The notes: generated by a model not told the origin, from the letters alone. DNA of 64,000 nucleotides from Opitutales bacterium (GCA_965197745.1 CBDANS010000005.1:288001-352000); one strand, 5' to 3'. Positions 1 to 64,000 are shown, counted from the stretch's first letter. Translations and numbers: made by a program.

Positions 1-220
1 CATCTACACTGTGTAGTTTACCTCTTATCGATTCCTGGGTAACATCCTGCGTGCCGATGACGATGATTTCATAATTTGTCGTTTGCCCCAAATGGATAAC
101 CGGTGGATCGAATCGGCTGCGGACGACAACGTTTTGCGCTTGTAATGGAGCGCTCCATAAGCACGAGGCTGAGGCAATTATTAAAAAACAAATTTTTGAT
201 AATATTGGAGAGTAATTCAT
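1..220 (-). CDS. batD: BatD-family protein, N-terminal part (runs off the window start)
   Basis: Manual translation from ATG 220, which overlaps the upstream TAA as TAATG: MNYSPILSKICFLIIASASCLWSAPLQAQNVVVRSRFDPPVIHLGQTTNYEIIVIG. Signal peptide plus BatD-like start, in the expected position after batB/C. Confidence 0.7.
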   Translation of the reverse strand, partial: MNYSPILSKICFLIIASASCLWSAPLQAQNVVVRSRFDPPVIHLGQTTNYEIIVIGTQDVTQESIRGKLHSVD

Positions 221-2088
221 TACCAGTCCATGATGATCTCATTTTCTTGAGGCATAGGTTCCTCCGGATTTTCAAGAAAGGCTGCGGGCAACTTTTTTTC
301 TCCATCTTTTAAAGCATCAAGTAATTGTCGCGCTTCTTCTCGAGTCATGCTGCCAGGGATTCGTTCAGGTTGAGAGGGTTCCTCCTGTTCTTCGCTATCG
401 GGACTATCTTGAGAGTTTTGCTCCTGATTATCCTCTTCTGGTTTTTGCTCCTGTGACTCTGTTTCGTTCTCTTGATTTTGATCCTGTTTATTGTCTTTCT
501 GATCATCCTCTTGCTGAGGTGATGAATTTTGTTGGTCTTGATTTTGATTTTCTTCCTCTTGATCTTCGTTTTGCTGCTCCTGATTATCCTCTTGTTCTTG
601 CTGCTGTTTTTTTAATTCTACGAGGCGCTTTTTCAAAAACGCGTGATTGAATTTCGCGTCTTCATCCTCGGAATTGAGATTGATAGCATTTTCGTAATCT
701 TTCAGGCCCTGTTCCCAGAGGGTTATCGTTTCTTGAGGATTATTCTCCAGTTGACTTTCTCCCATGCGATAATGGGTATTCCCAAGATTATAAAAAGCAC
801 TTTCCTGTAACGATAAATTTTCGCTGGCCAGTGCTTTATCAAGAGCCTCTTGGGCTTGATCGTAATCGGCAGAACGATAGAGACTGGCGCCTAAATTATA
901 ATAAAGCCTTGAATCTTCAGGGTTCTTGTCGATTGATTCCCGGTATTCATTTCCAGCTTTTTCAAATTCACCTTTTTCATACAGATCTCCCGCTTTTTGT
1001 GGTGAACCGCTAAGGGGTAATGATTGTGCCAACAAGAGGGTGAATAGGAGCATTGCCATTCCGATAAACGAAATCGACCGGGATCCCCTTTTGTGCCGCC
1101 TCGTTCCCAGTAAACTATCAATAAAGAAGGCAAGCAATGCCAAGCCTAATGGCCATTGGAAACGCTCTTGCGGGATTTTGTTCAATCGCGCTTCACGTTC
1201 CTGTTTGGGGATACTTTGGAGACCTTTTTCATAGACTAACTCAAGACCTTGACCGGTACTTCCCAGAGGGACGTAGAACGCATCTGTCGCATTTGCAATA
1301 TCCATCATCGTTGCCGTGTCTAATTTAGATTTTACAACGTTACCTTCATGATCGCGAAGGAAATCGACCTCCCCATTTGCCTGTTTTACCGGGATCAGTT
1401 CGCCTTCAGCACTCCCCACTCCCACCGTAAATATCTTAACACCCTCCGCGCTTGCTTTACGGGCAAGTTCAATACCACTACTATGAAGATCCTCGCCGTC
1501 GGTGATCATTACCAGTATCTTATAATTGTCATCATGGGCGAATGAGGCTGAGGCCTCCCTGATCGCAGATGCTATATTTGTTCCGCCCACAGGTATTGTC
1601 CCCGTATCAATAATTTCAAGTGTTTGGTTAAATGCATCGTAATCAAGGGTCAATGGGCATTGGAGGAATGCCTGGCCGGAGAATGCGATAAGTCCTACGC
1701 GGTCACCCTCCAGTTTTTTTACGAGATCAAAAACGGCAAACTTCGCACGCTCGAGTCGATTCGGTTTAATATCTTCGGCCAGCATACTTTTTGATGTATC
1801 GAGGGCGATGAGGATATCGATTCCCCGCCCCTTTGTTTCTTGCCAGTGATGCCCCCATTGGGGCCTCGACAGAGCAATCATGATAAAGAGGATTCCGGCA
1901 ATGGTTAAGGTGACTTTTACCTTACGTTTGTTACTGCTATAGGAATCTGCCAGGCTGGCTAGTAAATTTGAAGCGGCAAAATGAGATAGCATATTAAGCT
2001 TCTTCATTTCTGAGCGATAAAAGAAAATTACCAGCACGGGCAGTGCCAGAAGGAAAACGATAATCCAGGGATGGGAAGCGAAAGTCAT
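220..2088 (-). CDS. VWA domain + TPR protein (BatB-BatC fusion)
   Basis: BatA-type N-terminal TM, VWA MIDAS DTSKS and TDGED, second TM, TPRs (YYNLGASLYR, FYNLGNTHYR), Q/E/N-rich linker, C-terminal DW typical of BatC. Confidence 0.85.
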   Translation of the reverse strand: MTFASHPWIIVFLLALPVLVIFFYRSEMKKLNMLSHFAASNLLASLADSYSSNKRKVKVTLTIAGILFIMIALSRPQWGHHWQETKGRGIDILIALDTSKSMLAEDIKPNRLERAKFAVFDLVKKLEGDRVGLIAFSGQAFLQCPLTLDYDAFNQTLEIIDTGTIPVGGTNIASAIREASASFAHDDNYKILVMITDGEDLHSSGIELARKASAEGVKIFTVGVGSAEGELIPVKQANGEVDFLRDHEGNVVKSKLDTATMMDIANATDAFYVPLGSTGQGLELVYEKGLQSIPKQEREARLNKIPQERFQWPLGLALLAFFIDSLLGTRRHKRGSRSISFIGMAMLLFTLLLAQSLPLSGSPQKAGDLYEKGEFEKAGNEYRESIDKNPEDSRLYYNLGASLYRSADYDQAQEALDKALASENLSLQESAFYNLGNTHYRMGESQLENNPQETITLWEQGLKDYENAINLNSEDEDAKFNHAFLKKRLVELKKQQQEQEDNQEQQNEDQEEENQNQDQQNSSPQQEDDQKDNKQDQNQENETESQEQKPEEDNQEQNSQDSPDSEEQEEPSQPERIPGSMTREEARQLLDALKDGEKKLPAAFLENPEEPMPQENEIIMDW

Positions 2089-3110
2089 GGTAATCTTCGG
2101 TAACGGGTATTGCTGAGTAATTGCTCAAGGCCGATGAGCAAGAGAGAGACCAGGGCCGGCCATATGAATATGTCATGGAAAGTCGCCCGGTATTTTAGTT
2201 TTATTTCCGTCTTTTCCAGTTTATCAATTTCATCATAAATGGATGCGAGCGACTTTGTGTCTGTCGCTCGAAAGAATTCTGCCTTGGTTTTAGCGGCGAC
2301 TTTACGCAAAGTATCGATATCAACGTCAGACTTGGACTGGACCAGCCTCAATTTACCTTTTCGATCGCGCATAGGCTTACCGTATCGGTTAAATTGCGGC
2401 ATGGGAACAAGCCCTTCACGACCGGCTCCAATAGTGTAGACTTTAATATTAAAGGCCGCGGCGGCCTCGGCCGCGGCGATGGGAGCTACTTTACCTCGGT
2501 TATTTGCTCCATCAGTTAATAAAATGACAATTCGGCTTTTTGCGGATTGAGCACGCAGTCGGTTTACACTGATACCAATAGCGCTGCCGATGGCTGTGCC
2601 ATCTTCAATCAAGCCAATCTCCAGGCGCTCAAGATTTTGCAATAACCAGCCATGATTGAGGGTGAGCGGGCTTACGAGGTAGGGTTCGCCGGCAAAGGCG
2701 ATAATCCCGATACGATCATTCGGGCGTTTTTTAATGAAATTTTCCATTACATTCTTTGCCACCGTCAAGCGATCTCTGGGCTTATCCTTAATTTTAAAAT
2801 CATGGGCCCACATTGAAGATGAAAGATCGACAGCCAAAACGATATCGATACCGCTCGCTTCTATATCTGAAGATCCGCTTCCCAACTGTGGTCTTGCCAT
2901 GGCCAGAATTAGAGCGGTTAAAGCGAGCAGGCGTAAGGATGCAATAAATCTTCCCGGCCGGCTTCTCACTAACATCGAGATCTGACGTGCCAGTGCGATT
3001 GTGGAAAATCTTACTGCAGCAGAACTTCCTCTGCCTCCCCGGAGAAACGATAAGAGGGGGATGAGAAGAAGAAGCCAAAGTAATTCAGGCGATTCAAACC
3101 GAAAAATCAT
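2085..3110 (-). CDS. batA: VWA domain protein BatA
   Basis: Motifs LARPQ, DLSSSM, DGTAIG, LLTDGANN, KVYTIG; lies in the Bat operon. Confidence 0.85.
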   Translation of the reverse strand: MIFRFESPELLWLLLLIPLLSFLRGGRGSSAAVRFSTIALARQISMLVRSRPGRFIASLRLLALTALILAMARPQLGSGSSDIEASGIDIVLAVDLSSSMWAHDFKIKDKPRDRLTVAKNVMENFIKKRPNDRIGIIAFAGEPYLVSPLTLNHGWLLQNLERLEIGLIEDGTAIGSAIGISVNRLRAQSAKSRIVILLTDGANNRGKVAPIAAAEAAAAFNIKVYTIGAGREGLVPMPQFNRYGKPMRDRKGKLRLVQSKSDVDIDTLRKVAAKTKAEFFRATDTKSLASIYDEIDKLEKTEIKLKYRATFHDIFIWPALVSLLLIGLEQLLSNTRYRRLP

Positions 3111-3856
3111 GATGGCGAATTGGCAATTGAAGGGGAATCAGAATTTATATTGTGGGCCTCTTGTCCCAACATAGCTGCCCGCATATGGGTTTTTACGTAG
3201 CTTTCCTCGATAAAATTTTCTGCCTTCTCGTAGAGTCCTTTCATTTGTCCTAATCCAAGAGGTTGGCGGGCGAATTTTACCAGATCACAGTCTTGAAGAA
3301 ATCCGGTTAAGTGATCGGCGAGTGAATCCTTTATGAGAATGTGTCCCGAAATTTCGGTGAGAAATTCTTCCGTTGTGCGTTCAGGTGCAGGCATCGCAAA
3401 CTGCCCCTCCAGATAGTGGCGAAGGACATCAGAAACCGCTATGGAAAAAGCTTTGTCCTGGCCGTTCTCCATTAAAGGACGTGTGTTTTTTAAATCTTTT
3501 AATGCCCTATCGTAGGGAGTGAGTCTTGTTTCTTTGGCTTTTTTTGCATCTCTTCTTTTAAACCATTGGTAGAAGAGGTAACATAATGCGAGGATCCCAA
3601 CTATTATTCCAGCAGCGATTGCGTAGGGTAACCAGGGGTAGGGTATTCTTACGGGGTCGCGAATGTCGCGAATATCTTCAGCTTCTTCAAGGGCAGTCTC
3701 TTCCTGAGCGCTATTGCTTGCTGTCTGGGTTGGAGGTATCGATGAATTGTCGACTTGGGCGAGCAGTATAAATGGACAAAAAATCAAGCATAGCCACACC
3801 TTGAAATTAGTGAATGATGGAAGGCTTAGTATACGTCTATGGGATGTAAATTTCAT
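3107..3856 (-). CDS. Membrane protein of the Bat operon (DUF4381-like)
   Basis: DIRDIRDP before a TM helix, then LRHYLE..F..ERTTEEFL and CDLVKFA; sits between DUF58 and batA. Confidence 0.7.
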   Translation of the reverse strand: MKFTSHRRILSLPSFTNFKVWLCLIFCPFILLAQVDNSSIPPTQTASNSAQEETALEEAEDIRDIRDPVRIPYPWLPYAIAAGIIVGILALCYLFYQWFKRRDAKKAKETRLTPYDRALKDLKNTRPLMENGQDKAFSIAVSDVLRHYLEGQFAMPAPERTTEEFLTEISGHILIKDSLADHLTGFLQDCDLVKFARQPLGLGQMKGLYEKAENFIEESYVKTHMRAAMLGQEAHNINSDSPSIANSPS

Positions 3857-4794
3857 CGGCGCCTTTCACGTTTTTGGAAAAAATTGCGCAGGCTAAAAAT
3901 ATAGGGCCTGGCCGTGGAAACGGAAAAATGATCTATCCCACATTGTCTCAAGCCACGTTGCAGAGCTTCGTAACGGCGATGATTTTGAAAATGGTAGAGA
4001 TCTCGGATTTTAGGATTAAGGGTATCGATTTCTACCTGTTCACCGGTTTCAGCATCTTCTAATGTAACTATACCAACCCTTGGCAGTTCAAATTCTCGAG
4101 GGTCAGACAAATCGATGCATATTAAATCGTGTCTTTTATTAGCAAGAGACATGGTTTTAAAAAGGTTATCACGCTTTCCGGTATGGGGGCGTATCCATTC
4201 CAGGGATTCTTCAGTCAGAAAATCGGAGAGAAGAAAGGTCACAGCATGGCGTCTTACTACCCGGTTCAGGTAATCTAATGCCTCGGTTATGTCAGTGCCT
4301 CGATGTTTGGGTTCAAAAAACAGAATTTCTCGAATCACTCGTAAAATATGCTGCCTGCCTTTTGCCGGGTGTATAAATTTTTCTACCTGATCAGTAAATA
4401 GAAGCAGACCTACCTTGTCATTATTACGTGTCGCGGAAAAAGCGAGGACACTCGCCAGCTCTGCTGCGAGTTCCCTTTTGCTGACCTCGACTGAGCCAAA
4501 ATCACCCGATGCGCTGAGATCGACAAGGAGCATAATGGTTAATTCACGTTCTTCACGGTAGAGCTTTACGAAGGGACGGTTCATCTTTGCGGTCACATTC
4601 CAATCGATGCTGCGCACATCATCACCGGCAGTGTATTCTCGTACTTCCTGAAAGTCCATTCCCTGGCCTTTGAATACACTGTGATAGGCGCCAACAAGTG
4701 ATTCTGTAACAAATCGGCGACTGTGTATTTCGACTTGTCGGACCTTCCGCAGGATCTGGCGCGTACGTTCAGCTTTTTCGTCCATAAAGCTCAA
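3853..4794 (-). CDS. DUF58 domain protein
   Basis: GAYHSVFKGQGMDFQEVREY..GDDVRSIDWNVTA and EERELT. True start may be ATG 4785. Confidence 0.9.
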   Translation of the reverse strand: MSFMDEKAERTRQILRKVRQVEIHSRRFVTESLVGAYHSVFKGQGMDFQEVREYTAGDDVRSIDWNVTAKMNRPFVKLYREERELTIMLLVDLSASGDFGSVEVSKRELAAELASVLAFSATRNNDKVGLLLFTDQVEKFIHPAKGRQHILRVIREILFFEPKHRGTDITEALDYLNRVVRRHAVTFLLSDFLTEESLEWIRPHTGKRDNLFKTMSLANKRHDLICIDLSDPREFELPRVGIVTLEDAETGEQVEIDTLNPKIRDLYHFQNHRRYEALQRGLRQCGIDHFSVSTARPYIFSLRNFFQKRERRR

Positions 4795-4830
4795 GCGATT
4801 ATTTGCACCTGTTAAGTTTACCTGTCCCGA

Positions 4831-5823
4831 TCAAGGAACAGGTATGGTGTCAAAAATTTTAGTGACCATGTCTTCGCTTTTAACCTCTTCCGCTTCTGCT
4901 TCATAGCTGACGATGATACGATGGCGCAGCACATCCATTCCAATCGTCTTTACATCCTGAGGTGTGACGTAGCCCCGACCTTGGAGAAAAGCCCAGCCTT
5001 TGGCTGCGAGCGTAAGATTGATGGTCGCTCGGGGTGAAGCCCCATATTGAATAAAGTCACGGATTTCTTCCAGCTTATAGTTTTCAGGCTGGCGTGTAGC
5101 GAGGACGATTTCCACGATGTAGTCTTTTACTTTTTCATCGATATAAATATCATTCACGACTTTACGGGACTCCAGAATTTTATGGGGATCGATAACCGCA
5201 TTGACATTGAGGTCGGGTGTCGTTGTCGCCATGGTGTCGAGTATTTTTCGTTCTTCATCACGGGTGGGATATTCAATTTTAAGCTTTAGCATGAAGCGAT
5301 CAACCTGTGCTTCGGGAAGATGGTAGGTGCCCTCCTGTTCGATGGGATTCTCGGTAGCGAGAACAAGAAATGGCTCGGGAAGAGGATAAGTATTCTCACC
5401 GAGCGTGACATTGTGTTCCTGCATCGCTTCAAGCAATGCACTCTGCACTTTCGCGGGAGCGCGATTTATTTCATCAGCGAGGATGAGGTTGGCAAAGATG
5501 GGACCTTTCTTTGTCGTAAATTCGCCCACGCCGGGATTGTATATCAGCGTGCCAATAATGTCTGCAGGCAATAAATCCGGGGTGAATTGAATACGCTGAA
5601 AGTGGGCTTGAATTGCTGAGGACAGGATGCGGATCGAAAGGGTCTTGGCCAAGCCCGGGACCCCTTCGAGAAGGACGTGACCATTGGCGATAAGTGAGAT
5701 GATAAGTCGATCAATCAAATATTGCTGTCCTATGATGATACGACTGATTTCCTGTTGCAGGAGTTTTACCCAGGTTGAGGACTCTTGCACGCGATCATTT
5801 ATTTCGGTCAAATTTACGGCCAT
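4831..5823 (-). CDS. moxR: MoxR-family AAA+ ATPase
   Basis: Walker A EGVPGLAKT, RIQFTPDLLPADI, Walker B LADEINRAPAKVQSALLEAM, NPIEQEGTY. Confidence 0.95.
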   Translation of the reverse strand: MAVNLTEINDRVQESSTWVKLLQQEISRIIIGQQYLIDRLIISLIANGHVLLEGVPGLAKTLSIRILSSAIQAHFQRIQFTPDLLPADIIGTLIYNPGVGEFTTKKGPIFANLILADEINRAPAKVQSALLEAMQEHNVTLGENTYPLPEPFLVLATENPIEQEGTYHLPEAQVDRFMLKLKIEYPTRDEERKILDTMATTTPDLNVNAVIDPHKILESRKVVNDIYIDEKVKDYIVEIVLATRQPENYKLEEIRDFIQYGASPRATINLTLAAKGWAFLQGRGYVTPQDVKTIGMDVLRHRIIVSYEAEAEEVKSEDMVTKIFDTIPVP

Positions 5824-6029
5824 TGATGCTGGTGGTGTTCGTGTTTATGGAATCTGGTTATTAAAGCGTAATTTTAAAAAGAGACAGATTGTTCAAATCA
5901 AGGTTTCATTTTAATTATAAAATACAAAACTGTGCGTGAATAGGTCATATAATTCTGTCAATATAGCGAATATAAATTTTATTATTTAATCCCGTACTTT
6001 AAATGTAATTTCAGCGTTCGAGAGGGGAC

Positions 6030-6058
6030 TTGACAAGGGAAATGACCGTAATTAGATT
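6030..6058 (+). promoter_or_regulatory. Sigma70-type promoter of the nusA operon
   Basis: TTGACA (6030-6035), 17-nt spacer, TAGATT (6053-6058), upstream of the nusA leader. Confidence 0.65.
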
Positions 6059-6087
6059 GATGCGTTTCAATGCCTTTTAACATGACG

Positions 6088-6114
6088 AAGGTGGGTTTCG
6101 ACCCGCTTTTTTTT
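6088..6114 (+). promoter_or_regulatory. Leader terminator hairpin (rimP-leader-like attenuator)
   Basis: AAGGTGGGT-TTCG-ACCCGCTT followed by a T-run, located between the promoter and the nusA start. Confidence 0.6.
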
Positions 6115-6135
6115 ATCACTATTATTTTATGCCCG

Positions 6136-7386
6136 ATGAGTAATGAAATCCTTTCAGTTCTTGAATACATGGAGAAAGAAAAAGGGATTGGACGCGAGGA
6201 TATGATCAGCGCGATCGTCAACGCTATACGCGGGGCTGCTACGAGGGGAGATAGCACAGGACAGGAATTAAAAATCGAGATCGATCCTAAGACAGGGGAA
6301 TTGCAAGCCTGGGCAAAGTTACTGGTGGTCGATTCATTCAGTGACTCCAAAACTGAGATTCCCGTTGAGAAAGCCCGTCAGTTTGACGAAAGTATTCAAG
6401 TTGGCGAATTTATAGAAAAGGAAATAGATCCTGCCTATCTTGGGCGCATTGCGGCACAGACCGCCCGTCAAACGATCATGCAAAGGCTAAGGCAATTTGA
6501 AAAGGAACGCATTTATGACGATTATAAAGATATGATCGGCGATATCGTTTCCGGTGTGGCGCGAAGGCGTGAGCGCGGTGACCTCATTGTTGATCTGGGT
6601 AAGGCCGAAGCTATTTTACCCCCCAAGGAGCGAGTCCCGGGAGAGGATTATGCCCCCGGCGAGCGGATCAGATGTTTGCTCCTTAATATTGATCATAGCA
6701 ATCGAGGCCCAGAGCTTATACTCAGTCGCGCCAGCGTGCGTTTTGTAAGGAGACTTTTTGAACTTGAAGTCACGGAAATCGCGGATGGAACGGTGGCCAT
6801 AGAAACGATATCTCGAGAGCCTGGTTATCGCACAAAAATTGCAGTGAACAGCAGCGATCCTAAAGTTGATCCGGTGGGTGCTTGTGTCGGAGCGCGAGGA
6901 GCGCGCGTAAAAAGTATTGTGCGAGAACTGGGGGGAGAAAAAATTGATATTATTCGTTATTACAGTGACCCCGTTCGCATGCTGGAAGAAGCTATTAAGC
7001 CGGCCATCCCGAAAAATATAAAAATCGACGAAGCTAATCGCCGTATTAATTTTGAAGTGTCGGAAGACGATCTTTCAGTGGCTATAGGTCGCAGAGGACA
7101 GAATGCCCGACTTACTTCCCGCCTGCTTGGGTGGAAGCTGGATATCGCCAAGGAACAAAAATTGGACGATGGTTTTGAGTCCCGCGTTGAAGCTGCAGTT
7201 GCCGGGTGGCATGATGTTTCCGGCATAAGTGATGAAACGGCTCAAGGTCTTGTCAATATGGGTATAGTCAGTCCCGAAGCATTTATCGGTGTAGAATTGA
7301 ATGACCTTATCGATACTGGATTCAGCAAAGAGGAAGCGGCCATGATTATCGAGAAAGTATCTGAATATCGCAAAAGCACGGGGTGA
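6136..7386 (+). CDS. nusA: Transcription termination factor NusA
   Basis: [23 protein letters not shown]1 and KH motifs ([30 protein letters not shown]). Start moved to ATG 6136, downstream of the leader hairpin. Confidence 0.97.
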
Positions 7387-7402
7387 CGAATAATTAGAAT
7401 AA

Positions 7403-9679
7403 ATGAGCGTTCGTATCTATCAGTTGGCAAAACAGATTGGAATGGAGAATAAGGAGTTGATCGCACTCCTGAATAAGCGCGGCTATGATCTTAAAAGTGC
7501 TTCGAGCAGTATTGATAATATTTCAGCGGAAAGCCTTGTAAAAGAATACGAGAAAGATGCTGAAGAGGCAGTAGTTAACTCTCCTAAGAAAAAGAAGACA
7601 GCGGGGAAAAAGACTTCAGTGAAAGCCGCGAAAGTCGATAAACCCACCCTTCCAAAGGGTGCGATCGTCAAAAGTAAAGAAGACGTTGAGCGTGAGCGCG
7701 AGAAGAAGGATGATCGGAAAAAAACAAAAGAAACAGCAACTAAAGTCACGAGTAAGCCTTCATCTAAAATTCCTGAAAGTCCCATTGTTGATTCACCGGT
7801 AAATAATAAGCCTTCTCCATTGAATCCACCGCAACTCGCTCCTCCGGTGCCGGTCACTGTGAAGAAAGCAGAGACGGAAACAGGAGATAAGGAGATTGCT
7901 GATTTGCCCATATTGCAGGTCAAACCCCCTATTGTGGTGCGTGATTTTGCAGGTCAACTCGAGATGAAACCGTTTCGTCTCATTTCTGAACTTATGGAAA
8001 TGAATATTTTTGCCTCGATGAATCAACTTATTGAGGAGGATGTCGCGAGGAAAATTGCGGAAAAACATGGTTATCTACTGGAAGTGCGGCACCGAGGTGA
8101 GGCGGTGGATGTATCTAAAAAAGAAAAAGCGGTTATCGAGAAACCGGATGAGAGTGAATTTCTTGAATCTCGACCCTCTGTTGTCTGTATCCTCGGTCAT
8201 GTTGATCATGGCAAAACGACATTGCTTGATACCCTTAGGAAAAGTAATGTCGTGGCTGGTGAAGCCGGAGGAATTACACAGCATATAGGAGCTTACCAGA
8301 TTGAACACAAGGGGCATAAAATTACTTTTATCGACACACCAGGTCACGCGGCATTTTCCAATATGCGCATGCGTGGGGCCAATACTACAGATATAGCAAT
8401 TCTCGTCGTGGCCGCTGATGATGGATTCATGCCTCAATCAGATGAGGCCCTTGGTCATGCTAAAGCAGCAGGAGTCCCCATTGTCGTTGCCATAAACAAA
8501 ACCGATGTGAAGGGAGCCAACATTGATCGGGTAAAAACGCAAATGCAAGATCGTGGAATAGCTTCGGAAGACTGGGGTGGTGAAACTATTGCCGTCTCCA
8601 TTTCAGCGCTTAAAGGAGAGAATTTGGATGAATTACTGGATATGATCCTTCTTCAGGCTGAAATAATGGAATTAAAAGCTAATCCTAAGAGTATGGCTGA
8701 GGGCGTCTTACTGGAATCGCAGAAAGAGCAGGGCCGTGGACCTACCGCTTCGGTTCTCGTCCAAAAAGGAACGCTTAAAATCGGGGATGCAATTGTTTGT
8801 GGACCGCACTATTGTAAAGTGCGGGCTCTAACCGATGACTCAGGGAAGAATGTTAAAAATGGCGGCCCGGCGTCACCCCTTAAAGTTATTGGATGGTCTG
8901 GAGCGCCTGAAGCGGGTTCCCCATTCATTACCCTTAAAAATGAAAAAGACGCCAAGAGTGCCGCTGAAGAAAACGAAATAGCGCTGAAAAAGATGGGGCA
9001 GGTAATTGCTCCTCCGGAAGCTCCAGCATCAGTGGAATCCCTATTTGCGGCAATCGCGCAAACGCAAAAGAAAATATACAGGGTCGTCGTTAAAGCCGAC
9101 GTTTCTGGAACGGCCGAGGCCCTGGCTAATAGTTTAAAAGAAATTGAAAGCGATAAAGTTGATGTAGAAATCGTCCAGGTGGCCGTTGGAGCTATTAGTA
9201 AAAGCGATGTTCTCATGGCCAGTGCCGCGGAAGCTGCGATCGTTGGCTTTAATGTCACATTAGAAAGCGGGGTTTCAAGTTTTGCCAAGCACCACAATAT
9301 TAAATTCCACCTTCACGATGTTATTTATGAATTAATCGATGTCGTGAAGGAAGCGATGGCAGATACTCTTGAACCTGAAGAGCGTGAGAATAAAGTGGGT
9401 GCTGCTGAGGTAAGGCAAGTATTTCCGGTGGCAAAAGGATTTGTTGCTGGTTGTCTCGTCACCGAAGGGAGTATCACTCGTGATTGCCATGCCCGTCTTT
9501 ATCGGGATGGTAATATTGAGATTGAAAGTACTATTGATACGCTCAAGCGTTTTAAAGATGACGCGAACCAAGTGCGCGCCGGATTTGAATGCGGTATAGG
9601 GTTTAATAGTTTTACTGACTATAAAGAAGGTGACATAATTGAATGTTTCGAGATTGAGAAGATACAACCATCACTTTGA
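7403..9679 (+). CDS. infB: Translation initiation factor IF-2
   Basis: N-terminal [35 protein letters not shown]. Confidence 0.98.
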
Positions 9680-9758
9680 ACTTACTCCAGTTCATGAGTG
9701 TCACGCTATCCTCATAGCGAATTAGGAGTGATATATTTCATCGGGAAGGTAAGGGCTT

Positions 9759-10103
9759 ATGGGGCAGAGAATAGTTCGAGTTTGCGAGTTGGTTAAGCGG
9801 GAAATCAGTGATTTACTCCACACCCGTTATCAGACTGAGGCCGTGTATATTACGATTACAGAAGTCGAGGTGTCACCTGATCTCAGACACGCACGCGTTT
9901 TCTACTCTGTTGTAGGACAAGATAATCATGAGAAAGAGGCTAAAAGTTTTCTGCGCAGGCATGCTTCTGATATCCGACATCAAATCGGGAAAAGAATAGT
10001 ATTGAAATATCTGCCTATGCTGGAATTTATCCCCGATGACTCGATTGAACGGGGCATTCGCCTGAACACTCTTATTGACGAGCTTGATCCCGAAGGTGAG
10101 TGA
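9759..10103 (+). CDS. rbfA: 30S ribosome-binding factor RbfA
   Basis: ITEVEVSPDLRHARVF and LKYLPMLEFIPD; follows infB. Confidence 0.95.
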   Translation: MGQRIVRVCELVKREISDLLHTRYQTEAVYITITEVEVSPDLRHARVFYSVVGQDNHEKEAKSFLRRHASDIRHQIGKRIVLKYLPMLEFIPDDSIERGIRLNTLIDELDPEGE

Positions 10104-10166
10104 TAACAACGCCCTTTTTTAGAAGGATCAAAATAAAATTCTCCTGACATTGCATCCATTTTAATC

Positions 10167-10892
10167 ATGAATATTGAACCAACCTCCTTTGAAGGTGTTC
10201 TCCTCATTGATAAACCCCATGGGATGACTTCTCACGATGTCGTGGATCATGTACGGCGAAAACTTAAGATGAAACGTATTGGTCATGCCGGCACGCTGGA
10301 TCCAATAGCGACGGGCCTTCTTATCATTCTTGTGGGAAAAGCGACCAAGCTGTCACAATATTTGATGAGTTTAGATAAATCGTATGAGGGGACTATCTTA
10401 TTAGGGAAGACCACGGATTCACATGACAGTGAAGGTGAGGTGATCGCCACAGCAGCGGTTCCTCAAATGAACCAAGAGGAATTGTCAGCCTATATGAAAT
10501 TATTTCTCGGTGATCAATACCAGACACCTCCGATGTATTCAGCGAAGAAAATTCATGGCAGGCCACTCTACAAACTGGCCCGAAAGGGGATGACGGTAGA
10601 AAGGGAACCTCGGTTTATTCGCGTAAATTCCTTTGAACTTCTGCAGTGGCAATCTCCCGAGTTAGACATTGCCTTAAGTTGTAGTAAAGGCACATACGTG
10701 CGTACCATTGCTAATGATTTAGGGCAAAAAATTGGCTGTGGAGCCCACTTATTGAGACTTAAAAGAGTCGCTACCGATAAATTTAACCTCGATGAGGCAT
10801 TACCGTTAGATGAATTTGAAGCCCTACCTCTCGAGCAAATTCAGCGATTGCTTATTCCTGGTTACCAAGCGGTGCCCAGCCATGTTTTGTGA
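10167..10892 (+). CDS. truB: tRNA pseudouridine(55) synthase TruB
   Basis: [43 protein letters not shown]. Confidence 0.97.
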
Positions 10893-11848
10893 AGCTTCCC
10901 GCAATAGTAGAAAATTTAAAGGCAGTAGAATTAAAGGGTAAATCACTGCATTTGGCCATCGGTGTATTCGATGGTCTCCACTTGGGCCATCTGGCCATCA
11001 TAGAGTCGACCATACAGTCCGCCCGACAACGCGGTGCCGTATCTGGAGTTCTCACATTTTACCCCCATCCCAGTCGTATTCTCAATCCCCATCGACCCAC
11101 CCTCCTTCTCATGAGTGAGCAAGATAAGGTAAAAAAAATAAGAGAGCTGGGAATCGATCTGGTTATTCAAAAATTATTTACCTCTGACTTTGCCGCTATT
11201 AAAGCGAATGAATTTATCCCCTATTTAAAAAAATATTTACCTGAGCTCCAGGCCATCTATGTAGGTGAAAATTTTCGCTTTGGGCAGGGGAGGAGTGGTA
11301 AAGCGAGTCTCCTTCTTCACGAAGCTGAAAAACACAACCTTGAAGTGTTCATACAAGCCCCTTTAAAATTAAATGGCTTAGCAATAAGTAGTACGCACAT
11401 TCGCAAAAATCTAATTGATGGTCAGATCGCAGCAGCTAATAAAATGTTGGGTTATACCTATTTCAGTTATGGGCAAATTGAGTCGGGACTGAAGATCGGG
11501 CGTAAAATGGGTTTTCCTACGATTAATGTATCCTGGACTCCGGAATTACAGCCACGTTACGGTGTCTATGCCGTGAAAGTCCACTCTGACAATGCCGTCG
11601 CCGGTTTCAATGGGGTAGCTAATTATGGGGTGCGACCTACTTTTTCACTTGATAACGATCCAAAATTGGAGGTGCACATGTTTGAAAGTTCAGATCTAAA
11701 ATCCGGAGATAAGGTTACCGTCGAGTGGTATTCATTTATTCGGCCGGAGGTGAAGTTTAATACCGAAGGTGATCTTAAGAAACAAATTGTCATCGACAAG
11801 GCTGAAGCAAAGAATTTTTTTTCCATTCTTGACTCCGGTCGTGGGTAA
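10889..11848 (+). CDS. ribF: Bifunctional riboflavin kinase/FAD synthetase
   Basis: [36 protein letters not shown]. Confidence 0.95.
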
Positions 11849-11907
11849 AGCTATTCGCAAGATTTCAAAAATGTAAGTTTTCACCACTAAATAATATACA
11901 TTGAGTT

Positions 11908-12648
11908 ATGAGTCATTTACGTATCCTTATCTGGAATGAATTTGTTCATGAGAAGAAACATGAAGCGGTGAAATCGATCTATCCCCAGGGTATACATGAA
12001 ACAATAAAGGCCGGATTAGAATCGTGTGACAGTGAGCTGAAAATATCAACCGCCACCCTGGAGGAATCTGAGCACGGTCTGACTGATTCGCGATTAGCCA
12101 AAACGGATGTGCTTTTATGGTGGGGACACATGGCTCATGATAAAGTTGAGGATATGATTGCAAAACGCGTGCAGAGTCGCGTGCTTCAAGGTATGGGGTT
12201 CATTGCTCTGCATTCCGCCCACTTTTCAAAGGTTTTCAAGAATCTCATGGGGACCACCTGCGACTTAAAGTATCGAGAAGCAGCTGAAAAAGAGAGGCTT
12301 TGGGTATGCAATCCGGGGCATCCCATAACTGCAGGAATAGATGACTGCCTGGAGATTGAAAATACGGAAATGTATGGTGAACCGTTTGATATACCACCCC
12401 CCGACGAGCAGGTTTTTATTTCATGGTTTGAAGGAGGAGAGGTCTTTCGCAGTGGCAATTGCTGGCGTCGAGGCAATGGTAAAATTTTCTATTTTCGACC
12501 CGGTCATGAAACCTACCCTATCTTTTATAATAAGATGGTAATTCAGGTAATATACAATGCGATAAAATGGGCCGCTCCACAGGGGTACTGGCAAAGTTCA
12601 TTGGCGCATGTTCCTATCGATAAAGCGCGTGAAAAAATCACCCGCTGA
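11908..12648 (+). CDS. ThuA-like (trehalose utilisation) domain protein
   Basis: IWNEFVHE, YPQGIH, DVLLWWGHMAH, LHSAHFSK, GGEVFRSG, YFRPGHETYP. Confidence 0.88.
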   Translation: MSHLRILIWNEFVHEKKHEAVKSIYPQGIHETIKAGLESCDSELKISTATLEESEHGLTDSRLAKTDVLLWWGHMAHDKVEDMIAKRVQSRVLQGMGFIALHSAHFSKVFKNLMGTTCDLKYREAAEKERLWVCNPGHPITAGIDDCLEIENTEMYGEPFDIPPPDEQVFISWFEGGEVFRSGNCWRRGNGKIFYFRPGHETYPIFYNKMVIQVIYNAIKWAAPQGYWQSSLAHVPIDKAREKITR

Positions 12649-12698
12649 TTTTATCTGCCTTCGATAGTGGATACAGGGGGTTACCCTTTGTCAGGGAA

Positions 12699-13685
12699 TT
12701 AATAATACTTTACAAAAGCGTCTCGTCGCAAACGCTCGATCCATATCTTTTGGGCATGTCGGGCAATCTGATTGGCAAGAATGTTTTCAATACGATCTCT
12801 AACCTGGGTGAGCGGCTGAATGGTTTCGTCTTTTTTGTCTTCTACGTAGAGAATGAATATCTGACCTCCAAGTGAAATAGGGGTACTGTGTTCGCCGGGT
12901 TTTAAATCGAAAGCGACCTCGCTTAATTCGTCTCTCAAATCAGCGCGCTTTATCCAACCCCAGTCTCCACCACGATCTCGACGTGAATCCTGACTATACC
13001 TTGAAGCGAGTTCGTTAAAGCTGTCATCATTTTCCAATTCGACGATAATATTTTCGGCTGTTTGACGGAGGAGGTCGGGACTTTCGTCGGCAAATGGTTT
13101 GAGCATGATTAATCGAAGATGCACACTCTCTTCTATATAAAAGAGAATTTTGTTGTCATAGTAAAACCCCTCGATTTTTTCAGGGCTTACTTCAGACTGT
13201 GACTTGCGCATTTCCCCTCGCATTGAACTCACAATAATGCGCTCTTCTAAATCTCTGCGAAATTCTCGAATCGTCTTCCCTTGTGATTCTAAATGTTTGA
13301 GAAATGAATGTCGGTCTTTGTTAAAATCCTCAATTATTATTCTATCGAGTTCATTCTCGATTACCGACCTGGGCACTTGTAGTTCCTTTTTCTGAAAAGC
13401 TGCGACCATGAGCACTTGATCGACCAGATTTTGAAGGATTTCCAGGTAGAGCTGAGACATCTGCTGATGAAACATCTCTTCAGAATTTGATTCTCCACGA
13501 ATCTGAGGAATGAGGGGTGCCATCTCTCGCCTTAATTGTTCATAGGTGATGATCTTCTCTTCCACGACAGCAGCGATTCCATTCTGGTAGGGAGGGATCC
13601 AAATTGGATGTATTTTTTGCGCAACCAATGGTGATCCAAAACTGATCAGAAGGAGAATAAACAGGTAAAAGGCATTGACCTTCAT
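12699..13685 (-). CDS. SurA-like parvulin peptidyl-prolyl isomerase
   Basis: Signal peptide, GIAAVV N-domain, FNELASRYSQD..GGDWGW rotamase motif. Alternative start TTG 13697. Confidence 0.82.
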   Translation of the reverse strand: MKVNAFYLFILLLISFGSPLVAQKIHPIWIPPYQNGIAAVVEEKIITYEQLRREMAPLIPQIRGESNSEEMFHQQMSQLYLEILQNLVDQVLMVAAFQKKELQVPRSVIENELDRIIIEDFNKDRHSFLKHLESQGKTIREFRRDLEERIIVSSMRGEMRKSQSEVSPEKIEGFYYDNKILFYIEESVHLRLIMLKPFADESPDLLRQTAENIIVELENDDSFNELASRYSQDSRRDRGGDWGWIKRADLRDELSEVAFDLKPGEHSTPISLGGQIFILYVEDKKDETIQPLTQVRDRIENILANQIARHAQKIWIERLRRDAFVKYY

Positions 13686-13693
13686 TTTATATC

Positions 13694-16600
13694 TCAAGGG
13701 TAGCGATTAATCAGGAATGATCTAATTTCTTTCAACCTTGATAGCGGGTTGCGTGACGTCAATCTTGGAAACTGATTTCCATTTTTGATAAAATTATCAT
13801 GCTTACCAGAAGCGAGTAAACATTTTAAACGATTACCTTCAGATTCGACTGTAAGAATACCGGTGTGTTCCGCCAAAATGCGAATAACCGTGGTTAAAAG
13901 CAAGGCTTCTACATATTCAGGGATGGGGCCGAATCGGTCTTTAAGCGTATCGCTGATCTCATTTACAGCATGTTCGGAATCGGCCAGTGCCAGGCGACGA
14001 TAAAAATCAATTCGGAGGCGTGTTTCAGAAATATAATCTCTCGGTATATAGGCCGTGATGTATGGGATTCTGAATTTCTTAAGTTCCTCATCTTTAAGCA
14101 CATCAAATGCTTCTTTTGGGGATTCAACGGTGTTCTGACCCCCCTCTCCAATGACCACAAAATCGAGCCGAACATTAGCGCGAATATTGAGGGCTGCGGT
14201 ATCTCCCTTTAGGCGCGAAATACTCTGGCGTAAAAGTTGGCAATAGAGCTCAAAACCAACGCCGGCAATATGACCACTTTGTTGTGAGCCAAGTAAATTA
14301 CCCGATCCTCTAAGCTCAAGATCTCTCATCGCAATTTTAAATCCGGCCCCTAATTGTTTGTATTGTCGTATTACCGATAAGCGTTTGCGCGCATGGTCAA
14401 GCAACTGAGTATGCCGATGTAGCAGGAGGTAAGCATAAGCCTGTTGCTTAAAACGACCCACACGACCGCGCAACTGGTAAAGTTGAGAGAGACCGAAACG
14501 GTCCGCGCCTTCGATGATGAGCGTATTACAGTTGGGTATATCCAGGCCGGATTCGATGATAGTGGTACATACAAGAACATCGTATTCTCCAGCTACGAAT
14601 TGGGTCATTATCTCTTCCAGATCATTCTCTGGCATCTGTCCGTGACCAACCGCTATTCGGATATCGGGCAATAATTCCTGTAGCCGTTTCGCCACTGAGT
14701 AAATGGATTGCACGCGGTTGTGCAGATAAAATACCTGGCCGCCTCGCGTCATTTCATAATTAATCGCCTCTTTAACCAGCTCGATACTATAGCTTTTTAC
14801 TATTGTCTCAATGGGCAGTCGATCTAGGGGAGGAGTATCAATGACACTTAAGTCACGCGCCCCCATGAGGGCGAGGTAGAGGGTACGAGGTATGGGAGTG
14901 GCACTCATCGTTAGCACATCTACACTTTGACGAAAGTGTTTGAGTTTTTCTTTATGTTTAACTCCAAAACGATGTTCTTCATCAATAATGAGCAAACCCA
15001 GATCGTTGAAATACACATCTCCACTCAGGAGACGGTGGGTGCCGATTAGAATGTCAATTTTTCCCTCGATAACTTGCCTGAGAATTATTTTCTGCTGCTG
15101 TGGGGTGCGGAATCTGCTCAGCATTTCAACGACAACAGGATAGTCGGCCATTCGCTCACGGAATGTATTGAAGTGTTGTTGGGCCAAAATCGTAGTGGGC
15201 ACGAGGAGAGCGACTTGTTTGCCATCCATTACAGCCTTAAAGGAAGCGCGCAGGGCGACTTCCGTCTTACCGTAACCTACATCGCCACAGATTAGTCGGT
15301 CTGCCGGTTGCCCTATTTCCATATCTTTTTTTACGGTTTTAATGGCAGAGAGCTGATCCGGCGTTTCCTCGTGAATAAATGAGTCTTCAAATGCTTGTTG
15401 CCATTCTGTATCGGGAGCAAAAGCATGACCTTTATCGAGGCTGCGTTGCGCCTGAAGACTGAGAAGTTCTGCGGCGAAATCGAGGGTTGCTCTTTCAGCG
15501 GCATGACGGGCTTTTTCCCATCGATTGGTTCCTAATCGTCCGAGGGTGGGTTGAATTTTGGAAAGACCTACATAGCGAGTGAGCAGGTGAGATTCATGAA
15601 GGGGCAGGTGAAGAATTATTCCATCGTCAAATTCAAGGGAAATGACTTCCTCCTTCTTATTACCGAGATCCATATGGGTGACGCCTCGATAGATACATAT
15701 GCCATGCTGTAAATGAACGAGGTTATCACCTTCAGCCAGTTCAGAAAAATCAAGAAGTTGGTCTACTTGCGCCTTTACCGGCAGCTGACGTTTTCGATTT
15801 CCTGCAATACGCCGGCGATAGCGACCGAATATTTCACTATCGGTTACAACGACAATACCCCGACGGCTTTTGATATTCTCCCATTTAGTTGCTTTATGGT
15901 CAGAAGAGAAATTAAAAATGAAGCCTTGATGAAGGGCGCCTCTTAGATAATGCGGTTTGAGTTCAGACAGTTGATCACTTTGTGATAATATTTCCTGTAA
16001 CCTTTTTTCTTCTCCCTCGGTTTTAGCAATAACGTAGATGGTATAATCTTCCATTTGCCATTCGAGTACCTGTTTCAGGAAATCTTGACGTGCCACCTCT
16101 TCACTCTCGACGCGGTCAAGTCCCAATTGACCTTCCAGAGAGAAAGTTCTGTGATTGCTTAAAGGTTGAGATGAATTAATCATGCGGATGCAATCCGAGC
16201 CGAAAATTGGATCCTCGGTATCGAGATCGGTGAGGGCGAACCAGCGGTCGAGAAAAGGATCGCGGCGTTCAAATAGATCCTGAAATGTAGGGAGGGAAGA
16301 AGGCATGCGTTCAGGATAACTGAAGAGCGAGGGAAATTCCCGATGGAGATTCGAAGGTTCCCAAAAAATCCAATTCACTTGATCGCCCAGGTAATCGAAT
16401 ATATGCCGTTCGCGGTACGGAGTATTATTCAAGGACAGGGCAGCGATAGTTATTTCTTCAATTTTTTTTGCTGATCGTTGTGTCGTGGGATTATAGATTC
16501 GGATTTCATCGATTTCATCACCAAAAAAATCAATACGATAAGGTTCTGTTGCGTTGATGGGATAGACATCAATAATTCCACCACGGATAGCATATTGACC

Positions 16601-17107
16601 GGGTGATTCGCAGAGAACTTCACAATCGTACTGCAGTTCCCGACCCAGTTTATCGGCTAACTCCTGAAAATGACAAAATTTACCGACGGAGAGATGAATC
16701 TCACTTAAGGCAAGGGTTTCACGCGTAGGTGATGGTTGAAAAAAGCCGCGTGGTGTAGTGATGACGACAAGACGTATATCGTTCAATGGAGCGTCATAAA
16801 ATTCATTAAGGCTTGTCAAAGTAGCAAACCGATCAAATTCCAACTCTGTTAATTTCAATTCATCAACATTTTCCGGAAGAGCCGGAAGAACTTTAATACT
16901 TAGAGTAATCTCATCGCCTATAAGTTGATTGAATAATTCTATATCTTCAGACCATTGTTCTGCAGTTTTTAAATCATGAACAAAAATAATATAAACCGGA
17001 GCGGGATGCTTTCTTATGATATTTCCACAAAGAAACGGAGCGGCAGCTTCGGTGATGCCGTTTAAGTGTAGTGCCGTGTGTGGTTGGATGAGAGTGGCGG
17101 ATTTCAT
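13694..17107 (-). CDS. mfd: Transcription-repair coupling factor
   Basis: RGGIIDVYP, CGDVGYGKTEVA, IIDEEHRFG, ATPIPRT, QLRGRVGR, TRCF domain. ATG 17107 gives an ATGA overlap with rnc. Confidence 0.96.
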   Translation of the reverse strand: MKSATLIQPHTALHLNGITEAAAPFLCGNIIRKHPAPVYIIFVHDLKTAEQWSEDIELFNQLIGDEITLSIKVLPALPENVDELKLTELEFDRFATLTSLNEFYDAPLNDIRLVVITTPRGFFQPSPTRETLALSEIHLSVGKFCHFQELADKLGRELQYDCEVLCESPGQYAIRGGIIDVYPINATEPYRIDFFGDEIDEIRIYNPTTQRSAKKIEEITIAALSLNNTPYRERHIFDYLGDQVNWIFWEPSNLHREFPSLFSYPERMPSSLPTFQDLFERRDPFLDRWFALTDLDTEDPIFGSDCIRMINSSQPLSNHRTFSLEGQLGLDRVESEEVARQDFLKQVLEWQMEDYTIYVIAKTEGEEKRLQEILSQSDQLSELKPHYLRGALHQGFIFNFSSDHKATKWENIKSRRGIVVVTDSEIFGRYRRRIAGNRKRQLPVKAQVDQLLDFSELAEGDNLVHLQHGICIYRGVTHMDLGNKKEEVISLEFDDGIILHLPLHESHLLTRYVGLSKIQPTLGRLGTNRWEKARHAAERATLDFAAELLSLQAQRSLDKGHAFAPDTEWQQAFEDSFIHEETPDQLSAIKTVKKDMEIGQPADRLICGDVGYGKTEVALRASFKAVMDGKQVALLVPTTILAQQHFNTFRERMADYPVVVEMLSRFRTPQQQKIILRQVIEGKIDILIGTHRLLSGDVYFNDLGLLIIDEEHRFGVKHKEKLKHFRQSVDVLTMSATPIPRTLYLALMGARDLSVIDTPPLDRLPIETIVKSYSIELVKEAINYEMTRGGQVFYLHNRVQSIYSVAKRLQELLPDIRIAVGHGQMPENDLEEIMTQFVAGEYDVLVCTTIIESGLDIPNCNTLIIEGADRFGLSQLYQLRGRVGRFKQQAYAYLLLHRHTQLLDHARKRLSVIRQYKQLGAGFKIAMRDLELRGSGNLLGSQQSGHIAGVGFELYCQLLRQSISRLKGDTAALNIRANVRLDFVVIGEGGQNTVESPKEAFDVLKDEELKKFRIPYITAYIPRDYISETRLRIDFYRRLALADSEHAVNEISDTLKDRFGPIPEYVEALLLTTVIRILAEHTGILTVESEGNRLKCLLASGKHDNFIKNGNQFPRLTSRNPLSRLKEIRSFLINRYP

Positions 17108-17814
17108 TTCGGATCTGATTCGCCCTTCTTTGACCATTGGATGAGGGCGTTTCGCGCGGCGTTTTCCTCCGCTTCTTTTTTAGAGAATCCCGTTCCCTCA
17201 CCCATTTTTTCTTTATTAACCGTTACTTCAATTTTAAATAACTTCTCGTGATCGGGCCCTGATTCTTCAGTTGTAATATATTCAATAGCATCATTACCAA
17301 ATTCAGGTTGCACAAGTTCCTGCAGTTGACCTTTGGGGTTATATTCAAGGAATATACTTTCTCCTTTTTCTCTCAGATTGCCAAACCAATCAAGAACCGT
17401 TTTCGAGGTTGTCTCCCAATCACTATCCAGGTAAATGGCCCCTACTATGGCTTCAATTACATCTTCCAATATTGAATTGCGGGAGCGATTAATATTTTTT
17501 TTCTCGCTCTCGCTTAACCGAATGAATGGTTCAATTCCCAATCGGGATGCAAGGTCTGCGAGATAAGTTCCGTTTACGAGAATCGCCCGATTTTGGGTGA
17601 GGACTCCCTCTCTCGAATCAGGTAAGGCCTTATACAGCGCATCGGCAAGAATGGCTGAGAGCAGAGCATCACCGAGAAATTCGAGTCTCTGATTGTGCTC
17701 TCCTTCTTCAGGATATTGCTTATGGTATGAAGGATGGGTAAGACTCTGTTGAAGGAGTTCTGGGCGTTTAAATTGATAACCGAGAATCCCTTGAATAGGA
17801 GTAATGTTACTCAT
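17104..17814 (-). CDS. rnc: Ribonuclease III
   Basis: NQRLEFLGDA, EAIVGAIYLD, dsRBD motifs GPDHEKLF and SKKEAEENAA. Confidence 0.96.
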   Translation of the reverse strand: MSNITPIQGILGYQFKRPELLQQSLTHPSYHKQYPEEGEHNQRLEFLGDALLSAILADALYKALPDSREGVLTQNRAILVNGTYLADLASRLGIEPFIRLSESEKKNINRSRNSILEDVIEAIVGAIYLDSDWETTSKTVLDWFGNLREKGESIFLEYNPKGQLQELVQPEFGNDAIEYITTEESGPDHEKLFKIEVTVNKEKMGEGTGFSKKEAEENAARNALIQWSKKGESDPK

Positions 17815-17926
17815 ACTATTTTCCTCAAAAATTTATAAGAAATAAGCGCTAATATCAATGAAGTTTGAGAAATATGAATTATGTAAATATGGAATTACTT
17901 CCGTTATCGACACGAAATTATGGGTT

Positions 17927-18706
17927 TTAACCTAAGTTAAACCTACCGATCACTTCACTTGCCAGATCCCTGTAAGCGAGACTTCCGGCACTGTGTGGAT
18001 CGTAGTGCAGGATCGATTGTCCGAAACTTGGCGCTTCGCTCAAACGAACAGAACGCGGTATGACCGTATTAAAAACTTCATTCACGAAATGACTACCTAC
18101 TTCGATAACAACCTGTCGGCTGAGATTTGTGCGACCGTCGTACATAGTCATGATAATACCGCCGATTTTCAGCGTGGTATTGACCTTAGCCTCTTTTAAT
18201 CTTTCTACGACTTGAAGGATCTGGCCTAAACCTTCCATGGCGAGATATTCGCATTGCAGGGTAATAAGCAGGTAGTCTCCCGCGGCCAGACCGTTCATGG
18301 AGAGCAGTCCAAGAGCCGGGGGACAATCTATGATGATTACTTTGTATTTATCTGAATTTTTCAATGGTTCGATACACCGCTTCAATTGTATCAAGTAGTC
18401 ATCCTCCTGGCTGAGTTCTATTTCAAGAGCGGCAAGATCAACTTCTGATGGTATAAGATATAAATTATTAATGCTGGTATCAACTATCCGATCAGCGGCT
18501 TCGTCTTCACCTGCAAGTGGCCCATACATGCTTTTCCCCGCAGTTTTTTCGATGCCAATTCCGCTCGTGGCATTACCCTGGGGATCAATATCTATGAGTA
18601 GTGTAGGAATATTTTTTTCCGCGAGAGCCGCTCCGAGATTGATCGCAGTTGTCGTTTTACCAACACCACCCTTTTGATTAGCAATCGTAAATACTTGTGC
18701 CGCCAT
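17927..18706 (-). CDS. parA: ParA/Soj-family ATPase
   Basis: NQKGGVGKTT, DIDPQGNAT, IDCPPALG, IPRSVRLSEAPSFG; no parB adjacent. Confidence 0.9.
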   Translation of the reverse strand: MAAQVFTIANQKGGVGKTTTAINLGAALAEKNIPTLLIDIDPQGNATSGIGIEKTAGKSMYGPLAGEDEAADRIVDTSINNLYLIPSEVDLAALEIELSQEDDYLIQLKRCIEPLKNSDKYKVIIIDCPPALGLLSMNGLAAGDYLLITLQCEYLAMEGLGQILQVVERLKEAKVNTTLKIGGIIMTMYDGRTNLSRQVVIEVGSHFVNEVFNTVIPRSVRLSEAPSFGQSILHYDPHSAGSLAYRDLASEVIGRFNLG

Positions 18707-18866
18707 ATCTGGACAAGTATGCAAAAGGCGGCATCAACAAGTCTAGCCCGATTTTTGAAAAAATTGATTCAGGTTATTCAAAGAATGCAATTTTATAGAG
18801 ATTTAAAAAATCTCTTGAAAGATCCTAACCTTTATTTATTTTCTATGATGCTTGTTTTATCCTAGA

Positions 18867-18941
18867 GGCGCGGTAGCCAAGTGGTAAGGCCGGAGTCTGC
18901 AAAACTCCTATACGCCGGTTCGATTCCGGCCCGCGCCTCCA
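18867..18941 (+). tRNA. tRNA-Cys(GCA)
   Basis: Acceptor stem GGCGCGG/CCGCGCC, anticodon arm GGAGT-CT GCA AA-ACTCC, T-loop GGTTCGATTCC, encoded CCA. Confidence 0.97.
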
Positions 18942-19224
18942 TCTCTTTTAATAAATCTGATGATAATTAAGACTAGGGCTATAGGTATTAAATCTATCGT
19001 GAATATAGAAATGTATTTATGATTTTTCATTCACAATTATTTTCATGCCCGAAGTTTTATTAAATGTTATACTTTTTTCCGGGGATTGCGTTTAACCTCT
19101 GTGAAGTCATAATTCTGTTAAGCGTTATTGTATAGCGCTATTATATCTTCATTGATTTTTTTTAAAATTATTATACTATGTAATTTAATTTCAGGCGCTG
19201 ACGGTTAATACATCAAAGAATTCG

Positions 19225-21432
19225 ATGCTGCAACCAGCTTTTGGTTATCGTCCATTTCCCGTAATTTTTGTAATTATGGTGACTCTCCATTTTGGCGTTG
19301 TGGGAGGAGAGCAGCCCGATGAAGAGATTGTTGAGATAGATGAATTCATTGTCTACGCTCAGAAAAAACCGGAAAAGATTCAAGAGGTGCCAATTTCTTT
19401 AAGCGCTTATGCCACTGATGATATCGAAGATTGGGCGATACGTACGAGTAGAGATGTAATTTCCCAAACACCAAATCTACAGTATAATAAAACCGGTTTT
19501 ACCTCGTCCCACCCGCTCATCTTTTCACGGGGTGTCGGGATAAATGATTTTAATGTGAACTCTAGCGGCGCGGTTGGTGTTTATTCCGATGATATATATT
19601 TAAATTCACCATCGGGGCAGGTTATACAACTCTTCGACATTGAACGTATTGAAGTTTTGCGCGGTCCGCAGGGAACATTGTATGGGAGAAATACCACCGG
19701 TGGCGCCATTAATTTCATTTCCAAAAAACCAACGGGAGAAAAGGAAGGCTATGCCCAGGTCACTTATGGCAGCTATGACCAAATAGGTATTGAAGCCGCC
19801 TTTGAAGTGCCTGTGGTCAAGGATAAATCAGCATTACGCGTGTCTTTTGTCTCTAATAATCGCGATGGTTATACCTAAAATCTTTTAAATGGTAATGATG
19901 AAAATGAAATTGAAGTTTGGGCCGCAAGAGCTCTGTTGAGTATTTCGCCGAGCGATAGTTTAGATATTCTTGTTAATGTTCATGGGTGGCGCAATAGTGC
20001 CGGTTCCGGTCAATATCAGAGTGGGGGATTGATTGATGGGGCTGATGCTTTAGGTTATATCGAAAGTGCGGATCCTCTTACCGGTTCATACAGCCGTGAT
20101 GATCAGGAGAATATCGATTCCTTTGGCGCATCTGTAACTGCAAATTGGGAATCTCAGAATTTTGTATTGTCTTCGATAACAGGATATGAACAAACGGAAA
20201 AATTAATATTACAGGAAACAGATGCGAGTCCTAACCAGTTAATTGAAATCGATTGGTTCAGTGATGTCTCGCAGTTTTCCCAGGAAATTCGATTGACTCC
20301 CAATAGTGCTGATCGTCTCGAATGGATCACTGGCCTCTACTTTTTTGACGAAGATTTGTTTTCCAAAAATCAGTTCGATATATTAAGATCGTTGCGTGCT
20401 CTCGGTGTTCCTTTTAACCTCGAAAGTCCAACGGACGGGCCCTTCCTCGTAGAGCAGGATTACGATCAAGGGACTACCAGTTTTGCCGCTTTTGGTCAAT
20501 TTACCTACAATTTAAACCGTAAATTATCATTAACAGTTGGAGGGCGCTACACCTATGAGGAGCGAACTTTCAACCTTAATTCGGCTTTTGTTGAACCGGA
20601 ATTTCGCATCCCTTTAATTGATGCTTTCAGGAGTAAAATTGATGATAATGTATTTTCTGGAAAAATTGGTATCACTTATAAACCGAGTGACAGCTATATG
20701 TTTTATGCGAGTTTCAGCCGCGGATTTAAAAGCGGTGGTTTTAATGGGGGGGCCCTTTTTTTTCCTGGAGAAGCTACGGCCGTAGAACCTGAGTTTTTAA
20801 ATTCGTTTGAAGTAGGATTTAAGTCTTCCTTCTACGAAAACCGGCTGCATTTTAATACCACGGCTTTTTATTATGATTACGATAACTTACAGGTATTTAA
20901 TCTGAGGAATTTTGGTGATGTCCCCAGACAGGTATTGCAGAATGCTTCAGATGCCCGAATCTACGGGCTCGATGCCGAATTAGAGGCACAACCCGTGGAG
21001 AGATTATGGACCCGGTTGGGATTAGGGCTTCTTAATACAGAATATAAAGATTTTATTGTCGGTGATGGCACCGACTATTCTGGTAATGAACTCGTTTCAG
21101 CACCGGATGTGACATTTAACGGAGCTGTAGGCTACTCCTTCCCTCTCGGTAGTCTTGGTTCCATTACGACACGCATGGATTTTAATTTTAATGACAATAT
21201 GTTTTTTGATTCGTCGAATACGAGTCGTATTGGAGCAGATAGTTATTGGTTGTTGAATGCCAGAGTAGCATTCGAAACAAAGAATGGACGATACGCGTTG
21301 GCTTTCGTTGGTAAAAATCTAACCGACACCGTATATTTAACTGAAGTCTTTGATTTATCCGACTTTGGATTTGATCAAAAAGTCATGGGGGCCCCTAGAA
21401 CATTCGCTGTTGAGCTGACCATGCGGTTTTAA
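19225..21432 (+). pseudogene. TonB-dependent outer-membrane receptor interrupted by one in-frame TAA (19876-19878)
   Basis: ORFs 19225-19878 and 19936-21432 share a frame and read through as NNRDGYT*NLLNGNDENEIEVWAARA. TonB box EFIVYAQ, plug motif IERIEVLRGPQGTLYGRN, SRGFKSGGFN, terminal Phe. About 735 aa if read through. Confidence 0.85.
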
Positions 21433-21495
21433 ATTATACAGTCAGGGTTGATTTACTAAGAATCAATTCCCGACTAGGGTTGGCTCAATTCGGTC

Positions 21496-21538
21496 ACAGC
21501 ACACTTCTCTATGTATTATAAGGTGTGCTGTTTTTTTT
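21496..21538 (+). terminator. Putative intrinsic terminator after the TonB receptor
   Basis: Stem ACAGCACACTT/AGGTGTGCTGT with a 14-nt loop, followed by a T-run. Confidence 0.5.
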
Positions 21539-21809
21539 CATATCTGTATTGCGGGATTGTGCCGATAAAAACTTTGCTTGCAGAATTGGCTACCGTGTAT
21601 ATGAATTCTAAATGTAAAGCACGCTCATCTGTGTGGTTTACATTTTTTTTACTATAATTATTATAGCTGAAAAGAGCGGCGGGCAAGGGATCCACAATTA
21701 TTGCTTAAGATGTTGATATTCAATTGGAAAATAAATATCTGCACCAGCAGGAGGCGCCGGGTATAGATAGCCGATTGAGCACGAATTTGAGAAGATAGAA
21801 AATTGATTG

Positions 21810-24800
21810 ATGAGTAAGTATGAGAAAGAACCCATTGCCATAATTGGCATTGGTTGTCGATTTCCCGGGCGCGCTTCGACCCCAAGAGCTTTATGGGAAT
21901 TATTATGCACAGGGAAAGATGCTATTGGGGAAGTGCCATCAGATCGCTGGGATATGAGGCGATTTTACGATGCTGATCCTGATAAGCCCGGTGAAACCTA
22001 TGCTAAGGAGGGGGGATTTCTGAGTGAGAAAATCGACCAGTTTGATCCTTTATTTTTTGGCATTTCTCCCCGCGAAGCTGAAAGTATGGATCCTCAGCAG
22101 CGTTTACTTTTAGAGGTAACCTGGGAAGCACTGGAAGATGCAGGCATCATCGCAGAGGCGCTGGCAGGGACAAATACCGGGGTCTTTATAGGGGGTTTCT
22201 GTTTGGATAATAATCTACTCAAACTTGGATCGTTAAATCGACAATTGATAGATTCACATACCGGAACAAGTTCCACAATGACAATCCTTTCGAATCGGAT
22301 CTCTTATACCTTTGATCTTAAAGGTCCCAGTGTTACAATGGATACGGCCTGTTCCTCCTCTCTGGTAGCCACCCACTACGCATGTCAAAGTATATGGAAT
22401 GATGAATCTGAATTGGCCTTTGCCGGTGGCGTAAATGTCATGTTAAGGCCAGAAAATCCCATAGTAATGAGTAAAGGCAGGTTTTTATTATCCACCCATT
22501 CTCGCTGCATGGCATTCGACGAGCGGGCTGAAGGTTATGCCAGAGGAGAAGGCGCAGGTATCATCATGCTTAAACCCTTATCGCATGCCCTGAGAGATAA
22601 AGATCCAGTATATGCTCTCATTCGCATGTCGGGTGTTAATCAGGATGGGCAAACATCGGGGATTTCCTTACCGAATGCCACATCGCAGGAAAATTTGATT
22701 AAAGATGTCTATCGACGGGCTGACATTTTACCCAGCGAAATACAGTATGTGGAAGCTCATGGGACTGGAACTCAGGCGGGAGATATTGCTGAAATGAAAG
22801 CTTTGCAGGCAGTTCTTTCGGAGGGACGGTCGTCTGATAATAAATGTCTGGTGGGTTCTGTGAAAACTAATATTGGTCATTTAGAAGCCGCAGCGGGTAT
22901 TGCAGGTCTGATCAAAGCTGCATTGACACTTAAACATAAAGCAGTTCCTCCCCACCTTTATTTCGAGAAACCAAACCCCAAGATTCCTTTTGGTGAAATT
23001 TGTCTACGCGTTCCCACCCAACTTGAATCCTGGCCGTCAAGTAATGGTACCGCTTACGCCGCGGTCAATTCATTTGGCTATGGGGGAACGAATGCTCATG
23101 TCCTTCTCCAGGAACCTTCGAGTGAAGAGAAATCTAAACACAACTCGGATAATGGTCTCAATAAGCCGCTTTTAGTACCTTTGTCTGCGCGTAGTGAAAA
23201 TGCCTTAAAGGATCTTGCCGGGAAATGTGCATTTTACCTGTCGGCACACGCTACTGAATCTTCAATCGCTGATATTGCTTATACCGCCAGTCAGCGGCGA
23301 AGCCATCACTCTCAACGGCTGTCGATCTTAACCGATAGCTGGGAAGAGCTACATGAAAAATTGCTCTCCTTTTCGATGGGTGATTTAAGCGAGGGTGTAT
23401 CAACAGGACGAGCGTTACACGGGGATGACCAGAAACTGGTGTTTGTTTTTTCCGGTATGGGGCCCCAGTGGTGGGCAATGGGGAGAGAATTGATGGAGAG
23501 AGAACCGGTGTTTTCAAATGCCATAGATGAGTGTGATTCTGTGTTTCAAAAATATGCTGGATGGTCGATAAAAGAAAATTTAAGTGCAGATGAACAATCA
23601 TCGCGCATCGGAGAAACGCAGATAGCGTAACCGCTAAATTTTACAATCCAGGTCGCGTTGACTGCGCTATGGGAATCATGGGGTATAAAACCCCACGCAG
23701 TGATAGGCCACAGCGTAGGTGAAGTTAGCGCCGCATTCATTTCGGGCGCCCTAACGCTCGAAGATGCGATCAAAGTAAGTTATCACCGCAGTCGACTGCA
23801 GCAATCTCTCACTGGTGGGGGTTCCATGCTTGCGGTGGGATTATCTGAAAATGAAATTTCCGAGGTAATTGATTCCTATGAACAGGTCTCGATTGCGGCC
23901 ATTAACAGCCCAACGGCAATTACCCTTACAGGTATGACGGATGAATTAAAAAGAATTGCTTTTTCGCTTGAGGGAAAAAATATATTCAATCGTTTTCTCA
24001 AGGTAGATGTAGCTTATCATAGTTACCAGATGGAGGCTATTAAGGATGAATTGCGGGATTGCCTTGGGGAAATTAAATTCTGTGAAAATCACCTGCCCTT
24101 ATACTCGACAGTTGAAGGTGCATATATCGCGGCGAGTGAGTGGGATTCAGATTATTGGTGGAAGAATGTACGTTACCCCGTTAAGTTCGCTCCAGCGCTG
24201 AATGCGATGATCAAAGATGGGTATAGGAATTTTCTGGAGATTGGTGCTCATCCCGTGCTCGGAACTTTCATCAAGGAATGCATCCTGGAAAATGATAGTC
24301 AGAGCAATGTCATACCCTCTCTTCATCGTAATACCCCTGAATTATTCCAAATGTTAGATTCGCTGGGGCATTTATATACGCTGGGATTTTCTGTCGACTG
24401 GCAGAAGATATTGCCTGAAACGGGGCGTTTCATTTCGCTGCCCACTTATCCCTGGCAAAGAGAGCGGTATTGGAAAGAGTCGAATAAGTCGAAAGAAGAC
24501 CGGTTGGGCCAGCCAGGACATATTTTTTTAAACATCGATCTCGGATCACCTGAGCCGATTTGGGAAGTAGAGATAAATGAACATTTCTTCCCTTATCTTA
24601 AACACCACCGTGTTGAAAACAAAGTGGTATTTCCGGGTGCCGCCTATGTTGAAGCGGGACTGGCGATTCATGAGAAACTCTTCGATAAACAATCGGCTAT
24701 TTTAGAAGACATAGAATTCAATTCCATGTTGGTGGCTGAAGAGAAAAAGATACAGAAACTCTGTTTTAATCATCATCCTCAAACAAAGACTTACTCCGTT

Positions 24801-27800
24801 CACAGTCGCCTCAATGAAGACGGTGCAGATTGGAAATTGCATGCTACAGGCAAGATCTTATCAGGGCAAAGTGAAGATGAGAAACCTGCTATTAGTTTGA
24901 AGAAGATTCAAAGTCTTTGTCGGGAAGAAATGAGCAACGAGGATTTTTATGATATGCTTGAAAAGAGAGGGCTTAGTTATGGAGATTATTTCCGCAGAGT
25001 GAAACAAATATGGAAAGGCTCTGACGATTTCCTCATAAAAACAGAATCCCATCAGGACTTATCAGAAAATAACGATAACTATCTACTCCATCCCACAATA
25101 CTTGATGCCTCTTTCCAAACGATGTTGATCATGATCGGAGGTAAAAGTCCATTTGTCCCCGTATCTATTGAGCGATTAAAATTTTATCAAACTCCCGGTC
25201 GAAGGTTCTGGTCCCATGGAACTATTACCCGTCGCACTAACAATATTTTAGAAGCGGATATTAACTTTTTAGACGATGAGGGTAATATCCTTGTAGAGAT
25301 CGAGAAAGTTAAATGTCAGGCTATTTCTGCGGAGCGTAATGAGATGAGGAGGCACCAGTATTATGCAATTAATTGGGTGCAAGAAGCTGAAATGATTGAT
25401 CCTGCCCCAATAAATAATAAGAGGTGGCTTATCTTTGGCGATCGAGGAGAAATCGAAAATTCACTCCTCAACCATTTCGATTCTCAGGAGATATTTTACA
25501 CCCTGATTACAAGAGGGCGGGAATATCGGAAAATAAAAAACAATCATTACGTCATACGAGAAAATATGGCGACAGACCGAAAACAGCTTATTGCCGATTT
25601 AGGTGAAGAACAATATGATATAATTCTATATCTTTGGGGCATGGGTGAAAGTGTTGTCGATAATGATTTACATTTTAACAAAGTTATTGGCCAATGCATG
25701 CCATTAATAAATTTAGTAGAAGCATTAACGCAGGGGAATGCTGATCAAGAGGTAATATTAGGAATCGTAACGCGTGATTCACAATGTGTAATTAAGGGCG
25801 ATTCTGGAACTGGTTTATATGCAGCGCCTCTCTGGAGCTTAGGACAATTAATAGAAAATGAAGTGCCGATTATAAAATCCAAGCTTATTGATTTTGATAA
25901 GGCATATGAAGTTAGCGATGTTGATTTACTCGTGGCAGAGATAATTTCCAAGACACAAGATCGAAATGTCGCCTATCGTTTGGGTAAGAGATTCGTCCAA
26001 AAGCTGAATCACGCTGATATAGATAATTATCCTCAAAATAAAGAGACGAAAATTATCTCAACTCAATATCCCGTTTCCCTTTCATTAAAAGTTCCAGGTC
26101 AAATAGACAGCCTCGCATTCGAAGAATGTTCACGTCTGGCCCCTTCAACGGGCGAAGTGGAAATTCAGGTAGAAGCAACAGCTCTAAATTTCAAGGACCT
26201 CTTAAAAATATATGGACATATAAACGCTAAAGCAATCGAAGGCACTTTTTTTGGTGAAACTTTAGGTATGGAAATTGCAGGAAAAATTGTGAGTGTGGGT
26301 GAGGGTGTTGATAATTTTAAAGTGGGAGATGAAGTTGTAACCCCCATCTCTGGTAGTTTTCGCTCTTATGCAACGGTCTCAGACACTTACCTCATGCCTC
26401 TACCAGAAAAATTAAGAAAGGAAGAAGCGCTGAATTATATAGGGTATTTTGCCGCTTATTACGGGCTTATCGATATAGCACAATTGAAAAAGGGAGAAAA
26501 AGTTTTGATTCATAGTGCAACAGGCGGTCTGGGTTTGGCAGCGGTACAAATTGCACAATGGGTTGGCGCGGAAATATTTGCCACTGCCGGGAATGATGAG
26601 AAACGAAAATATTTAAAGGATTTAGGGATAAATAATGTGATAGATTCACGTTCCCTCGACTTCACTGAGAAAATAAGAAAAATTACCGAGAACAAGGGTG
26701 TTGACGTTATTCTTAACGCATTGTCTGGAGATAGCTTTTATCAAAGTTTTTCCCTTCTTGCTCCCTATGGTAGATTTATAGAGGTCGGGAAAAAGGACAT
26801 TGCCGACAATAATGCATTACTTCTTAGCGCCTTTAATCGTAATCTTACCTTTGCTTCAGTAGATGTAGACCGCATGCTTAAAGAGCGGCCGGAAATAATC
26901 ACAAGGCTTTCGAAGGACATAAATCGAGGTTTTGAAGAAGGTTATTTTTGGGCATTACCAACCAAAATATTTCCCGCTTCTGAAGTGGTTGAAGCATTCC
27001 GGTATATGTCGCAGAGCAAGCATATCGGTAAGATTGTCGTAACCATGCAAGACCAGGAAGTCCCCGCCTTAACGATAGCTCATAAAAGAGAAATTCTTCG
27101 AAAAGACGGGACTTATTTGGTCACCGGCGGAACTCGTGGATTCGGACTGGAAGTGGCTAAATGGCTCTCGAAGAAAGGCGTGGATCAACTAGCTCTTATT
27201 AGTCGTAGCGGTGCAGTAACGGAAGAAGCTAAAGCAGCTATTACTGAAATAGAGATGGAGGGGACTTCGGTGAAAGTAGCTGATGTTGATATCACCGAAG
27301 GGTTGCAGGTAAAACAACTCTTCGAAGATATTAATTCAGGAATGCCCCCCTTACGGGGCATTTTCCATAGCGCGATGGTGCTCGATGATGGGTATTTAAA
27401 GGATCTTGATGAGCATCGCCTTCGCAAGGTTATGGCCCCTAAAGTAGCCGGTATTTTAAATCTACACGAGAACACAAAAAAATTAAATTTGGATTACTTT
27501 GTGTCCTTCTCTTCAGTTTCCTCGCTCATTGGTAATACCGGTCAGGGAAATTATGTCGCAGCTAATGCTTTTCTCGATGCTTTCGCACACTACCGTCGAG
27601 CCAGAAACTTACCTGCTTTAACTATAAATTGGGGGGTTATGGAGGAGACTGGGGTCGTTGCTCGTAACGCTGATATTGCAAGACATTTAAAAAATATTGG
27701 AATCCGCGGAATTTCTACGGACCAGGCTTTAGAGGCGCTCGAAAAATTGCTTGATGAAAATCCGATTCAAATGGGGGTTTTCAACATAGATTGGGAACAG

Positions 27801-28208
27801 TGGGCAATGGCTTATCCTCACGGTGCGGACTCCTCTCGTTATAGTGCATTGATAGAAAGTGATCTTGCCGGTTATAATTCTCAAAAAACTGAGAAATATA
27901 AATGTATGGTGGAGGAACTTTCCAATCTTGGTAGTGGTGAAAGGCAAAAACGCTTTGAAACACTTATTTCTGAGCAGTTGGTGACTGTTATGCATATCCC
28001 CGCCGATAAAATTGATCATCATCAAAGTTTCAAAAACCTGGGCATAGATTCACTAATGACGCTAGAAATAAGACTGGCTTTTAAATCGAACCTTGGAATT
28101 GAGATCTCCTCAGTTGATCTATTAACCGAATCTTCAATCTCACAACTGGCAACTCAGTTGCTGGATAAAATAGTTGCCATACCGGTAATGGATGAGGCGC
28201 TTATTTGA
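21810..28208 (+). pseudogene. Single-module reducing type I polyketide synthase (KS-AT-DH-ER-KR-ACP) interrupted by one in-frame TAA (23628-23630)
   Basis: KS: DTACSSS, EAHGTGT, NIGHLE. AT: GMGPQW, GHSVG, VAYHS. DH: HRVENKVVFP, HPTILD. ER: LNFKD, HSATGGLG. KR: GGTRGFG, LDD, GQGNYVAAN. ACP: LGIDSLM. The two ORFs share a frame; ETQIA*PLNFTIQVAL matches the AT consensus AQP. About 2132 aa if read through. Confidence 0.9.
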
Positions 28209-28343
28209 TTTGTGAACGCTGAACCATGTGATTCAAAAAAGCATGCATCTTTAATCTCTTATAATCGAATGAAACCTTACAGACCTATACTTGTGCTTGA
28301 TGAAATTAAAACCGTGTATCTCATTTCAGCCTTTTATAATATA

Positions 28344-29747
28344 GTGGAAACAACTCTTTCTGGAATTGACAGTATAGTCGTTTTTCAAAACAGCCAGGGA
28401 CTAGCCAGTCGTGGCACATTAGTCCACATTACTCGAACTAAAGTCGTATTTGAAGTCTACAATCCTTATTCAATCGTCCAATTAAGCGAAGTCCTCGGAG
28501 GAGTAAAAGTGCTTCGAGGAGAAAGAACAATTTATAATGGTAAAGCTGTCGTTAATAACATCGTACCCACAGGATTAATGGTGATTATATCTGCCTCATT
28601 AATAGATGCCTGGTCTGACCTCTCTGGATTGCGAACGGGGGAAGGCCTAAAAGAGGAAACCCAACGCTTTGTTAATGATTGGGAGGATTCACACGTGCTG
28701 AGGCCTTCTTATCAACTGATTGTTGGGACAATTAGAAATTTTCTCGAAGAACTGAGTTTATGGCTTGATGAGGCAGAGACCGGGTTACTCGAAATGGGAG
28801 ATACCGATAGCTCTGATTCACAGAGACAGGAGTTTTACGAGGAAGTCGAAAATCCTCTCAGGCCGATTATTGCATCATTATATGAAAAATTTGAAGAGGA
28901 GGCTATGCGCGTTCCCTATGAAGATGTAATGACACATAAATCGTTCGCGCGAAGAGAACTGCACCCCTTAACCATGTGTTCCCCCTTTGTTCATCGCACC
29001 TACACTAAACCACTGGGCTATGCTGGAGATTATGAAATGGTGAATATGATGCTAGGGGAATCGGAAACCCCCGATCTGAATACCTATGCAAGAATAGTTC
29101 ATGCTTACCATATTCATGCGTCAGCACCGGAGGCTCATCGCAATCGAATAAAAATGCTGGAGAATCGCCTGAAAGCTGAAGCGATTAGAGTAAACGAAGA
29201 AGGACGCCCCTTTACCGTGCTTAATGTCGCTTGTGGTCCAGCGGTGGAACTTCAGAGATTTATTCGGAATGAAGAAATTTCCAACCACGCTGTATTTCAT
29301 TTACTGGATTTCAACAGAGAAACGATCGATTATGTGGAAGAAAAAATATCAGGAGTCATTCGTGAAAGCTCTCATAAGCCGATGGTTAAATTCATACATA
29401 AGTCGATCGATACTCTGCTCAAAGAAGTGTATGAAAAAGAAAATGGTAATTCGCCCACCTATGATTTGGTTTATTGTGCCGGCCTTTTTGACTATTTTAC
29501 TGATCAGACCTGTAAGCAGCTGGTCCCCTTATTTTTTGATTGGGTCAGAGTTGGAGGGCTTTTGACCGTTACTAATGTTCATCCTGATAATCCGGACCGC
29601 CATCAAATGGAACATTTACTTGAGTGGCATCTTAATTACCGCGATGAATATGAGATGAAGGCCCTTGCTCCAGCAAATACTAATGGTAATGTGATTACGG
29701 ATGATACTAAGATAAATGTTTTTCTTGATGTTCGTAAAATGGAATAA
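28344..29747 (+). CDS. PhcB-like class I SAM-dependent methyltransferase (fatty-acid methyl ester signal synthase family)
   Basis: RTYTKPLGYAGDYEMVNM, AHRNRI, SAM motif VLNVACGPA, LVYCAGLFDY, EWHLNYR; first gene of a B-S-R-Q-like cassette. Start uncertain: GTG 28344 preferred, longest ORF starts at 28212. Confidence 0.78.
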   Translation: METTLSGIDSIVVFQNSQGLASRGTLVHITRTKVVFEVYNPYSIVQLSEVLGGVKVLRGERTIYNGKAVVNNIVPTGLMVIISASLIDAWSDLSGLRTGEGLKEETQRFVNDWEDSHVLRPSYQLIVGTIRNFLEELSLWLDEAETGLLEMGDTDSSDSQRQEFYEEVENPLRPIIASLYEKFEEEAMRVPYEDVMTHKSFARRELHPLTMCSPFVHRTYTKPLGYAGDYEMVNMMLGESETPDLNTYARIVHAYHIHASAPEAHRNRIKMLENRLKAEAIRVNEEGRPFTVLNVACGPAVELQRFIRNEEISNHAVFHLLDFNRETIDYVEEKISGVIRESSHKPMVKFIHKSIDTLLKEVYEKENGNSPTYDLVYCAGLFDYFTDQTCKQLVPLFFDWVRVGGLLTVTNVHPDNPDRHQMEHLLEWHLNYRDEYEMKALAPANTNGNVITDDTKINVFLDVRKME

Positions 29748-29750
29748 ACC

Positions 29751-32330
29751 GTGAAAAATATTATTACCGATTCCTTTCTTCACGAAGCGTACCAAAAAAC
29801 CGATACTGACTTACGGTTACGTCATACTAAAGCGGGATGTGTCATATCCTATTTTTGTATGCCCGCTGGAGCGGCCTTAGACTATTATGTTTATAATGCT
29901 TTTTTATGGCCATTTTTTAAAATCAGGCTGCTTATAAGTTTTTTGGCATTTATTATTTTCCTCCTCCTCTATACCTCAACAGGGCGCAATTATATTAAAG
30001 TTTTTGGTATTATTTGGGTCTTAATGTTGAACCTTTCTTTTTGTTGGATGATTTATTTAACCGAGGGATCGGTGTCGCCATATTACGCAGGTATCAGTTT
30101 AATTATTCTCGGTGTTGCCGTGCTTTTACCATGGTCTGTTGGCGAAACTTTATTGGTATGTGTTGTTTCTATTGGTATGTATCTATTAACCTGCCTTATT
30201 CATAATTATACAGTCCCCGGGCCTTTTAATTATGACATCCTGTTCAATAATGTTTACTTTTTGATTCTTACTAGCTTGATATGTACCACTGCGAGTCATT
30301 TTTATTCGAATAATCGATTCCAGGAATTTCTCCTTCGTCACGAATTGGATATTCGGAATAAGAAACTGGAAGAATTAGACCAGTTGAAGTCTCAATTCTT
30401 CGCCAATGTCAGTCATGAATTACGGACACCGCTTACCCTCATACTTTCACCAATAGAAGATTTATTGCGCCGGAGTGAGAAATTACCGGGTAAAGTTCAT
30501 GAATCTTTACTCGTTTCACATAGAAACGCACTGCGCCTCCTTAAGCTAATTAACGAATTACTTGATATCATGCGTTTGGAGGAAAAGGGATTCACGCTCT
30601 CCAAAGAATCCATAAATTTGAATGTATTTATTCCGGGGATAGTAGATTCAGTCAGGCATTTAAGTGAGGTTAAAAACTTAAGGTTAGTATCTGATGTAGA
30701 AGAGGACTCGGTCCTGGTCGAAGCCGATCCCGATCGAATGGAAAAAGTGCTCCTTAATCTTCTCAGTAATGCCGTAAAATTTACTCCAAGCGGCGGAAAA
30801 ATAATTCTCCGAATACGATCAAAAAATGAACGGGCTCTAATCGAAGTGGAAGATGACGGGATCGGTATTGCGGATGAAGATTTACCCCATATTTTTAAGC
30901 GATTTCATCAAGTTGATGGGGCGACAACAAGAAATTTTCAAGGAGTAGGTATTGGACTGGCCCTCGCTCGCGATCTCGTAGAAAAGCACGAAGGTAGTCT
31001 TACCGCTAAAAGTGAACCGGGGAAGGGGACAACATTTACGATTGATCTCCCTCTAATAGAGACTGCAGAAGAAATTGAAATTTCTAAAAATAGCGAATTA
31101 CCCGGGGACGAGCCTTTCGCGCAGGTTTTTCAATCCGCTAATCGCGTTTTGGAAAAACACAGTACCGCAGATAATAGCATGTTGCCAGCTGTAGGCAGTG
31201 GAGATTTCACTATTCTTGTCGTTGATGATGAACCCGATATGCTTCGCTATCTGGTCACAACCCTCGCTGAAGAATATCGTGTGCTGCAAGCGATCAATGG
31301 GGAACAGGCCATAAAACTGACGCAGACCCATAATCCTGACTTGCTTCTCCTTGACTGGATGTTACCCGGTCGTGATGGATTGGCGGTATGCCGAACTTTG
31401 CGGGAGAGCAAAATGAATGACTTAAAAATTATTTTACTTACTTCGCGCATCGATGAAGCTTCAAAAATAAAAGCTTTGGAGGAGGGAGCGGACGATTTTC
31501 TGACTAAGCCATTTAGTACAATTGAAGTCAGAACGCGAATTGCCAATCAGTTGCGCATTGCCACCTTACAGAAAGACCAACGCCAACGTAATATTGAATT
31601 GGAGGATACCTTAAACCAATTGAAAAATACTGAATCTCAATTGGTTCAAAGTGAAAAAATGAATGCCATCGGCAGTCTTGCCGCCGGGCTGTTACATGAA
31701 ATAAATAATCCGCTTAATTACACCTTAACGGCGTTGCAGGTGGGACGAGAATCCGTTGCAGAAGAAAATAATGATTTGATTGAGACTATGGATGATATCG
31801 ATGAAGGAATGAAGCGGATTAGAGATATAGTCTCGGATTTACGTGATTTCGCCTATCCCAGTAGCATAAGCAAACAACAAAGATTTGAATTGAATGGAGC
31901 TTTGGATACCGCGGTCCGTCTTTTATCGCATGAGTTTAATGGGCTTTCCATAACAAGGGAGATTAGTGATGAATGTAATATTTATGCGTCCAAGACTCAG
32001 TTTATTCAGGTCCTGGTAAACCTGTTGATGAACTCTTCAAAAGCAGTAAAAGAGACATCAAAAATACGAAAACCAATAATAAAAGTTACAGGAAAGAGGG
32101 AAAATGAGAACGCGGTAATTAGTGTTTGGGATAATGGTAACGGTATAAACCCGGACGTATTGGGAAACATTTTTGATCCTTTTTTTACGACCCGAGAAGT
32201 GGGCGAAGGGATGGGCCTTGGTTTAAGTATATGCCATACCATCGTGAAAAATAATGGCGGATCCATTCGGGCTATAAGTGAAGAGGGTGAATGGACGGAA
32301 ATCATTACTGAATTCCCACCCGATAATTAG
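29751..32330 (+). CDS. PhcS-like membrane hybrid sensor histidine kinase (TM-HisKA-HATPase-REC-HisKA-HATPase)
   Basis: Several N-terminal TM helices; FFANVSHELRTPL, NLLSNAVKF, GVGIGLAL; REC LVVDDE..LLDWMLP..KPF; second core LLHEINNPL, NLLMNS, GMGLGLSI. Confidence 0.85.
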   Translation: MKNIITDSFLHEAYQKTDTDLRLRHTKAGCVISYFCMPAGAALDYYVYNAFLWPFFKIRLLISFLAFIIFLLLYTSTGRNYIKVFGIIWVLMLNLSFCWMIYLTEGSVSPYYAGISLIILGVAVLLPWSVGETLLVCVVSIGMYLLTCLIHNYTVPGPFNYDILFNNVYFLILTSLICTTASHFYSNNRFQEFLLRHELDIRNKKLEELDQLKSQFFANVSHELRTPLTLILSPIEDLLRRSEKLPGKVHESLLVSHRNALRLLKLINELLDIMRLEEKGFTLSKESINLNVFIPGIVDSVRHLSEVKNLRLVSDVEEDSVLVEADPDRMEKVLLNLLSNAVKFTPSGGKIILRIRSKNERALIEVEDDGIGIADEDLPHIFKRFHQVDGATTRNFQGVGIGLALARDLVEKHEGSLTAKSEPGKGTTFTIDLPLIETAEEIEISKNSELPGDEPFAQVFQSANRVLEKHSTADNSMLPAVGSGDFTILVVDDEPDMLRYLVTTLAEEYRVLQAINGEQAIKLTQTHNPDLLLLDWMLPGRDGLAVCRTLRESKMNDLKIILLTSRIDEASKIKALEEGADDFLTKPFSTIEVRTRIANQLRIATLQKDQRQRNIELEDTLNQLKNTESQLVQSEKMNAIGSLAAGLLHEINNPLNYTLTALQVGRESVAEENNDLIETMDDIDEGMKRIRDIVSDLRDFAYPSSISKQQRFELNGALDTAVRLLSHEFNGLSITREISDECNIYASKTQFIQVLVNLLMNSSKAVKETSKIRKPIIKVTGKRENENAVISVWDNGNGINPDVLGNIFDPFFTTREVGEGMGLGLSICHTIVKNNGGSIRAISEEGEWTEIITEFPPDN

Positions 32331-32341
32331 GAACTGATTTT

Positions 32342-33592
32342 ATGCATCAAGGATACAATTATAAAGAGAACATCGTATTATTCGTCGACGACGAAGAAAA
32401 AGCGCTGAAATATTTCCATAAAGCTTTTGATAAAGATTTTCAAATTATGACAGCGACAAGCGCTGAAGAAGGTTGGAGCATCATTGAAGAAAAAGGTGGG
32501 AAAATTGCGGTTCTTATATCAGACCAACGCATGGCTGGCAAAACAGGGGTGGAGCTATTAGGGCAAGCTTTTGAGGCATATCCGGGCATCATGCGAATAC
32601 TAACCACGGCCTATTCTGATTTGGACAGCGCGATTGATGCCGTCAATGAAGGGTCTATCTATCAATACGTGGTAAAACCCTGGGATACACGAGAGTTGAG
32701 TGCGGTATTAAAGCGGGCTATCGAATTCTATTCAGTGCAAAAAGAACGCGATATATTATTAAAAGAAAAAATGAGTGTCGTGCAGCGATTGATCATAACT
32801 GATCGGGTCCAAAGTTTTTCGGTTCTTGCTGCGGGCTTGGAGATTAACCTCAATAATACTTTAATGGCATTAGCGAGCTTTGTCGGATTTATACCGACGA
32901 AACTTCAAGAGGAATGGACATATTCAGTTATAAATGACAGTCTGGGTCACTGGTTTGATTTAGGATTACTGGTAAAGGAAGAAAGTAAATCTATTCTGGG
33001 ACTGGTAAAAGAAATTGTAGCTTCCACCGAAGAAAGGAGTGCAAAAATATACGAAAAGAGAAACCTGGAAGATTTAATTAATCCGAGCGTGGAATTGGCG
33101 ACAAAACTTGCAGCTGATTCAGGCAAACGCATCGAGGTGGAATTAAGTTCTGATCTGCCCAAACTGGAAGTTCAATCTGAAATGATAGAGGAATGTTTTC
33201 GTGGATTATTAACGGGGTTGGTCTCTTTCTCTGAGCAGGGCAAAACCCTGTGTATAAGTGCCAAAGAATGCTCAAACGAGGGGGCCACCCCGGGGACATT
33301 GATCAGGGTTTATGAAAAAGGGGTTTCCTGGGATGACCGACAGATGGCGCGCTTATTTTCGGTCTTTACGCAAGATAAAGAGCCAGGCATAAGTCTCAGT
33401 CTCCTCACTGCTTTTTTCATTATCTATCACCATAGTGGCACAATTTCGATCAATCCAACATTTCAAGAAGGAGGGGGTATTGAAATTTTACTCCCTTTTG
33501 ATCCCCAAGCTGTAGAATTAAGGCAAACAGATAATGATAGTTTAGAGATACTTCTCTCGCATTTTCAGCGCTGGGACGTAGAAAGACTTTAA
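32342..33592 (+). CDS. Receiver + degenerate histidine-kinase domain protein (PhcR/PhcQ-like)
   Basis: REC LFVDDE..ISDQRM..KPW. HisKA-like LAAGLEINLNN lacks the phospho-His; degenerate HATPase (IYHHSGTI). Confidence 0.75.
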   Translation: MHQGYNYKENIVLFVDDEEKALKYFHKAFDKDFQIMTATSAEEGWSIIEEKGGKIAVLISDQRMAGKTGVELLGQAFEAYPGIMRILTTAYSDLDSAIDAVNEGSIYQYVVKPWDTRELSAVLKRAIEFYSVQKERDILLKEKMSVVQRLIITDRVQSFSVLAAGLEINLNNTLMALASFVGFIPTKLQEEWTYSVINDSLGHWFDLGLLVKEESKSILGLVKEIVASTEERSAKIYEKRNLEDLINPSVELATKLAADSGKRIEVELSSDLPKLEVQSEMIEECFRGLLTGLVSFSEQGKTLCISAKECSNEGATPGTLIRVYEKGVSWDDRQMARLFSVFTQDKEPGISLSLLTAFFIIYHHSGTISINPTFQEGGGIEILLPFDPQAVELRQTDNDSLEILLSHFQRWDVERL

Positions 33593-33601
33593 TTAATTTA
33601 A

Positions 33602-34867
33602 ATGATGTTAGATACAGTTAATAAAAAGTTCGCTATTCTGTATGTAGACGATGAAGAAAAATCTCTACAAAATTTTAAGCGCGCCCTTAAAGATAAATTT
33701 AAAATTTTCACCGCGGTGAATGCGGAAGAAGGCTATCAGATATTTGAAAAGCATAATAGGGAAATAGGGCTGCTCATTACAGATCAGAGAATGCCGGGTG
33801 AAAAAGGCGTGGAATTATTAGAAAAGGCACGGCATTTACAACCCCGGGTCATCCGCATTCTCGTAACCGCTTACTCTGACATTGATGCCGCTATCGATGC
33901 GGTCAATGCAGGAGCGATATATAAATATGTCACTAAGCCGTGGGATATACGCGAACTGGAATTAACCTTAATGCGTGGTCTTGAGTTTTTTGCGGTGCTG
34001 AAAGAAAGAGATCGTCTGATGCAAGAGAAGTTTTCTGCGCTCCATAATATGGTCATTACAGACCGTGTCATCAGTCTCGGTATTCTTGCCGCGGGATTAG
34101 GTCATTATGTGCGTAACTCTATGGTTGCCGTTAGAACCTTCCTCGATTTAGCGCCGATGAGACTGAAAGAGGAAAATATTAACATAGATCATTTACAAAA
34201 TCCAAAGTTCTGGAAGGAGTTCTACGAACACGTCCAAAACCAGGTACTGAGAATTATTAAATTATTAGATGACCTCGGTATCGCTGCAGAAAATACCTCT
34301 ACTCTTCCAGATGAACAATTATCCCTGAAAGATGTAATTGAAAATGTCCAATTGAAATTAAGTGATGATCTGAAGAAAAAAGAGATAAATATAACCCGGG
34401 AATTTGCTGATGATTTGCCACTCTTGAACGTGGATAGCGTAAAGTTTCATCGTTTATTTGAGTTATTGCTTAAAGATGAATTAATAAATTTACCGTCCGG
34501 CAGTGACATTTACATCAAAGCAGAAAAAATTGATCCTGAGTACGAAGATGGATACAATGTTAAGTTGGAAATTGAAGATAATGGACCCGGTTTACCTGAA
34601 GATGAAATAAGTTCAATATTCGATCCCTTTTATTTGCGTGGAGCAGATCAGCAGGAATTTGGGATTAACCTTATGGCCTGCTATTTTATAGTGTATCACC
34701 ACGGTGGGCATATTGAAGTAAAGAGTAAGGAAGAAGAAGGCACAAAATTTATCCTCTCCTTTAAGGCAGACCATCAGGCAGTAGTAACGTTGGAGGAAGA
34801 ACGTGAATTTCTAACAAAAGTTCTGATGAATGAAAAAATGTGGGAGAAAATGCTTGCCGACTATTAA
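33602..34867 (+). CDS. Receiver + histidine-kinase domain protein (PhcR/PhcQ-like)
   Basis: REC LYVDDE..ITDQRM..KPW, then LAAGLGHYVRN, EDNGPG, FDPF, YHHGGHI; paralogue of the upstream gene. Confidence 0.78.
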   Translation: MMLDTVNKKFAILYVDDEEKSLQNFKRALKDKFKIFTAVNAEEGYQIFEKHNREIGLLITDQRMPGEKGVELLEKARHLQPRVIRILVTAYSDIDAAIDAVNAGAIYKYVTKPWDIRELELTLMRGLEFFAVLKERDRLMQEKFSALHNMVITDRVISLGILAAGLGHYVRNSMVAVRTFLDLAPMRLKEENINIDHLQNPKFWKEFYEHVQNQVLRIIKLLDDLGIAAENTSTLPDEQLSLKDVIENVQLKLSDDLKKKEINITREFADDLPLLNVDSVKFHRLFELLLKDELINLPSGSDIYIKAEKIDPEYEDGYNVKLEIEDNGPGLPEDEISSIFDPFYLRGADQQEFGINLMACYFIVYHHGGHIEVKSKEEEGTKFILSFKADHQAVVTLEEEREFLTKVLMNEKMWEKMLADY

Positions 34868-34954
34868 AGTTAGGAAATTTAACTTATATAAATCATTACA
34901 AGCATCTTAGTGAAATTAATTTTATAATTAGAGCTGAGAGCGTATTTCTGCGTT

Positions 34955-35122
34955 ATGATAAATTGTGAATTCTCTTCCACCGCGAGACCACCTGGACCAG
35001 GATTGGCGCTTTGTAAAAACTTACATGGGCGTATCGGCACCAAATGGGAAGAGCAGAGCGCGCTTCGTATTGGACGTCATTTTCTCTATGCACTACCCCT
35101 CATAAATTTATCTCGAAAATAA
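34955..35122 (+). pseudogene. Possible remnant of a histidine kinase HATPase C-terminus
   Basis: 55-aa ORF containing GPGLALCKNLHGRIG..GRHFLYALP, resembling the GxGLxxCxxxxxxHGGxI...GxxFxxxLP pattern with deletions. Confidence 0.4.
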
Positions 35123-35200
35123 CATAAGAGAAAAAGATTTGTAGGACCTTATGTATTAGATGGGATATATTTGATGTGATTATACAGGGGATTCAGGAAA

Positions 35201-36382
35201 ATGGCTAAGAATGTTCATATTGCGGTAATTGGAGCGGGAGCTTTTGGCTCCTGGACCGCATTCTTCCTTTTGCAGAAGGGCGCGCGTGTCACCTTGCTCG
35301 ATTCATGGGGACCGGGAAATTCGAGATCCAGTTCAGGGGGAGATACCCGTGTGCTCAGAGCCGGTTATGGTGAAAAAACACATTATGTAGAACTGGTAGC
35401 CCGATCCTTGAAACTCTGGAAAGAATGGGAAAGTCACTGGCAGTGTAAGCTCTATCATCCAACAGGACTTCTACGCATGTATAGAGATGATGATTCCTCG
35501 ATGCAGGTTTGTCTGCCTGCCTTGAGGAAATGTAAACTGCCGGTTGAAAAACTGTCGATCGAAGCGGCTTCTAAACGATTTCCACAAGTAAGTTTTAATG
35601 CTGTAAAGCATGTCTATTATGAAGAAGAAGCGGGCTATTTACTCGCTCGTCGTTCCTGTCAAATAGTAGTTAATGGTTTTCTCCAGGCGGGAGGTGAATA
35701 CAGGCAGGCTACGGTAAACCCTGTCTCTAATCATAAGGGCGCATTTGAATCATTGGAACTTGTTGATGGCTCCCGTTTCGCAGCAGATCAGTATCTCTTT
35801 ACCTGTGGACCCTGGCTGGGGCAGCTATTCCCCGACTGGCTTGGGCCCTACATCCGGCCCAGTCGCCAGGAGGTTCATTATTTTGGGTCTCCAGCTGGCG
35901 ATCGTCGATTTCTCGAAGAACAGATGCCTGTCTGGTGTGACATTGGTGAAAAGGTATATTATGGAATTCCTGGGAATGAACACCGAGGCTTTAAAATCGC
36001 TTTTGACAAACCAGGTCCGGATTTTGATCCCACAAACGGCGATCGAATTCCCTCAGCTGAAGGCATTGCAGACGCACGTCGACAGCTGGCTGAACGCTTT
36101 CCTGAATTAGGGACGCCCCCGCTTTTAGAAGCGCGTGTCTGTCAATATGAAAATAGTCCGGATACGGATTTGATCATTGATAGACACCCAGAATTTTCAA
36201 ATCTCTGGATTGCCGGAGGAGGATCAGGACATGGCTTTAAAATGGGACCTGCAATTGGAGAGTATCTGGCTGCTCGTGTGCTCGAAGAATCACGAGGGGA
36301 GGGTATAAAATTTGATCCCATTTTTGCGATTGATCGATTCAGTGGCGCTATAAACTTTTTAAGCACGGGGGCTATAACCTGA
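35201..36382 (+). CDS. FAD-dependent oxidoreductase, monomeric sarcosine oxidase/SolA family
   Basis: IGAGAFG, SSSGGDTRVLR, VCQYENSPD (flavinylation Cys position), GSGHGFKMGP. Confidence 0.85.
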   Translation: MAKNVHIAVIGAGAFGSWTAFFLLQKGARVTLLDSWGPGNSRSSSGGDTRVLRAGYGEKTHYVELVARSLKLWKEWESHWQCKLYHPTGLLRMYRDDDSSMQVCLPALRKCKLPVEKLSIEAASKRFPQVSFNAVKHVYYEEEAGYLLARRSCQIVVNGFLQAGGEYRQATVNPVSNHKGAFESLELVDGSRFAADQYLFTCGPWLGQLFPDWLGPYIRPSRQEVHYFGSPAGDRRFLEEQMPVWCDIGEKVYYGIPGNEHRGFKIAFDKPGPDFDPTNGDRIPSAEGIADARRQLAERFPELGTPPLLEARVCQYENSPDTDLIIDRHPEFSNLWIAGGGSGHGFKMGPAIGEYLAARVLEESRGEGIKFDPIFAIDRFSGAINFLSTGAIT

Positions 36383-36441
36383 CTTTACAATTTACCCTTA
36401 ATAATTAAGCATTTGATAATAGCTTAAATGGAGATTCCCCA

Positions 36442-37263
36442 ATGATTAAAAAGCCCGAAACCCTGATTCATAAGGATTTTCACTATGGTGACGAGGAACA
36501 CGCGCACTATGAGAAGAAAGGTTATTTTATTTTCGATAATTTTCTTACAGGAGAAGCCATCGCTTATTGTCGCGAGCAAATGGAGCGAATGATTGGGCAA
36601 CTCTATTCCAAATTCTCACCAGACATGATGATTGGGACTCATCAATTGGGCGAACAGTGGATTTGTGATCTGGCTACAGAACCTAAATTATTAGATCTAT
36701 TAGAGCGACATATCGGACCTGATCTGGTTCTGTGGGCTTCACACCTTCTATGCAAGCAACCACAGACGGGGCGTCCAGTACCTTGGCATCAGGATGCTCC
36801 CTATTGGAATATATCGGGGCCGTTTTCGGGTAGCGTGTGGGTGCCTTTTGATGATATTGATGACGATAATGGTGCGATGGCAATCATCCCCGGTTGGCAC
36901 CATAAGGGCACATTACCAAAACTTTATAGAGATAAGGAATTTGAGGAATTTGATGAGGAAATCGATCCCAAAGTTTTACCCGAAAATATTGATGAGGTTA
37001 AAGTTAAATACATTATGCGGGCCGGGCAGATGGCCATTCATCATACGATGTTACCCCATAACTCGGTGCCAAATAGATCAGACAGATGGCATCGTGTTCT
37101 GGTTCTTCGTTATATGGTAAGCGATTGTGAAACGCATAATATGGAATATGAAGATTATAGGACGGGTGTGAAATTTCCTCGTGATTATTATTTAGTGCGA
37201 GGGCGAGATACACTCAATCAAGGCTTGAATACGGAACTTCATAAACATCCCGTGAATAACTGA
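36442..37263 (+). CDS. Phytanoyl-CoA dioxygenase (PhyH)-family Fe(II)/2OG oxygenase
   Basis: PWHQDAPYW (HxD), DNGAM.IIPG.H, distal His in LPHNSVPNRSDRWHR. Confidence 0.85.
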   Translation: MIKKPETLIHKDFHYGDEEHAHYEKKGYFIFDNFLTGEAIAYCREQMERMIGQLYSKFSPDMMIGTHQLGEQWICDLATEPKLLDLLERHIGPDLVLWASHLLCKQPQTGRPVPWHQDAPYWNISGPFSGSVWVPFDDIDDDNGAMAIIPGWHHKGTLPKLYRDKEFEEFDEEIDPKVLPENIDEVKVKYIMRAGQMAIHHTMLPHNSVPNRSDRWHRVLVLRYMVSDCETHNMEYEDYRTGVKFPRDYYLVRGRDTLNQGLNTELHKHPVNN

Positions 37264-37283
37264 AAATTCAAGTAATCCTGTTT

Positions 37284-38270
37284 ATGCCAAAGAAGATATT
37301 AAAGGTGGGAGAATCTTTTTGGGAAAATTTATCTCCAGGTTTTCATCATAGGCGAATAGGAACTAAAAAAGTTGGTTTTGAGAGTTATGTCTGGAAAGGT
37401 GAACCTGGCCCGGTCGTGTTAGCAAATGGAGGAACGCATGGCGATGAGTATGAAGGCCCAACTTTTTTAATGTCCCTGGTCAGATCCTGGAGGCCGAAAA
37501 AACTCCGGGGAACAGTAGTTATAGTCCCGGTATTAAACGAAGCTGCTTTTATGGCGGGGTTAAGATGTCACCCCACTGATGGGAAAAATTTGGCTCGATC
37601 ATTTCCGGGGAAACCCGGGGGGAGTCCCGTTGATCGCCTGGCTAATATATTTCTTAAAGAAGCAATACGACACAGCGATTATTATTTTGATTTTCACAGC
37701 GCGGGTGTTCTCTATGAAATCGCACCCTGGGTCGGATACATGACGCATCCGGACCGAAAAGTAAATGAAGCTCAGAAGAAGATGGCTGCCTGTTTTGACG
37801 AATACTGGTGCTGGGCAGCGCCCTATATATCCGGGCGAACAGCCAGTGCTGCTTACGAATCAAATATCCCTTTCATTTATACCGAAGGGCAAGGTGGTGG
37901 TGGTATTTTGGAGAAAGACATCAAGATCATCAAAGATGGCTTTTTTGAATTTTTAAAACGGTTTGGATTTATAAAAGGAAAGAAGAGAAAATTACGTAAT
38001 CAGAAAAAAAGAACCAGTAAGACAGCCGAGGAAACCTTTTTACAAATTCATCACAAGGCTCCGGTCACCGGAATCCTGAATCTCAGCGTGAAATTAAAGG
38101 CTGCGGTAAAGAAAGATCAAATTCTGGGATATGTAGACCCACTTGGTAATTCAAGAAGGAAAGAAGTTAAAGCAGAGATGACTGGAAAGGTTGTGTTTCT
38201 GCGCCGTAAAGCCTCGATTAAAAAAGGGGAAGCCATATTGGCGATCGCGCCAATAGCGGGAAAATTGTAA
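37284..38270 (+). CDS. Succinylglutamate desuccinylase/aspartoacylase-family Zn hydrolase
   Basis: GGTHGDEYEG, NLARSFPG, DFHSAG, C-terminal barrel-sandwich domain. Confidence 0.85.
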   Translation: MPKKILKVGESFWENLSPGFHHRRIGTKKVGFESYVWKGEPGPVVLANGGTHGDEYEGPTFLMSLVRSWRPKKLRGTVVIVPVLNEAAFMAGLRCHPTDGKNLARSFPGKPGGSPVDRLANIFLKEAIRHSDYYFDFHSAGVLYEIAPWVGYMTHPDRKVNEAQKKMAACFDEYWCWAAPYISGRTASAAYESNIPFIYTEGQGGGGILEKDIKIIKDGFFEFLKRFGFIKGKKRKLRNQKKRTSKTAEETFLQIHHKAPVTGILNLSVKLKAAVKKDQILGYVDPLGNSRRKEVKAEMTGKVVFLRRKASIKKGEAILAIAPIAGKL

Positions 38271-38377
38271 GGCACCATTCAAAAATTGCTATTTCAGCTT
38301 TCCTCAGGGGAAGTCAACGCGTCGCTCGAATGGTAAAATTAACGGTTCAATTCAAGACAAGGAATTAAATACAGAAA

Positions 38378-39151
38378 ATGCCGAAAATGAATGCCTCTCT
38401 TCCTCTACAGGGGAAATCAATTATTTTAACGGGTGGAAATAATATTGGTAAAGCTATTTTGGAAACGACGGTGGCTCAGGGCGCGAGCGTCGCTGTTGGG
38501 CAACGCAATCTGAAACCTCTAAAAGTGCTGGCTGATAAATATCCCGGAAAAGTTTTTCCCTTTCAGATTGATATATCTAAATCGGAAAATTGTTACCGCT
38601 TTATTGAGGAAGCCACGGATGCTCTTGGGAAGATTGATATTCTCGTAAATAATGCGGCCATAACCGGTCCACCCGCCCTTTCCCTTTTTCTAAATAACAC
38701 TCCAGAATTTGTTGATCGCATTATAGATACTAATTTAAAAGGGCTGATCCATTGTTCTCTAGGAGCGGCAAAGCTGATGAAGAAAAAGAAAAAAGGTGTA
38801 ATCATTCATATTTCTTCGGTTCTCGCCTTTGCCGCGATGGAGGGGGGCAGTATATATTCAGCGACTAAATCAGCAATTACGGCGTTAACAAAATCAATGG
38901 CACTGGAACTTTTTAAAAATGGCATTCGCGTCGTGACCGTTGCCCCGGGTGATATCAGGGTGGATACTCAAAAGGAACAGGAAAAATTAACCCAGGCGAT
39001 CAAGGTGGACAAACGGTTTGTCAAAACAACGCCTCTTGGGCAGGGGGAGATTAACGATGTGTCCGAAGTCGTAGCTTTTTTATGCTCTGATAAAGCGAAA
39101 TTTGTGACTGGAACTACCTGGGTGACTGATGGGGGTTACTTAACCCACTAA
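38378..39151 (+). CDS. SDR-family oxidoreductase
   Basis: TGGNNIG, NNAA, YSATK catalytic motif, APG, VTDGG. Confidence 0.9.
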   Translation: MPKMNASLPLQGKSIILTGGNNIGKAILETTVAQGASVAVGQRNLKPLKVLADKYPGKVFPFQIDISKSENCYRFIEEATDALGKIDILVNNAAITGPPALSLFLNNTPEFVDRIIDTNLKGLIHCSLGAAKLMKKKKKGVIIHISSVLAFAAMEGGSIYSATKSAITALTKSMALELFKNGIRVVTVAPGDIRVDTQKEQEKLTQAIKVDKRFVKTTPLGQGEINDVSEVVAFLCSDKAKFVTGTTWVTDGGYLTH

Positions 39152-39236
39152 GCTATTATCTAATCTGAGCACGATGATATTCAGATTGTTCCTTAATCCT
39201 GATTAAGCCTGAGGACTTATGAAGATTAATGGTGAA

Positions 39237-40601
39237 TTAAATATTCATACCGGGTATATCGCCACTCATCCCGGGAAATTTCCCCCCTAAAGACTGCATT
39301 TTATTCAGCATTTTTTTGCCTTTAGCGCCTTTCATTTTTTTCATCATTTTACGCATCATCGTAAACTGCTTGATCAGGGCATTAACCTCACGAACTTCTA
39401 CCCCTGAACCGGCGGCAATGCGCATGCGACGTCTTCCATTTAGGAGATTCGGATTTATTCTTTCCTGGGGGGTCATGGATAGAATTATAGCTTCAGTGCG
39501 GCTAAGTTGATTTTCTTCTTTATCTCCAATTTCCACATTGTTCATCCCGGGGAGCATGTCGACAATTGATCCGAGTGAACCAAGCTTTTTGACTTGGCGA
39601 AATTGGGCGAGCATATCTTCGTAATTGAAATCTGCCTTGCGCATTTTTTCGGCCATGCGCAGAGCATCCTCTTCGTCAATAGTCTCCTGCGCTTTTTCGA
39701 CCAGAGACACGACGTCTCCCATCCCGAGGATACGAGACGCCATGCGGTCAGGATGGAACAGTTCAAACTCTGTAACTTTTTCTCCAAGTCCCATGAATTT
39801 TATGGGGACATTGGTAATCGCTTTCATGGAGAGTGCTGCGCCGCCACGCGCGTCTCCATCAAGTTTGGTCAGAACAATTCCGGTCAAACTGACCGCTTCA
39901 TTAAATGTCCTGGAAATATTAACGGCCTCCTGGCCAAGAGCGCTGTCGGCAACGAGCAGAATTTCATCCGGCACGAGGCGTTTTTTTAAAAGCATTAATT
40001 CACCGATTAAATCATCGTTTAATTGTAAGCGCCCTGCCGTATCGAAAATAATAGCATCCGCATTATTTTTCTTGGCAAAAGCAAGTCCCTTCACGGCAAT
40101 TTTCGCCACATCTTTCCCTGAAGGTTCACCGTAAAATAAGTAATTCTCATTGCGTGAAAGCGTTTCGAGTTGATCGATTGCCGCGGGACGATAAATATCA
40201 CAGGCCACGAGAAGGGGAGTATAACCCTTTTTATGCAGATACCGTGCAAGCTTAACACTGCTTGTGGTTTTACCTGAACCGTGCAAACCGATCAGCATTA
40301 TTTTTAATGGGTGTTTATCGACGAGGTCAGTGGTTCCTTCCCCCAGGAGTCGCACGAGTTCGTCGTGAATTATTTTGACGAGCATTTGCCCTGGTGTGAC
40401 CGACTGGGTTATATTTTGCCCAAGACATTCCGATGACACCCTTTCCGTAAATTCCCGGGCCACCCGGAAGTGTACATCAGCGGAAAGCAAAGAGGCCCGT
40501 ACCTCTTTTAATGTGTCCTCCATATTTTTTTCAGACAACTTGCCTACACCCCGCACATTGCGCAGAGCATTTCCCAGGCGTTCTGTTAGTGTTTCTAACA
40601 T
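39237..40601 (-). CDS. ffh: Signal recognition particle protein Ffh
   Basis: [35 protein letters not shown], Met-rich M domain. Confidence 0.97.
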
Positions 40602-40634
40602 CTGTTATAGCTGGATTTTAAAAGCGGATCGTAT

Positions 40635-41177
40635 TTATTTTTTGCGGTGATCAGATTTCGTATTTCTTTTTTTTAAGAAAAATGCTTGTAACAATTCGCG
40701 ACATTCATTTTCGAAGACACCCCGTTTGATTTCGAGGTGATGATTAAAGTCGGGTAAGATATTTATATCAGTAGCGCCACCAAAGCAGCCCATTTTAAAA
40801 TCGCTTACGGCAAAGACAACCCGTGAAAGTCTCGCCATAATGGCTGCGCCTGAGCACATCGGGCAAGGCTCTTTTGTGACAAATAGCGTGGCCCCGTTTA
40901 ATCGCCAATCACCGATATGTTTACTTGCCTGGGTAATGGCCAATATTTCAGCATGCGCGGTGGGATCACTCATCGCTTCTACCTGGTTATAGGCTGAAGC
41001 TATGACTTCACCATCATGTTCAATAATGGCCCCCACAGGGACTTCATCATGATGCCACGCTTCGATAGATTGATTGTAGGCAAGTTTCATAAAAAAAATG
41101 TCATCCCGCACGAGTTGAGAAGGATAGATCTTCTGAAAGAGAGCGTGTTCGGATCCATTATGTTTATTTTCATGCAT
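40635..41177 (-). CDS. tadA: tRNA adenosine(34) deaminase TadA
   Basis: EVPVGA, DPTAHAE, EPCPMC. Start uncertain. Confidence 0.9.
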   Translation of the reverse strand: MHENKHNGSEHALFQKIYPSQLVRDDIFFMKLAYNQSIEAWHHDEVPVGAIIEHDGEVIASAYNQVEAMSDPTAHAEILAITQASKHIGDWRLNGATLFVTKEPCPMCSGAAIMARLSRVVFAVSDFKMGCFGGATDINILPDFNHHLEIKRGVFENECRELLQAFFLKKRNTKSDHRKK

Positions 41178-41295
41178 GCAGAGTATTGTTCAATTGAATT
41201 TAATTTATTTATAAATCCTTGACTATACCTTTAAATAAAGTCTCAGATGAGATGTCAAAACCGTGTTTTAAGGGAACGCAATTTTTAAATATTTA

Positions 41296-41571
41296 ATGCC
41301 AAACGAAGAAATAGTAGAAGTCGAAGGTAAGATTGTAGCTGTTTTACCCGGAACCATGTTTCGTGTCGAGTTGGAGAATAATCATCAAGTTCTTGCTCAT
41401 ATTTCTGGTAAATTGCGAAAGAATTTTATCAAAATTACAGTGGGTGACACGGTAAAAATGGAAATGAGCCCCTATGATCTTGAAAAGGCGCGCATCGTAT
41501 ATCGCCTGCGCAATGCTTCTGCTCAGCGCAACCGGCCCATTCGCAGTTACGGACCTCGTCGAAAAAAATAG
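41296..41571 (+). CDS. infA: Translation initiation factor IF-1
   Basis: [31 protein letters not shown], plus a basic C-terminal extension. Confidence 0.96.
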
Positions 41572-41647
41572 GCTGATTAAATACCCTTATTTGAAATAAA
41601 GGGATGGTTCCCCTTTTAAGTTAAAGTTCCTCGGATATTAAATTCGT

Positions 41648-42595
41648 TTAAGGTCCAAATATAACCAGTGCGAGTTCCGAAAAGTAGGCATCAACCTGCT
41701 TATGGAAATAAAGAAAATAGAGGAGCCCGGCAAGGGCCAGCATAGGACCGAAAGGAACCTCGCGACCGCTTATTTTTTCTTCGTCATCACTATCGGGAGA
41801 TGTTGATACTTCGGTTTCACCCGTATCCTGGTGATTTTCACCTTTGGGAGGCAGTTTGAAAATAACCGCGATTAGTTTATAAATAATATAACCTATGGTT
41901 CCGATAACGGCACCGCCAAAAACGGCAAAGATACTTCCTTGCCAGCCGCAAAATGCGCCGATGGCACCGAGAAATTTCACATCACCAAAACCCATGGCTT
42001 CGCGACGCAAAACCGTTTCAGCAAGGAGACCAATCCACAATACTAATGCCGAACCGATAAATGCGCCGGTAATCGCTGTTATTCCAGAATGGAGACTGGC
42101 AATGAGAAAAATATTTTCGGATATATCATGTAGTTCAGGCACGGCAAAAGCAAGGACTACCCCTGTGACCATACCGCCTATAGTAAAACGATCAGGAATG
42201 ATCATGTATTCGAAATCAATAAATGTGGCACAAATAAGAATGGAGCATAAAACCATTCCGCAGAGTGCTTTGCCTGGTGAAAATGCAAGCCAGCACAGAA
42301 GAAAGAGTATGGCTGTGAGGCTTTCTACCAGAGGATAACGCCAACCAATCGGCTGTCCCGAATTCCTGCCTTTGCCACGCAGAATAATGAAACTGATTAT
42401 AGGAATATTGTCATACCAGGCTATTGGCTCCCCCGATACAGGGCAGAAACTACGGGGATGAATAACTGATTTCCCTATGGGGATACGATAGATACAAACA
42501 TTAAGAAAGCTTCCCACAATCGACCCAAAGATAAATGTCATGGTGGGGAAAAACCAGGAATAATAACTTTGGATTAATAAAAACTGTTCGTACAT
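41648..42595 (-). CDS. pilD: Type IV prepilin peptidase/N-methyltransferase
   Basis: GSFLNVCIYRIP, YDNIPI.S, FIDFE (Asp), MGFGDVKF, PFGPML. Confidence 0.92.
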   Translation of the reverse strand: MYEQFLLIQSYYSWFFPTMTFIFGSIVGSFLNVCIYRIPIGKSVIHPRSFCPVSGEPIAWYDNIPIISFIILRGKGRNSGQPIGWRYPLVESLTAILFLLCWLAFSPGKALCGMVLCSILICATFIDFEYMIIPDRFTIGGMVTGVVLAFAVPELHDISENIFLIASLHSGITAITGAFIGSALVLWIGLLAETVLRREAMGFGDVKFLGAIGAFCGWQGSIFAVFGGAVIGTIGYIIYKLIAVIFKLPPKGENHQDTGETEVSTSPDSDDEEKISGREVPFGPMLALAGLLYFLYFHKQVDAYFSELALVIFGP

Positions 42596-42596
42596 T

Positions 42597-43649
42597 TTAT
42601 TTCTTTTCGAATTCTTTATCTAAGATGTAGATATACATTACGGCCATAACATCCTGATCGACAGGAGTCGTGTTATTATAAACGCTGACTAGTTCATACT
42701 CATGATTCTTGTAAAGCATAATTCCTTCTTTACTGGACAAAAAGTCCACATAATCAATGCCTATTTTATCAATAAACCCGGAAACGATACTTTTAAATAC
42801 TGTTTTATCTGCAGTGAGATCACGTAGTTCCAGCGATTCGGCAAAAGGATGAAGATGAACCGCGGCATAATGCATAGTCGTGTCGAAGGGAAGATTCATC
42901 CAGTTTGTTACTAAGGTCTTATTTATTTGCTGCCCCGGTTTTAAGACCCAGTGACCGGTGAATTCGCGTCCATATTTATCCGTTCTCACATTGCCGGACG
43001 CGCTTTCACCAATGAGGCACCCCTCGCCATGAACTGTTTTATTCGGCATTTCAACATTGTAATATCCATTTTCACCGTTAAGGAGAACCAGTCCATTTGC
43101 CGATTTCATAAATAGTGCGGTCATTGCACCTTCGACTTCGCGGTCATAGATGTAATTTATGACTACTTTGTGACGGACCTGATATTGCCGATCTTCAATA
43201 TTGAGGTTGAGCACCTGGGTGGTGAGAGAAAAAATCTCGTTGGAATAAATGGGAATTCCAAATCCCCCCGGAAACTTTATTTCGAATTGACCTTGTGAAA
43301 GAGTGAAAAAACGGTTGGCCGCGTTTTTCTGCCAATGGAACAGTTTTCTATGGTTCCGAATATCTAAATTCAGGTTGCTGTGACACATGAATTCCTGGGG
43401 CATGGGTGTTAACCCATCCATTCCAACTATACTGGCGCGATACCCGGTGATCCAAAGTAATTCGGGAGGATCACTTTCGAGAATAGAGAATTCAGCGGTG
43501 CTTTGCGGCCCCATCATTGATCTGTAAATGCGATCAACGGTGTAAACAGGAGATAAAAATTCAAAGGTTCGCGGTGTTACCGACGAAAGCAGATAGGGTG
43601 GCAAAAAGAAAAAAACGAGAACCTGTAACAAATACCTGAATTTCAACAT
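42597..43649 (-). CDS. Secreted hypothetical protein with copper type II monooxygenase-like C-terminal motifs
   Basis: Signal peptide, FMCHSN, VHLHPFA, YNNTT..QDVMAVMY. Confidence 0.5.
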   Translation of the reverse strand: MLKFRYLLQVLVFFFLPPYLLSSVTPRTFEFLSPVYTVDRIYRSMMGPQSTAEFSILESDPPELLWITGYRASIVGMDGLTPMPQEFMCHSNLNLDIRNHRKLFHWQKNAANRFFTLSQGQFEIKFPGGFGIPIYSNEIFSLTTQVLNLNIEDRQYQVRHKVVINYIYDREVEGAMTALFMKSANGLVLLNGENGYYNVEMPNKTVHGEGCLIGESASGNVRTDKYGREFTGHWVLKPGQQINKTLVTNWMNLPFDTTMHYAAVHLHPFAESLELRDLTADKTVFKSIVSGFIDKIGIDYVDFLSSKEGIMLYKNHEYELVSVYNNTTPVDQDVMAVMYIYILDKEFEKK

Positions 43650-43713
43650 GGCTATAGTGGGAATCGAGAAAACCTTCCTCGATTACAGCTATCTTTTATA
43701 TCTGATTTTTTAA

Positions 43714-43789
<76 letters not shown>

Positions 43790-43890
43790 GGGATTTGCAA
43801 TTCTAAGCTAAAGAGTCTGAAAGGGAGTAATTCCAGAGATCTTCTTCAGGTGATTAAATAATAAAACTAATTTATTTTATGCAATACCAT

Positions 43891-46257
43891 TTACTCATAT
43901 AATACTTTACGCAAGGGCTCGAGTTGCGCCTCATATTTTTTCCAAAGTTGAACTGAGTCGCTTTTAATGGGTTGACGGACCTGGAAGGCACTTGCGGTTG
44001 TTACTCTTCTTTTCGTTTTGTAAAATGAGATACAGGATTCTTCCCAGGGCAGCTGGCAATAGGATAGAAGCTTTCTCGTTTGTTCTTCCTGATCGGATAC
44101 CAGACCCTCATAACTGAAATCATATATGAAACCGGGAATGTTCTTTCGCCAGTGATCCATCAAATCCGAATAGAGGTTGTAATACTGTCCAAGCTCGTTC
44201 ATTTCATATGCAAAAAAATGTTTTTCCGCGAAAATTGTTTTAAAAATTGAATAGCAATTATCCATGGGATTCCTCATACAATGAATAACTTTGGCACCCG
44301 GTAATATTTTTTTGATGAACCCTATCAGCTGAAAATTATAAGGCATTTTATCCGTAATGTACCTTTTATTTTCAGTGTGTTCTCTTAAACTCTCTATATA
44401 GCTGGATCCTAACGCAAAAAGCGCTTCTTCCTCAAGATCTGATACTGATTCAGGATATTTCCCCCCTGTCCGCTTAGAACGAATAGAATTTGCCAGGGAA
44501 AATAAATCTTTCCGTTCACCAGCTCCAAATACCTGTGAATGACTGGCCAGGATCTGCTCAACCAGAGTCGTCCCCGATCTTGGCATCCCTAATATGAATA
44601 TAGGTGTTTCATCAGGATTTCCGGTATGAGATTGACTTGATAAGAAACCGGGAGAGAAAACTGTCTTTATCTTATTAAAGAACTCTATTTCTTTTTTGAT
44701 TGAGTATTGATAGGTCGCTCTCTTTAACCTGTTCCCCTCTAATATAAGATCAAATGATTTGTGGTGTTCGTTTAAATCTTCAAAAGCCTTTCCCAACCCA
44801 TAGGCTAAAAGCATTTTCTGTTCAGGTGATATATCATCTTGAGCGTAGAAATTCTCCATGACTCGGATGGGGTCATCATATTTTTGATGTTTTTTTGCTC
44901 TGGATAAATTAAGATGAGCTTCCGCAAAGTCCGGTTTGAAGGATAAGGACATTTTATAACTGTCAATGGCCTCATTTACTCGACCTTGGTCTCTATATAC
45001 ATTACCAAGATTGTTGTGCACTAGAGCAAAGTCTGGCTTGATAGAGATCGCTTTTTGGCAACTGGCAATGGCTTCATCTAAACGCCCCAGGTCTTTGAAG
45101 GTAATGCCCAGGTTGTTGTGAGCTTCCGCAAAGTCCGTTTTGAAGGATAAGGACATGTTAAAACTGTCAATAGCTTCATTTGCTCGACCCATATCTCTAT
45201 ATATAATACCTAGAATGTTGTGCGCTAGAGCAAAGTCTGGTTTGATCGAGATCGCTTTTCGGCAACTGGCAATGGCTTCATCTAAACGCCCCAGGTCTTT
45301 GAAGGTAATGCTCAGGTTGTTGTGAGCTTCCGCAAAGTCCGGTTTGAAGGATAGGGACATTTTATAACTGTCAATGGCCTCATTTGCTCGACCCATATCT
45401 CTATATACATTACCAAGATTATTGTGCGCTAGATCAAAGTCTGGCATGATCGAGATCGCTTTTTTATAACAGGAAATGGCCTCATCCAGTTGGCCTAGCT
45501 CAATATACGCATTGCCAAGGTTGCAGTGAGCATCAGCAAATTCCGGATTAATAGAGATCGCTCTTTTATAGCTTGCAGTTGCTTCGTCTAAACTATCCAA
45601 GTCTTTAAGGGCAATGCCCAAGTTGTTGTGCGCATCTGCAAAGCGCGGATTGATGGAGATCGCTTTTTTGTAACTGGCAATTGCTTCATCTATTCGATCC
45701 AGAACTTTAAAGACGATGCCCAGGTTATTGTGAGCTTCTGCAAAGTGCGGATTGATGGAAATGGCTTTTCGGCAACTGGCAACTGCCTCATCAAATTGAC
45801 CCAGGTCTCTGAGCACATTTCCAAGGTTGCTGTGAGCTTGCGTAAAATTCGGATTGATGGAAATGGCTTTATGGTAATTGGTAATTGTCTCATCAAGTTG
45901 ACCCAGGTCTCTGTGCACATTGCCAAGGTTGCAGTGGGCTTCTGCAAAATCCGGATTGATGGAGATCGCTTTTTTGTAACTGGCAATTGCTTCCTCTAAC
46001 CGATCCAGACCTTTGAGAGCTACACCGAGGTTGCTGTAACTTACTGGACTGTTGGGGATAATCTGAATTGCCTTTTTAATAAACTGAATGGCAATATCAT
46101 TTTTCCCTAACTGAAGTGCAACTACACCAAGAAAATAACAAGCATCTGCGTTATTTGGGTCAGTGTTAAGGATTTGACGATAAATCTGTTCAGCCTGTTG
46201 CAGTCGCCCGGCTTGGTGATGCTGTTGTGCTAACTGAAACTGATTATTTGTCTGCAA
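43891..46257 (-). CDS. TPR-repeat + sulfotransferase domain protein (paralogue 1, longest TPR array)
   Basis: Many 34-aa TPRs (AEAHNNLG..), 5'-PSB GMPRSGTTLVEQIL, TDKMP, RNPMDNCYS, TASAFQVRQP. TTG start. Confidence 0.9.
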   Translation of the reverse strand: MQTNNQFQLAQQHHQAGRLQQAEQIYRQILNTDPNNADACYFLGVVALQLGKNDIAIQFIKKAIQIIPNSPVSYSNLGVALKGLDRLEEAIASYKKAISINPDFAEAHCNLGNVHRDLGQLDETITNYHKAISINPNFTQAHSNLGNVLRDLGQFDEAVASCRKAISINPHFAEAHNNLGIVFKVLDRIDEAIASYKKAISINPRFADAHNNLGIALKDLDSLDEATASYKRAISINPEFADAHCNLGNAYIELGQLDEAISCYKKAISIMPDFDLAHNNLGNVYRDMGRANEAIDSYKMSLSFKPDFAEAHNNLSITFKDLGRLDEAIASCRKAISIKPDFALAHNILGIIYRDMGRANEAIDSFNMSLSFKTDFAEAHNNLGITFKDLGRLDEAIASCQKAISIKPDFALVHNNLGNVYRDQGRVNEAIDSYKMSLSFKPDFAEAHLNLSRAKKHQKYDDPIRVMENFYAQDDISPEQKMLLAYGLGKAFEDLNEHHKSFDLILEGNRLKRATYQYSIKKEIEFFNKIKTVFSPGFLSSQSHTGNPDETPIFILGMPRSGTTLVEQILASHSQVFGAGERKDLFSLANSIRSKRTGGKYPESVSDLEEEALFALGSSYIESLREHTENKRYITDKMPYNFQLIGFIKKILPGAKVIHCMRNPMDNCYSIFKTIFAEKHFFAYEMNELGQYYNLYSDLMDHWRKNIPGFIYDFSYEGLVSDQEEQTRKLLSYCQLPWEESCISFYKTKRRVTTASAFQVRQPIKSDSVQLWKKYEAQLEPLRKVLYE
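44916..45487 (-). repeat. Near-identical 204-bp tandem repeat (two TPRs per unit, ~2.8 copies)
   Basis: GAGCTTCCGCAAAGTCCG recurs at 44916, 45120 and 45324; protein unit MGRANEAIDS..SLSFK.DFAEAHNNL.ITFKDLGRLDEAIASC.KAISIKPDFAL. Confidence 0.85.
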
Positions 46258-46439
46258 AATTGGCTTAGAATTGTGGCGTAAATTTTAAGTTAGATTGATG
46301 TTTACAATATTAAAATATCAATAGGTTTTTATCATTTATAAAAACCCCTTATCGTTGAAAATATCTCTTTAGAGCGATTTATCGAAAATTTATCTTACCT
46401 TTGGAAAATAGTATGAAGTCCAATTATATTGGTGCATTT

Positions 46440-48224
46440 TCACTCATACAATGCCTTTCGCAAGGGTTCGAGTTGGTTCTCATATTTTTTCCAGAGTTGA
46501 ACTGAATCCTTATACATAGGTCGACGGACCTGGACGGCACTAGCCGTATCTACTTTCCTTTTCGTTTTATGGAAATCCAGGCAGGATTCTTCCCAGGGTA
46601 AACCGCAATAGGTAAGGAGCTTTTTTGTTTGTTCATCCTGGTCGGAAACTAATTCCTCGTAGCTAAAATCATATATGAAATCAGGAATAATATTTCTCCA
46701 GTGATCCATCAAATCCAGATAGAGTTTATAATACTGCCCGAGTTCCTTCAATTCATATGTATATTTATGTTCTCCAGTAAAATTATGTTTAAAAATTGAA
46801 TAGCAATTGTCCATGGGATCCCGCATGCAATGAATAACTTTTGCCTTAGGTAAAATTGTTTTGATGAGGCCAATCATTTTGTAATTATAGGGTGCTTTGT
46901 CTGTAATGTGCTTTGAGACCGAAGCCTCAGAGTGTTTTCGTATTCTCTCAATATAGCTTGATCCTAAAGCTAAAAACTCATCATCATCCAGTTCTGACAG
47001 GTATTCGGGAAATTTCTTTCCCGTTCTCTTAGAACAGAAAATATTTGTCATATAAGATAAATCACATAGTTCACCTGCGCCGAATACCTGGGAGTGACTG
47101 GAGAGGATCTGCTCCACGAGTGTCGTCCCTGATCTTGGCATCCCCAAAATAAACAGGGGTGTTTCGTCAGGATTTCCGGTATGTGAGTGGCTCGGGAAAA
47201 AATCGGGTGAGAACACCTCCTTTATTTTTTCAAATGACTCTTTATGTCCTTCAATCGAATATTGAAAAGACATTCGCTTCAACCTGTTACCCTCTAAAAG
47301 ATAATTAGACGATTTGTTGTAATCGTTCAAATCCTCAAAAGCCTTACCCAATCCAAATGCGATGTAGATCTTATGTTTGGATGATATGTCGCTACGAGCG
47401 TACAATTTTTCCATTGCTCGAATGGCATTATTATATTCATGGTGTTTTCTTGCAGTGGATAAATGAAAATGTGCTTGAGCGAAGTCTGGTTGTATGGAAA
47501 TGGCTTTTTCGTAACTGGCAACGGCCTCATCCAGACGACCTAGAGATCTGAATACATTGCCCAGGTTGCTGTGTGCGTGTGCGTAGTCGGATTTGAGGGA
47601 AATAGCTTTTTGCAAACTGGCAATAGCTTTATCAAGCCGACGCTTTTTACTGAGCGCAATGCCAAGGTTGCAGTGAGCTTCAGCAAAGGCTGGTTTGAGG
47701 GAAACAGCTTGTTCATAACTGGCAATGGCCTCATCATGTTGGTCCGACTCATTGAGAGCGAGGCCGAGGTTGCAGTGTGCTTTAGCGAAATTCGGATTGC
47801 AGGAAATAGCTTTACGATAATGGGTAATGGCCTCAATCAGCTGACCCATATTTCTGAGTATATTGCCAAGATTATTATGTGTTTCTGCATTATCCGGATT
47901 AAGGGAAATGGCTTTTTGGAAACTGGCTACAGCCTCATCAAATCGACTTAAATCGCGAAGCGCATTGCCTAGATTACAATACATTTCTGGAATATTCGGA
48001 TTGGCTGCTATGGCTTTTTCGATATACTGTATAGCAGTGTCATTTTTCCCAACCTGATGCGCAATTATACCAAGGTAATGGTTAGCCGCAGCATTATCAG
48101 AGTCAGCGGAAAGTATTTGACGGTAAATTCGCTCGGCCTGTTGGAGGTGTCCGGCTTTATGATGCTGAAGTGCTAACTGAATGGGAGTTACAGTCTGCAC
48201 CGTGGACTTTCGATCAGGTGGCAT
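46440..48224 (-). CDS. TPR-repeat + sulfotransferase domain protein (paralogue 2)
   Basis: QLALQHHKAG, TPRs, GMPRSGTTLVEQIL, TDKAP, RDPMDNCYS. Confidence 0.9.
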   Translation of the reverse strand: MPPDRKSTVQTVTPIQLALQHHKAGHLQQAERIYRQILSADSDNAAANHYLGIIAHQVGKNDTAIQYIEKAIAANPNIPEMYCNLGNALRDLSRFDEAVASFQKAISLNPDNAETHNNLGNILRNMGQLIEAITHYRKAISCNPNFAKAHCNLGLALNESDQHDEAIASYEQAVSLKPAFAEAHCNLGIALSKKRRLDKAIASLQKAISLKSDYAHAHSNLGNVFRSLGRLDEAVASYEKAISIQPDFAQAHFHLSTARKHHEYNNAIRAMEKLYARSDISSKHKIYIAFGLGKAFEDLNDYNKSSNYLLEGNRLKRMSFQYSIEGHKESFEKIKEVFSPDFFPSHSHTGNPDETPLFILGMPRSGTTLVEQILSSHSQVFGAGELCDLSYMTNIFCSKRTGKKFPEYLSELDDDEFLALGSSYIERIRKHSEASVSKHITDKAPYNYKMIGLIKTILPKAKVIHCMRDPMDNCYSIFKHNFTGEHKYTYELKELGQYYKLYLDLMDHWRNIIPDFIYDFSYEELVSDQDEQTKKLLTYCGLPWEESCLDFHKTKRKVDTASAVQVRRPMYKDSVQLWKKYENQLEPLRKALYE

Positions 48225-48266
48225 CTTTGTTCTGAGTTAATTTAAAATATAACTAAGGCAATTTAT

Positions 48267-49817
48267 TTACTCGAATAAAATTCTTCGCAATGGTTCGAGG
48301 TGTGTCTCATATTTTTTCCAGAGTTGTATTGAATCGCTATATATAGGACGACGGACATCGATAGTGCTTGCGGTTGCGATTACCCTTTTCGTTTTGTGAA
48401 AGGAGAGACAGTTTTTATCCCAAGGCAACTTGCAATAAGCAAGAAGCTTTCTTGTTTGTTCCTCCTGCTCGGATACTAATGCCTCATACCGGACATTATA
48501 GATGAAACCGGGAATGGTCTTTTGCCAGTGATTCATCAAATCCAGATAAAGCTTATAATACTGACCAATCTCAGTCATGTCATAAGCATATTTATGCGTT
48601 CCCGAGAAATAATTTTTAAATATAGATAAGCAATTGTCCATTGGATCTCTCATGCAATGAACAACTTTAGCCCCAGGTAAGATCATTCTGATGAATCCAA
48701 TCATTTTAAAATTATTGGGCATTTTGTCCGTTACGTAATTTGCGCTGGCAGAGTAATTCCTTATTTTTTCAAGATAATCTGAACCTAACTTAATAAGTTC
48801 ATTTTCGTTAAGATCTGATACGCATTCTGGAAAATCTTGCTCCGCGCTCTCAGAACTGAGCGCGCGGGTGATATAAGATAAATCATTCAATTCACCTGCG
48901 CCATAAACCTCTGAATGACTGGCTAGGATCTGCTCTACGAGCGTTGTCCCTGATCTTGGTAGCCCTAAGATGAAAATGGGTGTTTCGTCTGGATTCCCCT
49001 TATTAGAATGATCAGCAAGAAAGGCTGAAGAGAACACCTTTTTTAACTGAGCAAAGGAATCTCTATCTTCGTCAATTGAGTATTGAAATGATGCGCGCTT
49101 TAATCGGTTCCCCTCTAAAATAAAACTAAAGGATTTATCGTAATCTTTCAAATCTTCATAGGCTTTTCCCAGGCCAAAGGCTAAATGCATTTTTTGCTCA
49201 GTTGTATTGTCAGTCCGAGCGTAAACGGTCTCCATCGCTCGGATAGTATCGTCATACTCATCGTGTCTTATGGCGAAAGATAAATACCGATGAGCTTTTG
49301 CATAATCCGGTTTAAAGGAGATGGCCCTGTGATAACTGGCAATGGCCTCATTCAATTGGCCTGATTCTTTGTATAAAAGTCCCAGATTACAGTGCGCTTC
49401 CGCAAAGTCTGGTTTGAGAGAAATAGCTTTTTTGTAACTGGCAATGGCTTCATCGATGCAAGCCATTTCCCAAAGGGTAGCACCAAGATTAATGCGCATT
49501 TCAGCGGAGTCAGGTCTGAGCGAAATAGCTTTTTTATAGCTGGCAACAGCATCATCAAACAGGCGCAGGCGTTTATAGGCATTACCCAGGTTGCTGTAAA
49601 GTGGAGGGATATTGGGATTGGATTGAATAGCTCTATTAAAATACTGAACAGCGCTTTTATTTTTCCCATACTGAAATTCCAGGATGCCAAGGTAATGGTT
49701 GGCTTCTGCATTATCGGGATCAGTGGAAATAATCTGGCGATAGAGGTGCTCAGCCTGCTGCAGACGCCCAGCCTAGTGATGCTGGAGAGCTAACTGGATA
49801 TTCGTTTTAGGCTCCAT
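48267..49817 (-). pseudogene. TPR-repeat + sulfotransferase domain protein (paralogue 3) with in-frame TAG at 49773-49775
   Basis: From ATG 49817: MEPKTNIQLALQHH*AGRLQQAEHLYRQI, in frame with ORF 48267-49499. Paralogues have Q or K at the stop. GLPRSGTTL and RDPMDNCLS intact. Confidence 0.82.
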
Positions 49818-49948
49818 TGCTTATTGAGGACCGGTCATAGTATCAGGTTTTCGTGGTGCCAGCTTAGAATATCATCTAAATAGAGCTTTATCTATTAAAT
49901 TCTGCTTACAAATCTAGTATTTTCTTTGATGGCGTTGATAATATCATT

Positions 49949-49980
49949 AAAAAACCGCCCCATAATTGGGGCGGTTTTTT
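49949..49980. terminator. Intrinsic terminator downstream of the pilin gene (bidirectional form)
   Basis: AAAAAACCGCCCCA-TAAT-TGGGGCGGTTTTTT, a perfect inverted repeat. Confidence 0.85.
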
Positions 49981-50003
49981 GCTTATAAATAAATAGCTGC
50001 AAT

Positions 50004-50363
50004 CTATTGGTAGAAAGTAACTAAGGTGCCGTCGGATTTCGTAACGGTGAGTGAAGTAAAACCAGCAGAAATTGGAAAAATTAAAGTATAATTCTCTCCG
50101 GCTACCGCGGCCGGCATGGATTTAATAAAGAGATCAGATCCGATGAGATCGGCAGAAGCTGCTGATGTTAAACCTTCTTTGATGAAGTACTGATCAGCGG
50201 CAGAAGCTAGCTGGCGAAGGTTATTGATGATAGTCTTTGACTGCGATGATTCTCGAACTTTATTGAAGGCGGGTATGGCCATTGCGGCTAAGAGGCCAAT
50301 GATAACAACGACAATCATTATTTCTACAAGGGTAAACCCCTTGTTCACTGCATTATAATTCAT
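50004..50363 (-). CDS. Type IV pilin / prepilin-type N-methylation domain protein
   Basis: KG|FTLVEIMIVVVIIGLLAAMAIPAF class III signal with E5; short 119-aa protein with its own terminator. Confidence 0.9.
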   Translation of the reverse strand: MNYNAVNKGFTLVEIMIVVVIIGLLAAMAIPAFNKVRESSQSKTIINNLRQLASAADQYFIKEGLTSAASADLIGSDLFIKSMPAAVAGENYTLIFPISAGFTSLTVTKSDGTLVTFYQ

Positions 50364-50571
50364 TATATACTCCGTAGTTTATTATTATAAATATAAATAT
50401 TCAATTAGTAGATAGAACCGCGCATTCTATGAGGGGATTGAATTAATTGCGAACTAAATATCAGAATAAATAGTGATTAATAAAGGAATAGAGCAGGATT
50501 TCTATGCAGATCTAAAAAAATCTCCATCGTTGACTATGAAATTCGCCTCAAGTAAGAGCTGATAGCCAGTT

Positions 50572-51246
50572 ATGGATTTAGAGCGCAAAATTAAGGAAAT
50601 TGATTGGTTTCATCGGATTGATTTAGGTAATGGGGTAATTACTCCTGGGAAGGATGATTCGCTATTTAAATTATCAAGATTGGCCTTGCCCGATGATTTA
50701 AGCGGAAAATCAGTTCTTGATATAGGAGCCTGGGACGGATTTTTTTCTTTTGAGGCTGAGCGAAGAGGAGCAGGTCGGGTGTTGGCGGTCGACTCATACA
50801 GTTGGAGTGGCAAAGGATGGGGAAGCAAAGAAGGATTTAAGTTAGCGCGTAATATTCTGAAATCAAAAGTAGAAGATAGGGATCTAGCCGTTCATGATCT
50901 TTCTACAGATAATGTGGGGATATTTGATTTAGTTTTGTTTCTCGGTGTATTCTACCATTTACGCAATCCCTTTGAGGCTCTGGAGCATGTTGCGAGCGTG
51001 ACTAAAGATAGGCTGATCCTTGAGACCTATGTCGATAATCTTAATAATCGTCGACCCTCTATGGTCTTTTATCCAGATAACAATACAAATGCTGACCCCA
51101 CAAGCTGGTGGGGGCCAAATGTGAAATGCGTAGAAGCAATGTTAAAGTCAGTAGGTTTTAATAAAACAAAAGTAATTTCATTCAAGAAGCATCGGGGATT
51201 CCCCTCTCCCCATACGGGGCGAGTCGTGGTGCATGCCTGGAAATAA
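50572..51246 (+). CDS. Class I SAM-dependent methyltransferase (CmoB/DUF1698-like)
   Basis: WFHRIDLG, VLDIGAWDGFFSF, FDLVLFLGVFYHL, WWGPN. Confidence 0.82.
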   Translation: MDLERKIKEIDWFHRIDLGNGVITPGKDDSLFKLSRLALPDDLSGKSVLDIGAWDGFFSFEAERRGAGRVLAVDSYSWSGKGWGSKEGFKLARNILKSKVEDRDLAVHDLSTDNVGIFDLVLFLGVFYHLRNPFEALEHVASVTKDRLILETYVDNLNNRRPSMVFYPDNNTNADPTSWWGPNVKCVEAMLKSVGFNKTKVISFKKHRGFPSPHTGRVVVHAWK

Positions 51247-51329
51247 AACGAATGGGACTGCTCGGTATCGCGTAAATGGGCTAATGTCATTGACTTTAAA
51301 TCTGGGCGTGAGCGTAATATAATCAGGTT

Positions 51330-51809
51330 GTGATGAAACGAATAAAATTGAGCGAAGTTATTGAAGAAGAGCGAAAGTCACCTAATAAAAAATACCACTT
51401 ATTCAGGAAGCACATATCGGAGGCGTTAGGGTGTATCCTCAATAAAGGGACCTGGGGTGGGGGACATCCTTTTGAGGTGGAGTTAGTGCGTATGCCACCC
51501 CATGCTACGAATTTTCCATACCACGAGCATGCCATTCAATGGGAGCTTTATATCATTGTATCGGGGGGTGGTAGCATCAGGTCAGATAGCGGAGAAGAGT
51601 CACTGGAAGTAGGGGACAATATTATCTTCCCCCCGGGTGAGGCCCATCAAATAATCAACACCGGCGAAACAGATCTGGTTTATTATGTCATCGCAGATAA
51701 CCCTCAGGCTGACATTACCCATTATCCGGATACTGGCAAATGGGCGATCAAACCGACAATGAAGTATTTCAAGATGGATGAAACTGATTATTACGAGGAG
51801 GGAGATTAA
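51330..51809 (+). CDS. Cupin domain protein
   Basis: PYHEH..WELY..SG and FPPGEAHQIIN. Confidence 0.85.
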   Translation: MMKRIKLSEVIEEERKSPNKKYHLFRKHISEALGCILNKGTWGGGHPFEVELVRMPPHATNFPYHEHAIQWELYIIVSGGGSIRSDSGEESLEVGDNIIFPPGEAHQIINTGETDLVYYVIADNPQADITHYPDTGKWAIKPTMKYFKMDETDYYEEGD

Positions 51810-51815
51810 TTTGAA

Positions 51816-52739
51816 TTGATGAAACTGACAATCGCAACCTGCCAGTTTCCGGTTGATAGGGATATTTGTCGGAATGAGAAGTACGTAATTCGACAAATGC
51901 GCACGGCCAAGGAGCGAGGCGCGGATGTGGCTCATTTTTCAGAATTATGTCTATCAGGATATGCCGGTTCGGATTTTAGAAATTACGATGATTTTGATTG
52001 GGATCAACTTAAGTTAAGCACCCGAAAAATTATCAACTTTGCGGGAAAGTTAAAACTTTGGGTGATTCTCGGATCAACTCATCGATTGAATGGCAAACAC
52101 AAACCGCATAACAGTCTTTATATTATTAATGCCCATGGTAATGTCATCGACCGCTACGATAAAATGTTCTGCACTGGCGATAAATCAGAGAAAACAGGAG
52201 ATTTAGAACACTACAGTCCGGGAAGCCATTTTTGTGAATTTAGGATAAAAGAGTTGAAATGCGGGGTTCTCATTTGTCACGATTTCCGCTATCCTGAGCT
52301 CTATCGCGAGTATAAGCGAAGAGGTGTTTCCGTTATTTTTAATTCTCATCATAACGGACACGAGTCTCCTAAAGATTGGAAGCAATCACTGGCTTATATA
52401 GGCAGAAGGCATTATTGTGCTGATGGGAACATGAACCGATTGGGCATCATCGTTCCGTCAACAATGCAAACGCGCGCCGCAAGTAATTTTATGTGGATAA
52501 GTGTTAATAATACGTCGGCCAAAGAAAGCGACTGGGCCAGTTTTTTTGTCGAACCAGACGGTGTGATCACAGGTCGCTTGATTCGCAATCGCGCGGGTGT
52601 CCTGATCTCAACAGTTGATACTAAAGCAGCTATTTATGACGCTTCCGAAGATTGGAGAGACCGCCTGATGCTTCGCGGTGTTTGCCACAGTGGAACTTTG
52701 GTTAAAGACAGACGTTCAGCTATTCGGACAGTTTTATAA
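51816..52739 (+). CDS. Carbon-nitrogen hydrolase (nitrilase superfamily)
   Basis: Catalytic triad in FSELCLSGY (E), RYDKMF (K), LICHDFRYPE (C). Confidence 0.88.
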   Translation: MMKLTIATCQFPVDRDICRNEKYVIRQMRTAKERGADVAHFSELCLSGYAGSDFRNYDDFDWDQLKLSTRKIINFAGKLKLWVILGSTHRLNGKHKPHNSLYIINAHGNVIDRYDKMFCTGDKSEKTGDLEHYSPGSHFCEFRIKELKCGVLICHDFRYPELYREYKRRGVSVIFNSHHNGHESPKDWKQSLAYIGRRHYCADGNMNRLGIIVPSTMQTRAASNFMWISVNNTSAKESDWASFFVEPDGVITGRLIRNRAGVLISTVDTKAAIYDASEDWRDRLMLRGVCHSGTLVKDRRSAIRTVL

Positions 52740-52807
52740 CTATCACCAACACCTTCGCATTAAGCGCTTATAATCATCTTCTTAAAAATCTGAAATTACA
52801 ATTGATC

Positions 52808-54214
52808 TCAGGTTTCTTTTAGCTCGGCGACAAGGGCACTTACGGTATTTTTAGCATCTCCAAAGAGCATTCTCGTTTTATCGATAAAATAGAGACGATT
52901 CTGCAATCCAGAAAAACCTGCTCCCGCACCCCGCTTAAGGGCAAAAACGTTTCTAGCTTCATGAGCATTAATAATTGGCATCCCGTAGATGGGGCTGTCT
53001 TTATCATCAATGGCCGCGGGGTTGACGACATCATTAGCTCCGATAACAATAGCTACGTCTACATTATGCATATTTGAGTTAATCTGTTCCATTTCCTGAA
53101 GTTGTTCATAGGGCACATCGGCCTCAGCGAGAAGCACATTCATATGCCCCGGCATACGACCGGCAACAGGGTGAATAGCAAAGTTCACTTCAGTCCCATT
53201 CTCCTCTAATATATCGCCGAGCTCTTTTACCGCGTGTTGAGCTTGTGCCACGGCCATTCCATAACCTGGAATAATGACAACGCTATTGGCTGCTTCAAGC
53301 ACGTAATAGGCTTCTTCAACGCTAATTGGTTTCATTTCACCTTCTTCACCCTTAGTCTCTTTTTGAATATTTGCGCCGAATCCGCTGAAGAGGACATTAG
53401 GGAGATTACGATTCATCGCTTTACACATGATGATGGTGAGGATAAAACCAGCTGAACCGACGAGGCACCCTGCAACGATGAGAACATTATTGAGAATAAC
53501 AAAACCGGCGGCGGCGGCGGCAATTCCCGAGAAGCTATTCAATAAAGAGATAACAACCGGCATGTCACCCCCACCGATAGGGAGCACTCCAAGTATGCCG
53601 AGAAGAAGAGAGAGTGTGATACCGGCAATAAATAGTTTATACGTATATTCGTTTTCCGGCTGGATAATGAAAAGGATCCCCAAGACTACAATGACGACCA
53701 GAATGAATATATTAGCTAATAATTGACCTGAGAATACGATGGCTTTGCTACTGATTTTTTCCGAAAGTTTACCGTAAGCTAAAAGGCTGCCGGTAAAAGT
53801 GATACCACCGATTAGAATTGCCAGATAAATAACACTCTTATAGAAGTAAGGGCTTCCCTGATATTCCGCCCAGCTAACGACCAAAATTTTCTCGTATTCG
53901 GCCCAACCGACAAGCAAACTGGCCAATCCGCCAAAGCCGTTAAAAAGAGCGACCATTTCAGGCATCCCTGTCATTTTAACCAACCTGGCTGCGAGGCTGC
54001 CAATAAACGCGCCAATAACAATTCCTGAAATAATCCAGGTGTAGCTGAGAATGTTTTTATCGAGCAGCGTTACGACTAACGCAAGGAACATACCTAGAGA
54101 AGAAACTAAATTACCTCGGCGCGCGGTGGCCGCAGAACTCAGCATTTTTATGCCGAAAATAAAAAGTATAGCGGCTGCAATATAAGCGAGATTTATAAGA
54201 CTGGACTCGGTCAT
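52808..54214 (-). CDS. pntB: NAD(P) transhydrogenase subunit beta
   Basis: MPEMVALFNGFGG, GGGDMPVVISLLN, PGYGMAVAQAQ, HPVAGRMPGHMNVLLAE, GANDVVNPAA. Confidence 0.97.
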   Translation of the reverse strand: MTESSLINLAYIAAAILFIFGIKMLSSAATARRGNLVSSLGMFLALVVTLLDKNILSYTWIISGIVIGAFIGSLAARLVKMTGMPEMVALFNGFGGLASLLVGWAEYEKILVVSWAEYQGSPYFYKSVIYLAILIGGITFTGSLLAYGKLSEKISSKAIVFSGQLLANIFILVVIVVLGILFIIQPENEYTYKLFIAGITLSLLLGILGVLPIGGGDMPVVISLLNSFSGIAAAAAGFVILNNVLIVAGCLVGSAGFILTIIMCKAMNRNLPNVLFSGFGANIQKETKGEEGEMKPISVEEAYYVLEAANSVVIIPGYGMAVAQAQHAVKELGDILEENGTEVNFAIHPVAGRMPGHMNVLLAEADVPYEQLQEMEQINSNMHNVDVAIVIGANDVVNPAAIDDKDSPIYGMPIINAHEARNVFALKRGAGAGFSGLQNRLYFIDKTRMLFGDAKNTVSALVAELKET

Positions 54215-54504
54215 TTTTTATTTGTGTCCCTACTCTTGAACATCCCCAGCATCCGATCAGTAACGAGGTAGCCGCCAACCACGTTGATGGTGGCAAAAAT
54301 CACGGCGATAAAACCTAAAATCATGGCGACGGTACCCTCTGGATTAGAGCCCGCTGCGAGAAGAGCTCCCACGATGGTTATTCCCGAGATAGCATTGGAA
54401 CCAGACATCAGCGGGGTGTGCAGTTGTGAAGGTACTTTGCTGATCAATTCGAAGCCGAGAAAGGCTGCGAGGATAAAAATGAAGAACAATAGAATTAAAG
54501 TCAT
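54211..54504 (-). CDS. pntA: NAD(P) transhydrogenase subunit alpha, membrane part (alpha2)
   Basis: LHTPLMSGSNAISG and NVVGGYLVTDRML. Confidence 0.95.
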   Translation of the reverse strand: MTLILLFFIFILAAFLGFELISKVPSQLHTPLMSGSNAISGITIVGALLAAGSNPEGTVAMILGFIAVIFATINVVGGYLVTDRMLGMFKSRDTNKK

Positions 54505-54582
54505 AGGTAAAAAATTAATTTAGCTTTTTAGGTTATCTTTTGAATCTGCACAAAAATACTCAATGGAGATGGCACGTAATGG

Positions 54583-55716
54583 TCATAATTTGTCTTTAAA
54601 ATATTCGTGAATAATCTGACCCCCGTAGGCGAGAAGGGATGCCTTAAGAATTTCATTTTTTAAATCCAAAAGGAGTGTTTTCTTTTCCTCATTCCAGAAA
54701 TGTTCAATAAGACTCGTGAGATTTGAAGCGTAAACGTAACTGGCATCGTGGGCTACCTGCCCCTCGAGATTATTAATGCCAATGATGATCACACCCGATT
54801 CAGTTATGTACTCCTGATCCACTATTGATTCTTCAACATTTCCTCCTGATGCTACGGCGAGGTCAACGATGACACTGCCCCGATTCATTTGCGATGTCAT
54901 CTCTTTGGTTATGATAACCGGAGCTTTTTGTCCAAACACTCTGGCCGTAGTGATGACGATATCGCTTTGGGCACACATTTTACTCAGTCCCTCACGTTGC
55001 AGTTCCAGCTGCTCTGGAGTAATTGATTTAGCATAACCTTCGCTCGTTTGCCCCGTATCTCCTAAATCAATTTTGATAAATCTCGCGCCCAGTGATTTTA
55101 CTTCTTCTTCCACTTTGGGCCGGGTATCGAATGCCTCTACTCTGGCGCCCAGACGTTTGGCGGTGGCAATTGCCTGCAGCCCTGCGACACCAGCACCAAC
55201 TATGAAAACTCTCGCGGCGGATAAAGTGCCAGCCGGTGTTACCATCATGGGTAGGATTTTATTCAGTCGCTCTGCCGCTTTAATAACAGCATAATAGCCG
55301 GCAAGGTTAGCCTGGGAACTCAGCACATCCATTTTCTGGGCAATGGTTGTTCGCGGCACCATTTCCATACTGATGACATTGATACCTTTTAAAGCCATAG
55401 CCTTTAGCAGTTTTGATTCTTCGAACGGATCTAAAAAACTGATGTGGAGCGCTCCCGACTTCATCTGATCGATCTCTTCAAGTCGGGGTTTGCGAATCCG
55501 AAAGATAATATCCGCGGTGCCAAAGGCCTGCTCCCGATCCTTTATGATAATTGCTCCCGCATCCACGTAATCATCATTGGCGTAGTTACTTGCGATACCT
55601 AAGTCTTCCTCTATCTTTACCGTAATTCCGAGGGCCGTCAGCTTTTTTACGCAACTGGGGACCAATGAAGCCCGGGTTTCCTCTTGGTGCGTTTCTTTAG
55701 GGCTGAATAGTTCCAT
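54583..55716 (-). CDS. pntA: NAD(P) transhydrogenase subunit alpha, NAD-binding part (alpha1)
   Basis: PRTTIAQKMDVLSSQANLAGY, GAGVAGLQAIATA, VDLA..GGN. Confidence 0.95.
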   Translation of the reverse strand: MELFSPKETHQEETRASLVPSCVKKLTALGITVKIEEDLGIASNYANDDYVDAGAIIIKDREQAFGTADIIFRIRKPRLEEIDQMKSGALHISFLDPFEESKLLKAMALKGINVISMEMVPRTTIAQKMDVLSSQANLAGYYAVIKAAERLNKILPMMVTPAGTLSAARVFIVGAGVAGLQAIATAKRLGARVEAFDTRPKVEEEVKSLGARFIKIDLGDTGQTSEGYAKSITPEQLELQREGLSKMCAQSDIVITTARVFGQKAPVIITKEMTSQMNRGSVIVDLAVASGGNVEESIVDQEYITESGVIIIGINNLEGQVAHDASYVYASNLTSLIEHFWNEEKKTLLLDLKNEILKASLLAYGGQIIHEYFKDKL

Positions 55717-56154
55717 GATACCTGGTTCGTAAAAAAGTAAAAATATTCAAAAGGATAAAGCTAAATTAAGATCAATGATGTTTTTTTAAAATATAAAGTA
55801 TTTATTGCTGTGGGGATGATACCGATTGTCCTTTATCTATCGTGATTCATTAATTTGCCATCATTATTTGTAAGGAGAAATCAGTAGATATTCTATGATG
55901 CTTGTTCCTCAATAAAGTTTATTGACTGTTTACCTTTCAAAACGAAGAAAATGAAATGTTAATCATTGTTCTCAATGCAGGTATATGCTATGGGTCTAGC
56001 CGTTAATTTGAAAAAGACAATCGAGAAGCCAATGATGTGATCAGGCTTATCAGATAGAGTGGTGAAACCGCGCGTAGAAAATCAGGATCCATTGATATAG
56101 AAGAGTGGGGCATTTTCCTCCTCTTGTGTTTGCATAAATTTATAGATAATTGCT

Positions 56155-58797
56155 ATGAGGTCTATACATATTCAGGTGAAATATATACAAAAATGGCATA
56201 TCTTCATACTCATAGGTAATGTCCTATGGAGTTGGGCATGGGGCAATACCGACCCGGGAGAAAAAGAAGTACCTCTATTCCCTGAAAACGGCCCTGCCTC
56301 GGTTAAAGAGATTGGTGCTTTACAATGGAAAATAGGAGCTGCCGATGATGCCCTTAAAGCCGGATTTTCTTCACTCGCAGCGCGTCTTTATCACGAATCA
56401 TTGGACGATCCGGTATTGGATTTTAAGAAGCGGCCGGAGATAATTTTAAATCTTGTTACAGCGCTTATCAGTGAAGGTCGATACGAGGAAGCAGGTCGAG
56501 CCCTGGAAACATTTCCCGATAGAACGGATCACGCTTATCGTTTACGCCAGGGATTGCTGGCATTTCAACGTGGCGATAGAATTGGCGCTGATGCCATTGC
56601 CGTGAAGATAGCTTTAAGTCAACTCGGCCAATCCGATCATCCCTGGTATTACGTGTTATATGGCCTTATTAAAGAAGCAGGGGGAGATCAAAGTGAAGCG
56701 ATAAAGTATTTTGATCTGGCCAGAGACAGTAGTATGACCGAAGCGCAACAGGCCCAATTTGAGGCTGTCAGTTATCGCAGCAGGTTAGTATCAGGTTCAG
56801 CAGATGAATCCCTTGTCGCTGATCTGAAAGCAAAGCTCAGTACTTCAAAAGGGGAACGTGCCGGTTACCAGTTCGCCCGAGCTTATGCTACGGCTTTACA
56901 GCAATTAGGTCGTAAGGAGGAAGCCATTCGTGTTCTCGAAGAACAGTTGAAATATATTTCCGTAGATGAACGGGATCTCGAAGATCAGTTGTTACTTCTG
57001 CTCGGGTTGATCGCGGGGGTAGATAGTGACCGAGGTAACATCGCCTTTCAAGATCTGTTGCGCGAGGGCAAGAACCGCAATCTTCAAAAAATAGGGCTTC
57101 TTCTGGCAGCGCGTGAAGCATTGGAAAATACGCCAACAGATGATTTCAAAATATTGCTTGATGAACTTATTGCTCAGACCCGGGGACATCCGCTTTTAGA
57201 TGAACTATATTATTTTCGGTCGCTAATGTATCTTAATAGCAACCGATTTGATTTAGCCGAGAATGATGCTAACAGCCTTCTTGAACAGTTCCCGGGGTCA
57301 ATTTTAAAAGAGAGCGCCATTCGTCTTTTGGCTTATATTGCTTGGAAACGTGAACCTCCCCAATATCGCACCGCCGCTGACTATTTGAACCGTTTACGGT
57401 CAGGATTACCCGTCGGTTCAGACCGTTGGCACTTGGCGGCATTGATGGCAGATTGCTATTATATGAACCATGATTATGAAAAAGCATTTGAAGCTTACGG
57501 CTTGGCTAGAGCGGAAATACCTGAGGGAATTACGCACGGCAGGTTTCTTTTTCAACAAGTGATGGCTTCCATTATGGCCGACAGAATCGAACCGGCGATG
57601 GCGCTATTGGACAGCGCAAAAACAAGCGAAGACATTCATCCTCTGAATCGATGGAAAGCGGAGTGGAATTTAATAAGCGAGATGAAAAGTCGCGGGCAAA
57701 TCAGTGAGGCTTTTAACCGAATTCATAATCTTATAGTGGAATCGAACAAAGCACCGATACCCCCTGAATTGAAGCTTCGCCTTATGTGGCTGGAGGCCCA
57801 ACTCTCTATTGAAGTAAGACAGGCCGAGGATACTCCAACACTAGCTGACCGTATTTTAAATACCCTGAAGAAAATACCAATTGACACCATTACTGAGTCT
57901 CAACGCGATCACATAATCAGCCAGACTTTACTCATTAAAGGGCAGGCCCTCTTCATTATTGAAGAAGAGGCTAAAGGACGGGAAATATTTGAACAATTGC
58001 GCGATCAATATCCCGGTAACGAATCTACAATTCTTTCTTATCTCTTTGAATCGCGCTATTACGCGGCCATAAATCGTTCCGTTGACGCGCAACAGCGTCT
58101 AATTGCTGTTGTCGATCGTTATCCCGAGAGCAAATATGCACCTATTGCGCTATGGGAAGCGGCTATTTACGCCGAGCAACGCGGAATGAATTCCACTTAC
58201 CAGGAAGCAGTGGCAATCCTCGAACGCCTCATCAATAATTATCCGCGTCCAGATTTTATCTTTCATGCACGGTTGAGACAGGCAGACATATTACGCAAGC
58301 TAAATGACTTTGGTGCGGCCCAAATAATATACGAAGGATTGATCAGCCAATACTATAGCCATCCTCAACGATACCGCGCAGAAATTTCGTTGGCCGATAG
58401 TCTGCTCGCTCAGGGCAGCCAGAATCCGGTGCGAGTTGATGATGCCATAGCTATTCTAGAACGGCTCGTTGATTTACCTAACCTCCCCGTTGATCTCGGT
58501 GCCGAAGCGGGTTTTAAATGTGGTTTTGCTTTATCCCATCAGGAAAACGATTTACGAGCACAGGAAATCTATTGGCAAATTATTACCCGGTTTCTTTTAG
58601 ACTCATCAAATAATATATCATTCAAAGCGCGAGGGCGTTATTGGATCTCTCGAAGTATCTTTGAACTTGGCATGCTTTTTGAAAAGGAAGAGCGTTATGA
58701 GGATGCTCGAGAGATTTATAAACTTATTCTTAATTATGAATTGCCAGGACTGACTCTGGCAGAAGCAAAAATACAAAAATTCTCCTCCATATTATAA
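56155..58797 (+). CDS. Large exported TPR-repeat protein (CpoB/BamD-like repeats)
   Basis: N-terminal hydrophobic segment, repeated helical YP/FP TPR ends (QFPGS, QYPGN, RYPES, NYPRP); upstream of exbB/exbD. Confidence 0.7.
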   Translation: MRSIHIQVKYIQKWHIFILIGNVLWSWAWGNTDPGEKEVPLFPENGPASVKEIGALQWKIGAADDALKAGFSSLAARLYHESLDDPVLDFKKRPEIILNLVTALISEGRYEEAGRALETFPDRTDHAYRLRQGLLAFQRGDRIGADAIAVKIALSQLGQSDHPWYYVLYGLIKEAGGDQSEAIKYFDLARDSSMTEAQQAQFEAVSYRSRLVSGSADESLVADLKAKLSTSKGERAGYQFARAYATALQQLGRKEEAIRVLEEQLKYISVDERDLEDQLLLLLGLIAGVDSDRGNIAFQDLLREGKNRNLQKIGLLLAAREALENTPTDDFKILLDELIAQTRGHPLLDELYYFRSLMYLNSNRFDLAENDANSLLEQFPGSILKESAIRLLAYIAWKREPPQYRTAADYLNRLRSGLPVGSDRWHLAALMADCYYMNHDYEKAFEAYGLARAEIPEGITHGRFLFQQVMASIMADRIEPAMALLDSAKTSEDIHPLNRWKAEWNLISEMKSRGQISEAFNRIHNLIVESNKAPIPPELKLRLMWLEAQLSIEVRQAEDTPTLADRILNTLKKIPIDTITESQRDHIISQTLLIKGQALFIIEEEAKGREIFEQLRDQYPGNESTILSYLFESRYYAAINRSVDAQQRLIAVVDRYPESKYAPIALWEAAIYAEQRGMNSTYQEAVAILERLINNYPRPDFIFHARLRQADILRKLNDFGAAQIIYEGLISQYYSHPQRYRAEISLADSLLAQGSQNPVRVDDAIAILERLVDLPNLPVDLGAEAGFKCGFALSHQENDLRAQEIYWQIITRFLLDSSNNISFKARGRYWISRSIFELGMLFEKEERYEDAREIYKLILNYELPGLTLAEAKIQKFSSIL

Positions 58798-58910
58798 ATA
58801 GAAAGCGCTTTAGTCTTAAACTATGCAGCTCTTGTAGAGTCACGGGCCACCCTCATTAAAACTGCACTCAGCTTTAAATTTTAAATCTTTTCAATTTAAA
58901 AAGCATAATA

Positions 58911-59615
58911 TTGATTATGGAAAATTTTTACCCATCATTTATAGAGCAGGGGGGACTCATCATGTGGCCGTTATTGGCCCTGAGTTTACTTGCCTTTATC
59001 CTTTTTATTGAGCGAATACTTTATTTGCACAAAGGGCAGATACGCTCGAGTGAGTTCATTGAGGGAATTAAAAACCTCTTACGGAAGAGACGCCTTATTG
59101 AAGCGCTCACGGTTTGTGATACAACACCGGGTCCACTTCCTAATATGGTGAAAGCAGCGCTTCTCAATTATGATCAAGGTGAGCCACGTATGCGCTCTTC
59201 ATTGCAGTCAGCGGCGCTAGTTCAAATACCCTTGCTCGAAAAACGAATCGGGACAGTTGCCGCTATTGCGCGTATTTCACCTCTGCTCGGATTGCTGGGC
59301 ACAATTATCGGCATCACCAAGACTTTTGTTATTCTTCAGGCTGAGGGAGCTTATGCCCATCAAGGGGTTCTAACCAGAGGACTTGGTGAAGCCCTGATCA
59401 CAACTGCAACCGGTCTGTGCATTGCTATTCTCGCATATCTTGCGCATCATTTTCTATATGGGCGCTTGCGAGCACTCGTTCACGATATGGAGTATGTGGG
59501 AAATGAGATAATGCAGTTTCTTTTACACGATCTTCCCGAAGAAGAAGAAATCGAGCCGGAACAGGCTGCGGACATCGTAGAATCCAAATCCCCGGATGAT
59601 AACCAGCCCGCTTAA
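58911..59615 (+). CDS. MotA/TolQ/ExbB proton channel protein
   Basis: GGLIMWPL, SPLLGLLGTIIG, GEALITTATGL. Confidence 0.9.
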   Translation: MIMENFYPSFIEQGGLIMWPLLALSLLAFILFIERILYLHKGQIRSSEFIEGIKNLLRKRRLIEALTVCDTTPGPLPNMVKAALLNYDQGEPRMRSSLQSAALVQIPLLEKRIGTVAAIARISPLLGLLGTIIGITKTFVILQAEGAYAHQGVLTRGLGEALITTATGLCIAILAYLAHHFLYGRLRALVHDMEYVGNEIMQFLLHDLPEEEEIEPEQAADIVESKSPDDNQPA

Positions 59616-60048
59616 CCTTGAGTCTCAAATTAGAGAGCCGAGCCGGCATTTCGATTCCGTGCCCTTTATCGATTTATGCCTTATTGGTTTGTTTATCGTA
59701 CTTTCTTCTTCTAAATTTATATTTGCCCCAGGTCTCAATATTGATTTACCCGAAGCCGTATCTCAGGAGTTAGAGGGAGTGCCTACCACTGCGGTGCTCA
59801 CGGTACGTGAAAATGATATGATAGTTTTTGAGGGACAGATATTCAGTTTCGTGTCCCTCGAAAACAGGTTGATCAATTTTTCAAAAGAGAATGAAAAAAA
59901 AATTAATTCTATTCTTCTTGTGAAAATTGATAAAAATGTGAAGGTGCAGCAATTGCTCGAAATTCTCGATATGGTTCGACCTTATTTTTCCAGCGTGCAA
60001 ATCGCCGCCGAAGAAAAAAAACGGGAGTATGACATATTTCCAAATTAA
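59596..60048 (+). CDS. ExbD/TolR-family protein
   Basis: VPFID TM with the conserved Asp, IDLP, KIDKNV; overlaps the ExbB-type gene. Confidence 0.82.
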   Translation: MITSPLNLESQIREPSRHFDSVPFIDLCLIGLFIVLSSSKFIFAPGLNIDLPEAVSQELEGVPTTAVLTVRENDMIVFEGQIFSFVSLENRLINFSKENEKKINSILLVKIDKNVKVQQLLEILDMVRPYFSSVQIAAEEKKREYDIFPN

Positions 60049-60062
60049 CGGTATCAGGATAG

Positions 60063-60818
60063 ATGGGTGAATTATCTAATAATTCTAAAGGGAAGATAAT
60101 ACCCTTAAGTGGAATAGCAAAAGTTGCTATAATTATTGGTGTATCCTTTCATTTATTGGGATTTTTAGCATTTCATGTTCAATCATCTTCAGATGATAAA
60201 ATTATATTTCCCGCACCGTCTGTCCAATACCACAGTGCCGAGGTAAAAAAGAACAATCGGCTTTTAAGTGAGCAAGCAGAGTTGTATGATTCGGCCCCTC
60301 TCTTTTTGCCGACGTCCTGGAATTACGCGAGCAACACCGATGTCTTTACCCTGGAAGTAGATATTGCTCCCTTGTTCCCCTCTTATTCAGCCGAAATAGA
60401 GATTAGTGATGATACCCTTAAACCAGATATACGAAATGGAAATTCAACAATTATACGGGCAAGAGATTCTTTAAAGTATAAATACTGGGATCTTTTTTCA
60501 ACTTTTGGTGAAGAGAAGCAGCCTGAGAATTGGATTTCTGGACGCAGAGCTTATATGGAAGTTTATGATATGATGGGTGATCGACTGGTGAGGAGTGAGA
60601 CCTTGCCAGAGGATTTAGGGGCATTAAACGAAATGCCATTATGGACACCTTTAGAATATCTGGTGACAATAGATATACTGGGCGCGTTAGGGGAGCCCAT
60701 GCTATTACAAGGATCCGGAATTGAAAAAATAGACGCGATCATGCGAGCATATATTTCGGAACCTGCTTTTGGTGCCAGACTGGAACCGGGTTATTATAAA
60801 GTTGCGATTGGACCTTAG
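60063..60818 (+). CDS. Membrane-anchored hypothetical protein, possibly a TonB/TolA-like energy transducer
   Basis: Single TM with S..H (GVSFHLLG); C-terminal LVTID..G..PMLLQGSG..ID reminiscent of TonB_C; follows exbB/exbD. Confidence 0.5.
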   Translation: MGELSNNSKGKIIPLSGIAKVAIIIGVSFHLLGFLAFHVQSSSDDKIIFPAPSVQYHSAEVKKNNRLLSEQAELYDSAPLFLPTSWNYASNTDVFTLEVDIAPLFPSYSAEIEISDDTLKPDIRNGNSTIIRARDSLKYKYWDLFSTFGEEKQPENWISGRRAYMEVYDMMGDRLVRSETLPEDLGALNEMPLWTPLEYLVTIDILGALGEPMLLQGSGIEKIDAIMRAYISEPAFGARLEPGYYKVAIGP

Positions 60819-60930
60819 ACTGGAAACTGAGAAAAGCCTCCTGCCAAAAGAATTTGATTCATGATGGCAATAGAATATGCCCCCAAACTTGATTGAGGAA
60901 GGTGATAAATACTGCAACCCATTAAAGCCG

Positions 60931-61521
60931 TTAAACAGAGGTATGATACCAGTCATTGATGGGGCGTAAAGTAGGCTTATCCTCTAAAGTATTTAAAAAC
61001 CAATGAGAATTATCATCGTATCTCTGACAAAATTCCAGCCACTTTATATAAAATAAGGCCAGGCCATTGGGGGTGCTTTGCAATTGATTTATGAGTCGAC
61101 CCAGTCTGCACCATTTACGTAACAGTCTGTATTCTCTAAATATATTCGCTGAGTTGAACCATTTGTTCATAACCTGAATCTTTCGTAATTTAAGGCGTGA
61201 GATTAGTGTTTCAGAGGGTGTCCAAAGGGTTAAAATTTTATAATTATTTGAAGTTTCAATGATATCCAGGGTTTTGTCGCTCTCGAATTTTTTATTAGAT
61301 TTGAATCGATAAATAATATCGTAGTGAAACATCAATAGATCTATTTTTGTTTCGCGTAATTTATCCAGTTTACCAGCATTTACAGTAATCCATGTTGAGG
61401 GATGATTTATATTTAAATCGTTTAGTAATGATGAACAATTACCTCTATACAGTCCTTCTATTAATGTCGTTTTCCCCCCACAGGTAGGTCCGGCAAAGAC
61501 AATTAACTGATCAATTTGCAT
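60931..61521 (-). CDS. Hypothetical P-loop protein
   Basis: N-terminal IVFAGPTCGGKTT Walker A; remainder not recognised. Confidence 0.5.
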   Translation of the reverse strand: MQIDQLIVFAGPTCGGKTTLIEGLYRGNCSSLLNDLNINHPSTWITVNAGKLDKLRETKIDLLMFHYDIIYRFKSNKKFESDKTLDIIETSNNYKILTLWTPSETLISRLKLRKIQVMNKWFNSANIFREYRLLRKWCRLGRLINQLQSTPNGLALFYIKWLEFCQRYDDNSHWFLNTLEDKPTLRPINDWYHTSV

Positions 61522-61553
61522 TTTGTCTGCTGGTTCCCACTGGCTGACTCCAG

Positions 61554-61937
61554 CTAATCTGAGAGGACGTTTACTTCAATATGCGTGATGAGATTGTCGA
61601 TTGTAAACATAATGCGTTCGAGACCCCGTCGTTCAATTTTCTCACCCGTATCAATATCAGAGGCGCACATTGTAAACTCAAATTCAACGCCTCCTTCAGA
61701 AGCTGGATGATAAGAAGAAACTTTCCAATTTACGTCAGGAAAGCGTGCGAAAAAATTACTCATCATGTTGGCAATGGCAGTTTTACCCTTGAAAGTCCCG
61801 ACCTGTGAAGAGTGATAGGTGGCCTCTTCGTCAAACATCGATAAAATAGTATCCAAATTATGCGCGTTTGATTGATCAACATATTGACGCGCCAGGTTGA
61901 CTGAATTTTCCATCCCCATCGCTTTAAAATAGATCAA
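61554..61937 (-). CDS. SnoaL/NTF2-like domain protein
   Basis: NAHNLDTILSMFDEEATY, GKTAI..FF..FPD. True start probably the second or third Met. Confidence 0.75.
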   Translation of the reverse strand: MIYFKAMGMENSVNLARQYVDQSNAHNLDTILSMFDEEATYHSSQVGTFKGKTAIANMMSNFFARFPDVNWKVSSYHPASEGGVEFEFTMCASDIDTGEKIERRGLERIMFTIDNLITHIEVNVLSD

Positions 61938-61979
61938 CTTCTACCAGTTGAGCTATCTGACAACTGTATTTATATGTCT

Positions 61980-62477
61980 TCAATGACCTTCTTCAACTGA
62001 ATCATCAATCTCGACAGTGTGCGTTTCGATATTCATGACGGTGATATCATAGTCCAGGTATTGTGTCTCTTCCAGAACCTTCCAGCCAAGACGTAAATAA
62101 AGTTTTGCTTTATCGAAGGTAAAAAGAAAAAGAATTGGGATATTTAAGGTATGCGCTTTTTTCACAATGCGATTTACGATGGCGGATCCGATCCCTTTGT
62201 TTCGCTGCTCAAAAGGAACATAGACACTAGCTAACCAGGGCGATAAATGCTGACGTATTGGTAAGTCATTCTCAACCAGGCTCGCCGAACCCACGGGTAA
62301 TGATTCAGCGATGGCCACAAATGTTAATGGAATGGATTGCGGGTTTAGCTGCTTTTGCAGATTTTCAATGCGCCATTCCACTGTTTTTTCCGGTTTAATA
62401 GAACCCCATTCCTGAAAATGCCAGGTGGCAATAGTGCGAATAAATTCTGGGTGATTTGCTAGATAATCAATTTGCAT
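61980..62477 (-). CDS. GNAT-family N-acetyltransferase
   Basis: PWLASVYV..QRNKGIGS acetyl-CoA motif, LYLRLGW. Confidence 0.88.
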   Translation of the reverse strand: MQIDYLANHPEFIRTIATWHFQEWGSIKPEKTVEWRIENLQKQLNPQSIPLTFVAIAESLPVGSASLVENDLPIRQHLSPWLASVYVPFEQRNKGIGSAIVNRIVKKAHTLNIPILFLFTFDKAKLYLRLGWKVLEETQYLDYDITVMNIETHTVEIDDSVEEGH

Positions 62478-63092
62478 GTGAAATGGGCTAGTCCTTGCTG
62501 AAAAGGCACAATTTTATTATACGATGCCACCATTGGATATTTTAAAAGGAAATTATAAGGATGAACGTTGTCTGCACAGAAAATTCAGCAGCAGAAATCT
62601 ATTTTAGGGATTTCAGTGACTTTCACTAAGATGGCTGTGAAAATGGGCAGAATCTGAGCCATACTCTAATTTTGCGGGTGCGGTCAGCACTATATATACA
62701 TAAGTTTATATTAATCAGCTATTTATGTATAAATTCGTTTGAATTTAGCTCCTGTCTTCGCGAATTTACGATATAATGATTTAAAGGCAGTATCAGTATC
62801 ATGAGATTGAGATTATGGCTGTTTCCTATCAAACATCATGAAAATATCAGGTTTGGGGCTTGTTTTTAGAAAAGATAGGGGAGAAAGTGATGAATTCTCT
62901 GTGAATTTATATTTAAATTGGATATTTAGATATTTACTGATTGAAAATGATTCGAAATAGAGTGCTATCCCTGAATTTATGTATAAATATTAAATATATC
63001 ATTAAAAATGGTTGACTGGGTAATACTAAATCTCAAGATTCTCCCGCTTTACCCAATTCTCTTCCTTTCGTCAGACACCTTTACCTTTTAGC

Positions 63093-63168
<76 letters not shown>

Positions 63169-63227
63169 TTTCATGCTTTTTTCACACTAACTCAATATAT
63201 TAACATTCACAATCTGCTAATAAGTAT

Positions 63228-64000
63228 ATGGCAAAGGCAACATTCGAAAGAACAAAACCGCACGTAAATGTGGGAACCATCGGTCATGTCGACCATGGCA
63301 AGACCACCCTCACGACGGGCATACTCAAGGTTCAATCTGAAAAGGGGTTGGCGGAATTTAAATCCTACGCAGACATTGCCAAAGGCGGGACGGTGCGTGA
63401 TGAATCTAAAATTGTCACCATCGCTGTAGCTCACGTTGAATATGAGACGGAGAATAGGCATTACGCTCATGTTGATTGCCCGGGGCATGCTGACTTTGTC
63501 AAAAATATGATAACGGGTGCCGCGCAAATGGATGGTGCTATATTAGTAGTCAGTGCTTCCGACGGGCCTATGCCACAAACACGTGAGCATATATTGCTCG
63601 CCCGGCAGGTTAACGTACCCAGTCTCGTTGTATATCTTAACAAGGTAGACCTTGTCGATGATGATGAGTTAATCGAACTGGTTGAAATGGAAATTCGAGA
63701 TCTGTTAAATAAGTATGAGTTTGATGGGGACAACATTCCTATAATCCGCGGTTCAGCGCTTGCTGCCATGGAGGGCAAACCTGAGGGTGTGGAGTCCATC
63801 GCTCAGTTGATGGACGTTATTGACGCAAACATTCCAGAACCCGTCCGTGATATAGATCAACCATTTCTTATGTCGGTTGAGGACGTTTTTTCCATAACTG
63901 GACGTGGTACCGTCGCGACAGGGCGAATTGAACGTGGTAAAGTCAAGGTCGGTGAAACGATTGAGATTGTAGGCCTCACTGATACCACCAGTACGGTTTG
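63228..64000 (+). CDS. tuf: Elongation factor Tu (partial, runs off the window end)
   Basis: Manual translation: [57 protein letters not shown]. Not in the ORF track because there is no stop in the window. Confidence 0.97.

Follow-up and report, generated by a model that had tools for sequence, protein, structure and literature searches.

Does a run of co-oriented genes in the window (the whole 64,000-nt stretch of DNA analyzed here) encode a self-contained lipid signaling module, in which a polyketide synthase (PKS) supplies a Phc-type quorum-sensing system? The run occupies 19225..34867 on the + strand, 3′ of a tRNA-Cys (GCA) predicted by ARAGORN (18867..18941, + strand), a landmark that marks the 5′ border of a variable locus and is present in identical form at the same syntenic position in the relatives G001 and G002. 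An initial annotation had counted six co-oriented genes after the tRNA; their position and strand held, but the number did not, as the run comprises eight ORFs, with the genes for a TonB-dependent receptor and for the PKS each split by an in-frame TAA codon. The domain calls were borne out by Pfam, which returned Plug and TonB barrel domains, KS, AT, DH, ER, KR, and ACP domains, a weak Methyltransf_25 match, two HisKA/HATPase matches with one receiver, and two receiver proteins (RR1 and RR2), one of them with a clear HATPase. The methyltransferase motif KPLGYAGDYEMVNM was found in the sequence, and the intergenic gaps had been given correctly (3 nt between methyltransferase and kinase, 11 nt between kinase and RR1, and 9 nt between RR1 and RR2).

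The receptor gene (19225..21432, + strand) is broken by a TAA at 19876-19878, which leaves the Plug domain (2.4e-16) on one half and the barrel (6.7e-43) on the other in Pfam searches. Downstream, 64 nt past the receptor stop, lies a terminator-like hairpin with an 11-bp stem followed by U8 (21496..21538, + strand), whose fold of -14.5 kcal/mol (z = -4.19) was equaled in stability by none of 200 shuffled sequences. A consensus terminator scan overlooked this hairpin because its loop is 14 nt long.

In the full model of the initial annotation, the receptor brings in a methyl ester derived from the PKS, and the kinase reads it. Receptor and cassette are same-strand neighbors in this window alone: a receptor stands beside the cassette in 0 of 83 related loci (3 strong matches among relatives and the best 80 of 583 GTDB relatives), and a conserved receptor beside the cassette in intact relatives was looked for and not found. 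No orthologue exists in 10 relatives, where the best matches are 27-29% identical and lie at other genome sites, and the place of the receptor in G001 and G002 is taken by four different genes. Together with the break and the terminator hairpin between receptor and PKS, these observations remove the receptor from the module and render the import model highly improbable. The TonB receptor is an unrelated, broken, strain-specific neighbor of the cassette. The remainder, 21807-34867 of the window, is a predicted five-gene operon-like cassette for a PKS resembling mycocerosic acid synthase (MAS), a PhcB-family methyltransferase, a PhcS-derived hybrid kinase, and PhcQ-like and PhcR-like proteins.

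Four genes related to phcBSRQ

In Ralstonia and closely related bacteria, Phc signaling is known to switch virulence; the signal derives from ordinary fatty-acid metabolism, and the output regulator in Ralstonia is the LysR-type protein PhcA. Within the cassette, no regulator gene is conserved. Excerpts of PMC6989110 report phc homologues in Cupriavidus and Paraburkholderia, and we compared the cassette with the phc operon of Cupriavidus necator (L087) as a stand-in for the R. solanacearum proteins. Reciprocal single or best matches with this operon bear out the proposed kinship of the four 3′ genes: judged by sequence, the methyltransferase, the kinase, RR1, and RR2 are homologues of Burkholderiaceae phcBSRQ.

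The putative SAM methyltransferase (28344..29747, + strand; 467 aa) belongs to a family of >4000 relatives, some of which are named 3-hydroxypalmitic acid methyl ester biosynthesis protein by JGI. A longer ORF starts at 28212; since homologues and the database copy are about 467 aa long, the start is probably at 28344, 135 nt past the PKS stop. The protein is 42% identical to the C. necator PhcB homologue over residues 7-462 (E about 1e-116), each being the single match of the other between the C. necator genome and the genome containing the window (G000), and it holds all 19 invariant columns of the family alignment. The AF2 model (pLDDT 86.8) consists of a β-barrel, a helical domain, and a class I methyltransferase domain. 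Pfam at E ≤ 10 returned only Methyltransf_25 and Methyltransf_12 and no PilZ domain at the N-terminus, where the small β-barrel modeled at residues 10-86 may represent a degenerate PilZ-like fold.

The membrane hybrid kinase (29751..32330, + strand; 859 aa) is predicted to contain a PhcS-like TM sensor, a HisKA-HATPase block, a receiver, and a PhcS-type kinase core. Identity to C. necator PhcS is 41% over residues 606-856 (2e-62) and 28% over residues 10-437 (1e-44), while residues 488-856 match PhcR at 26%; the best match of C. necator PhcS in G000 is this kinase, with 197 bits vs 77 for the next locus. Pfam found no periplasmic domain, and the sensor is entirely membrane-embedded. The PhcQ-like RR1 (32342..33592, + strand) carries a receiver 47% identical to that of PhcQ (3e-45) and a degenerate kinase-like domain, with a HATPase match at only E = 0.064; it and its two orthologues are devoid of the DHp histidine and the G1 box. 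The PhcR-like RR2 (33602..34867, + strand), a receiver with a histidine kinase domain (Pfam Response_reg and HATPase_c) and no DNA-binding domain, aligns with PhcR over its full length (22% identity, 1e-27) and retains the GLGHYV (histidine) and DNGPG (G1 box) motifs. This pattern of histidine and G1 box sets RR1, a putative pseudo-kinase, apart from RR2. The excerpted text of PMC8578825 describes PhcR as a receiver with a kinase domain and PhcQ as a receiver, neither with a DNA-binding domain.

A MAS-like PKS gene inactivated in this lineage

The first gene of the cassette (21807..28208, + strand) is a pseudogene of a putatively iterative type I PKS with Pfam and NCBIfam domains in the order KS-AT-DH-ER-KR-ACP. 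According to Pfam, NCBIfam, and a match to PDB 9d2z, it is a single module without thioesterase and collinear with MAS; over their full lengths, the G001 orthologue (66% identity) and the mycocerosic acid synthase 9d2z align at 1015 bits. The active-site motifs are present and the GxDSL motif of the ACP is conserved. The AT motifs GHSVG and VDVAYHS differ from GHSQG and VDYASHS of the methylmalonyl-specific DEBS ATs.

The in-frame TAA of the PKS gene (23628..23630, + strand) lies at codon 608 in the AT domain, aligned with an invariant Gln (ETQIAQP) of the G001 and G015 PKSs, and a second sequencing run reads TAA at the same site. In the sister strain, contig X6 carries CAA here, but a TGG>TGA change interrupts the gene at codon 1135. 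Between the strains, 12 of 14 PKS differences alter the protein (P = 0.37 under neutrality; P ≤ 9e-4 for omega ≤ 0.2), an estimate based on a single contig at a depth of ~7, some of whose 18 differences could be errors. Among related loci, the frame is apparently uninterrupted in nine (a single full-length match or a single long ORF), ends at the contig edge in L013, and lies in three pieces in L027. These results indicate that replacement of the AT-domain Gln by a stop has inactivated the PKS here and that its gene is, by all appearances, drifting neutrally.

Both breaks are TAA, and the one in the PKS falls exactly on the Gln of the relatives, as would be expected if in-frame TAA codons were translated, by readthrough or by recoding (to Gln, for instance), leaving PKS and receptor functional. 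TAA terminates the receptor, methyltransferase, RR1, and RR2 genes of the same cassette, however, and the remaining same-frame ORF junctions in the window separate distinct genes. The sister strain, with its CAA at the site, its TGA elsewhere in the PKS, and its mostly non-synonymous differences (12/14), also speaks against recoding, to which we give almost no credence.

The claim of a self-contained working module does not hold for this strain, in which the PKS carries a nonsense mutation and evolves like a pseudogene. With its PKS inactivated, the cassette can here be no more than a sensor that has lost its synthase, and it is more probably a relic. In G001, the kinase gene is frameshifted at a site near a T5 run, which may be an assembly error. 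G002 lacks the PKS, methyltransferase, kinase, and RR1 genes at the same syntenic locus and keeps, of the cassette genes, only an RR2 orthologue and an extra receiver-kinase gene. The comparison of these loci indicates that the module is decaying in this lineage.

Conserved PKS linkage and a proposed signaling pathway

The gene order of the cassette is conserved beyond chance. A same-strand kinase match lies 3′ of the methyltransferase gene in 83 of 83 related loci (the best match being ≤2.1 kb from the methyltransferase start in 82), and a collinear full-length PKS ends 31-184 nt before it in 11 of 83, namely 3/3 strong matches among relatives and 8/80 GTDB loci (the best 80 of 583). In a phylum sample, 15 of 401 genomes have the methyltransferase cassette, six of these 15 with a linked PKS and all six from the order of G000; within the genus of G001, one of three genomes has the cassette. 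No PKS is adjacent at the Myxococcota loci L014 and L018. The 12 PKS-linked methyltransferases group in a single clade (SH-aLRT 99) that lies almost entirely within this verrucomicrobial order; a single change suffices to explain the linkage, and none of 500 label shuffles required as few. PKS and methyltransferase identities to the window drop broadly in parallel across loci. The PKS-phcB adjacency proposed for this locus is thus seen in further genomes, where the linked methyltransferases are monophyletic, and the PKS-Phc link is real and conserved; we found no published description of it. G001 has extra NRPS-like genes (AMP-binding, C-PCP) ahead of its PKS; no conserved gene was found 5′ of the PKS, and, apart from the methyltransferase gene, no tailoring, release, or secretion gene is conserved with it.

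In intact relatives, the PKS would assemble a reduced acyl chain, bound to the ACP of the synthase itself, and the PhcB-like enzyme would convert this chain to a methyl ester. The ester would diffuse out and be read by the PhcS-like TM domain of the kinase. From there, phosphate would pass via the receiver of the kinase and via RR1 and RR2 to an output. That the PKS feeds the methyltransferase is an inference. In Ralstonia, PhcB works without a PKS, and the methyltransferase of the cassette might likewise draw on fatty-acid intermediates of ordinary metabolism; the PKS, moreover, has no thioesterase to free the acid for O-methylation. Both points count against the PKS-to-ester step. Taken as a whole, the reading that combines homology of the cassette to phcBSRQ, clade-wide PKS linkage, PKS-to-methyl-ester signaling in intact relatives, and decay here has in our estimate a probability of about 0.55.

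Alternatively, the signal may not come from the PKS, which would instead be a companion or target of the signaling system: the PhcB-like enzyme would methylate a common 3-hydroxy fatty acid, as its Ralstonia counterpart does, and the PKS would make a separate lipid or secondary metabolite under the control of the kinases. The methyltransferase-kinase pair occurs without a PKS at 72 of 83 loci (two of them with too little upstream DNA to judge), that is, in most of the family; the abstract of PMC9197120 describes regulation of PKS/NRPS products such as ralsolamycin by the Ralstonia Phc system; and the NRPS-like genes before the G001 PKS fit this arrangement as well. Yet the PKS is fixed directly 5′ of the methyltransferase gene on the same strand throughout one clade and nowhere else, and since no other tailoring or release enzyme is conserved, the methyltransferase is the one enzyme that accompanies it throughout. 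We therefore consider a target or companion role fairly unlikely.

The cassette could also be a private circuit of lipid homeostasis or envelope upkeep, in which the lipid produced by PKS and methyltransferase serves in the membrane or in storage and is monitored by the multi-pass kinase within the membrane of the same cell. MAS-like PKSs are known for cell-envelope lipids, as the names of the matched molecules reflect, and the wholly membrane-embedded sensor without a periplasmic Pfam domain and the lack of a conserved secretion gene would suit such a circuit. Against it stand the homology of all four signaling parts to a demonstrated quorum-sensing system, the patchy, accessory distribution (15/401 phylum genomes; 1/3 in the genus of G001), and the repeated loss, which suits a dispensable social trait better than envelope upkeep. 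A lipid circuit is thus quite improbable.

Returning to PKS-fed signaling, we propose tentatively, at somewhat less than even odds, that one order of Verrucomicrobiota reshaped the Phc design around a private methyl-ester autoinducer of polyketide origin, a new signal class that the MAS-like PKS and the PhcB-like enzyme make and a kinase resembling a PhcS/PhcR fusion reads, and that the family represented in the window is losing this system in three ways, through nonsense mutations of the synthase in two strains, through a frameshift of the kinase, and through a deletion spanning PKS to RR1. Such a pattern is what one would expect of a social trait that can be dispensed with, and close relatives with breaks of separate origin provide a natural experiment in how signal production is lost. 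The four-part Phc design is spread over many phyla and is welded to its own PKS in one verrucomicrobial clade, a linkage that suggests a new lipid methyl-ester signal and, with two candidate enzymes and a candidate receptor now identified, opens a concrete way toward a bacterial signal molecule of a new kind. To our knowledge, cell-to-cell signaling in Verrucomicrobiota is almost unstudied.

Among known systems, the best named NCBIfam matches of the signaling proteins are the Leptospira hybrid kinases LvrA and LvrB (NF047465/NF047466), LvrA for residues 196-843 of the window kinase and LvrB for residues 8-386 of RR2. Membership in these families was rejected, as the scores are far below the NCBIfam cut-offs (304.7 vs 1200; 58.2 vs 500), and we know of no methyltransferase or PKS link for Lvr. 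The PKS shares its KS-AT-DH-ER-KR-ACP order, collinearity, and lack of a thioesterase with MAS and MAS-like mycobacterial PKSs (PDB 9d2z; NCBIfam Pks2_ls1_myc); Pks2_ls1_myc matches both window PKS halves with scores below its cut-offs, and thus the PKS is not an equivalog. The partner of the cassette PKS is a methyltransferase, whereas that of MAS in mycobacteria is an acyltransferase.

A further close likeness is to the Phc system itself. The methyltransferases belong to the same family over their full length (42% identity, reciprocal single match) and are followed at once by a membrane kinase, which in the cassette has a PhcS-like TM region and kinase core. Both systems have receiver proteins without DNA-binding domains, of which one is a predicted live kinase (PhcR-like) and the other is not (PhcQ-like). 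In contrast to Phc, the cassette has a MAS-like PKS gene added at its 5′ end, an extra HisKA-HATPase-receiver block between the PhcS-like sensor and the PhcS-like core of the 859-aa kinase, the Q-like and R-like genes in reversed order, and, in intact relatives, one additional receiver-kinase gene, and its host belongs to Verrucomicrobiota, not Burkholderiaceae.

Gene content downstream of the tRNA-Cys gene

All long ORFs from 19225 to 34867 lie on the forward strand, downstream of a tRNA-Cys gene detected by ARAGORN (18867-18941). The initial annotation described co-oriented genes after this tRNA, which is correct, but the receptor and the PKS are each interrupted by one in-frame TAA. Searches against Pfam/NCBIfam placed the Plug domain of the TonB receptor in a 5′ piece (19225-19878) and its barrel in a 3′ piece (19936-21432), with the stop at 19876-19878. 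The PKS is split at 23628-23630 into a 5′ piece with KS and the N-terminal portion of AT (21807-23630) and a 3′ piece carrying the rest of AT, DH, ER, KR and ACP (23658-28208). The methyltransferase ORF of 511 aa has only a weak match to Methyltransf_25 (E = 0.0012), and contains the motif KPLGYAGDYEMVNM reported in the initial annotation. Because its database copy and relatives are ~465-467 aa in length, translation most likely starts at 28344 (28344-29747). The hybrid kinase (859 aa, 29751-32330) contains two HisKA/HATPase regions separated by a receiver, and is followed by two receiver proteins of ~420 aa, RR1 (32342-33592), in which HATPase_c is only faint (E = 0.064), and RR2 (33602-34867), in which it is clear. 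The spacings of 3, 11 and 9 nt between the last four genes were as annotated, and their products are full-length with catalytic motifs.

Consensus scans were uninformative for both promoters (40 promoter-like sites versus 41.9 expected) and terminators (12 versus 14.9 expected). The cassette has a GC content of about 0.37-0.47, compared with 0.425-0.46 in the contigs, a difference too slight to define a genomic island. The flanks of the locus are shared within the family: one holds Mfd, RNase III, a ParA-like gene and tRNA-Cys, the other a DAO oxidoreductase. The synteny with the relatives G001 and G002 argues for vertical inheritance of the cassette within the family. Elsewhere in the window, the reverse strand carries a MoxR AAA ATPase-DUF58-unknown-VWA/BatA-VWA/TPR operon of the Bat aerotolerance type (220-5823) and three tandem genes (43894-49499), each for a TPR-repeat protein with a fused sulfotransferase domain (788, 594 and 410 aa).

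The TonB receptor had been proposed as a member of the module, a view that the comparison with other genomes does not support. In tblastn searches of 83 loci (see below), it was adjacent to the cassette in none, the only match being one of 45 bits about 9.9 kb upstream in L077. The best matches in ten relatives show 27-29% identity and are located elsewhere in the genome, and the interval from the corresponding tRNA-Cys to the cassette is taken up in G001 and G002 by four other genes, for proteins of 364, 1157, 634 and 357 aa. A hairpin lies after the receptor stop codon (11-bp stem, U8 tail; -14.5 kcal/mol, z = -4.19). We thus place the receptor outside the module. A 79-nt low-depth contig of the public sequencing run X6 (2.6 of 5.4) carries GAA>TAA at receptor codon 521 (20785); together with the TAA at 19876-19878, this suggests that the receptor may also be gathering stops in the population. 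Genes for the energy parts of a TonB system, ExbB and ExbD, lie ~35 kb from the broken receptor, downstream of a gene for an 880-aa TPR protein (56155-60045).

Conservation and single origin of the PKS linkage

The methyltransferase belongs to a large and well-conserved family: 4470 of the scored candidates fall at E ≤ 0.001, an exhaustive search gave 4044 cluster representatives, and GTDB species genomes contain 583 stretches. Several of the top matches carry the JGI name 3-hydroxypalmitic acid methyl ester biosynthesis protein, which we take to be the KEGG definition of phcB. Cupriavidus, Paraburkholderia, Hydrogenophaga and Polaromonas are represented in the best 80 of the 583 GTDB loci, which were those inspected. 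Homologous PhcB and PhcQ proteins are noted in Ralstonia, Cupriavidus and Paraburkholderia in a passage of PMC6989110. Between the two genomes, the window protein and its C. necator homologue match only each other, at 42% identity (E about 1e-116). Modelled with AlphaFold2 (pLDDT 86.8), the methyltransferase has a beta-barrel at its N-terminus (residues 10-86), then a helical domain (102-285) and a methyltransferase domain of class I (290-464); a Foldseek search of the model against PDB retrieved generic SAM methyltransferases only (best 3ocj, 8e-10) and offered no hint about the N-terminal domains.

Strong matches to the methyltransferase were found in 4 of 41 genomes of relatives, namely the source genome itself, G001 (82% identity), G015 (62%) and G035 (55%), and G007 has only a weak match (19%). 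The latter three strong-match genomes encode a same-strand PKS of 2130-2536 aa directly upstream and a kinase and two receiver proteins downstream. We searched the window proteins by tblastn against 83 loci, comprising three relatives and the best 80 of the 583 GTDB loci. A same-strand kinase match lies 3′ of the methyltransferase gene in all of them, although that in L041 is weak (54 bits), and the best match begins ≤2.1 kb from the methyltransferase start in 82 loci and at 3.0 kb in L062. In 11 of the 83, a PKS match is collinear and ends 31-184 nt upstream of the methyltransferase gene (L006-L010, L012, L016, L040 and L057, as well as L013, where the contig end truncates it, and L027, where it is in three pieces). 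L026 and L075 have <200 nt of upstream DNA, so that the presence of a PKS is not judgeable there. L018, L062 and L077 were rejected as PKS-linked, as their weak KS- or ER-like matches do not represent a PKS of the mycocerosic acid synthase (MAS)-like kind. When 401 genomes were sampled evenly across the phylum, 15 proved to encode the methyltransferase, and the PKS C-terminus is directly upstream in 6 of these; all six belong to the order of the source genome, and none of the nine from outside the order has the PKS. The adjacency of PKS and phcB homologue that the initial annotation proposed to seek is thus found in both surveys. Since the phylum-sample genomes may overlap the GTDB loci, the number of distinct PKS-linked genomes observed is 12 to 16.

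In a maximum-likelihood tree of 84 methyltransferases, all 12 PKS-linked rows fall on one side of one branch (SH-aLRT 99), and the nearest PKS-free rows are from Planctomycetota and Myxococcota. One state change is enough to explain the linkage on this tree, compared with a mean of 11.5 for shuffled labels, and none of 500 shuffles was as low. The PKS link is conserved and has a single origin. L040, from a MAG labelled Methylococcales, is PKS-linked and has a second methyltransferase copy (1994-3388) upstream of the PKS; as it groups within the verrucomicrobial clade, transfer or mis-binning is likely.

Neighbour clustering detected nothing else conserved upstream of the PKS. A further receiver-HisKA-HATPase gene (~370 aa) is often found downstream of the cassette and is missing from the window. 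Directly upstream of its PKS, G001 also encodes two further proteins, a 489-aa stand-alone AMP-binding enzyme and a 605-aa condensation-PCP protein (L006, 1820-5177). This pair is missing from the window and the other PKS-linked loci and is possibly a lineage-specific starter-loading or amide-forming extension.

Decay of the cassette in this lineage

The TAA in the PKS aligns to the invariant Gln of ETQIAQP. Recoding of TAA is very unlikely because the same codon is the terminal stop of the receptor, the methyltransferase, RR1 and RR2. The other same-frame ORF junctions in the window separate distinct genes. Genome-wide, 181 same-frame ORF pairs are separated by one stop (96 TAA), a count that was rejected as a measure of pseudogene load, as it mixes true neighbours with broken genes.

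We compared contigs of public sequencing runs with 19200-28300 of the window. A 537-nt contig of run X7 crosses the PKS stop and is identical to the window. An 18.6-kb contig of X6 (depth about 7) spans 20786-28300 with 18 substitutions and one 3-nt deletion; it has C at 23628, giving CAA (Gln) in place of the stop, and A at 25211, converting PKS codon 1135 from TGG to TGA. The two strains therefore have different PKS stops. Their PKS sequences differ by 14 substitutions, 12 of them non-synonymous, and the probability of at least 12 is 0.37 under neutrality, where 78% of possible changes are non-synonymous, and ≤9e-4 at an omega of 0.2 or lower. Runs X2 and X4 contain every sampled word of the sequence but yielded only three short pieces each (90-95% alike), which are uninformative about the stops. 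The receptor stop at 19876 lies outside all of the contigs compared. Near-identical DNA occurs in runs X2-X7 under three organism labels from three studies, and the bacterium may therefore live with, or have been cultured beside, other organisms.

In G001 the PKS is intact, but a frameshift close to a T5 run divides the kinase; this frameshift may be an assembly error. At the syntenic locus of G002 (L093), all that remains of the cassette is the extra receiver-kinase and an orthologue of RR2 (69% identity). There was no match at this locus to the PKS, the methyltransferase, the full-length kinase or RR1, in place of which 9950-11853 of L093 contains small ORFs only; weak matches to the receiver and kinase domains of the hybrid kinase fall in other genes. 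G002 represents a clean partial deletion of the cassette.

A PKS-linked variant of the Phc design

For the Phc comparison, Ralstonia was represented by a stand-in, locus L087 of C. necator. As described in part of PMC8578825, the operon contains phcB, phcS, phcR and phcQ, PhcR having a receiver and a kinase domain and PhcQ a receiver, and neither having a DNA-binding domain. Alignments and mutual or best matches bear out the proposal that the last four genes are relatives of phcB/S/R/Q. With PhcS as query, the hybrid kinase ranked first in the source genome (197 and 142 bits; next locus 77 bits). Its residues 10-437 (the membrane part and the first kinase) are 28% identical to PhcS, its final 250 residues 41% identical to the PhcS kinase core, and residues 488-856 26% identical to PhcR. 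This pattern suggests either PhcS with an inserted HisKA-HATPase-receiver block that separates the sensor from the core, or a fusion of PhcS and PhcR. The receivers of RR1 and RR2 share 47% and 43% identity with that of PhcQ, and the full-length proteins 25% and 22% with PhcR. Because alignment with the G001 and G015 orthologues indicates that the phospho-accepting His (GLGHYV) and the DNGPG box are both kept in RR2 and both lost in RR1, we assign RR2 as PhcR-like and RR1 as a PhcQ-like pseudo-kinase.

The cassette represents a genuine new version of the Phc design that is conserved, and the window holds a decaying copy of it. In such a system, the PKS would produce a reduced acyl chain, the PhcB-like enzyme would convert it into a methyl ester, and the PhcS-like membrane domain would sense the ester; phosphate would then pass from the internal receiver of the hybrid kinase via RR1/RR2 to an unspecified output. 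With no thioesterase, the model lacks a release step, which is a genuine gap. A complex prediction for the methyltransferase and the ACP domain (score 0.00) weighs neither for nor against the model. The main rival explanation is that the PKS product would be a co-regulated lipid and not the signal precursor.

The combination of PKS and Phc, which the initial annotation did not know to be described, was not found in the full-text literature, subscription journals being outside the scope of the search. Among the papers listed for PhcB with polyketide synthase and methyltransferase were those on Ralstonia ralsolamycin/ralstonins, and those listed for PhcB with biosynthetic gene cluster do not appear to concern a PKS-linked PhcB homologue. 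PhcB with Verrucomicrobi gave incidental mentions only (e.g. in a part of PMC12950752), and Phc quorum-sensing homologs with Planctomycet gave nothing.

Among known synthases, MAS (9d2z) is collinear with the G001 PKS over its whole length (residues 3-2112 versus 2-2092, 1015 bits), and on the basis of this end-to-end alignment we class the PKS as MAS-like, fully reducing and single-module, without a thioesterase. The GxDSL motif of the ACP is conserved, and the AT motifs of the cassette PKS, GHSVG and VDVAYHS, differ from GHSQG and VDYASHS of the DEBS ATs. Whereas PhcS and PhcR are separate proteins in the Phc system as described in PMC8578825, the 859-aa hybrid kinase of the window appears to carry the extra HisKA-HATPase-receiver block or to fuse the two.
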